64,000 nucleotides of DNA from Macrostomum lignano (GCA_002269645.1 NIVC01000773.1:270838-334837), one strand, 5' to 3'; positions 1 to 64,000 are shown, counted from the stretch's first letter. The notes: generated from the sequence alone by a model not told the origin. Translations and numbers: made by a program.

Positions 1-17
1 GCCGACTAAATAGAGAG

Positions 18-275
18 GCTTGCAGCCTAGTGGTTGGAGCGTCGGACTCACGACTTGAAGGTCGGAGGTTCGATACCCGATCCCACTGGAACAACTTGTA
101 TCCTAAATGGGTGCCAATATCTGGGGTAATTGAGGGTGTGTGTGGCGATCTCCCAGCCCTTGGACTGAACAGCCGTACGCAGCCTTCAGATGCGCCGCGC
201 AATAGCTGCGGCTGAGCTGTCGGTTGCACATCTGCCTATTAGGGCAGGTGTAATCAATTATTATTATTATTATTA
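18..275 (+). mobile_element. tRNA-derived SINE, copy 1 (about 46-bp internal deletion of the central domain)
   Basis: Pol III A-box-like GCCTAGTGGTTGGAGCG, B-box GGTTCGATACC and (ATT)n tail at about 256-275. Matches the reverse complement of 3249-3558 except for a block missing between TCCT and AAATGGG. Confidence 0.85.
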
Positions 276-310
276 AGCATAGACAATAAGGGAATACCCA
301 ACTAATAGTA

Positions 311-511
311 GGATCTGCTCAAATAAGAGTAGGGTCTACTCAAATAAGAGTAGGGTCTACTCAAATAAGAGTAGGGTCTACTCAAATAAGAGTAGGATCT
401 ACTCAAATAAGAGTAGGGTCTACTCAAATAAGAGTAGGGTCTACTTAAATAAGAGTAGGATCTACTCAAACAAAAGTAGAGTCTACTCAAATAAGAGTAG
501 GATCTACTCAA
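311..511. repeat. 21-bp minisatellite (CTACTCAAATAAGAGTAGGGT), about 9 copies
   Basis: Tandem periodicity read directly; explains the SRPYSYL repeat ORF. Confidence 0.95.
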
Positions 512-1699
512 TGGAGACTATGTTCTACCAGTACGAGCGTACCAATCGATAGCAATACTGTCCCTAAATCATAGATCAGAATTGGCTAAACCAGATTAAA
601 TGATACCTAACAGTAAATAGTAATGCTGCTAATCTATCAATAAAATTTATGCGGATTCATATACCGTCAGTTGTATTTCTCTGGTCAGTTTCTATGAAAT
701 CCTAGACTGTAGAATGTCGGTCAATTGATGAACTGAAGGAGAAGGAAGCAAGTTTTCCTCGCTTAACATTCCTTCCCGAAGAAAATGTTTTCGGTGCCAT
801 GAATCACGCAGAACTTTCTGGGTACTTTTGCAGCCTAGTTTGCTGCAGAGCTTGTGGTCTGATAACATCTGCTTTCAACCATCATGCATTTGGAAAAAGG
901 CATCAAACAAAAAAACTCGTTATGTTTCAATTCAAAGAATCGTGCCCAAATGATCCAGTTATAACAGCAAGATATTTATTGAAGCTAATTTTAAATCAAA
1001 ATATATTTCATTACAGTAAATATGTTTTTTTAGGAAGAAAAAGCAGAGAAAAGGTTGCAGACTGCATTGACTACAGCGGTGTTACCATGCAGGATTCTTG
1101 CAATAGTTTAAACAAATGAAATCGTTTTTCATTAATATTTTCGTCAAGCTAGATAAACAAATAGAAAACAACACATTCAGAAGAGGTTTTGGCGAGTAAC
1201 CTTCTATATTCTTGGATCTCTTGTATGATGGGAAACTGACCCTGTTCTGCTTACCTCCTGCTTAGTTGGGGTTGGAAAACATCGTGTGTTTCAGAACCTC
1301 CCGCCTCTCTCTCGGTTCTTTCTGCACTTTCAAAGCTTTCATTATTGGCTCTGCCGTGGCATTCCGCTGGCTTGTTGTTTTATTGCCAAGAAAATCCGAG
1401 CCTGAACTGCGGGTAGCGCACATGCGGGCCACTTAGACTCGCTCAATAGCTTTGCGGCGCTGTCTCATTGAAAGCTTTCGCAAAAAACTTTTTTCCTCTC
1501 CAGCCAGCGCGTGACCGTCAAGTTTTGAGTTGGGGGAGAAATTTGAGACGATTCATCAAGAAATTTTCGTCACCGCTGCCATCGTGAAAATTGGGAAATT
1601 TGAAGAATTTGCGAATTCATCTGCTCGCGAAAAAAAACTCTTTCACCATATTGTTTAAATAGTACAAGTATGAGTCGAACTCAATGCTAAACGCGTAGG

Positions 1700-2150
1700 G
1701 CCTCGTAGGGAGCCCTAGAACTACTTTAAGCTGCGGCCGTAGAGAACCCGAAAATCGAATTGACCTTCAAACGAACCCGTAGAGAGCCCGAAAACTTCAA
1801 GCTAACATCGTAGAGAGCCCGAAAGCGTTAAAACTACGATAGTACTAGTAGAAAGAAAGCACAGCACATCAAGCTACGGTCGTAGAGAGCCCAAAAAGTT
1901 TCAGCTTTTAAGCTACGAAGAGATTAAAAAGCCTGAAAACTACGAGCTACTGTCGTAGGGAGCCCCATAAACTCCTAACTACAACCGTAGAGAGCCTGAA
2001 GCCTTCAAGATAACATCGTATAGAGCCCAAAAGCATTACAACCACGACAGTGGAGAGAAACCCCATCAAGCTACAGTAGAGAGGCCAAAAAATTCAGATT
2101 TCAAGCTACGCTCGTACAAAGAAATTAAAAAGCCTAAAAACTCCAAGCCT
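1700..2150. repeat. Degenerate tandem repeat with a CGTAGAGAGCCC..AAGCTAC core
   Basis: Core motif recurs about 8 times at irregular spacing. Confidence 0.6.
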
Positions 2151-2238
2151 CTGGACGTGCAGTTGCACACAGTGAGACAGATACATTTCTTCTACACCTG
2201 ATCCATAGTACATAGCCTAGGCTAATAGCTCGATAACC

Positions 2239-5121
2239 TCAAAGCATAGCGACTGCTTCTTGACCATCGCGGCCTCGCGAATCCACGGCGACCTCAGTTT
2301 TACCCTCGCCGCCGATGTCATCAGCCTCGCGGCGGCAGCAGGGAGCAGTTTGACGCAGCTTCAACCGAACAGCCAGCAGCCACAGCAGTTCGGCAACTTC
2401 GGCCACGCAGACCACGGTGATTCCGCTGAACAGGGCGAGCAGCCCGCCAATCTGGCTGATGAACGCCGACAATCCCAGTATCAAATTCTCCGATTGGACC
2501 TTGGCTTGATCTGGGCCGAACTGCAGAATCACGGTCATAAAGTTGTCCTCCAGGTAGGTGGTGCTTCGCAACAATTCCGTGGCTTCATCTTTGCGTCCAG
2601 CTTCGCGCAGTTGAATAGCCCGACTGTAGACTGACAACCGGTCTTCCATGTGGCCGTACAGACTGGTGTTCCAGATGTAGCGCTCAAATACGTCCAGCAC
2701 CTGAACAGAGGGGTTGTTATTTTATTAGAGCCGCACTGTAAGCCACATTGTCACACATTACTGCGCGCGGATTACAGGCACACACTCACACAGGAGTGTA
2801 CAGCGGCCCTAACTTTATTTATCGTTAGGCATGTACACTTCCCTGTGCCTTGGGGGCTGGCCCTCAAGGGCGTTAATTGCACAAGCAGAGCCAAGCCGGG
2901 ATTCCAATTTTAGGCCAAAATTATGCGACTGCACTTGGAATCGAGCCTGGGCCGCTGGCACATCAGAGCACCGCGCCAGACCACTGGGCTACGAATCCCC
3001 TCTAAGTAAGATGATAATATGTCTAAAATATTTATATTCTGTTCCTTCTGATCTGCCAGTCCTGTACACAGTCTCACTCAGTTCTCATGTCCTCATAGCT
3101 CGGGAGGCCTCAGCAGTCTCCACACTCGATAAGGCTGTGATTGGCTGTTCCTAACGGCAGCAAAGTACGCACGCTCCACCCCTCTGTGCTTTTCATCCCA
3201 ACCAGGTTTATTGCTAGGTTTATTGCAAATTTCTCATTTCCTCACCGATAATAATAATAATAATAATTGATTACACCTGCCCCAATTGGGCCAGATGTGC
3301 AACCGACAGCTCAGCCGCAGCTATTGCGCGGCGCATCTGAAGGCTGCGTACGGCTGTTCAGTCCAAGGACTGGGTGGTCGCCACACACCCTCAATTACCC
3401 CAGCTATGCTGGCACCCATTTTACAGCTGGGTGAACTGAAGCAATGCAGAGTTAAGTGTCTTTCTCAAGGACACAAATTGTCCCAGTGGGATCGGGAATC
3501 GAACCCCCGACCTTCATGTCGTGAGTCCGACGCTCTCATCACTAGGCTACGCTACAGCTTCCTCACCGAGTTCTTGTCGATACCCTTGGACTGGCTGCGG
3601 GCAACGCTGAACTGCACTTGCTGGCAGGGCTTCGGACAGTTCCGGGAGCTCTCCAGATCCTTGAAGCGCTCCCGGTGCTCTGGAGGTACCGGCAATCGGC
3701 CATCGACCTGTAGATTTTTGCATTTGAAAAACTGATAATGACCCATGGAGAAACTATGAAGGGTGGCAGCTTTCCAAACCATAGCAGTCAGCTCACCTGC
3801 AGCACACAGTCCACCCTGTCCAGGTGGTGCAGCCCCACATCAGCCACATCGTAGTAGCGCTGCCTGTCAGCCAGTGGCTTCTGTCGGTGACAGACGGGCA
3901 GCGCGGACTCAAATCCGTGAGTCTCATCGTCCTCAATAGCGTGGGGCATAGAGTCCACAGAGCAGTTGCACAGCTCCTGGTACTTGTCGTGCCGGTGCAG
4001 CATCTCGCACAGGCTCTGAGAATACTTTGTGGACAAGCTCAAGCCCGAATACTGGAACTCGATATCCTCGGGCGTGGACTCCGAGCAGGACCGGCGCTGC
4101 ATGCTGCGTGTGGCCTTCACCAGCACGAAGTTCTGCGTGCCTGGCATGACGCGCAGTCCGTTGTCGATGCTCACCGGGTAGGAGTCGCGCTCGTGCAGGA
4201 ACAGGATGGCCCCGGTGTTGAGGGTCTCCGGGTCGTCCGGGATGCACTTGCTACACTCCAAACTGTCCGTCTCCGAGTCCAGCACCAGGTGGAAGGTGAC
4301 CCGCTCGGCGCTCTCCGCCACCGTGATTGTTGAGCAGGAGAAATAGCCGGGCACCTGAATAAAGTTGATCGTTATAATCGATTGATTGCTAGGAAAACTA
4401 TGAAAGGAACCAGAAAGTCTACGGATTTCATATTTGATTAAAAACACTGAAGTTCTGACTATGCTGTGATGTTTGTGACTCGAGACGAGGCCTCTTGGAA
4501 GTGAGCTGTGTCCATTTTTTCAGTCTAGACAAGCAATCAAGCCGGTACTAAATAATAAAAATACCTGCAGCTTTTCGACCCGCTGGCAAGCCTGGTTGAT
4601 CAGCACTCCATTCTGATGCAGGTGCACGCTGCAGCTCTCGGACAGCACCAGCGGATCTTCGTGAAGCGCTGCCTGAAATTCGGTCAGCCGCAGGTGGTCG
4701 TGATAGGCTACAGGCGACAGCAACTTGGACAGAGCGGCCGCCTGCACCCGAGACTGGGTGGCGGCCGCCAGCTCCTTGACGTGTCGGCTGTAGGCACGGG
4801 GCGTCAGGTTGAACCTGCGCATGCCCGAGTAAGTCATGGGGCTCGCGTCGCAGATGGTGATGTTGGGAAATGCCGGCCTCGGCGTCCACGGCTCGAATGC
4901 CAGAATGACGTCGCCGCGGATGTACACAAAGGTCAGCTTTACCACGTTGTACAGCAGCAGGAGGAAGAAGGCCAGCACGGCAACAAACCAGAGGGTGCGC
5001 AGGCCAGCGGACTTGGCGGACAGGATCCGAGGCAGGCCGCGGACAGACGTTCGCTTCAAACAGTCGAGACACAGCGACCGGACTTCGGACTTTTCCTGCG
5101 GAGGTTTGGAGGCGACCACCC

Positions 5122-5183
<62 letters not shown>

Positions 5184-5188
5184 ATCAT
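2239..5188 (-). CDS. DEG/ENaC (amiloride-sensitive sodium channel family) subunit, 594 aa; exons 5188-4565, 4354-3797, 3707-3567, 2700-2239
   Basis: All three introns are GT-AG, phase 0, and join in frame. TM1 LWFVAVLAFFLLLLYNV, FPNITIC motif, Cys-rich thumb (CNC, CPKPC) and TM2 SQIGGLLALFSGITVVCVAEVAEL are family hallmarks. Confidence 0.92.
3249..3558 (-). mobile_element. Full-length tRNA-derived CORE-type SINE with 11-bp TSD, in intron 3 of the DEG/ENaC gene
   Basis: A/B boxes; central CCCATTTTACAGCTGGGTGAACTGAAGC..GTTAAGTGTCTT..CAAGGACACA resembles the MIR/CORE domain; (TTA)n tail; TSD TTCCTCACCGA at 3238-3248 and 3559-3569. Confidence 0.92.
5123..5179 (-). repeat. Pure (CAG)19 encoding the N-terminal polyQ of the DEG/ENaC subunit
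   Basis: 57 bp of uninterrupted CTG on the + strand, in frame three codons after the ATG. Confidence 0.95.
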
Positions 5189-5644
5189 GAGGGGTTAGCT
5201 AGCGGTGTGATGACGCAATTGCAAACTAAGCCAGGAGTTCTTCCGCTTCACAGATTTTAAATAAGGTTTTATACTCCGTTAAGATGTGTTTGATTGGCTG
5301 CTTGGATGCTGACCAATTGCAAGGCATTATTAAGGCCTCAAAGGAGAAGGCAAGGACTTCTAGGCTACGGAACTGGCAAGAAAGTAGTTAATTGTGCATT
5401 GAGATGCTTCAATGCATGGAACCACAATGTTTTGTTTTTTTTTCACGTAAGAAATGAAAAATAACCGAAAAGCAAGAGATCGATCTCCAAAATATTAACC
5501 AGAGAACTGTTACTCTACAGACACTAACATTTAAGACCGTCTTGCTCAACTGTGGAACAGGAGTTTTAAAGTAAATGTTTTCATTTTTCATAACTCCCAT
5601 CAGTTTCAAAGTGTAAACAAAAGATTGTAGATAACAATGTGTAG

Positions 5645-6330
5645 TTGGTGCTGGCGCCCTTGGTGCTGGCGCCCTTGGTGCTCGCGCCCTTAGTGCTGGC
5701 GCCCTTGGTGATGGCGCCTTTGGTGATGGCGCCCTTGGTGCTGGCGCCCTTAGTGCTGGCGCCCTTGGTGCTGGCGCCCTTGGTGCTGGCGCCTTTGGTG
5801 ATGGCGCCCTTGGTGCTGGCGCCCTTGGTGCTGGCGCCCTTGGTGCTGGCGCCTTTGGTGATGGCGCCATTGGTGCTGGCGCCCTTGTTGGGTGATGGCG
5901 CCCTTGGTGCTGGCGCCTTTGGTGCTGGCGCCCTTGGTGCTGGCGCCCTTGGTGATGGCGCCCTTGGTGCTGGCGCCCTTGGTGATGGCGCCCTTGGTGC
6001 TGGCGCCCTTGGTGCTGGCGCCCTTGGTGCTGGCGCCTTTGGTGATGGCGCCCTTGGTGCTGGCGCCTGGTGCTAGCGCCTTTGGCGCCCTTGGTGCTGG
6101 CGCCCTTGGTGCTGGCGCCCTTGGTGCTGGCGCCTTTGGTGATGGCGCCCTTGGTGCTGGCGCCCTTGGTGCTGGCGCCCTTGGTGCTGGCGCCCTTGGT
6201 GCTGGCGCCCTTGGTGCTGGCGCCCTTGGTGCTGGCGCCCTTGGTGCTGGCGCCCTTGGTGCTGGCGCCTTTGGTGCTGGCGCCCTTGGTGCTGGCGCCC
6301 TTGTTGGGTACTGGCGCTCTTGGTGTTGGC
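5645..6330. repeat. 15-bp minisatellite (GGTGCTGGCGCCCTT), about 45 copies
   Basis: Tandem periodicity read directly; source of the LVLAP/RAPAP/KGAST ORFs. Confidence 0.97.
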
Positions 6331-7139
6331 GCCGCCGCTCGTGCAATTAGCCAACCCCCCCAAGGCACAATGAAGTGTACATGCCTAATGTTAAATAAAG
6401 TTAGGGCCGCTGTACACCCCTGTGTGAGTTGTGCCTGTGCGTATGACTGCGTACGTATCCGCGCGCTTGTGTGCCTGCTCAGGGGAAGTCGGCGGAATGG
6501 GCAGCAATGCCTCTTGCCACCCTGATTATTTTACATTAATGTACTTGATCTGCATAGTAGACGTAGACAGAAAATACATGTCTGTTAGATACAATGAAAC
6601 TCAATTATCCTTAACGAGTTAGACGTCTTAGAGGACAAACAGTGCTGGTAATCAAGATTATATTCTAGTACATGTATTTGTGCGGCCCATTGCTGAGATG
6701 CACTCAGGTTCAGTAATTCTCGCTCACTAATTGGTCATGAACCGTTTGTAATTTAATTTACTGTCTGGTGAAGGGCGAGCTCACCAGTTCAGCTTGTAAA
6801 CGGATAAAGGCTTCCAGCGCAGGAGTCTTGAAGACGTTTTACGTTTCACTCATTTGATGGACAAATACCGCAGGATGTGATAGTGAGGTACGAGTATTGA
6901 TAAGGCGGCTGAGCTGATCTGGGAGGGCGGCTGTAGTGGCCCAATGCAGCAAGTGAGGATCAATAGACAACTGAAGTAGGAGGAAGCTAAACTCGATTTT
7001 CTTAGAACTGTGCTCGAGGGGAAATTTTATATTTGTCTTATCGCCAGTGCATTGGGTATATGCTCTCGAGAACGCATGGGCTGAATGGGGGGTTGTCATA
7101 GACGAATGCGGTTAAGAAACATCCGCGCTAGAAACAGCT

Positions 7140-7990
7140 CGTACCCAGCAACTGGGGATCTGGGAGGCTGGCCCAGCAACTGGGGATCTGGGAGGCTGGC
7201 CCAGCAACTGAGGATCTGGGAGGCTGGCCCAGCAACTGGGGATCTGGGAGGCTGGCCCAGCAACTGGGGATCTGGGAGGCTGGCCCAGCAACTGGGGATC
7301 TGGGAGGCTGGCCCAGCAACTGGGGATCTGGGAGGCTGGCCCAGCAACTGGGGATCTGGGAGGCTGGCCCAGCAACTGGGGATCTGGGTGGCTGGCATTG
7401 GTGGCCCAGCAACTGGGGATCTGGGTGGCTGGCATTGGTGGCCCAGCAACTGGGGATATGGGAGGCTGGCATTGGTGGCCCAGCAACTGGGGATATGGGA
7501 GGCTGGCATTGGTGGCCCAGCAACTGGGGAACTGGGAGGCTGGCATTGGTGGCCCAGTAACTGGGGATCTGGGAGGCTGGCATTGGTAGCCCAGCAACTG
7601 AGGATCTGGCAGGCTGGCATTGGTAGCCCAGCAACTGGGGATCTGGGAGGCTGGCATTGGTAGCCCAGCAACTGAGGATCTGGGAGGCTGGCCCAGCAAC
7701 TGGGGATCTGGGAGGCTGGCCCAGCAACTGTGGACCTGGGAGGCTGGCATTGGTAGCCCAGCAACTGAGGATCTGGGAGGCTGGCATTGGTAGCCCAGCA
7801 ACTGAGGATCTGGGAGGCTGGCATTGGTAGCCCAGCAACTGAGGATCTGGGAGGCTGGCCCAGCAACTGGGGATCTGGGAGGCTGGCCCAGCAACTGTGG
7901 ACCTGGGAGGCTGGCCCAGAAACTGAGGATCTGGGAGGCTGGCCCAGCAACTGTGGACCTGGGAGGCTGGCCCAACAACTAGGGATCTAG
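7140..7990 (+). repeat. 28-bp minisatellite family A (GGATCTGGGAGGCTGGCCCAGCAACTGR), array 1, with GGCATTGGT-insertion variants
   Basis: Tandem periodicity; same unit at 11920-12505 and 38110-38880. Confidence 0.95.
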
Positions 7991-9619
7991 GATGGCAGCG
8001 AAGGCCCAGTACATGTAGAGAATCACCAGTGACCTGATTACAGGTATTCAGTCTAGTGCCACAGAAGACTGCAGTTTCCATAAAAACTGTTTGCATGGGT
8101 GCAGTTCGTACTACTTAGTAGATGCAAAAGCAGTAGCACGATCGGGTTTGAATCCGCGCCTATCACAACCGAGTGTATGGAAGTTGCATATCACTCAGTA
8201 GTATAAAGGAGACTTTTTGTTACTAAAAATGACAAATACTTATTGGACTACTGACACACTCAATTTTACACAGCTCAACTTGTTAGTACAGCAAATTTAG
8301 CCCTGCATATCAACTTTGTGTATTTGTGTATATATAGATTTACTATAATTTATATAATAGATGTTAGATCTAGTTCGCTAAGCCTAAGTAGTACAGATCC
8401 ACAACGAACAACAAACAGACCGACACTTATCAAGTAGTATGCGTTGCGTGTGTGACGATGAATAACAAAAAAGGAGCAGGAAAGGTTTTTTAGAATTTCT
8501 TTATTATTTAATTAAAATAGGACACACAGACATTTCAAAAAACTGGTTTGTTTGCTTTTAGCGCGAAAAATCAACTGTTCTAAAAACACTCGCTCGTTTA
8601 GATTAGTTTCAACTTTTATCGCTTTCTAAGATCGATAGAAAAACACGCACACACGGGAGCCTATAGTGAAATCATATGGACAGCATGTACTTTCTAGGGG
8701 GTTAGTATGTACACTAATCTGCCGAGAGAATGGAGCGAGAGAACACGGGCATGAAGGAGCGCAGGCAAAAGAAGTCTCTAAATTGAACCTGAAATTGCAT
8801 ATCTATGTAGAATTAGAATACAAACAATAATTAAACGCTCACACTTAACTACTGACGCTAAGTAGTAAGCACTAATTAGTTGGGCCTATGGCTAGCGCAG
8901 AGGACTAAAAAACACGCAGAAAAAGTGATTTATATAAAGAGAAGTGAGCAACGCATGTTATAGTGAATAGAGTTACACAGATAATATTAGTTATAACTGA
9001 ACTGGTGCTCTCATTATTACCTTGATTATTTGCGCGTCTCCAGAGGACGAGGATTTTGTTTAAACAAAAATAATAACACAAAACACGGCAATTAACCAAT
9101 TAGTAAGAGTAATAAAAATGAATCAATTAAGTAGTCAATATTTTAGTGCGTAGAACAACTTTTAAAAATCTTCTGCCAGCCAGCGAGCAAAGAAGCAAAT
9201 TATTATCATAATACAAGAGGGAGGCCCGAGCTATGTTCTTGTTGCCAGGGGGGGGGGTTATAACTAATATATGCGCCAGGTGCCTTACTGATTACCATAT
9301 TAGCAATAAAACTATATTTATCAATAGTATTCTTATTAATGCCACGCACAGGTACACAGTGTGTAAGAAAGAAAAAATAAAGCAAAAATTTTTATGACGA
9401 TTTCCACCGCAAATATTTACGATTAAAAGCCGGCTTCTAGTTGAAAACGCGGTTGGATTAACACAGACGAGTGGGCCAACTTAATAATTTGCCCAAAAAA
9501 TAAACATAAAGCGGGAACAACATAGATACACTTAGAAACATATAAGCAAACAGGGGGTTAACGGAAACAAGAAAGTAAATCTCAGAGAGCAAACAGATCT
9601 TAAGGGGTTGGGGAAGGGA

Positions 9620-10070
9620 AAACCCACCAGAGGGAGGCACCGGCGCTAGTCTTATATACTAAAATGGACAGTGAAGCACTGGCTGAACAGGAGCAGTGAG
9701 ACCCACCCTAGAAGGGGGGCACCAGCGCTAGTCTTATATATTAAAATGGACAGTGAAGCACTGGCTGAACGGGAGCTGTGAAACCCACCCAAGAGGGGGG
9801 CACCCGCGCTAGTCTTCTCTATTAAAATGGACAGTGAAGCACTGGCTGAACAGGAGCAGTGAAACCCACCCCAGAGGGGGGCACCGGCGCTAGTCTTCTA
9901 TATTAAAATGGACAGTGAAGCACTGGCTGAACGGGAGCAGTGAAACCCAACCCCAGAGGGGGGCACCGGCGCTAGTCTTCTATACTAAAATGGACAGTAA
10001 AGCACTGGCTGAACGGGAGCAGTGAAACCCACCCAAGAGGGGGGCACCGGCGCTAGTCTTCTATACTAAC
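9620..10070. repeat. 81-82-bp tandem repeat, about 5.5 copies
   Basis: GCGCTAGTCTT anchors at 9643, 9725, 9806, 9887, 9969 and 10050. Confidence 0.95.
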
Positions 10071-10569
10071 GAATGGAGTGTAAACCGGTCTCCGGCCCAT
10101 ACTGGAATAACAGTAAAAAGTGCAAAAAATCAATGGGGAACCGCCTAATGGGACTTTTATATTTTCTGGAGGAGCTAAACATTAGGAGGGGCGCAGGGTC
10201 AGTGCTGTAAGCAACACATCAATCAGCGAAAATTAATTGAACATATAATAGTAATAGTAGTCGAATCAATGCGTACAATAGATGCGTACAATATGTATAT
10301 TATATTTAATTTTCAAGACAGACAGATGAATACGAAACAGGCTAAACGTTTTGGGAGGAAAGGGAGGGGCAGGCAGCAGAGCTGAGTCAGTCAGTTGGGG
10401 CATAAAAACTGAAACTGGATTAACAAAAAAACTTTGCACAATTTCATAAGGTCCACAATCGATTTTTAGTGTTTTCCCAGAGTTCCTCTCCTGTCTTATA
10501 CTATTGAATCGAACTTCCAAAAGTTGTATTGAGGACGTTTAAGGTTGCCGAAATCGATTTATCTCAACC

Positions 10570-13500
10570 TTAAAGTCCACCGCCGCCGCCTGAGGCCTCC
10601 GACTGACCGGCGGTTTCAGACGATTTTGCCGCGGCGGCGCCCTCGCTGCCACCGGTGCTCGAGGCGGCAGCGGCAGCAGCGGCGGCCATGTTCATGGCGT
10701 GCGGCGGAATCAGCGTACTGTTCAGCTCCGGCTTGATGGCCAGCTCTGTGAATGGAGAGGTGCGGATGGAGCGGATTGAAGGGGCGCTGATGGATGAGGT
10801 CGATTGAGGGGCGGATGGGAGCGGCTGATGGGAGTGGCTGATTGAGTAGGGGGCGGGTGGGAGTGGCTGATTGAGTAGGGGGCGGATGGGAGTGGCTGAT
10901 TGAGTAGGGGGCGGATGGGAGTGGCTGATTGAGTAGGGGGCGGATGGGAGTGGCTGATTGAGTAGGGGGCGGATGGGAGTGGCTGATTGAGTAGGGGGCG
11001 GATGGGAGTGGCTGATTAAGATGCTAATGGCAGATAGAAGCGGATTGGAGCGGATGAGAATGGCAGATGGGGCGGATTGGAGCGGAAGAGAATGGCAGAT
11101 GTGGCGGATTGGAGCGGATGAGAATGGCAGATGGGGGGGCGGATTGGAGCGGCCGATGGACGAGTAGACAAACATCGAGCAGGCGAAGGAGCGATCCGCT
11201 TGCCAGATAGATGTCAGCTCAGCAAAACATTTGAGCACACTATAAATATGCACTCAGCTCACCAGCAGGTGTAAAATTGAACAGCGGAGGCAGCGGCTTG
11301 TTGCCAGGCAGCCTGGTGCCCTCGAGGCGCAGCTCGTCGAAGAACGGATGGCAGCAGGCCTCCAGCGGGCTGATGCGCAGCTGCGGAGTGTACTCAAGCA
11401 GCCGGCTGACCAGGTTGATGGCCTCTGGCGGAGTGCGGGGCCGGAAAACCTTGGCCCACGGGTGGCTGCGGGATTGTGGGAGCAGCGATTTAGAGAGTTC
11501 TCACACCGAGTGAAATTTCAATTGTCACGCCGAGTGAAATTTTAATTGTCACACCGAGTGAAGAGTGAAAAGTCTTTCTTAAAAAAGCCAAAAAACACAC
11601 TTGATCCAAAGAGGTCTCTCACCCCTTGATTTGCGGAAACTTGAAATCCGTATAGTTGGGATTCATCTCGCTGATCTGCTCCCTGGTCGGGGTGCCCAGC
11701 ACCTTGATGATCTCCACCAGCTGGTCGACTCCGGTCTCTCCTGGATAGATCGGCTTGCCCAGCAGCAGCTCGGCCAGCACGCAGCCCGCAGACCAGACAT
11801 CTGAGTGGGTTGGGGCGGCAGCGGCAGGCTTAGTTCAGTTCAGTGTGTAACTAACGGTGAGCGCTGAGAACTTGTGAGATTCGATTAGGGTAGTTTGAAA
11901 GGGACAGCCCGAATCTGAGCAACTGGAAGGCTGGTATTGGCGGCACAGCAACGAGGATCTGGAAGGCTGGCCCAGCAACTGAGGATCTGGAAGTGACCCA
12001 GCAACTGAGAGGCTGGCCCAGCAGCTGAGGATCTGGGAGGCTGGCCCAGCAACTGAGGATTTGGGAGGCTGGCCCAGCAACTGAGGATCTGGGAGGCTGG
12101 CCCAGCAACTGAGGATCTGGGAGGCTGGCCCAGCAGCTGAAGATCTGGGAGGCTGGCCCAGCAACTGAGAGGCTGGCCCAGCAACTGAGAGGCTGGCCCA
12201 GCAGCTGAGGATCTGGGAGGCTGGCCCAGCAACTGAGAGGCTGGCCCAGCAGCTGAGGATCTGGGAGGCTGGCCCAGCAACTGAGGATCTGGGAGGCTGG
12301 CCCAGCAACTGAGGATTTGGGAGGCTGGCCCAGAAACTGAGGATCTGGGAGGCTGGCCAAGAAACTGAGGATCTGAATAGGGTGGAAAATAAACTGAGGA
12401 TCTGGGAGGCTGGCCCAGCAACTGAGGATCTGGGAGGCTGGCCAAGAAACTGAGGATCTGGGAGGCTGGCCAAGAAACTGAGGATCTCTCTGAGGCGGCC
12501 CAGCAAACTGAAGACTCACCAATCTGGCAGGTGTAGTTGGTGGCCCCGAAGATGAGCTCGGGGGCCCGGTAGTAGCGGCTGCAGATGTAGGACACATTCG
12601 GCTCGCCCCGCTGCAGGTGCTTGGCGCTGCCGAAGTCGCAGAGCTTGAGCACACCAGACTCAGGGTCCAGCAGCAGATTCTGCGGCTTGATGTCGCGGTG
12701 GCAAATGCCTTTGCTGTGTATATAACTCAGCGAGCGGAACATTTGGTACATGTAGAGCTTGATGAACAGCACAGGTATGGTCTGCATCTGCTTGCTGTAG
12801 TGCCGGCACACCCGGTACACGGTCTCCGGGATGAACTCCAGCACTAGGTTCAGGTACACTTCATCCTTCTGCGATACGGATGTGGAAGGGTGCGAATTTA
12901 TTGCTGCAATACGAAATACAACTCGTAATTTAGAGCTTTAAGCCTTCCGCTAGCTCAGACAAACTGTCCTCTGAAGTTGAGTCGTCACAAACAGACGAAC
13001 TGTTCATTACTGGAGTGAAAAATCGCCCAAGGTAGACATTTAAGCATGCACTTTCATAAGACCTCAACTTTATGAGACGTAAACGTCAAAGACCTAAACT
13101 TCACAAGATCCAAACTTCACAAGAAATAAACCTAAAAGACCTAAACTCCAAAGACCTAGACTTCAAAGACCTAGACTTCACAAGACCTAAATCTGAAAGA
13201 CCTAGACTTCAAAAGACCTAAACTTCACAAAACCTAAACTTCACAAGACCTAAACTTCACAAGACATAAGCTTCACAAGACCTAGACTTCACCAGACCTA
13301 GACTTTACAAGATCTAAACTTCACAAGACCTAGACTTCACAAGACTTAGACTTCACAAGACCTAAACTTCACAAGACATAAACTTCACAAGACCTAAACT
13401 TCACAAGACCTAGACTTCACAAGACCTAGACTTCACAAGACCTAGACTTCACAAGACCTAGACTTCACAAGACTTAGACTTCACAAGACCTAAACTTCAC

Positions 13501-14731
13501 AAGACCTAAACTTCACAAGACCTAGACTTCACAAGACCTAGACTTCACAAGACCTAGACTTCACAAGACCTAAACTGAACTAAACTTTAAGCGACATGAT
13601 GAAATTTAGGTTTTATGAACTCACCTAATAAAGTGGATTTATTCGATGCCAATAAATTAGAAAGCAACAATGGTATTTGAAAAAAATTGATAACCAATTC
13701 GAATCTGACTAATAGATCTGAGAGTAATGCTTAGAAGTGCATCTTTACTCCAAGGGTACTTCAATTTGGGTAACTCGGTAACAAGATTGATAGCTTAATG
13801 TAGTAAGCGAAATGAGACAGCGACCTTTGACACACTTTGCTATACAGTAAATGAATGCTTGCAGGGTCTAAATTAGATGCAACTGTAGATAAGCCTGAGA
13901 CAGAAATTCGGGCAGAATATATTAAAAGGGGGAAGGAAACGAGGGGCCAAGGCCAGTTGAGTTGCTCATACTTGATAAGTTTGAAAATTTTCATTCTAAT
14001 ACTCTAATGGAAAAAACTAGATATAACACGGGGGTTTCCTGTGCGCAAATCTCTTGCGCAGTTAATTTTTAACTTTATTGAAAACAGCGGAAGTCAACTA
14101 CAATTGCAATAGATGGAATGCTAAAAAACTTTAAGATGGCAGGAGAAACAACTTATAGACAACAAAGACTGCTAAATTTAAGACAGACTTTGTTCTTCTA
14201 GAAAACAAAGACTGCTAGACAAAGACACGGATTGCTGTTCTACAGAACAAAGACTGCTAGACAAAGACACGGATTGCTGTTCTACAGAACAAAGACTGCT
14301 AGAGAAAGACAGGGATTGCTGTTCTACAGAACAAAGACTGCTAGATAAAGACAGGGATTGCTGTTCTAGAGAACAAAGACTGCACAGATTCAAAACAGAC
14401 ATCCCGTACTGAAAACAAAGACTACAACCAACTGTCGAACTGAACGCAAAACTCACCTTCTCGCCGCTGGAATAGAAGAAGTACTTCAGCGTGACAATGT
14501 TTTGATGCTCAATCGATCGCATGATCTGCAGTTCGCGATTCTTGAACCGCTTGTCTTGCAACACCTTCTTGATGGCCACCACCTCCTTCGGTTCGACCAG
14601 TTTGGCTTGGTACACGACACCGAAACTGCCGTTACCAATGATTTTCATATCGGTGAACGAGATCTCCTGGGCTCGGTCACCTTGACCAGGCGTGGCGATC
14701 ACCGTGTTCACCTTGGAGTCCTTTGCTGTGC
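10570..14731 (-). CDS. GSK3: Glycogen synthase kinase-3 (shaggy-like); exons 14731-14457, 12868-12520, 11800-11623, 11465-11263, 10745-10570; first exon further upstream
   Basis: [79 protein letters not shown]. All introns are GT-AG with compatible phases (0, 1, 2, 1). Confidence 0.97.
10815..11160. repeat. 29-bp G-rich minisatellite (GGGAGTGGCTGATTGAGTAGGGGGCGGAT) in the last GSK3 intron
   Basis: About 6 near-perfect copies, then a degenerate GGCGGATTGGAGCGG series. Confidence 0.9.
11920..12505 (+). repeat. 28-bp minisatellite family A, array 2 (GSK3 intron)
   Basis: Same unit as 7140-7990; begins about 10 nt from the splice donor at 12519. Confidence 0.95.
13060..13575. repeat. 16-bp minisatellite (CTTCACAAGACCTARA) in a GSK3 intron
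   Basis: Tandem periodicity read directly. Confidence 0.93.
14162..14390. repeat. 42-bp tandem repeat, about 5.5 copies, in a GSK3 intron
   Basis: ACAAAGACT anchors at 14205, 14247, 14289, 14331 and 14373. Confidence 0.92.
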
Positions 14732-16936
14732 CTGCGGGTTGATGGACAGAAAAGTAAGAGCTAGCATATCCATGTTTTTACCAGTTTTACATGGCTAATA
14801 TTAATAATATATGATATGATATGATATAAAGCTTATACACATCATAGCAGGTGTCATGAACTCATAATTGATTATCATAGTTCTTTAACTTCTTCCCATT
14901 GTTTTCTTTTTATAATTTAGTAGAATAACAGACTTTATAGAAAATTATCTATGTAGTTGAGCATTTTGAAAACTACCAGTGCCCTCTAGTATATTATTAG
15001 AAGTTTAATTTGAATATTTCATATTCAATATGATGAATAAAATTAAAAACAAGAAAAGTAAGACATATCCAATAAATTTTCTGGCATTATATAAGATCAA
15101 TTCATGTCCAATAATAAAACAGATTTTAAATCTATTTTAAAAGTTTTCATTCTTTTTTCTGATAAATAGAATATTTGATTGATATCATTTTTTATCATTT
15201 TTTACTTGGGATATAGTCAATACAAATATAAAAATATTAGTTAGCATATTAAAACATACAATTAATAAACCTGTTTTATACTGTTTATCTGTCTGTAATT
15301 GATTTTTTGAGAACCATTTGACCAATTTCTTTTAAGTTAGATTTTTATTAATCATAATTAAATAACTTTTAATAATTATTAAAATTAAATAAACAAAATA
15401 TTAAAATAATTGGAAGTAGGTTAAATTAAAAAAAAATGATATCTTCAATGAGCACTCTGTTTGAATTCAGAATTTGAATGCCCCCATGCAGGGTGCTAAT
15501 AATAACTATTAATATGTTATTCTATAGGGTTATATGTATAACAAAGACACTTTAAATATCTCACAAGGTTTCTGGGGAGATAAATTATACATTTAATTTT
15601 CAAGACCTTTTCTAGATTATGTATTACTGTAAGATTCAAAATTCAAATGTATACCATTTAAACTACTTTTTTGCATTTTTGAAATGAAGAAGTTTGATTA
15701 ATTTGTATCCCTTATATAAATATAGAAGCATAGTAGTTTACACATTTTAATTTTGAAAATTGATAAATCTTAATTTTTTAAAGAGAAAAAACATCAGAAT
15801 GAACCAAAACACTAAATGCTATCAAACAATGGAATTCCCCTCCCAAATGTCATTTAGCTATTGGCCTTTTTGTAGACAAAAAAACCATAAACAAAAATTT
15901 GTGTGCATAAGAGTAATTATAACTTCCTTTATATAATTATAAAGAAATAAAACTAATTCATTCAATAAAATATCTATATTGTTCTTTTGTTAGTTTCAAT
16001 GCAAAGGCTAAAAAAATGGCTAATAACAAAAAATTAGAATTTAACTATACAATTATATCACAGTATATATGATTCAATTCTATCTACAATACTAATCTGA
16101 ACACTAGCCACATTGATCATACCAAACTATATACCAATGTATGCCAATCCCTCTATGGTAATGCAAAGGGGTAATAATTAAATTTAGCATGGTATAGGCT
16201 ATAACCTTTTAGATGACTATCACCTTATCCTTCAAGGTCCTAGTATAGATGATATACAATGTATGCTAGATCTAGATTAAAAGTATATATATATATATTA
16301 TTTTCTAATGCATATGGCGAAATCCAAAAATGTGGGATAAAGTGGTAAAACAAATCTTGATATTTTTATCATAACAAATCTTGATATATTGCATAGTAAT
16401 ATTGATATTTTTATGCATTTTTATTATAAATGACCCCTTTCAAACTGACATACAAATTTTGGCATCCAAATTCATGAACTTTTTGGCATACAAATCTTGG
16501 CATATAAATTCATGTTAATTTTTAGTGTATAGATTTTGGTGAATAAATTCATGAATACATGAAAATTGTAATAAAACTTAGTTTTTACATAAAAAAGAAA
16601 AATTCAGACTAGAAATTCTATCATGAACTTTCTGTTTATTTAAAATTAACAGTAAAAAAATTACTGCAGAAACAAAATTTGCATCATTATTTTTATAGGT
16701 ATAATTAAAGTTTGTTTAAAAAAATAATTGTAATATTTTAAATAGTCTTTTTGTACAAAAATTTTTCTGAGGAAACTCATGAAAACTGAATGACCTTTTA
16801 GGAGACATTTTTGGTATAATTTTTTTTGTTATGACATACATTGGCATATATTAAGCTAAGATAATATTCTTGTTCTGGCATATATTACTATATGAAACTA
16901 AAAAAATACCTGCACAGTTATAACCAAAATGCTCAC

Positions 16937-16949
16937 CTGCTGGTTTCAT
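16937..16949 (-). CDS. Candidate short first coding exon of GSK3 (MKPA-G)
   Basis: ATG AAA CCA GCA G then a strong donor GTGAGC; phase 1 matches the acceptor at 14731 and gives a 397-aa GSK3. In-frame stop upstream near 17043. Confidence 0.45.
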
Positions 16950-18718
16950 TGTAAATGCAGCAGTCAGTTGAAAGACATCAACCAAAAGAAAAGAATACGT
17001 CAAATGATGATTTTTAATCAATTTGCAGGATCCGGGGTCAAATCAGGCAAGATAAGAATCAAGGGCATTAGATATTATACGCACGTCACCATGACACTAA
17101 ATAAAAAATATAAAATAGTTTACCTGTTTAAAACTGGCGCGAAAGTTAATAATATCTATAACGACATAACTGAACGTAACTAATACAAACCCGGATTTTT
17201 TACCTCTGGAGACGGATCTACAAAAGTTTAATGTTCAAATATCTCTTTGCTTTCAACGTAATATAGTAGTTATCGTTTGCTTTTTGCTTTTAAATTGAAA
17301 TGAATAGTATCAAATATGAAATACGAGTATTCACTTTTTTAACTGCGGTTTAACAGCCGCTGCTTCGCATTAATTTCTTTTACTATAACACAGGATACAT
17401 TTTCTAGATGTGTCACTCCAGCACTCAATAACGTAATTTTTAACTTGGATCAGTCTTCAATTGTGACTTGTAAAATCTATGAAACACTCTAGGTCTCAGT
17501 TCGAAAACCCCGAGGTTAGGGCAACAGGCTGCTGCTCATGCTAATTGTTAATGCTTGGGAGCAGAAGAAGCTTCAGCTTATAATGGTCTTGACCAGGGAT
17601 TCCGCGCTGCGGATGGAGTGTGCACTCATCTAGATATAAAACCTGTGATTTAAATAGACTATGAAACTCCATGCGGTATACTAATCGAAACAAAGTTGAA
17701 AGGGTTTAAAACGAAGAATATTGAAACCTATGTTCATAAGCACAATTATTGACAGCAGGAAATAGTTTTGTATATTTTGAAGCCTAAGAAAGTTACAAAA
17801 TCGCCTCCACAGTAATGCAGCGCTTGCTTAAGCTACCCAGTGCACTTTCAAGATGTGTTGTTGCATCCTCGGCCCCTCTGTGCAGCTGGGAAGGTGGATT
17901 GTCGAGTTCCAGTCTTTCTGGGCCAGTGTTCCAGTAATTTTTTGAAGAACTGATTATCGATGCTGTCAAAACTACTACAATGATACCATCGCAGAGCAGT
18001 GATATATCGTGTGATAGATGCCCAGCCGGTTCCATTAAGTTATAGCGAGAATTCCACCCATTTCGATGGAAACTGGTACATCATAAACCATAAAGAAGAC
18101 GCATGCATATTCTTGTCTGAAGGCAGCCATCGGGCTATTTGTTGATTTCTCATTATTTAGTGGTGTTGATGGGGACGCACTTTTTTTCAAAATTCACGCT
18201 CGCACATGGGTTCCAAACTTGATAGCCTACTAACAGCAGGCTATGGGCGTTTTTCTCCTTCTTTTGTAATTTTTCTTGAATTCATACTAGTAGGACTTCT
18301 GTAGCTATATTAATCTGCCATACTTGTAGTTATAATCTGACAGCCACCTGCGCCTCACTCAATGCTCAGGCTGGCGCCAGATGGTCTGAGAGGATGCAGG
18401 CGGTAGCTTTTTTTCTCATCATTTTGATAGGCCATCAAGATTTATGAGGTCAGGGCCTATTGTTCATGTTCACTGAAGCGTGTGACAGCTTTGACAGCTA
18501 TGCGTTTTACCCCTAAAAGTACGTTGGGATTAGCGATTAGCGATTTCTCTTCATTACCTTCACTTTCTACTTAATAAGAGCTTTCTAATGTATATTTTTT
18601 CATTAATTTTTGTCATTCCTACGCGAAAGGTCATAAATCATTTTGTTGCGATTTTGATTGATTTATGGCCGCACCTGTCATATTTTTACGACCCCGAGGG
18701 AACTGATAGGATCTCCCG

Positions 18719-19745
18719 GTCACGTGACTTTAGGTGGCAACAAGCTCAGCCTATCAGAAAATTCGATGCTCATTTTAACAAATCGGCTCAGCCAATCAGA
18801 ATCGACGTGTTCCATTATAACAAACGGCGGTCCAGTTGGCGGCTATTTAAACCGGTGTTTTTGGCCCGCTCGGACTAACTTGGCAACCCTTTCTGGAGAC
18901 CGGCCAGGAACTTGCTCTCTCCCTGGCCCGACCGTCGTTTCTTGATCCCCGGATTGCGACTCCCCCCATCATCATCAAGGACGAATTCCCCCGGTCGTCA
19001 GCAGCGAACATCAAAGTTGAGAGCATCACCTGCTAGCTAACAGCGAAGATTGTGACAGCATCATCCCGGGTCTACAGCTGCGAAGCACTAAGCCGATTCG
19101 GTCACTGTGGATTACCTGGTCTCCGGCTGTTGAGTTTCTGATTGGTTGGGTGAGAGGCTATACCTAGACTTGCTTGATTGGGTGATTCCCTATCTGTCCC
19201 CTGTTTCAGTAGCTGGATTAGGCGCACACTTTTCCTCGTTTTGTACAGTAGTAGTGCTGTTACTGAGGCAGAAATCATTCAATAATACTGCTAGTAGTCG
19301 GAAGCTCCAATTTAATCTGAGGTGTGAAGTTATTCAAGGAGAAGGTTAAATCTGACAGTTATTTTTATCGGTTTTGTTTCTTGTTCGCCGATGGCTCAGA
19401 TGAGTGGCTAAGCTAGTAGGCGCCGGTCACAGTGGACCAATGGGAAGGCGGTTCTCAGTCGATCAATCTATCAAGCCAGTGAGAAAAATTGCCAATAGTG
19501 CAAAATCGGCGCTAGAGATGTACTCTGTGCACTCTAGGTTCGCCAAGCGGCTCGGGTGATGAATCATGCGGTCTCCGATGTTCGAGTTAGTCTATCATCA
19601 GCGCTATGAGAGGCTAGTTGGCGCGTTGAAGGCCAAAAGTACAATTCCTCGTATTTAGCAATGTAATAGTACATGTAGCCACCCCATAGTCTCGCCACTG
19701 CAAGAATCCCCTGCGCAAGTCCCCTCTGTACCTGCATGGCCAATG
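18719..19745. promoter_or_regulatory. Putative CCAAT-rich bidirectional promoter region between GSK3 and the orphan gene
   Basis: CCAAT/ATTGG at 18792, 19141, 19177, 19437, 19492 and 19740; palindromic E-box GTCACGTGAC at 18719-18728; flanked by divergent 5' exons. Confidence 0.45.
18880..19029 (-). CDS. Candidate long N-terminal exon of GSK3 carrying RERASS (RxRxxS)
   Basis: Acceptor CTAGCAG before 19029, ATG at 19026, ORF ...GRARERASSWPVSRK. Donor ambiguous: phase-1 G|GTTGCC (exon end 18888) or phase-0 GTTAGT (exon end 18880). Confidence 0.5.
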
Positions 19746-20482
19746 CGATCAAGTCCCAGCAGTGTCTCTTATCATCGGCTATGACTTCGAGATTGACAGA
19801 AAAAAGACACTAGTTGGCAGGTAAGTGCTAAGCCCCCTCTAGTCGGAAGCCCGATTTCGAAAGTTCCGGTTTGGTGAGCCAGGACACACGGGCTGGTGGC
19901 AGCGGGTTAGTTAATCTGCGGATTAGCTGATCTCTACCTTCGAAATTCTCCCTGCTTGTCTCTCGCTGTCCCTCTCTTAGCTATAGGACCTTAGACTGCT
20001 CGCCACACGATCAAACTACCATGGGGCTGACCATCTGACAGGAGTGGTTGGCCAGGACTCTAATTGATTTATTTCTGAGACCTGAGGCCCGAAGGCTTCC
20101 CCACAAGGGGGCCGAAAGGCCGAAACCCATCAGTGTATTGAAGCATGAGAACTTTCACGACCCGACTCGATGATTAGCTATTTAAGCCCTCAAAACCGAC
20201 TATATTGAACCCCTCACTTCATGTGGTTGGTTTATTGAAGATACGAGTAATATTTGACATTTTTATTGTAACACTGCTCAAAACCTTTGCCTCAATTCAT
20301 CTTACGAGTACGAGTATTAGCAAAGTAAAACAGCTATAGCAAAATCTTATAGAGACCATAGATATGAATGAAAGTTTGAACACTCTTTTCCCACTAGGCA
20401 TGTAAGCGTGTACGGCCGAAAGAATAACAGACTCTAGTTTTTAACAGAAATCTTTGTTACGTTGTCAAGAAACCCGACAAAA

Positions 20483-23400
20483 ATGAGCAAGAAACAAAGC
20501 ATAGAATCGCCCGGCTTGTTGGAGAAAACCGGTTGTCAGGTGCTTGAAGCAGCAGTCAGCAAAGATTCTAAACCAACTGGAGGCAGAGAGCGGGTCATCT
20601 ATTTCTCATTCCTCATCCAGTCGCCTCTCCGCGAGCTATTCACCAATCCCAAGGAGGACAAGCGAATCCTGAAGATCGAAATCACCTGTCACTGCTTGTT
20701 TCGGCTATCTGGCGAGTTCACCAGCGTGCCGCAGTTCCAACTGGTCGAGGCCTATTTAGATGACCGATTTGGCAACTTCGAGGGCTGTGTGCACATGCTC
20801 GAGGCCGTCTTCAAGGGTGTCGGCTGCAGTTTCATTCTTTACCGTACCATCAACATGAGCGTACACCCGAACGGCAGCTGCGACTACAGCTACCACTGCA
20901 ACAACATTGACCGGAACTTCTACCAAGATGCGCGACCCTCTGACCATCGCGATGGTGCGAACGAAGTCGAAGAGGCTTCGTCCAGTTGCCTTCAGAGAGC
21001 CTTGCTGGCAAAGACTGGCGCACCTGAACAGTTCGATTCGAATTTCAGCAGCTTCTCGGTGACAAACTCCACGGTTAGCCGGCTGTTCAAGGAGCTCGAA
21101 AGAGACATTCCCAAAGGGTGGAGCGGCGACGCCTCCGTGGCGCCGTCTCGAAAGAGCCTTGAAGACTTTTTAGGCATGGAACTCGCCGTCCAGCAGCTGG
21201 AAGTCATCACCAGCAGTAATTACGAATTCGTCATCGAGGAGATGTTCTTCGAGGCTCTCATTGGTGAGATGAGGTCTGAGATGTTGCACTGCGTACTTTA
21301 TCAGATACGCGTCGATTTGGTGGAGGCCGTCGTTCTAGAGAGTGTTAACGGCAGCTGCTTGGTGAGTCAATCTGCTTCTCAGCTTGTCACCAGCCTCTTG
21401 GAGCCAGCGGTTCTGGTTGATCAAACCTGTGCCGACTGTCTCGGTGACAACTGCACAGTGGTGTACAGCAGCGCAGCCCTCTCTGCACAGGGCTGCGCCA
21501 ACAACAACAGCACCTGCTGCGACTTCGAATACGACAGTGATGACAACGGTATCGAGCCAGTGCAAGAGGAGGGCGACAGCATCGCGGACGTCTCAGAGTC
21601 GCTGATTGACGAGCGCTGGTCGGAGAGCGGCCGCCAACTCGCGAAGCCGCCGACGGTGCGTCGCTTTGCGCCAGCAGCAGGCAAGCAGCAGAGCACGATG
21701 ACGCCTGCGCTTCGATTGGAGCAGATTTTCTACGATTGGTGCGACTTAACAGTCCAGGAGGCCTGCTTAGAAACGTTTGTTGAGCTGGTCTCCCAGCGCC
21801 TGGTGGTTGCTATGTACAAAACCAGCCGATCCAAGTCGCAATTCGAGTGTCGCGTTGTGAAGACATTCGCCAGATTTGGCAGAGCCTTCAGCACACTGTC
21901 ATCGGCTGCCACTGAGCCCGGGCTTGCCGATGTGATCACCGGCTTCTTTGCTTGCGTAGCTGACACGTTAAATGACCCGGACGCTCGGGATTGCCTCGGA
22001 CAGACGTCCGACCTGGTGATGGCCGTGCGGGCTTCCGCAGCTAAAGAGGAAGATGAGGAAAGCGTCAGCAGAGTCGACGATGGCAGCAGCGGCTGTCGAG
22101 GCGGTTGGCAGTGGCTGCGAATTGCACAGAGGGCTTTCCAGCAAGCAATCAGGTAAATCACAAGTTTTCTGGCAGTCAGTCTTAACCTGGGTAGATTTCC
22201 CAGCCCCAAGTTTATCTAGTTTAAAATTGAATGCTCAGTTATCAAAGTTGTGAAGTACTCTTACATCTTATAACCCTGTAGAGAAAAGTGTATCTATCGA
22301 TTGAGTTTCTTGAGATTGCAAGCGGCACCCTTGGACTGTTGCCGACCGCTGCAAATAGCGTTAAATTCTGAGGACGACCATCGCTTCTGTTTCAGAGACC
22401 AGCTCTCCCGCCTGGGGCCCAAGCTGCAGCGCAAAGGGCGTCACCGACGCTCAAACAACTCAAGCGGCGGTGGCGGCGGCGGCGGCGGCGGGAGTAGCTT
22501 CGGGCGCAGACTGGCCGAACTGTTCGACCACTCAAGCAGCGGCGATGCCTCGTCAACCACGGTTACTACAGGCGACAGTTTTCTGCAGCAGTCGACGCCA
22601 GCCGAACGAGAGGAGCAGGAGGCGCCAACCAAAAGGCCGCAGGGTTTGAGCTGCAATCTTCGACTCTGCGTTGAGGCGCCCGCTGCAAACAGCCAGGAGC
22701 CGGAAGACGCTACGCCATTGTTGAGTTTGACAGACCTTTGTGTGGATTCGAGTTTAGTTGACACAGAAAACTGTCGCGATTTGTTATGCGCTGCTGCAGT
22801 TTCGGCGGTGGTCCCGGATGGCGGTGCAATCACGGGCGCCTGGATGACTGCAGCGATTTCCCAGTGTCAGACATACTCCGAGCGGACAGAGCTTCTATCC
22901 TGTCTGGCAACAGAGCCGCTCAGAGACGGTCACGCCAGCTGGATGTCCGTCGAGCCAATCGTTGCAGACGCCGCCGTTGCAGTGGTCTTCAAAGCCGGGC
23001 CAATCCACTTTGCCTGCGCGTCCTTCACCTCCGCTGCCAGCTGCACTGCCGCGCTTTCTGTTGCACTGCCCGACCTGGCGACGAATCTACTTGCAGAGTT
23101 CCGCCCAGCGCCACTGGTTGCCAGGGCTGTGAGTCCGAGGGCCTGTGTTCATCGAGCTCGATCGACGTGGCTGGCGGCGTCTCACTGCTGTCTCCAACTG
23201 CTCGACGCCAAATCACAGCTACCAGTACTGTCGCAATCTTTGCCTACCCAGTTTGTGATTTCAAAGTGTGAAAACTCGACAGGGCTGGCAGCCTGCAACA
23301 TTCACGGCGGAGTCCGACCTTCCAGCAGTCACTGCTACCCGCTCGGTCTGCCTGACGCGGCTGAAACCTCGTCGAAACCGTCGGATGCCAGCTGCGGCTG

Positions 23401-24223
23401 GGGAACGGCTCGCGTTGAACTTGAGCACGCATCGATCGTTCGCCAGTCTGTTCTGGAAGTGCCAGCGATCGCTGAGCAGGCTCTGCGGCACCGGATCGGT
23501 ACAGAGTCAACCCGTGCTGCTGGAAACCAGCTTCGAGCTGTGGTCCGCGGCGAGCCGGCGTGGAAACAATTCCGGAAAGCCAGGTGCACGCAACGGTGGC
23601 CAAATTCCTTTGAACGCGCAACTATCAGCGCCGACGATTGTCCGGCTCCTGGAGGTGGCGGCGACTGGCCGGAGAGGACGGTGCGCGAGTGGAGCTGGGC
23701 ACGGCCGGCCACGGCCCGCCTGAACAGGCCGACTCGGGCCTCGGCGACGGAGTTGCCCGTCGGCGTGCAGAGCGTTTCAACTTCGTCCAGTCCGCCAATA
23801 AGTCTCGTTGAAAGCCTGGCCGACCCCACCATGGTTCCGAGGGACCACTCGGCGATTGAGTCCTGCATCGTGGCGGGTTCGGACTGCTCAGTGTCCGACT
23901 GCAACATTGCCTTCTGCTTGGCAGCCGACTGGTCATTAGAAAAGCGCCAGCTCGAGCTCGTCTCCAGCAAATCGTCGTCGATCTCGCAGCCGCAGACGGT
24001 GCAATTCTGCTGCCGGTTCTCCACAGAGGATTCCGTAGATATGGACTGCTTAATCGCTACTCCAGTGGGAGATGCGCTGAGCTGTGCAGCCAGTGCGCAG
24101 GTGACCATTTTCCAACGGAGCATGAATCTGCCCGAAGAGCAGCTGCTCTCCGCCGGCAGCGGCTCGCTGCTTCGTCTGGCAGTTCGTCGGAGTCAGAGCT
24201 ACAACTGCATCTCGACCTATTGA
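20483..24223 (+). CDS. Uncharacterised 1203-aa protein; coding exons 20483-22152 and 22282-24223; probable 5'UTR exon ending at 19820
   Basis: Two long ORFs joined in frame by a phase-2 intron 22153-22281 (AG|GTAAAT ... CCCTGTAG|A). Upstream intron has CAG|GTAAGT at 19821 and TTTTAACAG ending 20447. No family recognised. Confidence 0.7.
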
Positions 24224-24663
24224 TGAGATCCCCATGACAAGCTGCTTAAATGCCATGCATTTCGCGTGAAAGCGCTAGCGTATGTAATAATGTTCTGATG
24301 CATGCAGATTCAACACTTTGCGATAGCTTTAGCTTTCAAGTAGCAATCTTTACTTTTTAGGGACTTTTATTATTGATAAGCTCTTTTCCCGTAGACGCAC
24401 TTGTTGTGTGCCATATATTCATAATCTTCATCATTTATCCAACATTACTTGAGTATATACTTCCGCTAAAACTGGATAGGTAGTTAATAATATTAATTGC
24501 CTAAAATTTGCACTTAATAATACATGGAGTAGAGTAGGCATGCGAAAGACGTTCGTACCTGTCATACTGAAATAATCAGAATAGGTGTGAACGCTTAAAT
24601 TGATCATTTCCAAAATTATTCAAAGCTATCGCATATCAACCACGTTAAATAGCCGGCAATATG

Positions 24664-24876
24664 CAGCCGCAGCTGGTCAGTCCAAGGACTTGGGAGGTCG
24701 CCACACCCTCAATTGCCCCAGCTAATGCTGGCACCCATTTTACAGCTGGGTGAACTGAAGCAATGCAGAGTTAAGTATCTTGTTCAAGGATACAAATTGT
24801 TCCGAGTAGGTCGAGACTCGAACCCCCGACCTTTTAGTCATGAGTCCGACGCTCTAACCACTAGGCTATAACGCTC
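24664..24876 (-). mobile_element. tRNA-derived CORE-type SINE, copy 3 (3' end rearranged, no tail)
   Basis: Head and central domain match 3249-3558. Confidence 0.88.
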
Positions 24877-25609
24877 TTCTGTGGATCAATACATAGCTTA
24901 TATTTAGCACTTGGAATGGATTTGCGAGTATATCCCACTGGTTCGCTGCGCGTCGCCTTTAAGGTTGGCGATGCACGAGTCCTCGATGCGTGTCGTTGGT
25001 CCGTCCAAGCGACCTGTTGCGGCTGGCAACCTTTAGGAACTTAAGCCACTAATCTCTGGGAGCTAGACCCAGCGAATAGGGTAGCTATAGGTCGTCCGTC
25101 AAATGGTGTTTTACCAGTGCCTTGCGGCATGAAGCTACCTGCATTTGGTAGCAAACTTATGACACAACCCACGTCAGTATTACGAACATGTACATGTAAT
25201 TCTCTATGCCATCTGAAACAATTTTCTGTGAGACCCGATGTACGCAAAATAGTAAGCAAATTAACGGACAAAAATGACCCCTAAAGGAAGTTCTTTAGTC
25301 TGTTTTCATCATTGGTGCTATCAAGGACCACTAGGAACACTTCGTTATAGAATATAAGGACGTAACACTCTCGATTCGTGTAAAAATAGTTGAAGGCCAA
25401 TTTCCGTTCTCGTATACATTAGTGAGATAGAGGAATTGCATGATTTTCAACATAATGTGCCGTTTGCAGAAGCCTATAGGGCTATTAATTTCCGAAATTT
25501 TGCAGTATGTAACCAGAAACACTTAGCTAAATTGTATTATTTTGTGGTTTAGTCATATTATTATAGGTTATTTACCGTTTTTTTACATTACTTATGACTA
25601 GGCTAGGCC

Positions 25610-26674
25610 CATGGATGAATGAATAGAATGGATTGCTATTCTGGCTCTGGCTATTTTCGTTTTTGACTCTTTTGCATCCGGTTCCCCCCCCCGTGCCTTT
25701 TCATTGGTTGATGATTGCCATAGACAGTTTTCGGCCTTCGCCCCTTTCTTTCGATGCACAAGCGCAAAGTTATCGCGGCAATCAGATGTGCTGTTAGTAC
25801 TGAAGTGTTTGCTGATCTCCGCTGTGAGGCAGCAGTGGACGAGAATCATCGCTACGTACTGATGAAAGCAGTCGCTGAGAAATATATGCGAGTCAAGCTG
25901 CTACACATTGTCAGGCGTCAGAATCTGTGCAGCCCGTCGATAAGGTCGCAACTGGGAAAGAAAATTCTCTTTCTCGGCCAGTAACAGCTAAAGATTGTCC
26001 TGTGCTCCTAACATTGGGCTGTAGTGTTCCGACTCTAATTTCATATGATTTAATCATTCTAACAGTCTGTACTCATCGTTACTGGTATCGTATATGTGTG
26101 TTGTTTTCCTGTTCCAATTTCACTCAATTTCACCATTCTAACAGTCTGTGTTGTCATGTACGTTAATAGAATCGTGTACCACAAGTTTTGATGCGTGATG
26201 CACACACAAAGGTACTCCCTCGATGATGATGATGGGCGAAATAGAAGTTACTTGTGTTGAAATAGAACTTTAAAACCAATTTCATAACTCCAATAGTAAA
26301 ATTCAGATAAAGCATCGCCAGTAATCCATTATTGTAGCATTGTCATCGCACCCTCATCATCACCCTCGACATGAAAATCTGAAATCATTACTGTTGTAAT
26401 TTGCAGGGGATTTGTTATCATTCCTCTGCTTCAATTAACAACTTCAATTGACAAACAAGTAACCAGAGAATATCGAGCGCTCGATATTCTCTGCAAGTAA
26501 CTGACATTCTCAGTTCTTTGCGCTTGTGCATCGAAAGAAAGGGGCGAAGGCCGAAAATTGTCTATGGCAATCATCAACCAATGAAAAGGCACGGGGGGGA
26601 ACCGGATGCAAAAAGAGTCAAAAACGAAAATAGCCAGAGCCAGAATAGCAATCCATTCTATTCATTCATCCATG
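25610..26674 (+). mobile_element. Non-autonomous P-superfamily (THAP9-like) DNA transposon, 1065 bp, about 160-bp TIRs, 8-bp TSD
   Basis: Termini CATGGATG...CATCCATG; TIRs 25610-25769 and 26516-26674; TSD GCTAGGCC at 25602-25609 and 26675-26682. Internal fragment ...KAVAEKYMRVKLLHIVRRQN..SIRSQLGKKILFLGQ* (to 25984) resembles P/THAP9 transposase C-termini. Confidence 0.85.
26464..26493. mobile_element. 30-bp perfect palindrome with 8-bp direct repeats (transposon excision scar or micro-element)
   Basis: CAGAGAATATCGAGC-GCTCGATATTCTCTG flanked by CAAGTAAC at 26456-26463 and 26494-26501. Confidence 0.85.
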
Positions 26675-26908
26675 GCTAGGCCTATGACTAAGGATAAATG
26701 TTTATCAACCTGGAACCTAGTAATAAATACTTTATAGACCTATAGACCTATGCTATGCGACTTGATGTGATCGAAACCGGCCAGTTTATTAAGAAATTTT
26801 GTAACTTTTTAAACGATCAATATGTTTCCTACGCAAAGTCAGGCATTTGTAGAGTTTCTTATCCTAGCTGGCATTGTGAAACTGAACTAGTATTTAGCAA
26901 TAATACGT

Positions 26909-28214
26909 TTAGATTTGATATTTGTGCTTCTGCGTGCAGCCATAGAACTCGCACACAGAGGCCGCCTGATAGGGAATGAGCTGTGGTCTCAGGCCAGCTC
27001 TGGCCCGGTTGATCTCGATGCTGAGCTGCGGGACGGTCGGCTTCCTGGCCTGGCAGCCAAACACGAGCACATTGTTGACGTGGACAGATATACAGTTGTA
27101 GGTCGTTGGGTCTTCTCTGGCTAGGACAAAAATATTCGAGCCGAACTCTTTCTCCAAGCCTTGACGCAGTTCGTGAAAAACCTGCATTTGGGAGCATGGG
27201 AAATAATATTGATTATTACATGAGCTAACTGCAGGATTGTGTCCAACCCTGGCTGCTGAAGAAATTTTGCTCGTTCCACTGACTCCTGAGCAGGGACGTG
27301 GCCATGGTTTTTTGGGGGGGGAAGCCTAGACTTCTACACACGTACATGTACACGACTAAGTTTACGTACATGTTTATACGTATACATTATTTTTAGAATT
27401 GGTGCTGTCAGTGCTCATTTTAGCGCCGCAGCTGCATTCATTTTAGCGCCGCAGCTGCATTCATTTTAGCGCCGCAGCTGCATTCATTTTAGCGCCGCAG
27501 CTGCATTCATTTTAGCGCCGCAGCTGCATTCATTTTAGCGCCGCAGCTGCATTCATTTTAGCGCCGCAGCTGCATTCATTTTAGCGCCGCAGCTGCATTC
27601 ATTTTAGCGCCACAGCTGCATTCATTTTAGCGCCGCAGCTGCATTCATTTTAGCGCCACAGGCACTCATTTTAGCGCCGTAGCTGCATTCATTTTAGCGC
27701 CACAGGCTCTCATTTTAGCCCCACAGGCACTCATTTTAGCGCCGCTGGCACTCATTTTAGCGCCGCAGGCACTCACTTTAGCGCCACAGGCACTCACTTT
27801 AGCGCCACAGGCACTCACTTTAGCGCCACAGGCATTCATTTTAGCGCCGCAGCTGCATTCATTTTAGCGCCGCAGGCACTCATTTTAGCGCCACAGGCAC
27901 TCACTTTAGCGCCACAGGCACTCATTTTAGCGCCGCAGCCACTCATTTTAGCGGCACTAAAATGAGTGAACATGAGTATTCAAGTAGTATATCTAGTAAT
28001 CTCCCGCAAGCCTGCATGTAAACTTAGTGCAGAGAGTAGAGTCAGAGGTACATGTGTACTGCTTTACCTGCTCCCCATGCGTGCCGTTGGAGCACAGGCT
28101 GCCATAAGTAATGATGACTTCAACCTCAGCGGCTGCCCTGGCCGACTCAATATTATCCAGCTCCTGGTCGTTGAGCTCCTGAACGTCGCTCTGCTCGCTA
28201 TTTCTGTCGGCCAT
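26909..28214 (-). CDS. Small protein resembling C10orf53/UPF0728, about 139 aa; exons 28214-28068 and 27181-26909
   Basis: Phase-0 GT-AG join (CAG|GTAAAG ... AAATGCAG|GTT). EVIITYGS...YNCISVHVNNVLVFGC recalls VVILRYGP...WNVVELMVNEEVIFHC of C10orf53. An upstream in-frame ATG at 28283 is also possible. Confidence 0.55.
27413..27955. repeat. 23-bp minisatellite (TCATTTTAGCGCCGCAGCTGCAT), intronic
   Basis: About 23 copies, with the variant type drifting along the array. Confidence 0.95.
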
Positions 28215-28382
28215 ACTCGTCCGGACCAAGCAGCTGATGCCGAGGCCGGAGCTACAGGCGTCTGCTATGAAGTTAGTCGCCATCGGAGAGTTTCTGTGTC
28301 CAGTTTAGAAAAGCACCGTTTCTCTCTGATACTCGTAGAAATCCGCGCTTGTAGTTACTGAGGGTGAATTTTGAGTTCACCT

Positions 28383-28752
28383 CAGTTGGTCTGCTGCGCG
28401 CCGCCTTCAACATCGGCGTCGAGCGAGTCACCAACGCGGCACTCTATCGCCGCGCTGGCCTGCCACGTCCAAGTGATCTACTGCGCCGTCGGCGACTCCA
28501 GCTCGCAGGCCATCTCATCCGCGCCGAGTCGTACTGCCCACAGCCGGTGCAGGAGGTGCTGCTGCTCACGCTGCAGGCACCCTACCGGCGAGGTCAAGCG
28601 CGAACTCGGCGTTATGTCGACTGTCTGCTGGCTGACGCCGGCGCCCCGGACACTGCCGGTGGCGCGGCCTTTGTTCGCGCCCAAGCCATGAAGCGCGCCC
28701 TGTGACGCTGACTTTTACCATCATGACAGCGTATTTTGTTGTTGTTGTGTTG
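28383..28752 (+). mobile_element. 5'-truncated RTE-like LINE with (GTT)n tail and 13-bp TSD
   Basis: Post-RT C-terminus TNAALYRRAG...RRRRLQLAGHLIR...RRGQARTRRYVD; TSD TTTGAGTTCACCT at 28370-28382 and 28753-28765. Confidence 0.88.
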
Positions 28753-29392
28753 TTTGAGTTCACCTGTGGACTGCTATCATGATACCCTGGACTGGAAACA
28801 GCAGATTGCTTTTTGTCTGTGGCCAAAATCCTAGCTGTTGGTATGTAAGAATAGCACTCGAAACACCGACTATTGAGCAGCATTGCATTGCAGTTCTGAG
28901 TCTCCCTTTCAGCCATGGCTTAACCCCAACTCTTCCTTTTGATGCTTGGCCTACCAATAACTCCCAATGGACCCTTGGCATCTCAGCCATTGCCCCAAGA
29001 GCCACAGCATTTCAGCGATTCCCACATAAACCTTGACTTCATGGCAATTTCCACTATGAATCTTGACATCTCAGCAACTCTTGTTCACTCGTGAACTCAA
29101 CTGCCGTAGTCTATTAATGAAATGAATAAAATACATTGCCCGAAATATTTGTTCATGGCAATGACCTCCGGACAATGACCGGCCATTTTCTGGAGGTAAA
29201 AAAACAAGACTGGACAACAATACCATAGGCGAAAAAAGTAACACGAAGCGTGAAATTCTTATATTTATTGAAGTCCAACAAAAAATGTTCCAACAATAAC
29301 ACTGCTTAGTCAATTGAGTGCAAGTCTAACCTATGGTCATGTTCTCATCACGACAGCAGGAGAAAGTCCAGAAAATACGACGGTTGAGTCCA

Positions 29393-30849
29393 TTACTCAA
29401 ATTTGCAACCATTGAATGAACAGTTGTGGAAACTGTACCTGACCGACGGATTGTCATGACTGATGCCGGTGATCTGCACGGAAGACGACACAGGTACTGG
29501 CACCGGTGAACTCTCACGCAATAGAGTCGCAACAGCTTGTGAAGAACCATTCAAATCAAGTGCCATAGAAACAGCCTCACTGGTAGACTGCAGCGAGCGA
29601 TCACGGCGCTTGGACAGGTAACGGCGAGTTGTCCTCTCAGAAACCTGACCGGTTATCGACATGATGTCAGCCAGGTTGTACCCAGCAGCCTCTAGATCAG
29701 CAATCCTGCTCACTCTACAACAGAAATAAAGTATTGCATAGAAAATATGCAACTGGTTTAAAGCAATATGAAGAAAAAGGCTTACCGAATGCAATGATTC
29801 GTGTACATCTTGGACAAACCGGCCTTCTCGCTCAAGTTTCGCATGAAACGCAGGAAGTAGTTCTCCCCGCGATTCTGCTTTGTTGAGAACATAGGCTGTC
29901 CATTGGAATCCGTGTTGGATAGTGGACGCGGGAACAGATGGTTGTCCTTGGTTGTTGGAGGTAGCAGTTGTAGATATCTCCTCACTTTGGCCGTGTCGTA
30001 GATCCGAGCTTGTTTGTTGTCCGGCCTGGCCTTCGCCTTCACAGGATCGGCTGACTTATTCTTCGTTGGCAGAGCAGGAAGACAGTAGTACTCCTTGCCG
30101 TCAGAATCCGTGTGCAATTCAAGCGAGTCCCTTTGTCTCAGGAACTTCAGATGCTCCTGGCCACGCTCTCCAAAGGAGTAAAGAACATAGAACAGAAATT
30201 TAGCCTGCTCGATTTCAGCCGTAGTCCCTTCAAAGTAGCACCGCAACTTCTGCATGTCGCCTTCTTCAATTGGTTCATACTGCCTGGTGCAGCCACCATC
30301 TCGATGGAAATCACGAACCTTGACACGCAGCATCTCGTTGCAGGATTTGAATTCCTCACCACCGATTATATCGACAGGCAGCTTCAGAACCATGCGTAGG
30401 AAACGCTGAATTCCAGCCCGGATACAGATGAGAGAGGCCGGCGAGTAGAACGAGCCATCCTGTTTCTTCAGCTTGAAGTAGAAGTACCGAAGATATTGGT
30501 TCAATGTAGGATTGTTGACATGCTGAATGTTGCGCAGATTCTCCCCTTCCAGGAAGTCTCGAAAACGTTGGCCATGCTGGTACATCTGCTTCCGAGTATC
30601 CTCAGGCAGACTCTCGATCTCGATTCTGTCCATCTCGGAAACGTCTATCTTTTCATCTCCATCGATCATTGGCAGCCCAGTATCAGCTGGACCATTTTGG
30701 ACATACTTCAGGAACGCATCGAAATCTTCGTCGTGCCGATCAACGGCAGAGGATTCCGAGAGGAAGTTCAGTTCATCCTGCGTGATGTTGCCGAGGTCCT
30801 CACACGGGAGGTTACCCCAATTAATATAATGTATTATCGGGTCGCTCAT
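29393..30849 (-). CDS. Crypton-type (DUF3504-like) tyrosine recombinase, 461 aa; exons 30849-29786 and 29714-29393
   Basis: YLRYFYFKLKKQDGSFYSPASLICIRAGIQRFL, FGERGQE (R), TKNK (K), TNHCIR (HxxR), ITGQVS..RRY (Y); 71-bp phase-2 intron GTAAGC...TTGTAG. Confidence 0.9.
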
Positions 30850-31090
30850 GATGGACAGAAAACTCTTGAATCAACAGGTTTGGACAGACTACTTACTGCC
30901 TGGGAATCCCTCACACAAACCCCTTCACCCCCACTGAAAGTTTTGCCATAGACATTTCAACCCTCCATTCAATCAATAGGATTGTCATTGCCATGAACTC
31001 TCCACGCCTTTTGGCTTTCGTGCCATAGACGTTTGTGCCTCCTCCTTCTGGGCCACTTCGATTCGTGCCATAGATATTTCCTGCAATGAA

Positions 31091-31192
31091 GTTAACTGGA
31101 AGAGAGAACTCCAGGCAACGGCCAAATTTCCACTCGCGGCTAGCGCCGCTCGTGGCTTTGGCCGTTGCCTGGAGTTCTCTCTTCCAGTTAAC
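31091..31192. other. 102-bp hairpin with a perfect 36-bp stem upstream of the recombinase
   Basis: 31091-31126 is the exact reverse complement of 31157-31192; the 30-nt loop is itself partly self-complementary. Confidence 0.9.
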
Positions 31193-31854
31193 CCCCCATT
31201 GCAATTCAAAATTCATGGGATTCAAGCAATAGATTTACCAAAATTCAGCAAACCTACATGCTGTTCCTATTGTTTTAATGTAATTTGATGCAAACAGATT
31301 AAAATGTTTGAATTACGATTTTTATAGGTTTTTTGTATCTGAAAAAATATCGAGATCTCAATGCTGAAATCTGAGAGTTATAATTTTAATTTTACTTAAT
31401 TTTAGTTATTTTATGTCACTTTAATAGGCTCGATTGTAGGAACGGTATTCAATGAAAAAAAGACCATGCTTAAAAGAACTAGCCTTAATAAACTCCGTTT
31501 GCATGCAATGAATGTGTTTCAAGAATGGATTTTAATTTAACACAATTATATTTAATTAAGCAGCTCTTGAATATAACTTGAGTATAAATCTGAAAATACT
31601 ATATTATAACTATACGCATACTAATATTAATACAAAGATTAATAAAATGTAAAACACGTGTACCAATAAACTGTGCAAACAACAGGCAGCAAAGCTTGAT
31701 TGTTTTCCATCAGCCAATTATATTGTAGATAAGATTGAAACAGACTAGTAGAGAGTAATTAAAATTTGAGTTAATAACTACATTGAGGTTTGCTTTGCTC
31801 CAAACAACAATATTTATATTTCAGGTCGTCAACTACTAGGAAATATCGATAAAG

Positions 31855-32495
31855 TGCAGCTGGCGGGGAGAGGAAAGAGAGAGGAAAGAGGAAAGAGGGT
31901 TTGGGGGTTAATAGCCAGACCAGAAAATCGATAACCCTCTCTTACCACCAACCCATTCTGCCAGAGTCTACAATAGCGTTTAAGTGTGGCTGGCGGGAGA
32001 AGAAAGACACATGGGGGTTAATAGCCAGACCAGAAAATCGATAACCCTCACCCACCACCCCATTCTGCCAGTCTACAAAAGCGATTAAGTGTGGCTGGCG
32101 GGGAGAAGAAAGACACATGGGGGTTAATAGCCAGACCAGAAAATCGATAACCCTCTCTTACCACCACCCATTCTGCCAGAGTCTACAATAGCGATTAAGT
32201 GTGGCTGGCGGGGAGAAGAAAGACACATGGGGGTTAATAGCCAGACCAGAAAATCGATAACCCTCACCCACCACCCCATTCTGCCAGTCTACAAAAGCGA
32301 TTAAGTGTGGCTGGCGGGGAGAAGAAAGACACATGGGGGTTAATAGCCAGACCAGAAAATCGATAACCCTCTCTTACCACCACCCATTCTGCCAGAGTCT
32401 ACAATAGCGATTAAGTGTGGCTGGCGGGGAGAAGAAAGACACATGGGGGTTAATAGCCAGACCAGAAAATCGATAACCCTCACCCACCACCCCAT
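31855..32495. repeat. Tandem repeat of alternating 110/106-bp monomers (216-bp higher-order unit)
   Basis: ATAGCC anchors at 31911, 32021, 32127, 32237, 32343 and 32453. Confidence 0.93.
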
Positions 32496-33579
32496 TTGGT
32501 CACAAGTGCACTCAAGAAATAAAATTAAATCGTAACAATTGAATCGAACTGTCTATCCACGAAGTCTAAAATGATTGGCTGTTGGATAAAGTCAATTTTT
32601 ACCGCTCAGTTGAGCAGACAGTTTCCGGATACTCGTACATGAGCCAAATTCCGTACGTAGGTGTAGGTCAATTTCTATATAAAAATCACAATATTGCTTT
32701 GCAGCAAATGGGTAAAGAAGTCAAACAAAAACTAAATTGGTGCACAATAAAGGAAACATAAATACACACTGATACACGCAAATGTCAAATAAAATGAATT
32801 CGTCATGAGGCAGTGACATGTCGCCACAGTTGAAATGGATTACAAGTTGCACTTTAACTTAAATACATAAACATAAGAAATGTAGACAACAATAAAAGCT
32901 TGTGACTAACGAGGTCAAAATTGCGTTGAAGTAAAATCATAACTCAATTGCGCATAGTTTAATAATGATAATGAGATAAGCTCATGACAGATCCTTCTAT
33001 GCATTATTATGTAAGCAATAAATATATGAGAATAACTTTATAGAAAAGCCGATTCATCTCGAACTCTATTGTTGGGGGTTATCCTGTTGTTCGTACGAGC
33101 GCAGTTATAAGTTTTGTTGCCTTAATTCACTTGTTCGCTTCTTGGCTCAAGACACGAGCTCGGGACCTTTGGCACAGATGAGCAAAAGTCATCGTATTGC
33201 CCGTTTGGATTTTGCTTTAGGTCAATGGTCAATTGACTAAATAAAGCATTATGTATAGAGTCGTATCGATAAAAGTTAACGTTTAGTAATATTATTATTT
33301 CACGAGCAACTACATATTTTAGCATATGCTGGATTAGATACTAAACACGGCGTTAGAAAAAACAGAAAAGTACATGTAGAGAAACATGTAAATTTTATTT
33401 ATAAGCTACACGCAATAATAATTAATTGAAGGGGGATGGGATTCTTTTAGATTAATAATTTTCCTGCTGCATTGGATTACCAATATCTTTTTTATTTAAG
33501 AATACAAAATTACTGAATAAGCTGTGGCAAACAAAGTGCCATAAACAGCACCCGCTTTATAAAAATTAAAAATGTTCGC

Positions 33580-34970
33580 CTAAACATCACCCCAACCCGC
33601 CTGGGTCTTATCTACTTCCAAAACACCAATAAAATCAGTGTTGGCTTGGATAGGAAAGAGAGAGCAGGGGTAGAGGAGCCCAGCACCCCAACTCGCCTGG
33701 GTCTTATCTAATTCCAAAACACCAATAAAATCAGTGTTGGCTTAAACAGAAAAGAGAGAGCAGGGGTAGAGGAGCCCAGCACCCCAACTCGCCTGGGTCT
33801 TATCTAATTCCAAAACGCCAATAAAATCAGTGTTGGCTTGGATAGGAAAGAGAGAGCAGGGGTAGAGAAGCCCAGAACCCCAACTCGCCTGGGTCTTATA
33901 TAATTCCAAAACGCCAATAAAATCAGTGTTGGCTTGGACAGGAAAGAGGAAGCAGGGGTAGAGGAGCCCACCACCCCAACTCGCCTGGGTCTTATATAAT
34001 TCCAAAACACCAATAAAATCAGTGTTGGCTTGGACAGGAAAGAGGAAGCAGGGGTAGAGGAGCCCACCACCCCAACTCGCCTGGGTCTTATCTAATTCCA
34101 AAACACCAATAAAATCTGTGTTGGCTTAAACAGAAAAGAGAGAGCAGGGGTAGAGGAGCCCAGCACCCCAACTCGCCTGGGTCTTATCTAATTCCAAAAC
34201 GCCAATAAAATCAGTGTTGGCTTGGATAGGAAAGAGAGAGCAGGGGTAGAGAAGCCCAGAACCCCAACTCGCCTGGGTCTTATATAATTCCAAAACGCCA
34301 ATAAAATCAGTGTTGGCTTGGACAGGAAAGAGGAAGCAGGGGTAGAGGAGCCCACCACCCAACTCGCCTGGGTCTTATATAATTCCAAAACACCAATAAA
34401 ATCAGTGTTGGCTTGGACAGGAAAGAGGAAGCAGGGGTAGAGGAGCCCACCACCCCAACTCGCCTGGGTCTTATCTAATTCCAAAACACCAATAAAATCT
34501 GTGTTGGCTTAAACAGAAAAGAGAGAGCAGGGGTAGAGGAGCCCAGCACCCCAACTCGCCTGGGTCTTATCTAATTCCAAAACGCCAATAAAATCAGTGT
34601 TGGCTTGGATAGGAAAGAGAGAGCAGGGGTAGAGAAGCCCAGAACCCCAACTCGCCTGGGTCTTATATAATTCCAAAACACCAATAAAATCAGTGTTGGC
34701 TTGGACAGGAAAGAGGAAGCAGGGGTAGAGGAGCTCACCACCCCAACTCGCCTGGGTCTTATATAATTCCAAAACGCCAATAAAATCAGTGTTGGCTTGG
34801 ATAGGAAAGAGAGAGCAGGGGTAGAGAAGCCCAAAACCCCAACTCGCCTGGGTCTTATATAATTCCAAAACACCAATAAAATCAGTGTTGGCTTAAACAG
34901 AAAAGAGAGAGCAGGGGTAGAGGAGCCCAGCACCCCAATTCGCCTGGGTCTTATCTAATTCCAAAACGGT
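33580..34970. repeat. About 96-bp satellite with a 4-monomer higher-order repeat of 383-384 bp
   Basis: Diagnostic TTAAACAGAAAAG variant at 33742, 34126, 34509 and 34893. Confidence 0.93.
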
Positions 34971-35327
34971 TTGGATGAGGAGCTTACCACCCCAAAGTGT
35001 TACGGTTTTACGAGTATACTATGGCAAAGTAGATAGCCCTTTAAGTCTATAAAGTCTATAGACAAAATGAGCGACATCTAATCGAAAAGATAAAAAACAC
35101 TTGAACAGAAAGACAAACAGAGGTACTAAAACACAGACCAAAGTTTCTTGACTAGAATAATTTGCTAGACAGAGGTTGACTATCATAAAAACATAGCCAA
35201 AAACAATAGAAAAATTTTCGTCGTAACTGAATGGAGCAGAGACAATCCATAATGCATTGATAGACCAAAGTCCACAAGTCTCAGTTTTTTCCTCAAAAGA
35301 CTCAACCGGAGTCAGATCAACTCAAAC

Positions 35328-38300
35328 TCAAGCATTATTGACCAGATAGGCTCCGCTGTTGGGCCGGCTTCCCGTGCTCACCGTGGCCGTTTCCTCCAGC
35401 TCCTGGATCGGGTCCAGAAACGAGCAGGCCGTGGCCTGATAGAAGCCGGCGTGCTCAGCAACGGGGAACAGGGGATCAGCGGCGGGGCTCACGCCCTCGG
35501 CCAGCTGCGGATCGATGCCGGCGTAGACGGGCCGGTAGAGCGACCGGGTAGGGGAGATCGAACCCTGGTCGGCCGCCGCCGAGGCCGACAACTGCCGGAA
35601 ATGGGAGGGGGGTTGGGTGGCTTGAGATCGTGAAACTGCAGCAGGGAGAGCGGCAGTTTTCTTTGCTTTTGCTTGAATATAAAAATATTTCTTGCTTTAG
35701 GGTTTAAAAAATGTAAGTGTTAAAAATCGTGAATAAATCGTTCTTTTGTTTTTCTGCCCTCGATTTTCACTTATCCGCGCAGAAATCCCCTCCAAACTTC
35801 ATCTCAATCCTCCCCTGTCTCTCTTGATCCTCCCCTCCTCTTTACCCTCTTCGCTCCCTCTTTACCCTCCTCGGTCCCTCTCTACCCTCCTCTCTCCTCT
35901 TTACCCTCCTCGCTCCCTCTTTACCCTCCTCTCTCCCTCTTTACCCTCCTCTCTCCCTCTTTTCCCTCCTCTCTCCTCTTTACCCTCCTCTCTCCTTCTT
36001 TACCCTCCTCTCTCCCTATTTACCCTCCTCTCTCCTCTTTACCCTCCTCTCTCCTCTTTACCCTCCTCTCTCCCTTTTTAACCTCCTCTATCCCTCTTTA
36101 CCCTCCTCTCTCCCTCTTTACCCTCCTCTCTCCCTCTTTACCCTCCTCTCTCCCTCTTTACCCTCCTCTCTCCCTCTTTACCCATACTTCCTGATAATGC
36201 TCCATTTAGGTGTCAAAAAACCACTGACAAGAACACGTAAATTTAAAGTTTTTATCCTGCAGTTATTTATAGTTTTTCAAACGTTTACATACAATGATTT
36301 ACAAATATTAAACAATCGAACGAAAACAGAATTTTTACTCCTTTTTTTATCAGCATTAAGCGTCACCGAACTACTAATAGTAAAAGATCCGCGCATAAAT
36401 TGCTATTTAGACTTACCCCGTAAGAGACAGTGCGTATTCGCATTATTGAGTTCACTTAAGCAGATATGAGCTTACGAGTATCAGTGCTAAGCTGATGTAA
36501 TAATATAACAATTATAATAGCAACCATATTTACACGAGCGAGGTTCTCAACTAAATTTTATCAAAAAATTTCTTACTATCAAAAGATTATGGACATAAAA
36601 CTCAAAACTTATCTAGAATTATCTTCAGAAATAAACTTTCGATACGTATATCTACCTAGCTACTCTCTCCCATCTACCTCTTTACTCTTCTATCTACCTA
36701 TCTGCTCTCTCTCCCATCTACCTCTTTACTCTCTCGTTATCTGCTTGTCTCCTCTCTCCCATCTATCGGTTTACTCTCTCTTATCTACCAGTATATTTTC
36801 ACCTATCTAATAAGCTACTCCCTCCCATCTACCAGTCTACTCTCTCCCATCAACCTTTTTACTCTCTCTTATCTACTTATCTCCTTTCCCTATCTACCAT
36901 TCTACTCTCCAATCTACCAGTCTACTCTTCTAATCTACCAGTCTACTCTTCCCATCTACCAGTCTACTCTTCTCATATACCAGTCTACTCTCTCTCATCT
37001 ACCAGTCTACTCTCTCCATCTACCAGTCTACTCTCTCCATCTACCAGTCTACTCTCTCCATCTACCAGTCTACTCTCTCCATCTACCAGTCTACTCTCTC
37101 CATCTACCAGTCTACTCTCTCCATCTACCAGTCTACTCTCTCCATCTACCAGTCTACTCTCTCCATCTACCAGTCTACTCTCTCCATCTACCTGCCTACT
37201 CTCTCCATCTACCTGCCTACTCTCTCCATCTACCAGTCTACTCTCTCCATCTACCAGTCTACTCTCTCCATCTACCTGCCTACTCTCTCCATCTACCTGC
37301 CTACTCTCTCCATCTACCTGCCTACTCTCTCCATCTACCAGTCTACTCTCTCCATCTACCAGTCTACTCTCTCCATCTACCTGCCTACTCTCTCCATCTA
37401 CCAGTCTACTCTCTCCATCTACCAGTCTACTCTCTCCATCTACCAGTCTACTCTCTCCATCTACCAGTCTACTCTCTCCATCTACCAGTCTACTCTTCTC
37501 ATATACCAGTCTACTCTCTCCCATCTACCAGTCTACTCTTCTCATATACCAGTCTACTCTCTCTTATCTACCAGTCTACTCTCTAATTTTCTACCTGCCT
37601 ACTCTCCCCATCTGTTTGTTGACTTTCTCCTATTTATCTGTCTACTCTCTGATCTACCTCCGGGTCCCTCAGTCTCCCTACTCTTCAGCAGATAAATTTT
37701 GGTCTCAAAGCGGATGCCAGCCAGGAAATTCCCAAAAGCCCGCACAAAAGCTATTTTTTAGGTTTAAAGCGCGGAGGGGCGCACAAAGTCGCAGACAGTT
37801 TGTCCGGGACCGCCAAAGTGTTCGGAGCGATGCAGGGCGCCCTTCCAGACCACTTTGAACTCGGCGGACTGCGCCAGCCAGCTGGCAGAGGCCAACAGGT
37901 CATCGCCGCCGTTGTGGCGACTCTCTGAATTGCCCGATGAGGCTTCCAGGCTGGCGTAGACGGTGGGGGACCTGACAGATGCCGTCTAAGGAGGCGCATT
38001 TCGAATATGGGATTAGTGGGGCTCTTTAATAGCAGCGAAGCGGCTGGAGACTGAACAGAGGTTAAGGGAAGGAAGGAAAGGTAAGGAACCACTGCTTGAT
38101 TAATAATTGTGCCCAGCAATTGAGGATCTGGGAGGCTGGCCCAGCAACTGAGGATCTGGGAGGCTGGCCCAGCAACTAAGGATCTGGGAGGCTGGCCCAG
38201 CAACTGGGGATCTGGGAGGCTGGTGGCCCAGCAACTGAGGATCTGGGAGGCTGGCCTATCAGCTGATGATCTGGGAGGCTGGCCCAGCAACTGAGGATCT

Positions 38301-41300
38301 GGGAGGCTGGCCCAGCAGCTGAGGATCTGGGAGGCTGGCCCAGCAACTGAGGATCTGGGAGGCTGGCCCAGCAACTGAGGATCTGGGAGGCTGGTGGCCC
38401 AGCAACTGAGGATCTGGGAGGCTGGCCTAGCAACTGAGGATCTGGGAGACTGGCCCAGCAACTGAGGATCTGGGAGGCTGGCCCAGCAACTGAGGATCTG
38501 GGAGGCTGGCCCAGCAACTGAGGATCTGGGAGGCTGGCCCAGCAGCTGAGGATCTGGGAGGCTGGCCCAGCAACTGAGGATCTGGGAGGCTGGCCTAGCA
38601 ACTGAGGATCTGGGAGGCTGGCCCAGCAACTGAGGATCTGGGAGGCTGGCATAGCAACTGAGGATCTGAGAGGCTGGCCCAGCAACTGAGGATCTGGGAG
38701 GCTGGTGGCCCAGCAACTGAGGATCTGGGAGGCTGGCCTAGAAACTGAGGATCTGGGAGACTGGTCCAGCAACTGGGGATCTGGGAGGCTGGTGGCCCAG
38801 CAACTGAGGATCTGGGAGGCTGGCCCAGCAACTGAGGATCTGGGAGGCTGGCCCAGCAACTAAGGATCTGGGAGGGTGGCAGATCCAGATCCTGCGGCCT
38901 GTTCGATGCACTTCTAACCAAACTGACGACAACAAAGAAAATTTCGAATTCTAAAACACTTTTCGTTAGAGCTAAAAGCGGAAAAAACAGATTGAAGTGC
39001 AGAGCGGCTATTCCTGGAACTGGGGGCGTGGCACGTCAAGGTCGCTCACGCGATGCTCAAAGCAGCTCGAGCTGACATCTGATTCGCCCGACGTTTGAGC
39101 AGGAAGCGGAATCAAAACAGATCTTTTTCAGAGTGTTACCGCGGACACGAAATTCGGATCATGTTTTGGGATTTATTCAAACGAAGAACGCATGTCTGAT
39201 TTAACAAACTTTTTAACCATGAAACCAAAAACCTTTTACTTGTTACACTTGGGGTTGGGTGTCTGTCGAGCCCCCAACAATTTCACACCTCGATGCGCAT
39301 AGATTATTTGAGTCGCACAACTCACGCGAAACCCAGATTAAAGGACTCAAACGGGTGCAGCAGACTCACCCGTTCGCACTGTCCCAGCAGCCGCTGCCGC
39401 TCCATCTCGTGTATCTTCTTGTACTCGATAGCGTCCTGGTAGAACAGGATGAGCACGGCTAGGGAAGGCAGCAGGTGAGCGGTGACGACCACAATGGAGT
39501 GCACAGGCAGGTAAACCCGGAGGTCGTGATTGAACACCCCGGAGCAGGAGGCGGCGCTGGAGCTGCGCAGGAATAGCCAGTAGGCCAGGTTGATGAGGCT
39601 CCCGAAGGCGAACACAAGGACGCTACTGCAATTCGGAGGTTGATGCACGCGAGTCAAGACATCTGCTGGGTCTACAGACTCCCAGGATCCCAGATCCCAG
39701 ATCCCAGGATCTCAGATCCCAGATCCCAGGATCTCAGATCCCAGGATCCCAGGATCCCAGATCCCAGATCCCAGGATCCCAGATCCCAGGATCCCAGATC
39801 CCAGGATCCCAGATCCCAGATCCCAGGATCCCAGATCCCAGGATCCCAGATCCCAGGATCCCAGATCCCAGGATCCAGATCCCAGGATCCCAGATCCCAG
39901 GATCCCAGATCCCAGGATCCCAGATCCCAGGATCCCAGATCCCAGGATCCCAGATCCCAGGATCCCAGATCCCAGGATCCCAGATCCCAGGATCCCAGAT
40001 CCCAGGATCCCAGATCCCAGGATCCCAGATCACAGATCCCAGGATCTCAGATCCCAGGATCCTAGATCCCAGATCCCAGGATCCCAGAATCTTGTGTTCA
40101 ATCCCAGATCCCAGAATGTGCCCGATAGGGAGAGTCAGCCAGTGGCTGACTTAAACAAATTTGTACTTTTTTGAAGTGAAATAATTAAATAACCAAGCTT
40201 TATCTATTTTAACTTTTCCTTTTATTAGTCACGTCCCGCTGTCCAGGCGTTTATTGACAGCAAATTAGCGAAATTTGTTTATAAAAAATCGGCCAAGGCT
40301 TCCCAACGAAGGCTAACAAAGAATTGTTTGTTTTTATCCACTTCTCGAATTGAACTGATTCTGTCGAATGCATTACACACGAATTTGTGTTTCTCAAGCT
40401 GGTCCAGCTTTGACCAGCTGGGCACACTGATCTGATGCAGCTAATGGAGAGGCTGTAAGCAGCGACATAGCTAAACTCGCCCCAGGGGACCTCAGCTGCG
40501 TTGAACAGCTGCGCCAGTCGCCTGTCTCCGAGAGCCGGACCCGAGGGAGTCGATTGTGGTGCATTGGGTCGGAATAGAAGATTTGCACCAGCAAAGTGCT
40601 TCTCGGCCCGGCAGCGATTCTGTGCCTTCGATTTCAAGCTGGGGATGCTGGCTACTATCCGCCGCTGCTCTAGTGCAGTTCAAGCACTTTGGCAAACACA
40701 AGCCTGGATGCCACCGTCTCTACCTCTTTGCTGTCCAGGGATTAAGCCTGGACCCGCGATTCTGCAGGGATCCGTGCAGTATATTTAGCAATGCGATCCC
40801 AAAGTGCACATCACAGAGCTGGCCATCGCGGCTAAGTTGGATCTAAATCTTGGGTAGTAATCCGGATGCAGATTGTAGAACTTAGGATTGGGTTTCTGGA
40901 TTTTGGATTGGGATTCTGGGATTTTAGATTCAGATTCTGGATTTAGGATTGGGATTCTGGGATTTCGGATTGGGATCCTGGGGTTTCGGATTGGGATTCT
41001 GGGATTTTAGGATTGGGATTCTGGGATTTAGGATTGGGATTCTGGGATTTCGGATTGGATCCTGGGATTTTGGATTGGGATTCTGGGATTTTAAATTGGG
41101 ATTCTGGGATTTTGGATTGGGATGCTGGGATTTTGGATTGGGATTCTGGGATTTTAAATTGGGATTCTGGGATTTTGGATTGGGATGCTGGGATTTTGGA
41201 TTAAGATTTTAGGATTTGGATTGGGATTCTGAGATCGGAGCTCTGAAGGCTGGGATGGAGACTCTGGATTCTAGACTGGGATTCAGGAATTTTCGGGGCT

Positions 41301-44300
41301 CGGATTCCAGAAGATGAAAACAGAATTTAGTATTCTAGAAGTGGGGATCGGGAATCGATGATTAGAAGATTACTATGGCATGCGCAATAATGAAACTATA
41401 TTGGTGCAGCCAAAGTTAGGCCTAATTAGCAAATGATATCAACAGCTCTTCCCCTGCGGAAATCTCTACCCAAATCTGTCTGCCAGACTGCAAGCACTAT
41501 TGCTGGGTAACTAAACCGCCTGCCAGACTGCAAACAGAGCTGCTACCGCCGCTGCTGGCATTTATTTTCATACGAGATCCAGCACTGGACTGCACTATTG
41601 CACTTCATTCATTGCCGCTAAACTGCCCGAATTCATTCCGTCAATGAAATGCCCATCAAAGTGACACCGTTCTGGGTTTCGATCGATTAAATCAATTGGA
41701 AGATTTGCATCACACACAGCATTCTTGTCTCCCGGTCCTGTCTCCCCAGTTCTCTCTCCTCACTCTTGTTTGTTTGTAAGAAAACTGTTTTCTTTCTTTA
41801 GTAGCAGCAGTCTTTGTTGTATCTGTCGGAGCAGCAGTCTTTGTCTCTGACGGAGCCACAATCTTTGTCCCTGACGGAGCAACAGTATTTGTCTCTGCGG
41901 AGCAACAGTCTTGTTTCTCAGATAGCAACAGTCTTTGTTTCTCACATAGCAACAGTCTTTGTTTCTTGACATGCAAGTCATGTAAGACGTGACTCACAGC
42001 ACAACGGTGCAGCGCAGGTAATTTCGGACAGACGGCTCGGTGTTAATCCGGTTTAATCGCTTCAAATGCTTGTAGGACACCATCGACAGGGCCAGCAGCG
42101 CAAGCCATTCGACGACCAGGAAGGCCACTTGGTAGAAGGCTGCAAATCGAAATTGGTTTCTATATTGAAATTTCTTATGAATGCTCATCAACTTCATACG
42201 GTCTTAAGAGCGGGAAAGGAGTGACCATAGAGTGAAATGTCTACCATGCTCACAGAGTGAAAATTCTACCATAAAGTGAAAAAACTAATATAGAGGAAAA
42301 GACTTCCATAGAGTGAAAAGACTAACATTTAGTGAAAAGACTAATATAGAGTGAAGTCTACCATAGACTGAAAAAACAGCCATAGAGTAAAAAGACTACC
42401 ATAGAGTGAGAAGTCTACCATAGAGTGAAAAGACTAACAAAGTGAAAAGTCTACAATAGAGTGAAAAGTCTACCATAGAATGAAAAGTCTACCATAGAGC
42501 GAAAAGTCTACCATAGAGTGAAAAGTCTACCATAGAGTGAAAAGTCTACCATAGAGTGAAAAGTCTACCATAGAATGAAAAGTCTATCATAGAATGAAAA
42601 GTCTACCATAGAGTGAAAAGTCTATCATAGAGTGAAAAGTCTACCATAGAGTGAAAAGACTAACAGAGTGAAAAGTCTGCAATAGAGTGAAAAGTCTACC
42701 ATAGAGTGAAAAGGTTACCATAGAGTGAAAAGTCTACCGTAGAGTGAAAAGGTTACCATAGAATGAAAGGTCTACCATAGAGTGAAAAGGTTACCATAGA
42801 GTGAAAAGTCTACCGTAGAGTGAAAAAGTTACCATAGAATGAAAGGTCTACCATAGAGTGAAAAGGTTACCATAGAGTGAAGACTACCATAGAGTGAAAA
42901 GACTATCATAGAATGAAGAGGCAGAGTGTGACGGGTGTAGCAAGAGTAGTGACAGTTATGACTACAGAGCTCACAAGAAGTGACAAGCAGCAGAGAAGTG
43001 CTCAACCTCAGGCGCTGGCAGGAGACTGCAAACACGCGAGCTACGGAAGCAAGAAAATCACGTGACTGACAAGGCAGTTTCGGAGAAAAACTTCCTAGCT
43101 AAGGAATTCTACCTTCTTCACGGCCTGTCCTCGCTGACTGAGCCGTCTGCAACGCCCCCGTTTCTCTCTCACCTCAAAGCCGAGAGCCGGCAAGCTATCA
43201 GGAATCGAATTACCTATGCAAGAAAATTGAGCTAGAGCACGCGTTGAGATCGGGAACAGCTGGACTGAGATATCCCCCAGATCATCATGGGCGTGAAGTC
43301 TTACTTGTTTACTAGACGCGGACGTGGGACAGAATAATATTTTCTGGTCATTCGATCACCGAAAAGTGCGGCTTTAAGACCCATTTAAATTAAAATACTG
43401 AACAGAAATTTATTGAAGGCCCGAGTATTTCATTCTATTACCATAGAATGAAAGGTCTACCATAGAGTGAAAAGGTTACCATAGAGTGAAGACTACCATA
43501 GAGTGAAAAGACTATCATAGAATGAAGAGGCAGAGTGTGACGGGTGTAGCAAGAGTAGTGACAGTTATGACTACAGAGCTCACAAGAAGTGACAAGCAGC
43601 AGAGAAGTGCTCAACCTCAGGCGCTGGCAGGAGACTGCAAACACGCGAGCTACGGAAGCAAGAAAATCACGTGACTGACAAGGCAGTTTCGGAGAAAAAC
43701 TTCCTAGCTAAGGAATTCTACCTTCTTCACGGCCTGTCCTCGCTGACTGAGCCGTCTGCAACGCCCCGTTTCTCTCTCACCTCAAAGCCCGAGAGCCGGC
43801 AAGCTATCAGGAATCGAATTACCTATGCAAGAAAATTGAGCTAGAGCACGCGTTGAGATCGGGAACAGCTGGACTGAGATATCCCCCAGATCATCATGGG
43901 CGTGAAGTCTTACTTGTTTACTAGACGCGGACGTGGGACAGAATAATATTTTCTGGTCATTCGATCACCGAAAAGTGCGGCTTTAAGACCCATTTAAATT
44001 AAAATACTGAACAGAAATTTATTGAAGGCCCGAGTATTTGGCCTTAAAGTCTATTAGCTGGAACTAAGTAACTAATTAAGGGTCAAGGTCTCCCTTACAG
44101 ACACAACACTGGGTCAAGGCCTCCCTTACAGACACAACACTGGGTCAAGGCCTCCCTTACAGACACAACACTGGGTCAAGGCCTCCCTTACAGACACAAC
44201 ACTGGGTCAAGGCCTCCCTTACAGACACAACACTGGGTCAAGGCCTCCCACACAGACACAATACTGGGTCAAGGCCTCACAGACACAACACTTGGTCAAG

Positions 44301-47300
44301 GCCTCACAGACACAACACTTGGTCAAGGCCTCCCTTACAGACACAACACTGGGTCAAGGCCTCCCTTACAGACACAACACTGGGTCAAGGCCTCCCTCAC
44401 AGACACAACACTGGGTCAAGGCCTCACAGACACAGCACTGGGTCAAGGCCTCACAGACACAACACTGGGTCAAGGCCTCACAGACACAACACTGGTGAAG
44501 GCCTCACAAGCACCTTGCTAAGTCCCTAGCAACGTCTCCAAAGCGATGCATTCCATTGAACTCCTTAGAAACAGTTTTAAAAAGTCAGTAAAATATTCAA
44601 TTCAAATGAATTCTGTGAACAGGAAGCCTCTCTCGCCTTTCTCTCCCCAGACTTTGGCCTCTCTGCTTCCGCTTCCCCTGCACTGCTTGATCAGCGGCAG
44701 CTCGCACCGACACAGGCTTTGACAAAAATCTTGAAAAAACACCCGATACAATGCGGACTGAGGGACTGCCGCATCAAACGCTTGAAGCGCTGGCGTGACA
44801 CAAAAAACGGGAAAGCAGAATCAAAAATGGCTTCAAGTCTCAATTCTGCGAGCAGTTCCCAGCTGGCAGCTCGTTACAAGCAACGCCCCCGCGACTGTTC
44901 GGAACAGAAGAGCAAAAAAGCGATATCTGATGACTCAAACAAAAAAGAGGGGGGGGGGCGGTTCCGGTACTAGCTGGAGACGATGGTCGCAGTCTGAAAG
45001 GAACAGGACTCGCCCGCAGAAATTTGATGAGACTGATTGCCGAACTGCTGTGTGACGCAAGTTCTGTAACGCGCTGGATTCCATCACTGGCGAAAATTAA
45101 TAGAGATGAGGGTAGAGATGGGAGAGGTAGATGGGTGAGAGGCAGAGATTAGAAGCAGAGGATGAGAGGCGAAGAGGGTGAGAGGCGGAGGGGGTGAGAG
45201 GCAGAGATGAGAGGCAGAGATGAGAGGCAGAGATGAGAGACAGAGGTGAGAGGCAGAGATGAGAGGCAGAGAATGAGAGGCAGAGATGAGATGCAGAGAT
45301 GAGAGGCAAAGATGAGAGGCAGAGATGAGAGGCAGAGATGAGAGGCAGAGGTGAGAGGCAGATATGAGAGGTAGAGATGAGATGCAGAGGTGAGAGGCAG
45401 ATATGAGATGCAGATATGAGATGCAGATATGAGATGCAGAAATGAGAGGCAAAGATGAGAGGCAGATATGAGAGGCAGAGATGAGAGGCAGAGGTAAGAG
45501 GCAGATATGAGATGCAGATATGAGATGCAGAAATGAGAGGCAAAGATGAGAGGCAGAGATGAGAGGCAGAGATGAGATGCAGAGATGAGAGGCAGAGATG
45601 AGATGCAGAGGTGAGAGGCAGATATGAGATGCAGAAATGAGAGGCAGAGATGAGAGGCAGAGATGAGATGCAGAGGTGAGAGGCAAAGATGAGAGGCAGA
45701 GGTGAGAGGCAGAAATGAGAGGCAAAGATGAGAGGCAGAGGTGAGAGGCAGAGGTGAGAGGCAAAGATGAGAGGCAGAGGTGAGAGGCAAAGTTGAGAGG
45801 CAGAGGTGAGAGGCAGAAATGAGAGGCAGAGATGAGATGCAGAGGTGAGAGGCAGAAATGAGAGGCAAAGATGAGAGGCAGAGGTGAGAGGCAGAGGTGA
45901 GAGGCAAAGATAAGAGGCAGAGGTGAGAGGCAAAGATGAGAGGCAGAGGTGAGAGGCAAAGATGAGAGGCAGAGATGAGATGCAGAGGTGAGAGGCAAAG
46001 ATGAGAGGCAGAGATGAGATGCAGAAATGAGAGGCAAAGATGAGAGGCAGAGATGAGAGGCAGAGATGAGAGGCAAAGATGAGAGGCAGAGGTGAGAGGC
46101 TAGTTAGTTAATCAGATGGGCTAGTTAGTTAAATAATATCCGTGTTCAAGAAACAGGTAAAAAAACACAGAGCGAGTGACTGAGCGGCGACACCAGGCAG
46201 CCGGGGTAAAAACTCAGAGGTCAGACTGGAAAGACAGAACAGTAGCGGTGATGGATAGCAAATGCTATGCAAACAAGACGGAAAGTTAGAGACATTCGGG
46301 GAGAACAAAAGAAGAGGAAGCGAGGTGCAAATACGCTCGTAATAGAATAAGCTAAGAGCGAGTCAGCGGGGTGCAAGGCAGGCTGCCTGCCTGAGTGACA
46401 GGCTCGCTGACAGGCATCTGCGGCACTCTGAAAGGATCAGGCGTGTACTTTTAAGTTGCAGGACTGGACCCGCCTGCCCTCCCAAATTGAACGGGCAGCC
46501 AAAGCTTCATCAGGATTCTGTATTAAAATTGAATTACGGATAGAAAATTCGTATTATTCATAGACAACTGCTAAGCAAATCGGACAGGCCTGCATTGAGG
46601 GCTGCAAATCTGAAGAGCGAGGCGATAATTGCTTCTCACCCTTATAATAATTGATCATCAGGTCTGCAGACAATCTTTTAATAGAGGCCAGGCCCTTCTA
46701 CTCTAGTAAGAGCAGACTTGGCCTCGGGCAACTAGGAAATTCTCAGCTGCCCAGAATCTGAACTTCTACGAACTCCCTGTCCGGGGAATAGAGAGGAAAT
46801 TCTTGTAATTGCACAATCAATCGATAACGCCTGCCCCCATCTAAGATATGCTGTAAAACTGCTCAACTCCGTAGACTCCGTAGGCGATGCCATGATGCTT
46901 TTGGTATGTTGGAGTGACGAGATGCTCCCAGAGTGAAATTGTGACAAACTGCGGAGTGAAAAGAGCTTTAAAGAGTGACCAGATTCTCACGAGAGTGAAA
47001 ACAGTTTACAAAGTAGATTATGAGAGTAGATTAGAGTAGAATTTCAGAGTAGATTATGAGAGTGGATTATGATAATAGATTATGAGAGCAAATTATGAGA
47101 GTAGATTGTAGTATAGTGAATTGAGAGTAAACTATGAGAGCAGATTATGAGAGTGGATTATGAGAGTGGATTATGAGAGCAGATTATAAGAGTAGATTAT
47201 GAGAATAGATTATGAAAGAAGCTTATAAGAGCAAATTATGAGAATAGATTGCAGTATAGTGGATTATGAGACTAGATTATGAGGGTATATGATTATGAAG

Positions 47301-47961
47301 TAGATTATGACAGCAGATTAGGAGACCAGGTTTTGAAAGTAGATTGAGAGTAAACTAGTAGAGCAGATTATGAGATTAGATTGCGACATGCATGCGAGAA
47401 GGTAAAGCAATATATAGAAGGCAAGCCACACATGACAAGCAGCGGTTCAGTCCACTATAGGAGCAAGGAATGTTATTGCAACATTCTGGCTGCGTATTAG
47501 CCTGGAGCAAAATGAAAATTAGACCAGAGGCTGGTTGTGAGCCTGATTATTACTGTGCTAAAAATGATACGTTCGACCTCAAAAAAATTGCTTCAACGAC
47601 GGCCGCTGCCTTTCAGGGTAGCGAACTTGACCGCGAAGCAGCGGAGCTTCTTTGCCAAAATTTCCCTAATCACTGCTGTGTTTTTCTTTATAAAAAACTC
47701 TGACTTGCATTAATTTCGCTTTTTAGAGCAAAATAATTTCACATTTTTTGATGCAACAGCATCCACTGCTGCGAGTCGCGTGTAGCAGGTCCCCTTTCAG
47801 AATGGGGTCAGCACCGACTTCACGTGACAGCGCTCGGGATTTGTCCTTAACTGACCTCTGCTGAGTCACTCCCGAGCCGCCTCTCATGTGTCTTTGTGGC
47901 CTGCCTCAGTGTGTGTCTGTCAGTCTGTCCGTCTCTCTGTCTGTCTGTCCGTCTGCCTGCC

Positions 47962-47998
<37 letters not shown>

Positions 47999-48017
47999 TA
48001 GTGTCTGTCTGTCTGCC

Positions 48018-48098
<81 letters not shown>

Positions 48099-48128
48099 TA
48101 GTGTCTGTCTGTCTGTCTGTCTGTCTGC

Positions 48129-48189
<61 letters not shown>

Positions 48190-48193
48190 GCTA

Positions 48194-48232
<39 letters not shown>

Positions 48233-48268
48233 GCTATCTGTCTGTCTGTCTGCTGTCTGTCTGTCTGC

Positions 48269-48313
<45 letters not shown>

Positions 48314-48385
48314 GCTATCTGTCTGTCTGTCTGCTGTCTGTCTGTCTGCTGTCTGTCTGTCTGTCTTAGTGTCTGTCTGTCTGTC

Positions 48386-48430
<45 letters not shown>

Positions 48431-48470
48431 CCTGTCTGTCTGTCTTAGTGTCTGTCTGTCTGTCTGTCTA

Positions 48471-48517
<47 letters not shown>

Positions 48518-48557
48518 GCTGTCTGTCTATCTGTCTGTCTGTCTGTCTGTCTTAGTT

Positions 48558-48588
<31 letters not shown>

Positions 48589-50324
48589 GCTGTCTGTCTG
48601 CCTGTCTGTCTGTCTGTCTATCTGTCTGTCTGTCTGTCTGTCTGTCTGCTGTCTGTCTGCCTGCCTGTTTGTCTGTCTATTTAATTCCCACCGTTAATTC
48701 CCTATTCCTTTAGAATGGGCACCATCAGAGCGGCGGTGCAGTGTATCCGGTTGCAGCAGTTCAATTAGCGTAGTCTTAGCAGCCGGATTCGTTTGAACTC
48801 GGAAATGCTCTTCTATCTAAGGAAAAAAGGCTTTCATCAGAGGATAAAAGGGTAGCAGAGGCCGGCTCGCAGTGGACCGTGAAACGATATTCGCTTTTAA
48901 AAAGGCTGACAGATAAGACGAAACTAACCGGATAAAACAGGTCGAACTCACAGCGGCCAGCGCTTAAGCCGCTGCAGCCCAGCGGACTCCACCCTGACTA
49001 CGAAAGTGTAGCTAATGCAGAATCGGTTCACTTTGAAACAAAATTTGAAGAGACGTTGAAAGCCATCATGCACTCGTAACAGTTCTGTGACACCATCGCT
49101 TTTAATAATTTACTATTCTGCTACGTAACGTGTAGACTAATGCTTACTCGTAATATAGAGGCACTTTTAACCTAAAAGTAGAAAAGTGAAAAATCTAGCA
49201 ATTAAAGGGAAGCGTAGAAATCAGAAGAGTGGCTAGGAGTGACAAGAATAGCATCTGATTAATAATAATATCAAAAGAGGCACGTGCTCCAAGGAGTGAT
49301 ATGAGACTGAGGGAGTGACAAGAATGTTAGGGGTGACAAGATCATTGGAGAGTGACAAGAATGAACAGATGTGTCAAGAATGAGTGACAAGAATAAACAG
49401 GAGTGACAATAATGAACCCAGGAGTGACAAGAATGAACCCAGGAGTGACAAGAATGAACCAAGGAGTGACAAGAATGAACCCAATAGTGACAAGAATGAA
49501 CCCAGGAGTGACAAGAATGAGTGACAAGAATAAACAGGAGCGACAATAATGAACCCAGGAGTGACAGGAATGAGTGACAAGAATAAATAGGAGTGACAAG
49601 AATGAACCCAGGAGTGACAAGAATGAACCCAGGAGTGACAAGAATGAACCCAGGAGTGACAAGAATGAACCCAGGAGTGACAAGAATGAACCCAGGAGTG
49701 ACAAGAATGAACCCAGGAGTGACAAGAATGAACCCAGGAGTGACAAGAATGAACCCAGGAGTGACAAGAATGAACCCAGGAGTGACAAGAAAGACACACG
49801 CATCCCATTCAGTCAGAGCAACAGCCATCTCATCAACTGCAGCACTCACAGAAGCATCGAACTCTGTCGGTGGCCCGCTGGCCGATGGCGGTGCAGCAGA
49901 GCACCAGCAGGAGCAGCAGGCCGGGCGCAAAGTACACCACCCGGCTGGGATAGGGCACGGCGTGCCTAGTAGCGCAGTAGTACTCCAGAAGGCGCATCTG
50001 CACGTACAGCAGCAGCACGGCCACCCGCAGAGCGGTGGTGAGATACTCCAACACCGCGCCTTCGAAGAACAACAATCGAACAGACAGCAGAGCGGCTTCC
50101 AGCACGATCAGTGCCTGCAGGCTGAGCACGGCAGAGAACTTGACCCGGTCAGCCGGGGGGTGCAGCATCAGGGCAGTGAGGGTGTTCCAGAGCACGGTCG
50201 AGCCGAACACCACCAGCAAAAGCAGCAGTGCGGCGGACAGCACGACTCGCCTGCGGGCATAAAAGTGCAAGCCAACCTTGCTGACAAACTGGGGACTTCG
50301 GCATAGAGAGAGAAGCCTCAATGG
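35328..50324 (-). CDS. Seven-transmembrane protein, GPR137/TM7SF1-like; exons 50324-49850, 42139-41998, 39625-39370, then 37985-37764 or 35591-35328; 5' exon unresolved (candidate 52626-52542)
   Basis: Three GTGAGT donors with matching phases (1, 2, 0) join into seven hydrophobic segments. TM7 [20 protein letters not shown] recalls WELLPTTLVVYFF of GPR137B. The candidate N-terminal exon MNSTVL..RPAL has a phase-1 donor that does not match the phase-0 acceptor at 50324. Confidence 0.65.
35800..36185. repeat. About 20-bp pyrimidine minisatellite (CTCTTTACCCTCCTCTCTCC)
   Basis: Tandem periodicity read directly. Confidence 0.9.
36640..37660. repeat. 21-bp minisatellite (CTACCAGTCTACTCTCTCCAT) with degenerate edges
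   Basis: Tandem periodicity; source of the VDGESRL ORF. Confidence 0.95.
38110..38880 (+). repeat. 28-bp minisatellite family A, array 3 (intron of the 7TM gene)
   Basis: Same unit and strand as arrays 1 and 2. Confidence 0.95.
39680..40110 (+). repeat. GATCCCA-based 7/8/15-bp minisatellite
   Basis: GATCCCAG and GATCCCA units alternate. Confidence 0.95.
40885..41290 (-). repeat. TGGGATT-based minisatellite, inverted relative to 39680-40110
   Basis: Reverse complement reads AATCCCAGAATCCCA. Confidence 0.9.
42220..42920. repeat. 19-bp minisatellite (AAAAGTCTACCATAGAGTG)
   Basis: Tandem periodicity read directly. Confidence 0.93.
42829..44039. repeat. Tandem duplication, 609-bp period (42829-43430 and 43438-44039)
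   Basis: Identical ORFs at 42829 and 43438; the copies differ only at C-run lengths in the parts compared; 7-nt junction insert CATTCTA. Confidence 0.95.
44090..44510. repeat. 31/26-bp minisatellite (GGGTCAAGGCCTCCCTTACAGACACAACACT)
   Basis: Tandem periodicity read directly. Confidence 0.93.
45100..46100. repeat. 13-bp purine-rich minisatellite (GAGAGGCAGAGAT), about 75 copies
   Basis: Tandem periodicity read directly. Confidence 0.95.
47010..47390. repeat. Degenerate 13-14-bp minisatellite (AGTAGATTATGAG)
   Basis: GATTATGAG core recurs throughout. Confidence 0.85.
47915..48680. repeat. (TCTG)n microsatellite, about 760 bp, interrupted
   Basis: Read directly. Confidence 0.97.
49290..49790. 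repeat. 21-bp minisatellite (CAAGAATGAACCCAGGAGTGA)
   Basis: Tandem periodicity; ends about 60 nt from the donor at 49849. Confidence 0.95.
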
Positions 50325-50609
50325 CTGTAAGGGAAATGAATACCAGGGATCAGTGCTAATCCTATAGCTATATCCCCAATCTCCTGTAGAGACAGTTTTC
50401 ATCCCAATACATCTTTTTTCCTTTGACTAGCGCGGCGTGTTTGCACTATCAATCAATAAGTAATGCAGAAGCTGGATTTCCAGTTAATCCTCCGCTGCCA
50501 TATCGGGGTTCTCACATTGACTGCTCACATGGACTTGCACTGGCTGAGCAATGTTATAATGAGACTCACGCTGGATTGCTCACGCAGCAGGGAGGAGCTG
50601 GGCGAGAAG

Positions 50610-51085
50610 CAGAGGTGCCCACCCCGGTGAGGACAGGGGTGCCCACCCCGGTGAGGACAGGGGTGCCCACCCCGGTGAGGACAGGGGTGCCCACCCCGGT
50701 GAGGACAGGGGTGCCCACCCCGATGAGGACAGGGGTGCCCACCCCGGTGAGGACAGGGGTGCCCACCCCGGTGAGGACAGGGGTGCCCACCCCGATGAGG
50801 ACAGGGTTACCCACCCCGGTGAGGACAGGGGTGCCCACCCCGGTGAGGACAGGGGTGCCCACCCCGGTGAGGACAGGGGTGCTTACCCAGTAAGGACAGA
50901 GTGATCACCCAGTGAGGACAGGACAGAGGGTGTCCACCCGGAACAGGGCTGCTCACCCGGAACAGGGTGCTCACCTGGAACAGGGTGCTCACCGGGTGAG
51001 GACAGGGATGCTCACCCGGAACAGGGATGCTCACCCGGAACAGGGATGCTCACCCGGAACAGGGATGCTCACCCGGAACAGGGGT
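50610..51085. repeat. 24-bp minisatellite (GAGGACAGGGGTGCCCACCCCGGT) grading into a related 21-bp unit
   Basis: Tandem periodicity read directly. Confidence 0.93.
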
Positions 51086-51819
51086 GCTGTCCGGTACGAC
51101 GTATTGTAACAAAAAATAAGCCTATGGAAAATCTCAATAGTAATTTCTAAGAAATGCGACACGAGGTCGGGCATACAAACCGAATAATTTGACTGGCCAG
51201 AATCAGAAAGGTTTAAAGATGTGTTCTCAAACAGGTTCAGTCCAGATATTGAACTGGCTAAGCTCAGATTGCAGGGATTCACTTAAGCTCCCTTCTACCG
51301 GTGGCTGATGAAGCCCCTAGCTACAGGCAGATGACGCTAAAGCCATTAGAGCTTGCTACGTGCAAGGTGCAAGACTGCAAGTATGGAGCGTACTTTTTTT
51401 AAAATAGCCATAATCCTTTCACATATCACTTTTCACAGTTTGCGCCCAACTGTGAACTCGGGATTTGATAAGGAAAGAAGCTACCGGCCTCCAAAAATAA
51501 CTCGGATCCCAATCCAAACCTAAGTGCCACCCCTAAAAATAGGAGACCAAAAATTGGAAGCTATTTCAAGATAAAGTCGGCAAAAGTCGATTCCGTGCAT
51601 AGCCCGAAAATTGGCCCAGCGGTTGTGCGATTCACACCCCATGAGGGCCAACCCCCAAGGCACAAGAATGAGAAAGTCAAGCGCCACTGTACACCTTCTA
51701 TGAGCGTATGCTTTGGCATCAATCAAAGACTTCATTTAAGCCACGGCTTAACCAAAACTCTCTCTTTGATCTACTTTTGGCTTGGCCTACCAACAACTCC
51801 CAATCTCAGCAATTACGAG

Positions 51820-52430
51820 CTAACCCCATGAGCCACAGCATCTTAGCAAAAAACCCCACGAGCCACAGCATCTCAGCAAAAAACCCCACGAGCCACAGCA
51901 TCTTAGCAATTAACCCCACGAGCCACAGCATCTTAGCAATTAACCCCACGAGCCACAGCATCCCAGCAATTAACCCCACGAGCCACAGCATCCCAGCAAA
52001 AAACCCCACGAGCCACAGCATCTTAGCAATTAACCCCACGAGCCACAGCATCTTAGCAATTAACCCCACGAGCCACAGCATCTTAGCAATTAACCCCATG
52101 ATCCACAGCATCTCAGCAATTAACCCCACGAGCCACAGCATCTTAGCAATTAACCCCACGAGCCACAGCATCTTAGCAAAAAACCCCACGAGCCACAGCA
52201 TCTCAGCAAAAAACCCCACGAGCCACAGCATCTTAGCAAAAAACCCCACGAGCCACAGCATCTCAGCAAAAACCCCACGAGCCGCAGCATCTCAGCAAAA
52301 ACCCCACGAGCCGCAGCATCTTAGCAATTAACCCCACGAGCCACAGCATCTCAGCAAAAACCCCACGAGCCGCAGCATCTTAGCAATTAACCCCAGGAGC
52401 CACAGCATCTCAGCAAAAAACCCGGGAGCA
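51820..52430. repeat. 30-bp minisatellite (CCCCACGAGCCACAGCATCTTAGCAATTAA), about 20 copies
   Basis: Tandem periodicity read directly. Confidence 0.95.
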
Positions 52431-55400
52431 TTGACATCTCACCATTTTGAGTGGTGAAATCTGGGTCTTCTGTTGGCACACCCCCTGCATAGTAACAATA
52501 AGATGGCTCGAGAACCGCGGCTATCGACCCCTGGTACTCACTCAACGCAGGCCTGATAATCAAATGTCCAGTTGAGAAAGCCGCACTGCTTGATGGTGAC
52601 ATCGCGGCCAAGACTGTAGAGTTCAATAGGTGAGGAGTTGCGCCACTCCATTCTGGTTAAACTTTTTTATTGACGTGCCTCTGTTTACTTTTCTAGCCAA
52701 TTGTTGTCAAGGACGCTTACTAGGATGCAGGAATGCGAGTAAAAAGCATCATCCATATTTACTCATAACTTAATCATGCTTGTTGGACCCTATTTTTACA
52801 AGCACAAAATTTTACACGGTGAAAAGTTTATTGTTTTCATTTAGTCGTCTTACTTTCTCATCGCCTGAAGAAGTTTTGAGCTTGAAATTGGTGACTGACA
52901 CTTTATGATTAATTGTAGAAGGTATGAAAAAGTTGGAATTTTTGGGGCTGCAGACCTAGACAGAGTTCGCTAGTCATGTCTCAGTACCCGATCGAGACAA
53001 AATATTAATAACTTTACACCAAGAATGCACTTTTTAAGCCAGAAAGAAGCCGAACATTTTAGATTGCAGCACGTTTATTAGACATTGAACAACTTTCTGA
53101 CAAGTCAATTCTGTTTAAAAATCTACATCTTAAAGTCAGCAAATAGCGTGCCTCTCTGGCGCACCAAAACACGTATTTTTACGCATCAAATATAGTGCAT
53201 AAGTACAAAAATGCAGCAATGCAACTTAAACAATAGAGGGAAGCAGGCAGGCTCACCACTGCTCTGCCAGCTCATAATTAGCTGCATGAGACGCATTCTG
53301 TTCTGCTGTCAACTCCGTTCCCCCCACACTTTAATTAGCAAGCAACAAGCTCAGCAAAGCGAAAGAAGGTATTCATCTAGCCGTTGTTTTGCGGGAATTT
53401 AGCAACAATAAGATGGCCAAAAACGCTGCATTCAGCACTAGTTGGGGAAACGTGATTAAAAATATATATATCTGCTGCATAATGGCTAACTGCAGATCGC
53501 AGAGCAGCACAGGGAAGCGCATAATTACAGACAATTCGGATGACAATAAGAAAGACTGGACGACAGGTGTTACTAGCCTCGTGAATAGAAAGAAAATGGA
53601 GTGTAGCTACAGAAGACAGTGAGAGAGTCGGAGCAAGTCTTCCTTTTCCGTTGCGTCTGAAATTCCTAGAAAAGAAGTTGAAGAAACTACACAGACATTT
53701 TTCTCCCATTAGCGGTCGTGTAGTGCCGCCCAGTCCGCCAGTCTGCCAAGCACTGTCAATTGCAGGAATTCGTCAACCCAGACGGGAGCTTTACCGACCA
53801 AAATTAAGATGCTTGCATAATCCCAGCCATGCACGGGTATTACTTAGGCATACAATGCACGATGCTGAAATTTGCTCTACACGGGAAAAAATTGATTTAT
53901 CAAGAGCGCGGACTCGCACTTAATCTAATAGCGAAATTCTCGCTCAACCCGATGCCAACCAAAATCCCGGGAGCTCTTCAGTTCTGTCTCAACTAAAAAC
54001 TTCTCCCTCTCACTCTGTCTAAAGGCTATACTCATAGTATACTCATTTGAATACTTTGCTGAAGTTTTGCGAGCAAGTTGGCAATGAAGTGGGCGAAGCA
54101 GACGGAGGGTGAGAGGCTGAGAGAGGGTAAAGTAAGTAAAAGATTTGAAGTGAGCCAGGGCTAATTAAACTTGGCGACTACATCATTCTGTTGGGAGAAA
54201 TCGATCCTGAGAGGCAACAGCTCTACCACCTAGGGATCCCGGTTTCCTGGAGAAAGACGGGTGACATTTCTTCTTTAGCAATCCTGCTCAACTCTCAAAT
54301 CGTACGAAACAACTTATAGCTGCCAGCAGAGGAAAAAAACGTGGCAGACCTTAAATGATTGACACGGTCAAATTTTGCCCCGCTGCACACCTACACACAG
54401 CTGACTTTGCAGTGCTTAAATATACCAGAATTTAAAGTTCTCTTCTTCCCAGAATAGCTAAAAAGTTTAATTTCAACAATGCACATCATGAGAGGCCGTA
54501 CCAGCACCCAGCTGTACCTTAAAAGCATTTTATTTTGGCAAGTTAACCAGAATAGAGTCCAGCTGTAATGCGTTGATTTAATAATGCACTTTAAATAGCA
54601 AAAGTCTCGCATGCGCAGAAAAACATTCAAGCGGATTACGAGCGTATTAAAAGCGAAACAAATTTTATTGAGTCGTTATTTTATCCAAGTCTTTAAAATC
54701 CACAACCAACTGGCTTGTATTAGGCATTTGAAAGCATCGAGCTTTTGATAAGACATGCCCCGAAGACACCCAATCAATATCCCGAACTAATTAGTGCACA
54801 AAAGCGTGCCTCATGTTCGGAGTAGCGTAAACCAGGGCCGTAAGAAACAGCCAAAAAAGAAAACTAAGCGTTTCCCACGCGCTTCAATAAGGGGTAACCT
54901 CTTTTATAGCATTTCTGCTTCAGCAAGTCCGACGCGAAGCGGATAAAAGAAGCAGTCAGAAAGGGTCTGCAATAGCTGGCAGGAGGCTGAGTGGGCGACC
55001 CAACTTGTTTAGACAGGCTGCACTATTGGATGTCCCGACCAGAGCCCAGAAGTGAGTGCACCGAAGAGAGAAAAACCCCAAGGACAGAGAAAAAAGTTTG
55101 ATGAGACAAAAAATCAATTCCCCTTAAAGCAGAGCCAGCTAAGAATAAAGAAAGGGAGATAAAAAGGGGTGCCGACTCTCTGGAGACGGGGGCGGAGGAT
55201 TTGGGATCAGCAGATGAAGAGGGGATCAGCGCTAATGAAATCTTGAGCGGCTTTCTGGCAAGAAAAGAATGTGTGTAGCAAAATAATTCTCCCGGGATGA
55301 GATGAGCCTTATTGACCGCAATGGAAAATGATTCAGTCAGAAAAGAAAAATGCTTTGAAGGCCTACCATTACTAATATGTAGACTAGGACCCAAGCTACC

Positions 55401-56111
55401 TATACTAAGTATATATTTTATCCACAGACACACTAAACCTTTTTCTTCCATACTATATTTGCTAAAAGCCTATTGTATATTTTCAGTCTTAAGCTGACAC
55501 GAAGACTGCATAATCGAGTACATACAAATTTACAATCTCTAACACGAAATCTCAAGATTATCGGAATCAAGAAATCAAGAAAGAAATAAATAGATATCGG
55601 AATCACTATTTATACAGCAGAGGCCTGTCTGGCGGTGGAATCAAAGATAGGAAAATAACTGTTGCACTAGAACAAAACACATAGCGGCAGGTTGGCAAGG
55701 CTACTAGTTCAATCTGGCAATGCGAAAGCCTAAAGAAAAAGTGCAAGCAAGCAAACTAACTAACTACACCTCCAGTTGCGGTGACTGCGGAAGGCTTCAT
55801 TTTTTACGTAGATTCTTCTTCCAGAGAAACAGGAGAGCCGACCGACGTCATGATTGGGAGGAGTGGCAAGAGAAGGACAGCAAAAGAAAGGGAGACTGAC
55901 GGTCTCTGGGTCGAAGCTAAAAACACCGTGCAGCCAATAAGAAACGTTCTTAGGTCTCTCCTCACTCCATCGCCTTATTTCTCTCCCAAGAAGATGGAGA
56001 GAAAATGCATAAAAAGTTTCTTTCCTGCAAGGGAGGAAGTAACACGCCTGAGGATCGGACACTCATTTAAAAACGGTGACAAATTTTAAATTTCCAACTA
56101 CTGCAGCAAAG

Positions 56112-57478
56112 ATGAACGTGACGGACATGGAGAACGTAACGGAGCTGATGTTATTGTCTAAACCGAAGGATCCGCAGAGGCGGGAGCCGGCAGCCAAACT
56201 AATGTTGGTATTTGCCTATCAATACATCTTCTCTTGGCTGGTGCCATTCCAATACTTGGCCGGATGCACAGGCACTTTGCTGTGTATCATTGTTTTAGTG
56301 CGACGGCACAGCACCCAGAAAGAGGTACGATCCTGGTTTATAGCGCTGAGCGTCATGGACATCTACGTGATGACAATCGGCTTGCCTATAATGTACACCA
56401 ATATAATGCAGTTGCTGACAGCACTAAATCTTAATAAAACGGAGCCGGAGAACGGCACATACAGCGGACAACAGGTATCTACACAAGTATATACACCATA
56501 CGACCCGCGCACCTGGAGCAATTGAATTGCTACATCATTTCAATACTGCAGTCCTACGGCCTTCTCGGCTCCAGCTGGGTTCAAGTCGGCATCTCTCTGC
56601 TGCGCTGCATATCAACGGTAATACCATTGAGCTCGCGCAGTCACATTAACGCCAGCAATTCGCGTAGGGCCCTCTGCACTACGCTGTTAGTCACGCTGGC
56701 GGTGTCGATAATCATTGTCATAACAACAGTCGACTATACCCCGATAAATAACCAATGGACATGCGGTCAGACTAGAAAATCGCCTTATCTATTCTACAGC
56801 ATATTTGTGCTGCGCGTGTTTCTGCCATCAGTGTGTCTGATTGTTAGCACGTCGGTCATTCTCTACAGTCTGCACAAATTCAAGCGCGCCTTTCACACCG
56901 AGGCAAGACGGCGCACGCTGCAGCAGCGCCGCATCTCGCTCATACTGATCGGCATGAACATCAGCTTCCTACTGTTTGCTCTACCATATGAGATCCACTT
57001 AATCTACGGCTTCATCATAAAAGATTATCTAATCAGCAAAAACATGGTGACTCAAAGCATCGAGAAGATTCTACAGCAAGTTTTCGCTATACTAATGTAC
57101 ACAAACAACGCGACCAATTGGATCTTTTATTTTGTGCTAGGCAAGCGGTTTCGCCAAGAAATGCGCTACTGCCTGACCTGCAACAGGAACCGGGTCAGCA
57201 AGACGGTACACTACCGGTTCCACCTGGCTCCCAGGGCCGCCGCGGAGCGGACGCCTGGAGACGAGCTTGACAAACGCGTCTGCCTCGGCGAGAATCTTTG
57301 CACTAGCAACCGCAACCGGCAGGTGTCCAGCAGCCAATCGGGGGCTAATGAGATGCTCGAGCTGCAGCCGCTGCAGGACAGTCCGATCGGCGAGACTAGG
57401 AAAGTGCACAGCTACGAGACGACAAGGTGTCACGCTAACCACCGCGTCTGCCACGTCCACTTCAAAACTTCAGTCTGA
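56112..57478 (+). pseudogene. Intronless rhodopsin-family peptide-receptor-like GPCR (455 aa if repaired) with a single frameshift at about 56522; pseudogene or assembly error
   Basis: N-terminal NVT sites, WFIALSVMD (TM2), SLLRCISTVIP (DRY region), FLLFALP (TM6), YTNNATNWIFYFVLGKRFRQE (TM7/H8). Adding one T (AAT TTG AAT TGC) fuses the two ORFs. Confidence 0.8.
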
Positions 57479-58689
57479 TTGACAAGCTTTACCTTTGACA
57501 GTTCAGCGTCCTCTTCGATCATTTATTAACATTCCTTGCGTTCCTAAACTGAAAAGCAAACATATTTTGAGCTGACATCTCTATTTAATAGCCAGTCATT
57601 CTATTTTGGAATTCAGTGTATTTGTCCAACACGATTATAAGCACAGTTTTGTTAATTTTACTTTTTCAACTATTTGCGTTTCCCTGCCCAGCACATGCAC
57701 CAAAATGAAAAATACCAATACCATGGCATTGCCTATAGTACTGAATATTGACTACTTATCGTACAGACAGACAGAAACAGCGCTAAATGAATATTTATCT
57801 GATACAACACGGTGGTGTATATATAAATTATTGTTTTAAATAGACAAGAATATAAGTTTTTTTTTCGTTTTAGACCTGCCCATTCATGAAAATTAACTGC
57901 TTTAACTTGAAATTGAGTATTGTACGTTTGTATTTTACTGCGAAGATTTTAAAGCCAATTTTACTTAGTTCCACTTCTAATCTCTAGCTTGGAGTTATTA
58001 ATCCTCAACGCCTTGTGGCTTAATTTCTTTACCTCGGGGTTCTTTGACCATTGATTTCACCTCTGGGGAAGAGAAATCTCAAAGCATGCAACAAAACATA
58101 CAAGCATGGATTTGTTTGAAACAAAACAACTACGCTCATACTTACCTTGAAATTTTAAAGAAAGCTTTCGCATAAAAATAAGGTATTAAAGCTCGGTTCA
58201 ATCTAAATTTAGAGACGACAGCATACAGGGAACGCCCTCAAAGCTATTCAGCGCACGCGGAAGAGGTTCTAAGCAAGTGCAACCTGCTATCACGCAGGCC
58301 TTGTCAGTAATGCAGAGAAGGGCTTAAAAGCGATGGAAGACAAACAACTGAGCTTTACCCACAGGCGCCTGTTATCAAAACATGGTAAGCATTCTTTCTG
58401 GTACTAATTAGCTCTAGTCCCAGTAGCAGGCAGCAGCTCTAAGTGTGACGATAATCTGCTGCAGCGAGGACAGGTAACAAGAGCTTATCTGATTGGCGAG
58501 TGCCGACTTCGGGTACATTAGTCAGCGAAAAAGGCATTTTCAGCGGTCGCGAGAGTCCACAAGATAAGAAAAGTGGCAACAATGTAAATTAAATAGAACG
58601 CAAGAAGCCGCAACTTAGGTGAGAACACTCAAGAATAATAAAGCTGGACGAGTCAGCAGCATTCCAGAGTGATTATGACCTTATAAATC

Positions 58690-60680
58690 AAATAATAAAT
58701 AATAGCACGCCACTGGCAACAAGCTGGAGCGCGCCGTACTCGACAGTGCATACGCGCCTCGGTTTTTTCGACATCGATGTCGGTGCGTTCGATAATATGC
58801 TTTGAGAAGCCTTCAAGCGTACCCTGGAATCCTAGGCCACGCACGAGCACCTCACCCGCCGGATCATGTACATGGTCAGCAATCGGACTGCCACCTCGCC
58901 CCTCCTCGGACACTCCCCGCTCTGTAGAAGTCCAGAAAGGTGGACCGCAAGGTGGAGTCCTCGTCCTCAGCCCGATTCTTTAGAACTTGGTCATGGACGA
59001 GCTGCTGCTCATCAGCCGAAATCCAGATCCGGTACAGAAGGTCGGCTATGCGGGCGAAGTTACCGCTACTGTCGCTGGACAATCACCCGCGTCCTAAGAG
59101 ACCTCCTTCAAGCTCTCATACGCCTTGCCAAACGCTGGGCTCACAGCTGCTGTCTCAAGCTCTCTGAGTCTAAAATCTTGGTTGTCATTTATCAGCCGCC
59201 GAAACTGGAGAATCGAACTGCTGTCCTTCTATGGCAAACCTGTCACCATGGAGAAACAAACCAAATGCCTAGGCATCAGCCTTGAGCCTTGACCATAGGT
59301 TGGGTTGGACTCCACATTTTCAAACCAAAGTCCGTAAAGCTCTCGCGACTCTTGCGCAGATTCGCAGAGCTTTCGGTGCTGGCAGGGCCTCATCCTCGCC
59401 GCCTCTGTCATTGTGAGACTGCCCATCTCGTTTGTCGGTTTCATTTGAAAAAGCGCCCTGGAGGTGAAAGAACTTCTTGAAGCTCTCGAGGGGGTGCAAA
59501 AGCCGCGCTTGTCGAGCCATCATGAGCGCGACTCCTTAGTCCTTCCACTCCCTTTGCTGGTATGAACTCCTTCCTGGACCTTCCATCCTTGACCTCTTTG
59601 TCGGAGGGGAAGCAATGAAGATCACCTGCCGTCTGGGGCATCTCCATCAAGAAGCAGTTCGCTTTCATAAAGCGGAACCTCCAGACGCACAGCGATCTCA
59701 GCCTGCGAGACCTGGAAGCAGCAGGAGGTTTGCTGACCCTCTCGGACGGAATCCCATCTACGCGCTCTGCCCTCCGCTTAAATTCAAAACCACACCATAT
59801 CTACTTCCACCACATCACGAAGCAAGGGACAACAGAAACCCCGTGAAATTCACTGCGTCACTGACAGGTCCCAAATCAACTCGCCTCTGACTACGGCTAC
59901 TGAATCGGGTCTGGAGGAAGAACTGTGGCGACCTCCCAGCACACTGGCACTTGCTCTCCCGTCTTCCAAAACGAAGTTCTCGCCATCAGCTTCTGTGCCA
60001 TAGAGTTGTACAATCAGCGAGTCTGGGGGAAATCAGTCTTCACTCAGACAATCAAGCCGTGATCCACACCCTTAAGCGTCCTCGACCGCATCGCGCAGAA
60101 AAATCGCTTAGGCACCCCCAACAAGGCGTCTCTAAGCTGGAGGTGGATCCCCGAGCACTCGGGCCACTCCAAAAACGATTTGGCCGATTGCCTGGCTCAA
60201 CTGGATCTTTTACTGGCCCTCTACATGTGGCTCCCAACCCAACCGCCGTTGTCACCACTTGGATCAACCAGTGGTTGGCTTCAAAGCACAGGGAGAGGTA
60301 GGCTAACACCCAACTGCCATAAATCCCACGCAGCCGTCTCATGTCCTTCCCCCACCTTCTGCAGGGCCCTGCTTGGATTCAACTGCAGGGACATCAAGGC
60401 AGTGATCATGGCCTTCTCGGGACATGGCTAGAAGCATCGTCATCTCCAGGGAGAAATCTGCAGTGAGGAATGCCCATTCTACCTCTTCAGTGTTGAGAAT
60501 GCGGAGCACTTTATATCTTTGAATGCCACGCATTTACTTAGGGCAGGCCCACCTACCTGGCACTAAACTTTTATCTCTAAAATTTTCAGGCTTGAGAATT
60601 TCTGATGGCTTGTCTGCTGGCTAAGGGCTACTGGGCGAGCACCATCCTAATAAACCCAATAAGATAAAAGATTATAAAAA
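58690..60680 (+). mobile_element. Decayed non-LTR retrotransposon with RT and RNase H remnants (I-group, R1/LOA-like), 5'-truncated
   Basis: PQGGVL.LSPIL, W..SCCLKLSESKILVV, KCLGISL, EVLAI, SDNQAVIHTL and ADCLAQL lie in shifting frames with stops; A-rich 3' end near 60660. Confidence 0.78.
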
Positions 60681-60876
60681 TAACCCAACAAGCTTACCTA
60701 ATAAGCTACTCAGTTGAATAGAAAGTTGGACATCTATCTTTGCTGGGGTAAATATGCTATGCATGCTACTGACAAGTAGGAAGGAATAAAAATAATGCTT
60801 CTTACACATGAATTTCATTTCTATACAAATGTGTTATCAGTTACTAATTAGCACTAGAAATGACAGAGACAAGATG

Positions 60877-62993
60877 GAAAATAAGAGCATGTACATATCA
60901 CCATACCTTAATAAGAAATTAAAAGATATGCTAAAACTATAATAACATTAAATATTATTCATTTTAAGCAAAATCTGAAGGTGCTTAATCATATTTATAG
61001 AAGTAAAGTAAAATAGCTTATAGTAGGCTTTAAAACTAGTACAAAAAGGAAGTTAAGAGCAAATACTATTATTTAATGCTTTATTTTGCTTTATCTATCA
61101 TTATATTGGTATACATTTTTAGCAAAAAAACCAATTTATATTAGAAATGATAATAGGTTATAAATAAGTTAATTCATAGACTAAATGTGCTAGTGCTACT
61201 AACAATAATATTAATAGTTTTGTTGATAATTTTTGCTATAATAATAACAAGTTTTTATCTTCTAAAAGTCATTAGTAATATTGAATATTTTTGTTTAATC
61301 TGCCAGTATTCAATAATAATATTGAAGTTCCATTTGCATATTTTAAACTGAAAATTAATATTTACATTTGTTTTAATCATAAGTACATCAAAATTACTAC
61401 CAAAGTCTCTTGGGTAGTAAAAATATATGCAATCTAACTAGTGAGCCAATCAAATTGTTTTTATCTTCTTTTAACCTTTTTTAAACAATTTTTCAAATAT
61501 TTAAAATCTCAAAGACAATGAATTTTTCAAACTAGGAAGTAAAAGGAAATCATACTTCCAAATATACTATTGATACACAGAATACTATGGAGATCAAAGT
61601 GAAATAAAATAGATCTTAGGAATATGCATACAATATTAAAAAGGCCATGACCCTCTAATCCAGGTAGCACCTAAGGACTAATAGTTAAATACTAAGACAA
61701 CTAAAGACAATGCTTTTGCCATTAATGGAGTTAAGATTTTTGTTAATGGTGCCTAATATTACCTCTAGTATGACCATTCAATGTCACTATCCATTCAATG
61801 TCACTATCTTATGGCTTGTGCCAACTATGCCAGTTATGAGCTTAATAATTATTTTATCATTATTCTTAAATGCTATAACAATTGCTATTCAAAAATTTTT
61901 AAAATGCTATAAAACCATAAACAACTCTGATTTTTATGGTGAAAATAAGAGCATGTACATATCACCATACCTTAATAAGAAATTAAAAGATATGCTAAAA
62001 CTATAATAACATTAAATATTATTCATTTTAAGCAAAATCTGAAGGTGCTTAATCATATTTATAGAAGTAAAGTAAAATAGCTTATAGTAGGCTTTAAAAC
62101 TAGTACAAAAAGGAAGTTAAGAGCAAATACTATTATTTAATGCTTTATTTTGCTTTATCTATCATTATATTGGTATACATTTTTAGCAAAAAAACCAATT
62201 TATATTAGAAATGATAATAGGTTATAAATAAGTTAATTCATAGACTAAATGTGCTAGTGCTACTAACAATAATATTAATAGTTTTGTTGATAATTTTTGC
62301 TATAATAATAACAAGTTTTTATCTTCTAAAAGTCATTAGTAATATTGAATATTTTTGTTTAATCTGCCAGTATTCAATAATAATATTGAAGTTCCATTTG
62401 CATATTTTAAACTGAAAATTAATATTTACATTTGTTTTAATCATAAGTACATCAAAATTACTACCAAAGTCTCTTGGGTAGTAAAAATATATGCAATCTA
62501 ACTAGTGAGCCAATCAAATTGTTTTTATCTTCTTTTAACCTTTTTAAACAATTTTTCAAATATTTAAAATCTCAAAGACAATGAATTTTTCAAACTAGGA
62601 AGTAAAAGGAAATCATACTTCCAAATATACTATTGATACACAGAATACTATGGAGATCAAAGTGAAATAAAATAGATCTTAGGAATATGCATACAATATT
62701 AAAAAGGCCATGACCCTCTAATCCAGGTAGCACCTAAGGACTAATAGTTAAATACTAAGACAACTAAAGACAATGCTTTTGCCATTAATGGAGTTAAGAT
62801 TTTTGTTAATGGTGCCTAATATTACCTCTAGTATGACCATTCAATGTCACTATCCATTCAATGTCACTATCTTATGGCTTGTGCCAACTATGCCAGTTAT
62901 GAGCTTAATAATTATTTTATCATTATTCTTAAATGCTATAACAATTGCTATTCAAAAATTTTTAAAATGCTATAAAACCATAAACAACTCTGA
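60877..62993. repeat. AT-rich tandem duplication, 1063-1064-bp period (60877-61930 and 61941-62993)
   Basis: Copies match wherever compared except one T6/T5 run; 10-nt junction insert TTTTTATGGT. Confidence 0.95.
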
Positions 62994-63388
62994 AAAAACA
63001 ACTGCAATCATATAATATTAATGCATTCTAAAGAATCTTCTATTGAAGTTCTAACCCTACATTTCCATTTTTCTCTTTCTTATTTTTTCTCTTGCCTTTG
63101 CAATATAGTTGGCTTCTAAATTGCTCTTGTCATAGCCAGTATTTAACTATTAATATAAATATTTTAGATATACTAATACCAATGTAAATTTATCAATTTT
63201 GTTAATAAAATACTAATTAACCTAGTAAAGCAACATAAAACATGTCATTAAAAAATGTTTCCTTTTGCACTAGTCTTATTTATACTCATTAAACTAGCAA
63301 TCTAGTGCCCTTTTTAGGATGCTTAATAAGCAAAGGATAAAAATTATTTTAAAAAATTCTTTAAAATAAAATCTTATTTTCTTAAAAG

Positions 63389-63684
63389 CATACATGTGCA
63401 ACCTCCAAAATTCGGTCAGCCGTGCGACTTAGTTTTAACAAAAATGCGACGTAGTTTTTGGCCAAAAATGCGACTTACATATAAAAAAACCCGAAAGCAA
63501 AATTAACGCAACTTTGGGTAAACGGCAGGAGTAACTATGACTGTTTTATTAAGCTAAAATGCCTCGTCAGCTACTTAGTACTACTACTCTGGTTTTTTGG
63601 GTGGGCATTTTTGCGACTTCCTTGATTGGCCGCCAAATCGGTCGGCCGGATCGGCCGACTCGGCCGACTGTTTGCGCATGTATG
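63389..63684. mobile_element. 296-bp hAT-like MITE
   Basis: TIR CATACATGTGCAA / TTGCGCATGTATG (12 of 13 match); 8-bp TSD CTTAAAAG at 63381-63388 and 63685-63692; subterminal TGCGAC and CGGCCGA iterons. Confidence 0.88.
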
Positions 63685-64000
63685 CTTAAAAGCATCGTTA
63701 TTTCAGTTTAATAAATCCCTATTCAAGTAAAATTGTATGGAATAATACTTTTTGATAAACTATATATAGCTTCTAACCTCTCAACCTAGATATTCTAACA
63801 ATTCCCCCAATAAGCTTTGACATTAGCAATTCTCTAAGTATGCCTCAACATCTTAGCAATTCTCTTACTAAGTCTAGACATCTTAGCAATTCTCCCAGTA
63901 AGCCCCCTGACATATCAGCAATCTAGTATCCTATTTGGGATAGCCAATAAACAAGGCCCAAAATTATTTATGCAAATCTATTAAAAATAAATTTTCTTAA

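What the first reader, a model, noticed from the sequence alone, without database searches (positions are those of the whole stretch)
26456..26501. 30-bp perfect palindrome with 8-bp TSD: geometry of a P-transposase excision scar (17+17-4)
Seen: CAAGTAAC-[CAGAGAATATCGAGCGCTCGATATTCTCTG]-CAAGTAAC, a loopless palindrome between 8-bp direct repeats. Established: Drosophila P transposase makes 8-bp TSDs and a 17-nt staggered cut that leaves 17-nt TIR-derived 3' overhangs on the donor DNA. hAT excision instead leaves flank-derived footprints. Inference: two overhangs CAGAGAATATCGAGCGC annealing through their self-complementary GCGC ends and filled in give exactly this 30-mer. It would be the scar of a second P-like family that landed inside the P element at 25610-26674 and left. 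If the 30-mer is very abundant, it may instead be a transposase-mobilised micro-element made only of two half-TIRs.
Basis: partly seen in the sequence, partly recalled or inferred. Interest (0 to 1): 0.82.

Follow-up and report, generated by a model that had tools for sequence, protein, structure and literature searches.

The report
Leftover ends of a lost transposon
A 30-base perfect palindrome between two copies of an 8-base repeat is what remains of a jumping gene that landed inside another (P-type) jumping gene and was later lost; its shape matches the scars that P elements leave in fruit flies, but the parent element could not be found, so which transposon family made it stays open.

Summary
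CAAGTAAC | 30-bp perfect palindrome | CAAGTAAC lies at 26456-26501, inside a 1065-bp non-autonomous element (25610-26674). I confirmed that this host belongs to the P superfamily: it carries a THAP9-type transposase tail, a CATGGATGAA terminus and an 8-bp TSD.

The feature is almost certainly (about 0.9) the two outermost 15 nt of a cut-and-paste transposon's inverted repeats, joined head to head between an intact 8-bp target-site duplication.

It proposes a P-type long staggered cut followed by joining of the two tails. In Drosophila the commonest short-microhomology junction after P excision is exactly TSD + 30-bp perfect palindrome + TSD.

The "17+17-4" arithmetic is not diagnostic, however. 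Tails of 15, 16, 17, 18 nt and longer all give the same 30-mer, and any join of two identical TIR strands at a self-complementary motif gives a perfect palindrome.

The terminus CAGAGAA matches hAT (Hermes), not any P terminus examined; those begin CAT or CAA. No parent, second copy or empty site was found, because the source genome is absent from every searchable collection.

Verdict: a real but ordinary transposon remnant, of unresolved family and modest interest.

The parts
26456..26463 (.). Left copy of the 8-bp target-site duplication, CAAGTAAC
   Evidence: identical to 26494-26501; the repeat is exactly 8 bp.
26464..26478 (+). Left arm of the palindrome, CAGAGAATATCGAGC. It is the outermost 15 nt of one terminal inverted repeat of the lost element.
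   Evidence: (I6: 15-nt arms, 100% complementary, 0 nt apart). The first 7 nt equal the Hermes (hAT) TIR start.
26479..26493 (-). Right arm of the palindrome, the same 15 nt on the other strand (the other TIR end).
26494..26501 (.). Right copy of the 8-bp target-site duplication, CAAGTAAC
25610..26674 (+). Host: a 1065-bp internally deleted, non-autonomous P-superfamily element with terminus CATGGATGAATG.
   Evidence: Searches give the structure. Searches show the ORF tail is homologous to THAP9/P transposase C-termini. Searches show the terminus is conserved in relatives.
25610..25769 (+). Host left terminal inverted repeat (about 160 bp)
   Evidence: 97.5% identical to 26516-26674 in inverted orientation.
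26516..26674 (-). Host right terminal inverted repeat. The 30-mer insertion site lies 15 bp inside its inner edge.
25760..25984 (+). Remnant of the host's transposase gene: the last 74 codons plus the stop (...KKILFLGQ*).
   Evidence: One search gives the translation; 11 representatives match, best E 4e-13, all at their C-termini; those proteins carry TNP-like_GBD, TNP-like_RNaseH_C and THAP9_C domains.
25602..25609 (.). Host TSD, left copy, GCTAGGCC
26675..26682 (.). Host TSD, right copy, GCTAGGCC

Best explanation
A cut-and-paste DNA transposon with termini 5'-CAGAGAATATCGAGC... inserted into the unique 3' region of a non-autonomous P-superfamily element and duplicated the 8-bp target CAAGTAAC. 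It was later lost. Only the outermost 15 nt of each inverted repeat remain, joined head to head between both TSD copies; I hold this part at about 0.9.

The most likely route of loss is transposase excision by a P-type long staggered cut. The 3' strand is cut at the element end and the 5' strand about 16-17 nt inside it. Each donor flank then keeps a 3' single-stranded tail made of TIR sequence. The two tails have the same sequence, so they can pair only at a self-complementary motif. Here that motif is CG at positions 15-16 or GCGC at positions 14-17. Fill-in and ligation then give the 30-bp perfect palindrome.

Shown: the structure, the TSD and the P identity of the host. Established elsewhere: the P cleavage chemistry and the junction spectrum in Drosophila. 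Inferred: that the lost element used that chemistry. Under this reading the 30-mer is a dead scar. A 17-nt stagger from both ends of a 30-bp duplex would leave two non-overlapping 13-nt strands, so it could not move again.
For: The structure and its statistics are. No arm sequence occurs elsewhere in the window, so the palindrome was not copied from local DNA.

The Drosophila P{wa} junctions in PMC2895639 Table 1 have the form TSD + up to 17 nt of TIR tail + microhomology + up to 17 nt + TSD. The commonest short-microhomology class (14 isolates) is a 30-bp perfect palindrome and the next (5 isolates) a 32-bp one; I checked both. Together they are 19 of 68 end-joining junctions.

The 17-nt 3' extension is a P-specific feature (PMC7776569). 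hAT, Transib and MULE transposases instead hairpin the flanking DNA and leave no TIR nucleotides behind (PMC5499845).

This genome holds P-superfamily elements: the host. A second 8-bp-TSD element with a CATAC terminus lies at 63389-63684. No hAT or other transposase domain was detected in the ORFs scanned.
Against: The terminus CAGAGAA is the Hermes (hAT) start. Every P-type terminus I could read begins CAT or CAA: Drosophila CATGATGAAA, Pdre2 CATACCTG, host CATGGATGAA, and relatives CATAGATGAAGG, CATGGATGAAGG (twice) and CAAGGATGATAG.

The AT-rich TSD CAAGTAAC is unlike the host's GC-rich GCTAGGCC.

The arithmetic does not single out 17 nt.

No parent element, second scar or empty site was found. 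Whether non-drosophilid P transposases make the long stagger at all is not established; the zebrafish work does not report it.
Confidence: 0.45

Rival explanations
1. In-situ miniaturisation of a hAT-like (or other 8-bp-TSD) element. The parent inserted here and most of it was later deleted by repair rather than by a special transposase cut. A self-complementary motif in a TIR (GCGC, AGCGCT, CGAGCGCTCG and so on) reads the same in both TIRs, so it also forms a pair of direct repeats. [quoted passage not shown]
For: The terminus CAGAGAA equals Hermes CAGAGAACAACAACAAG over 7 nt, and hAT elements make 8-bp TSDs. Any join of two identical TIR strands at a self-complementary motif gives a perfect palindrome, and tails of 15-23 nt all reproduce the 30-mer. 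Abortive gap repair plus microhomology joining is a documented way of shrinking DNA transposons (PMC3814204). 'SDSA + end joining of nascent DNA' is the usual outcome in flies (PMC2895639). The 30-mer folds into a stable hairpin (-12.1 kcal/mol, z = -6.2).
Against: It requires both repair tracts to stop within about 15-20 nt of the ends, or a deletion that happens to use the outermost possible motif. Known deletion derivatives and MITEs are tens to hundreds of bp. hAT excision itself leaves no TIR bases. No hAT transposase domain was found in the ORFs scanned.
Confidence: 0.3
2. A TIR-only micro-element. The 30-mer is itself a mobile unit made of two half-TIRs. It was mobilised in trans by the parent's transposase and inserted here as such, creating the TSD.
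For: It has perfect TIRs and a perfect 8-bp TSD. One copy in 64 kb does not exclude thousands of copies in a large genome.
Against: There is only one copy in the window. The 30-mer is absent from 596 Gb of prokaryotic genomes, and no extension of the 17-mer into the palindrome appears in the 120 metagenome hits listed or in the viral hits. If the transposase cuts P-style, a 30-bp duplex cannot be excised as a duplex (inference). From my own knowledge, hAT and P elements need subterminal binding sites beyond 15 nt. Thirty bp is far below any MITE described in the papers read.
Confidence: 0.1
3. Not transposon-derived. It would be a palindromic filler insertion made during break repair (snap-back or templated synthesis), with the 8-bp repeat arising from microhomology-primed duplication, or an assembly artefact.
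For: Polymerase-theta repair can create templated and palindromic insertions (PMC2895639, insertion classes).
Against: Neither arm is copied from nearby sequence. The arms start with CA-, like DDE transposon ends. An exact 8-bp direct repeat abuts both ends of a perfect 30-bp palindrome, an arrangement that occurred only 3 times in the window and never in simulations. No known assembly artefact gives this small a structure (own knowledge).
Confidence: 0.05

Closest known systems
Excision (donor-site) junctions of the Drosophila melanogaster P element, e.g. P{wa} repair products
   Same: Both 8-bp TSD copies are kept. Between them lie only the outer nucleotides (up to 17) of each TIR in inverted orientation, joined at a short self-complementary microhomology. 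The commonest Drosophila short-microhomology product is likewise a 30-bp perfect palindrome (PMC2895639 Table 1).
   Different: The terminal sequence is CAGAGAATATCG, not CATGATGAAA. The TSD is AT-rich. The organism is an unidentified non-drosophilid metazoan (best GSK3 identity 83%). The parent element and its transposase are unknown, so the cut position is inferred rather than shown.
hAT superfamily elements (Hermes, hobo, Tol2 type)
   Same: An 8-bp TSD, and a terminus CAGAGAA identical to the first 7 nt of the Hermes 17-bp TIR.
   Different: hAT transposases hairpin the flanking DNA, so their excision footprints come from the flank and contain no TIR bases. A hAT origin therefore needs a separate deletion mechanism. 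The target consensus nTnnnnAn (from my own knowledge) is only half matched by CAAGTAAC.
Microhomology-mediated miniaturisation of DNA transposons (abortive gap repair + MMEJ; Ozma to Gnome/Elf/Goblin MITEs)
   Same: An internal deletion between microhomologous sites that leaves both TIRs and the TSD (PMC3814204).
   Different: Those products are MITE-sized and amplified. This one is 30 bp with no internal sequence at all, and only a single copy is known.
Host element's own clade: THAP9-like P elements with terminus CATGGATGAAGG found in metagenome and Logan contigs (L122, L125, L126, L133)
   Same: The host shares the transposase tail ...KKI(L/I)FLGQ and the terminal CATGGATGA motif.
   Different: The 30-mer's termini show no similarity to this clade, so if its parent was P-like it belonged to a different lineage.

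Membership tests
P-type excision scar | Both copies of an 8-bp TSD are retained around the remnant | tested here: met
   CAAGTAAC at 26456-63 and 26494-501, exactly 8 bp.
P-type excision scar | The remnant consists only of TIR-terminal sequence, at most 17 nt per side, in inverted orientation, joined at a microhomology or with small insertions | tested here: met
   15 unambiguous nt per side. The 30-mer is compatible with 15-17-nt tails and is of the same class as the 30- and 32-bp Drosophila junctions. It is also compatible with longer tails, so this feature is met but not exclusive.
P-type excision scar | A parent element with the same termini that encodes a THAP9/P transposase | not testable with these tools
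   No other copy in the window. The source genome is absent from the protein and contig collections.
P-type excision scar | Termini resembling known P-superfamily ends | tested here: not met
   The seven P termini read begin CAT or CAA; the 30-mer begins CAGAG. This is a soft criterion, because P TIRs are diverse (BuT5 has 3-bp TIRs).
P-type excision scar | The transposase cuts the 5' strand about 17 nt inside the element | not testable with these tools
   This needs biochemistry or a genome-wide junction spectrum.
hAT element derivative | An 8-bp TSD | tested here: met
hAT element derivative | A terminus of the CAGAG/CAGGG type | tested here: met
   CAGAGAA equals the first 7 nt of the Hermes TIR.
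hAT element derivative | A parent encoding a hAT transposase; target consensus nTnnnnAn | tested here: inconclusive
   No hAT domain was detected in the ORFs scanned. The TSD matches one of the two consensus positions in either orientation. The parent was not found.
hAT excision footprint | A footprint made of flank-derived (hairpin-opening) nucleotides with no TIR sequence | tested here: not met
   The remnant is unrelated to the flanks and begins with transposon-like CA termini.
MITE / micro-element | Multiple dispersed copies, each with its own TSD | tested here: inconclusive
   One copy in 64 kb. None in prokaryotic genomes, viral contigs or the 120 metagenome contigs listed. The host genome itself could not be searched.
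P superfamily (host element 25610-26674) | Transposase homologous to THAP9/P transposase; 8-bp TSD; TIRs | tested here: met
   The 74-aa tail hits proteins with TNP-like_GBD, TNP-like_RNaseH_C and THAP9_C domains. TSD GCTAGGCC and 160-bp TIRs. The terminal 35 bp is 91% identical to the end of the L122 element.

The most novel reading that the evidence does not exclude
The 30-mer would be a genuine long-stagger excision scar left by a family whose ends look hAT-like (CAGAGAA). That would mean the 15-17-nt staggered donor cut, so far shown only for the Drosophila P transposase, is used outside drosophilids by a divergent P/THAP9 lineage, or even by a transposase with hAT-type ends. Such palindromic TSD-flanked scars could then serve as a purely genomic read-out of cleavage chemistry across animals.
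Probability: 0.12. Interest if true: 0.6.

Novelty: new member of a known kind. Interest (0 to 1): 0.33.

Why it matters
If the P-type reading holds, this would be a natural, sequence-only witness that a non-drosophilid transposase leaves long TIR-derived tails on donor DNA. That property has been demonstrated biochemically only for Drosophila P. It would also suggest a simple genome-wide assay: collect TSD-flanked TIR-TIR palindromes and read the maximum retained length to infer the cut position for uncharacterised THAP9-like families.

If the rival holds, it is the extreme end-point of microhomology-mediated transposon shrinkage. It would illustrate that self-complementary motifs in TIRs act as built-in direct repeats.

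Either way it is a single neutral remnant inside a dead transposon, with no evident effect on the host genome.

Tried and rejected
1. Parent or other copies in the window. The 17-mer at up to 3 mismatches, the 15-mer at up to 3, and relaxed TIR+TSD scans to 20 kb found none.

2. Public DNA. All listed hits are single bacterial-looking matches that do not continue into the palindrome and have no inverted partner. The 30-mer is absent from genome contigs. The 17-mer and 15-mer in viral contigs gave 1 and 47 chance hits, with no TIR pair carrying a TSD. The host TIR 22-mer is absent from viral contigs.

3. Reaching the source genome through proteins. The 355-aa ORF is not on record. The host ORF tail and the 640-aa ORF next to the host have no word-index hits. 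The GSK3 exons hit nothing closer than 83%. So neither orthologous loci nor other host copies could be fetched, and the empty-site test was impossible.

4. Pfam on the host ORF tail found nothing even at E = 10. The exhaustive representative search rescued the host's family assignment.

5. Pfam on 70 further ORF segments of the window, looking for hAT or P transposase remnants, found nothing. Rfam found nothing.

6. Literature string searches for the TIR sequences found no paper. The Anopheles P/MITE paper prints no TIR sequences in its text. PMC428445 is not held.

7. Rejected: chance (statistics); local snap-back copy (arms not found nearby); part of the host's own TIR structure (it lies 15 bp inside the TIR edge and has no counterpart at the left end).

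Full report
**1. What is in the sequence**

Window 26456-26501 reads CAAGTAAC-CAGAGAATATCGAGCGCTCGATATTCTCTG-CAAGTAAC.
- The middle 30 bp equal their own reverse complement, with 15-nt arms and no loop (I6).
- The flanking direct repeat is exactly 8 bp.
- This is the longest palindrome in the 64-kb window. In 100 first-order Markov simulations no loopless palindrome had arms longer than 11 nt.
- A blind scan of the whole window for at least 9 bp of perfect terminal inverted repeat bounded by a perfect 8-bp direct repeat returns only two structures, this one and the element that contains it.
- A relaxed scan gives three hits in the window and none in each of ten simulations.
- As single-stranded DNA the 46-mer folds into a 13-bp stem hairpin of -12.1 kcal/mol (z = -6.2).

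**2. The surroundings**

The feature sits in a 1065-bp element, 25610-26674.
- It has about 160-bp terminal inverted repeats (97.5% identical), the terminus CATGGATGAATG and an 8-bp TSD, GCTAGGCC.
- Directly inside the left TIR is the last 74 codons of a gene ending ...KKILFLGQ* (25760-25984).
- Pfam and the word-indexed protein search saw nothing for this fragment.
- The exhaustive HMMER search found 11 representatives (best E 4e-13), all matching at their C-termini. These proteins carry TNP-like GTP-binding, TNP-like RNase H C-terminal and THAP9 C-terminal domains and end in the same ...KKI(L/I)FLGQ.
- Contigs encoding them show elements ending ...CTTCATCTATG...CTTCATCCATG (twice) and ...TATCATCCTTG. 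The host's terminal 35 bp is 91% identical to that of L122.

The host is thus an internally deleted P-superfamily element. It belongs to a clade whose terminus CATGGATGAAGG is conserved across several unidentified eukaryotes and resembles Drosophila P (CATGATGAAA). The 30-mer lies in the host's unique 3' part, 15 bp inside the inner edge of the right TIR.

The window itself is metazoan. It holds GSK3 exons, an ENaC-like gene, a rhodopsin-type GPCR and many minisatellites. No close relative is in the databases; the best GSK3 identity is 83%.

**3. What it is**

Several facts point one way:
- a sequence foreign to its surroundings (no other copy of either arm in the window);
- a start of CA... 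on both strands;
- content consisting only of two inverted copies of one 15-mer;
- an exact 8-bp duplication of the target on each side.

This is the signature of a cut-and-paste transposon of which only the two extreme ends remain. I hold this generic statement at about 0.9. The pre-insertion site reconstructs as ...CAATTGACAAACAAGTAACTGACATTCTCAG...

**4. How it most likely arose**

The established facts are as follows.
- P transposase cuts the 3' strand at the element end and the 5' strand 17 nt inside. This leaves 17-nt 3' tails of TIR sequence on the donor flanks (PMC7776569; PMC2895639).
- Sequenced donor junctions after P{wa} excision have the form TSD + up to 17 nt + microhomology or insert + up to 17 nt + TSD.
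- In that table the most frequent short-microhomology product (14 isolates) is acccagac-CATGATGAAATAAC(AT)GTTATTTCATCATG-acccagac.
- I verified that this is a 30-bp perfect palindrome between the TSD copies, and that the next class (5 isolates) is a 32-bp perfect palindrome. Together they make 19 of 68 end-joining products.

The finding is therefore the same object, in another sequence, as the commonest experimentally observed P scar. By contrast, hAT, Transib and Mutator transposases hairpin the flanking DNA and leave no TIR bases (PMC5499845). No other known superfamily leaves 15 or more TIR nucleotides. This makes the P-type cut the most economical single mechanism.

**5. Why that is not proof**

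(a) The arithmetic is not unique. Tails of 15 nt (blunt join), 16 nt (CG overlap), 17 nt (GCGC), 18 nt (AGCGCT) and so on up to 23 nt all reproduce the same 30-mer. Only 15 nt of the parent TIR are actually known. The '17-mer' CAGAGAATATCGAGCGC assumes that positions 16-17 are GC.

(b) Symmetry comes for free. The two TIR-bearing 3' strands have the same sequence, so they can anneal only at a self-complementary motif, and any such join yields a perfect palindrome. Equivalently, a self-complementary motif in a TIR is present in both TIRs as a direct repeat. Abortive gap repair followed by microhomology-mediated joining, repair of an internal break, or replication slippage could then collapse any TIR element to such a palindrome. 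The first of these is documented for P, Ac, Tc1 and Mutator derivatives and for mosquito MITEs (PMC3814204; 'SDSA+EJ').

(c) The terminus argues for hAT. CAGAGAA is identical to the first 7 nt of the Hermes TIR, CAGAGAACAACAACAAG. All seven P-type termini I could read begin CAT or CAA. The AT-rich TSD also differs from the host's GC-rich one.

(d) Nothing could be learned from other copies, because there are none in reach (section 6).

Against the hAT and deletion rival, it needs both retained stretches to be at the extreme minimum, whereas known deletion derivatives are much longer. In addition, no hAT domain was detected in the ORFs I scanned, while at least one and possibly two P-like elements are present.

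Weighing these, I put the P-type scar at about 0.45, in-situ microhomology deletion of a hAT-like or other element at about 0.30, a mobile TIR-only micro-element at about 0.10 and a non-transposon origin at about 0.05. The remaining 0.10 is unassigned.

If the transposase cuts P-style, a 30-bp element cannot be re-excised as a duplex, because cuts 17 nt in from each end pass each other and leave two non-overlapping 13-mers. 'P-like' and 'mobile 30-mer' are therefore mutually exclusive.

**6. Searches for relatives**

All listed hits are single occurrences in high-GC, bacterial-looking contigs that diverge right after the 17-mer and have no inverted partner.
- The exact 30-mer is absent from 596 Gb of prokaryotic genomes.
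- Viral contigs gave 1 hit for the 17-mer and 47 hits for the 15-mer, with no TIR pair carrying a TSD.
- Protein-based routes to the source genome failed. Neither other host copies nor the orthologous locus could be fetched.
- No paper contains the TIR strings.

**7. Comparison with what is known, and novelty**

In function it works like, or more exactly is a fossil of, a P-element donor-site junction. Membership of that class is met for the TSD and the geometry, is not met for terminal sequence similarity, and is untestable for the parent and the cut position.

It is not a hAT excision footprint; that defining feature was tested and not met. It could still be a hAT deletion derivative.

As a kind of object it is known, and I file it as a new member of a known kind. 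The most novel reading not excluded is that a lineage with hAT-like ends, or a divergent non-drosophilid P lineage, uses the long staggered cut. I give that about 0.12.

**8. Verdict**

This is a real, well-defined, statistically secure transposon remnant nested in a P-superfamily element. It is over-specified (17+17-4), contradicted by the terminal sequence, and unverified for lack of the genome.

Interest is modest at 0.33. It would be a nice teaching example and a possible genomic read-out of cleavage chemistry, but it is a single neutral scar whose family is unresolved.

Noticed in passing
window 25610-26674; loci L122, L125, L126, L133: The host P-like element belongs to a clade found in several unrelated metagenome and Logan contigs. 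Its extreme terminus (CATGGATGAAGG-type, close to Drosophila P CATGATGAAA) is conserved although the transposase tails are only 44-51% identical. A CCAATCAG motif recurs in the subterminal region of L125, L126, L129 and L133.
   Followed up: partly
window 63389-63684: A 296-bp non-coding element with a perfect 8-bp TSD, CTTAAAAG, and 12/14 matching termini CATACATG(T/C)GCAA. The terminus resembles zebrafish Pdre2 (CATACCTGTCAAC), while the TSD fits the hAT nTnnnnAn pattern. It is a probable MITE of the P or hAT superfamily.
   Followed up: partly
window 31091-31192: A 102-bp perfect hairpin with 36-nt arms (100% complementary) and a 30-nt loop; imperfect inverted symmetry continues into the flanks (TGCAATG / CATTGCA). 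It lies about 240 bp upstream of the 355-aa ORF on the minus strand. Its nature is unknown.
   Followed up: no
window 29782-30849 (-): An intact 355-aa ORF with only a weak QRICH1-domain match (E 0.002, below Pfam's cut-off). It is not on record in the protein collection. It may be a domesticated or transposon-derived gene.
   Followed up: partly
window 7085-8096, 11835-12654, 37751-38859: One minisatellite family, which translates as ...[28 protein letters not shown]... in one frame, occurs at three separate places. One copy lies directly after a GSK3 kinase exon, so the open frame runs from the exon into the repeat.
   Followed up: no
window 27415-27953: A 23-bp minisatellite with 24.5 copies and 92% matches, about 740 bp downstream of the host element. 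It grades into a 21-bp variant up to about 27800+.
   Followed up: no
window 20462-24223 (+): Two long ORFs (564 and 640 aa) in a GC-rich block have no detectable homologue among 5.8 billion proteins. The only signal is a sub-threshold DUF4813 match. This is either a lineage-specific gene or a non-coding open frame.
   Followed up: partly
window 2239-5188 (-), 11885-14711 (-), 56522-57478 (+): The host genes in the window are an ENaC/degenerin-like channel with a 22-residue poly-Q N-terminus, GSK3 exons (at most 83% identical to any database protein) and a rhodopsin-family GPCR. They show the window is from a metazoan with no close sequenced relative in the collections.
   Followed up: partly
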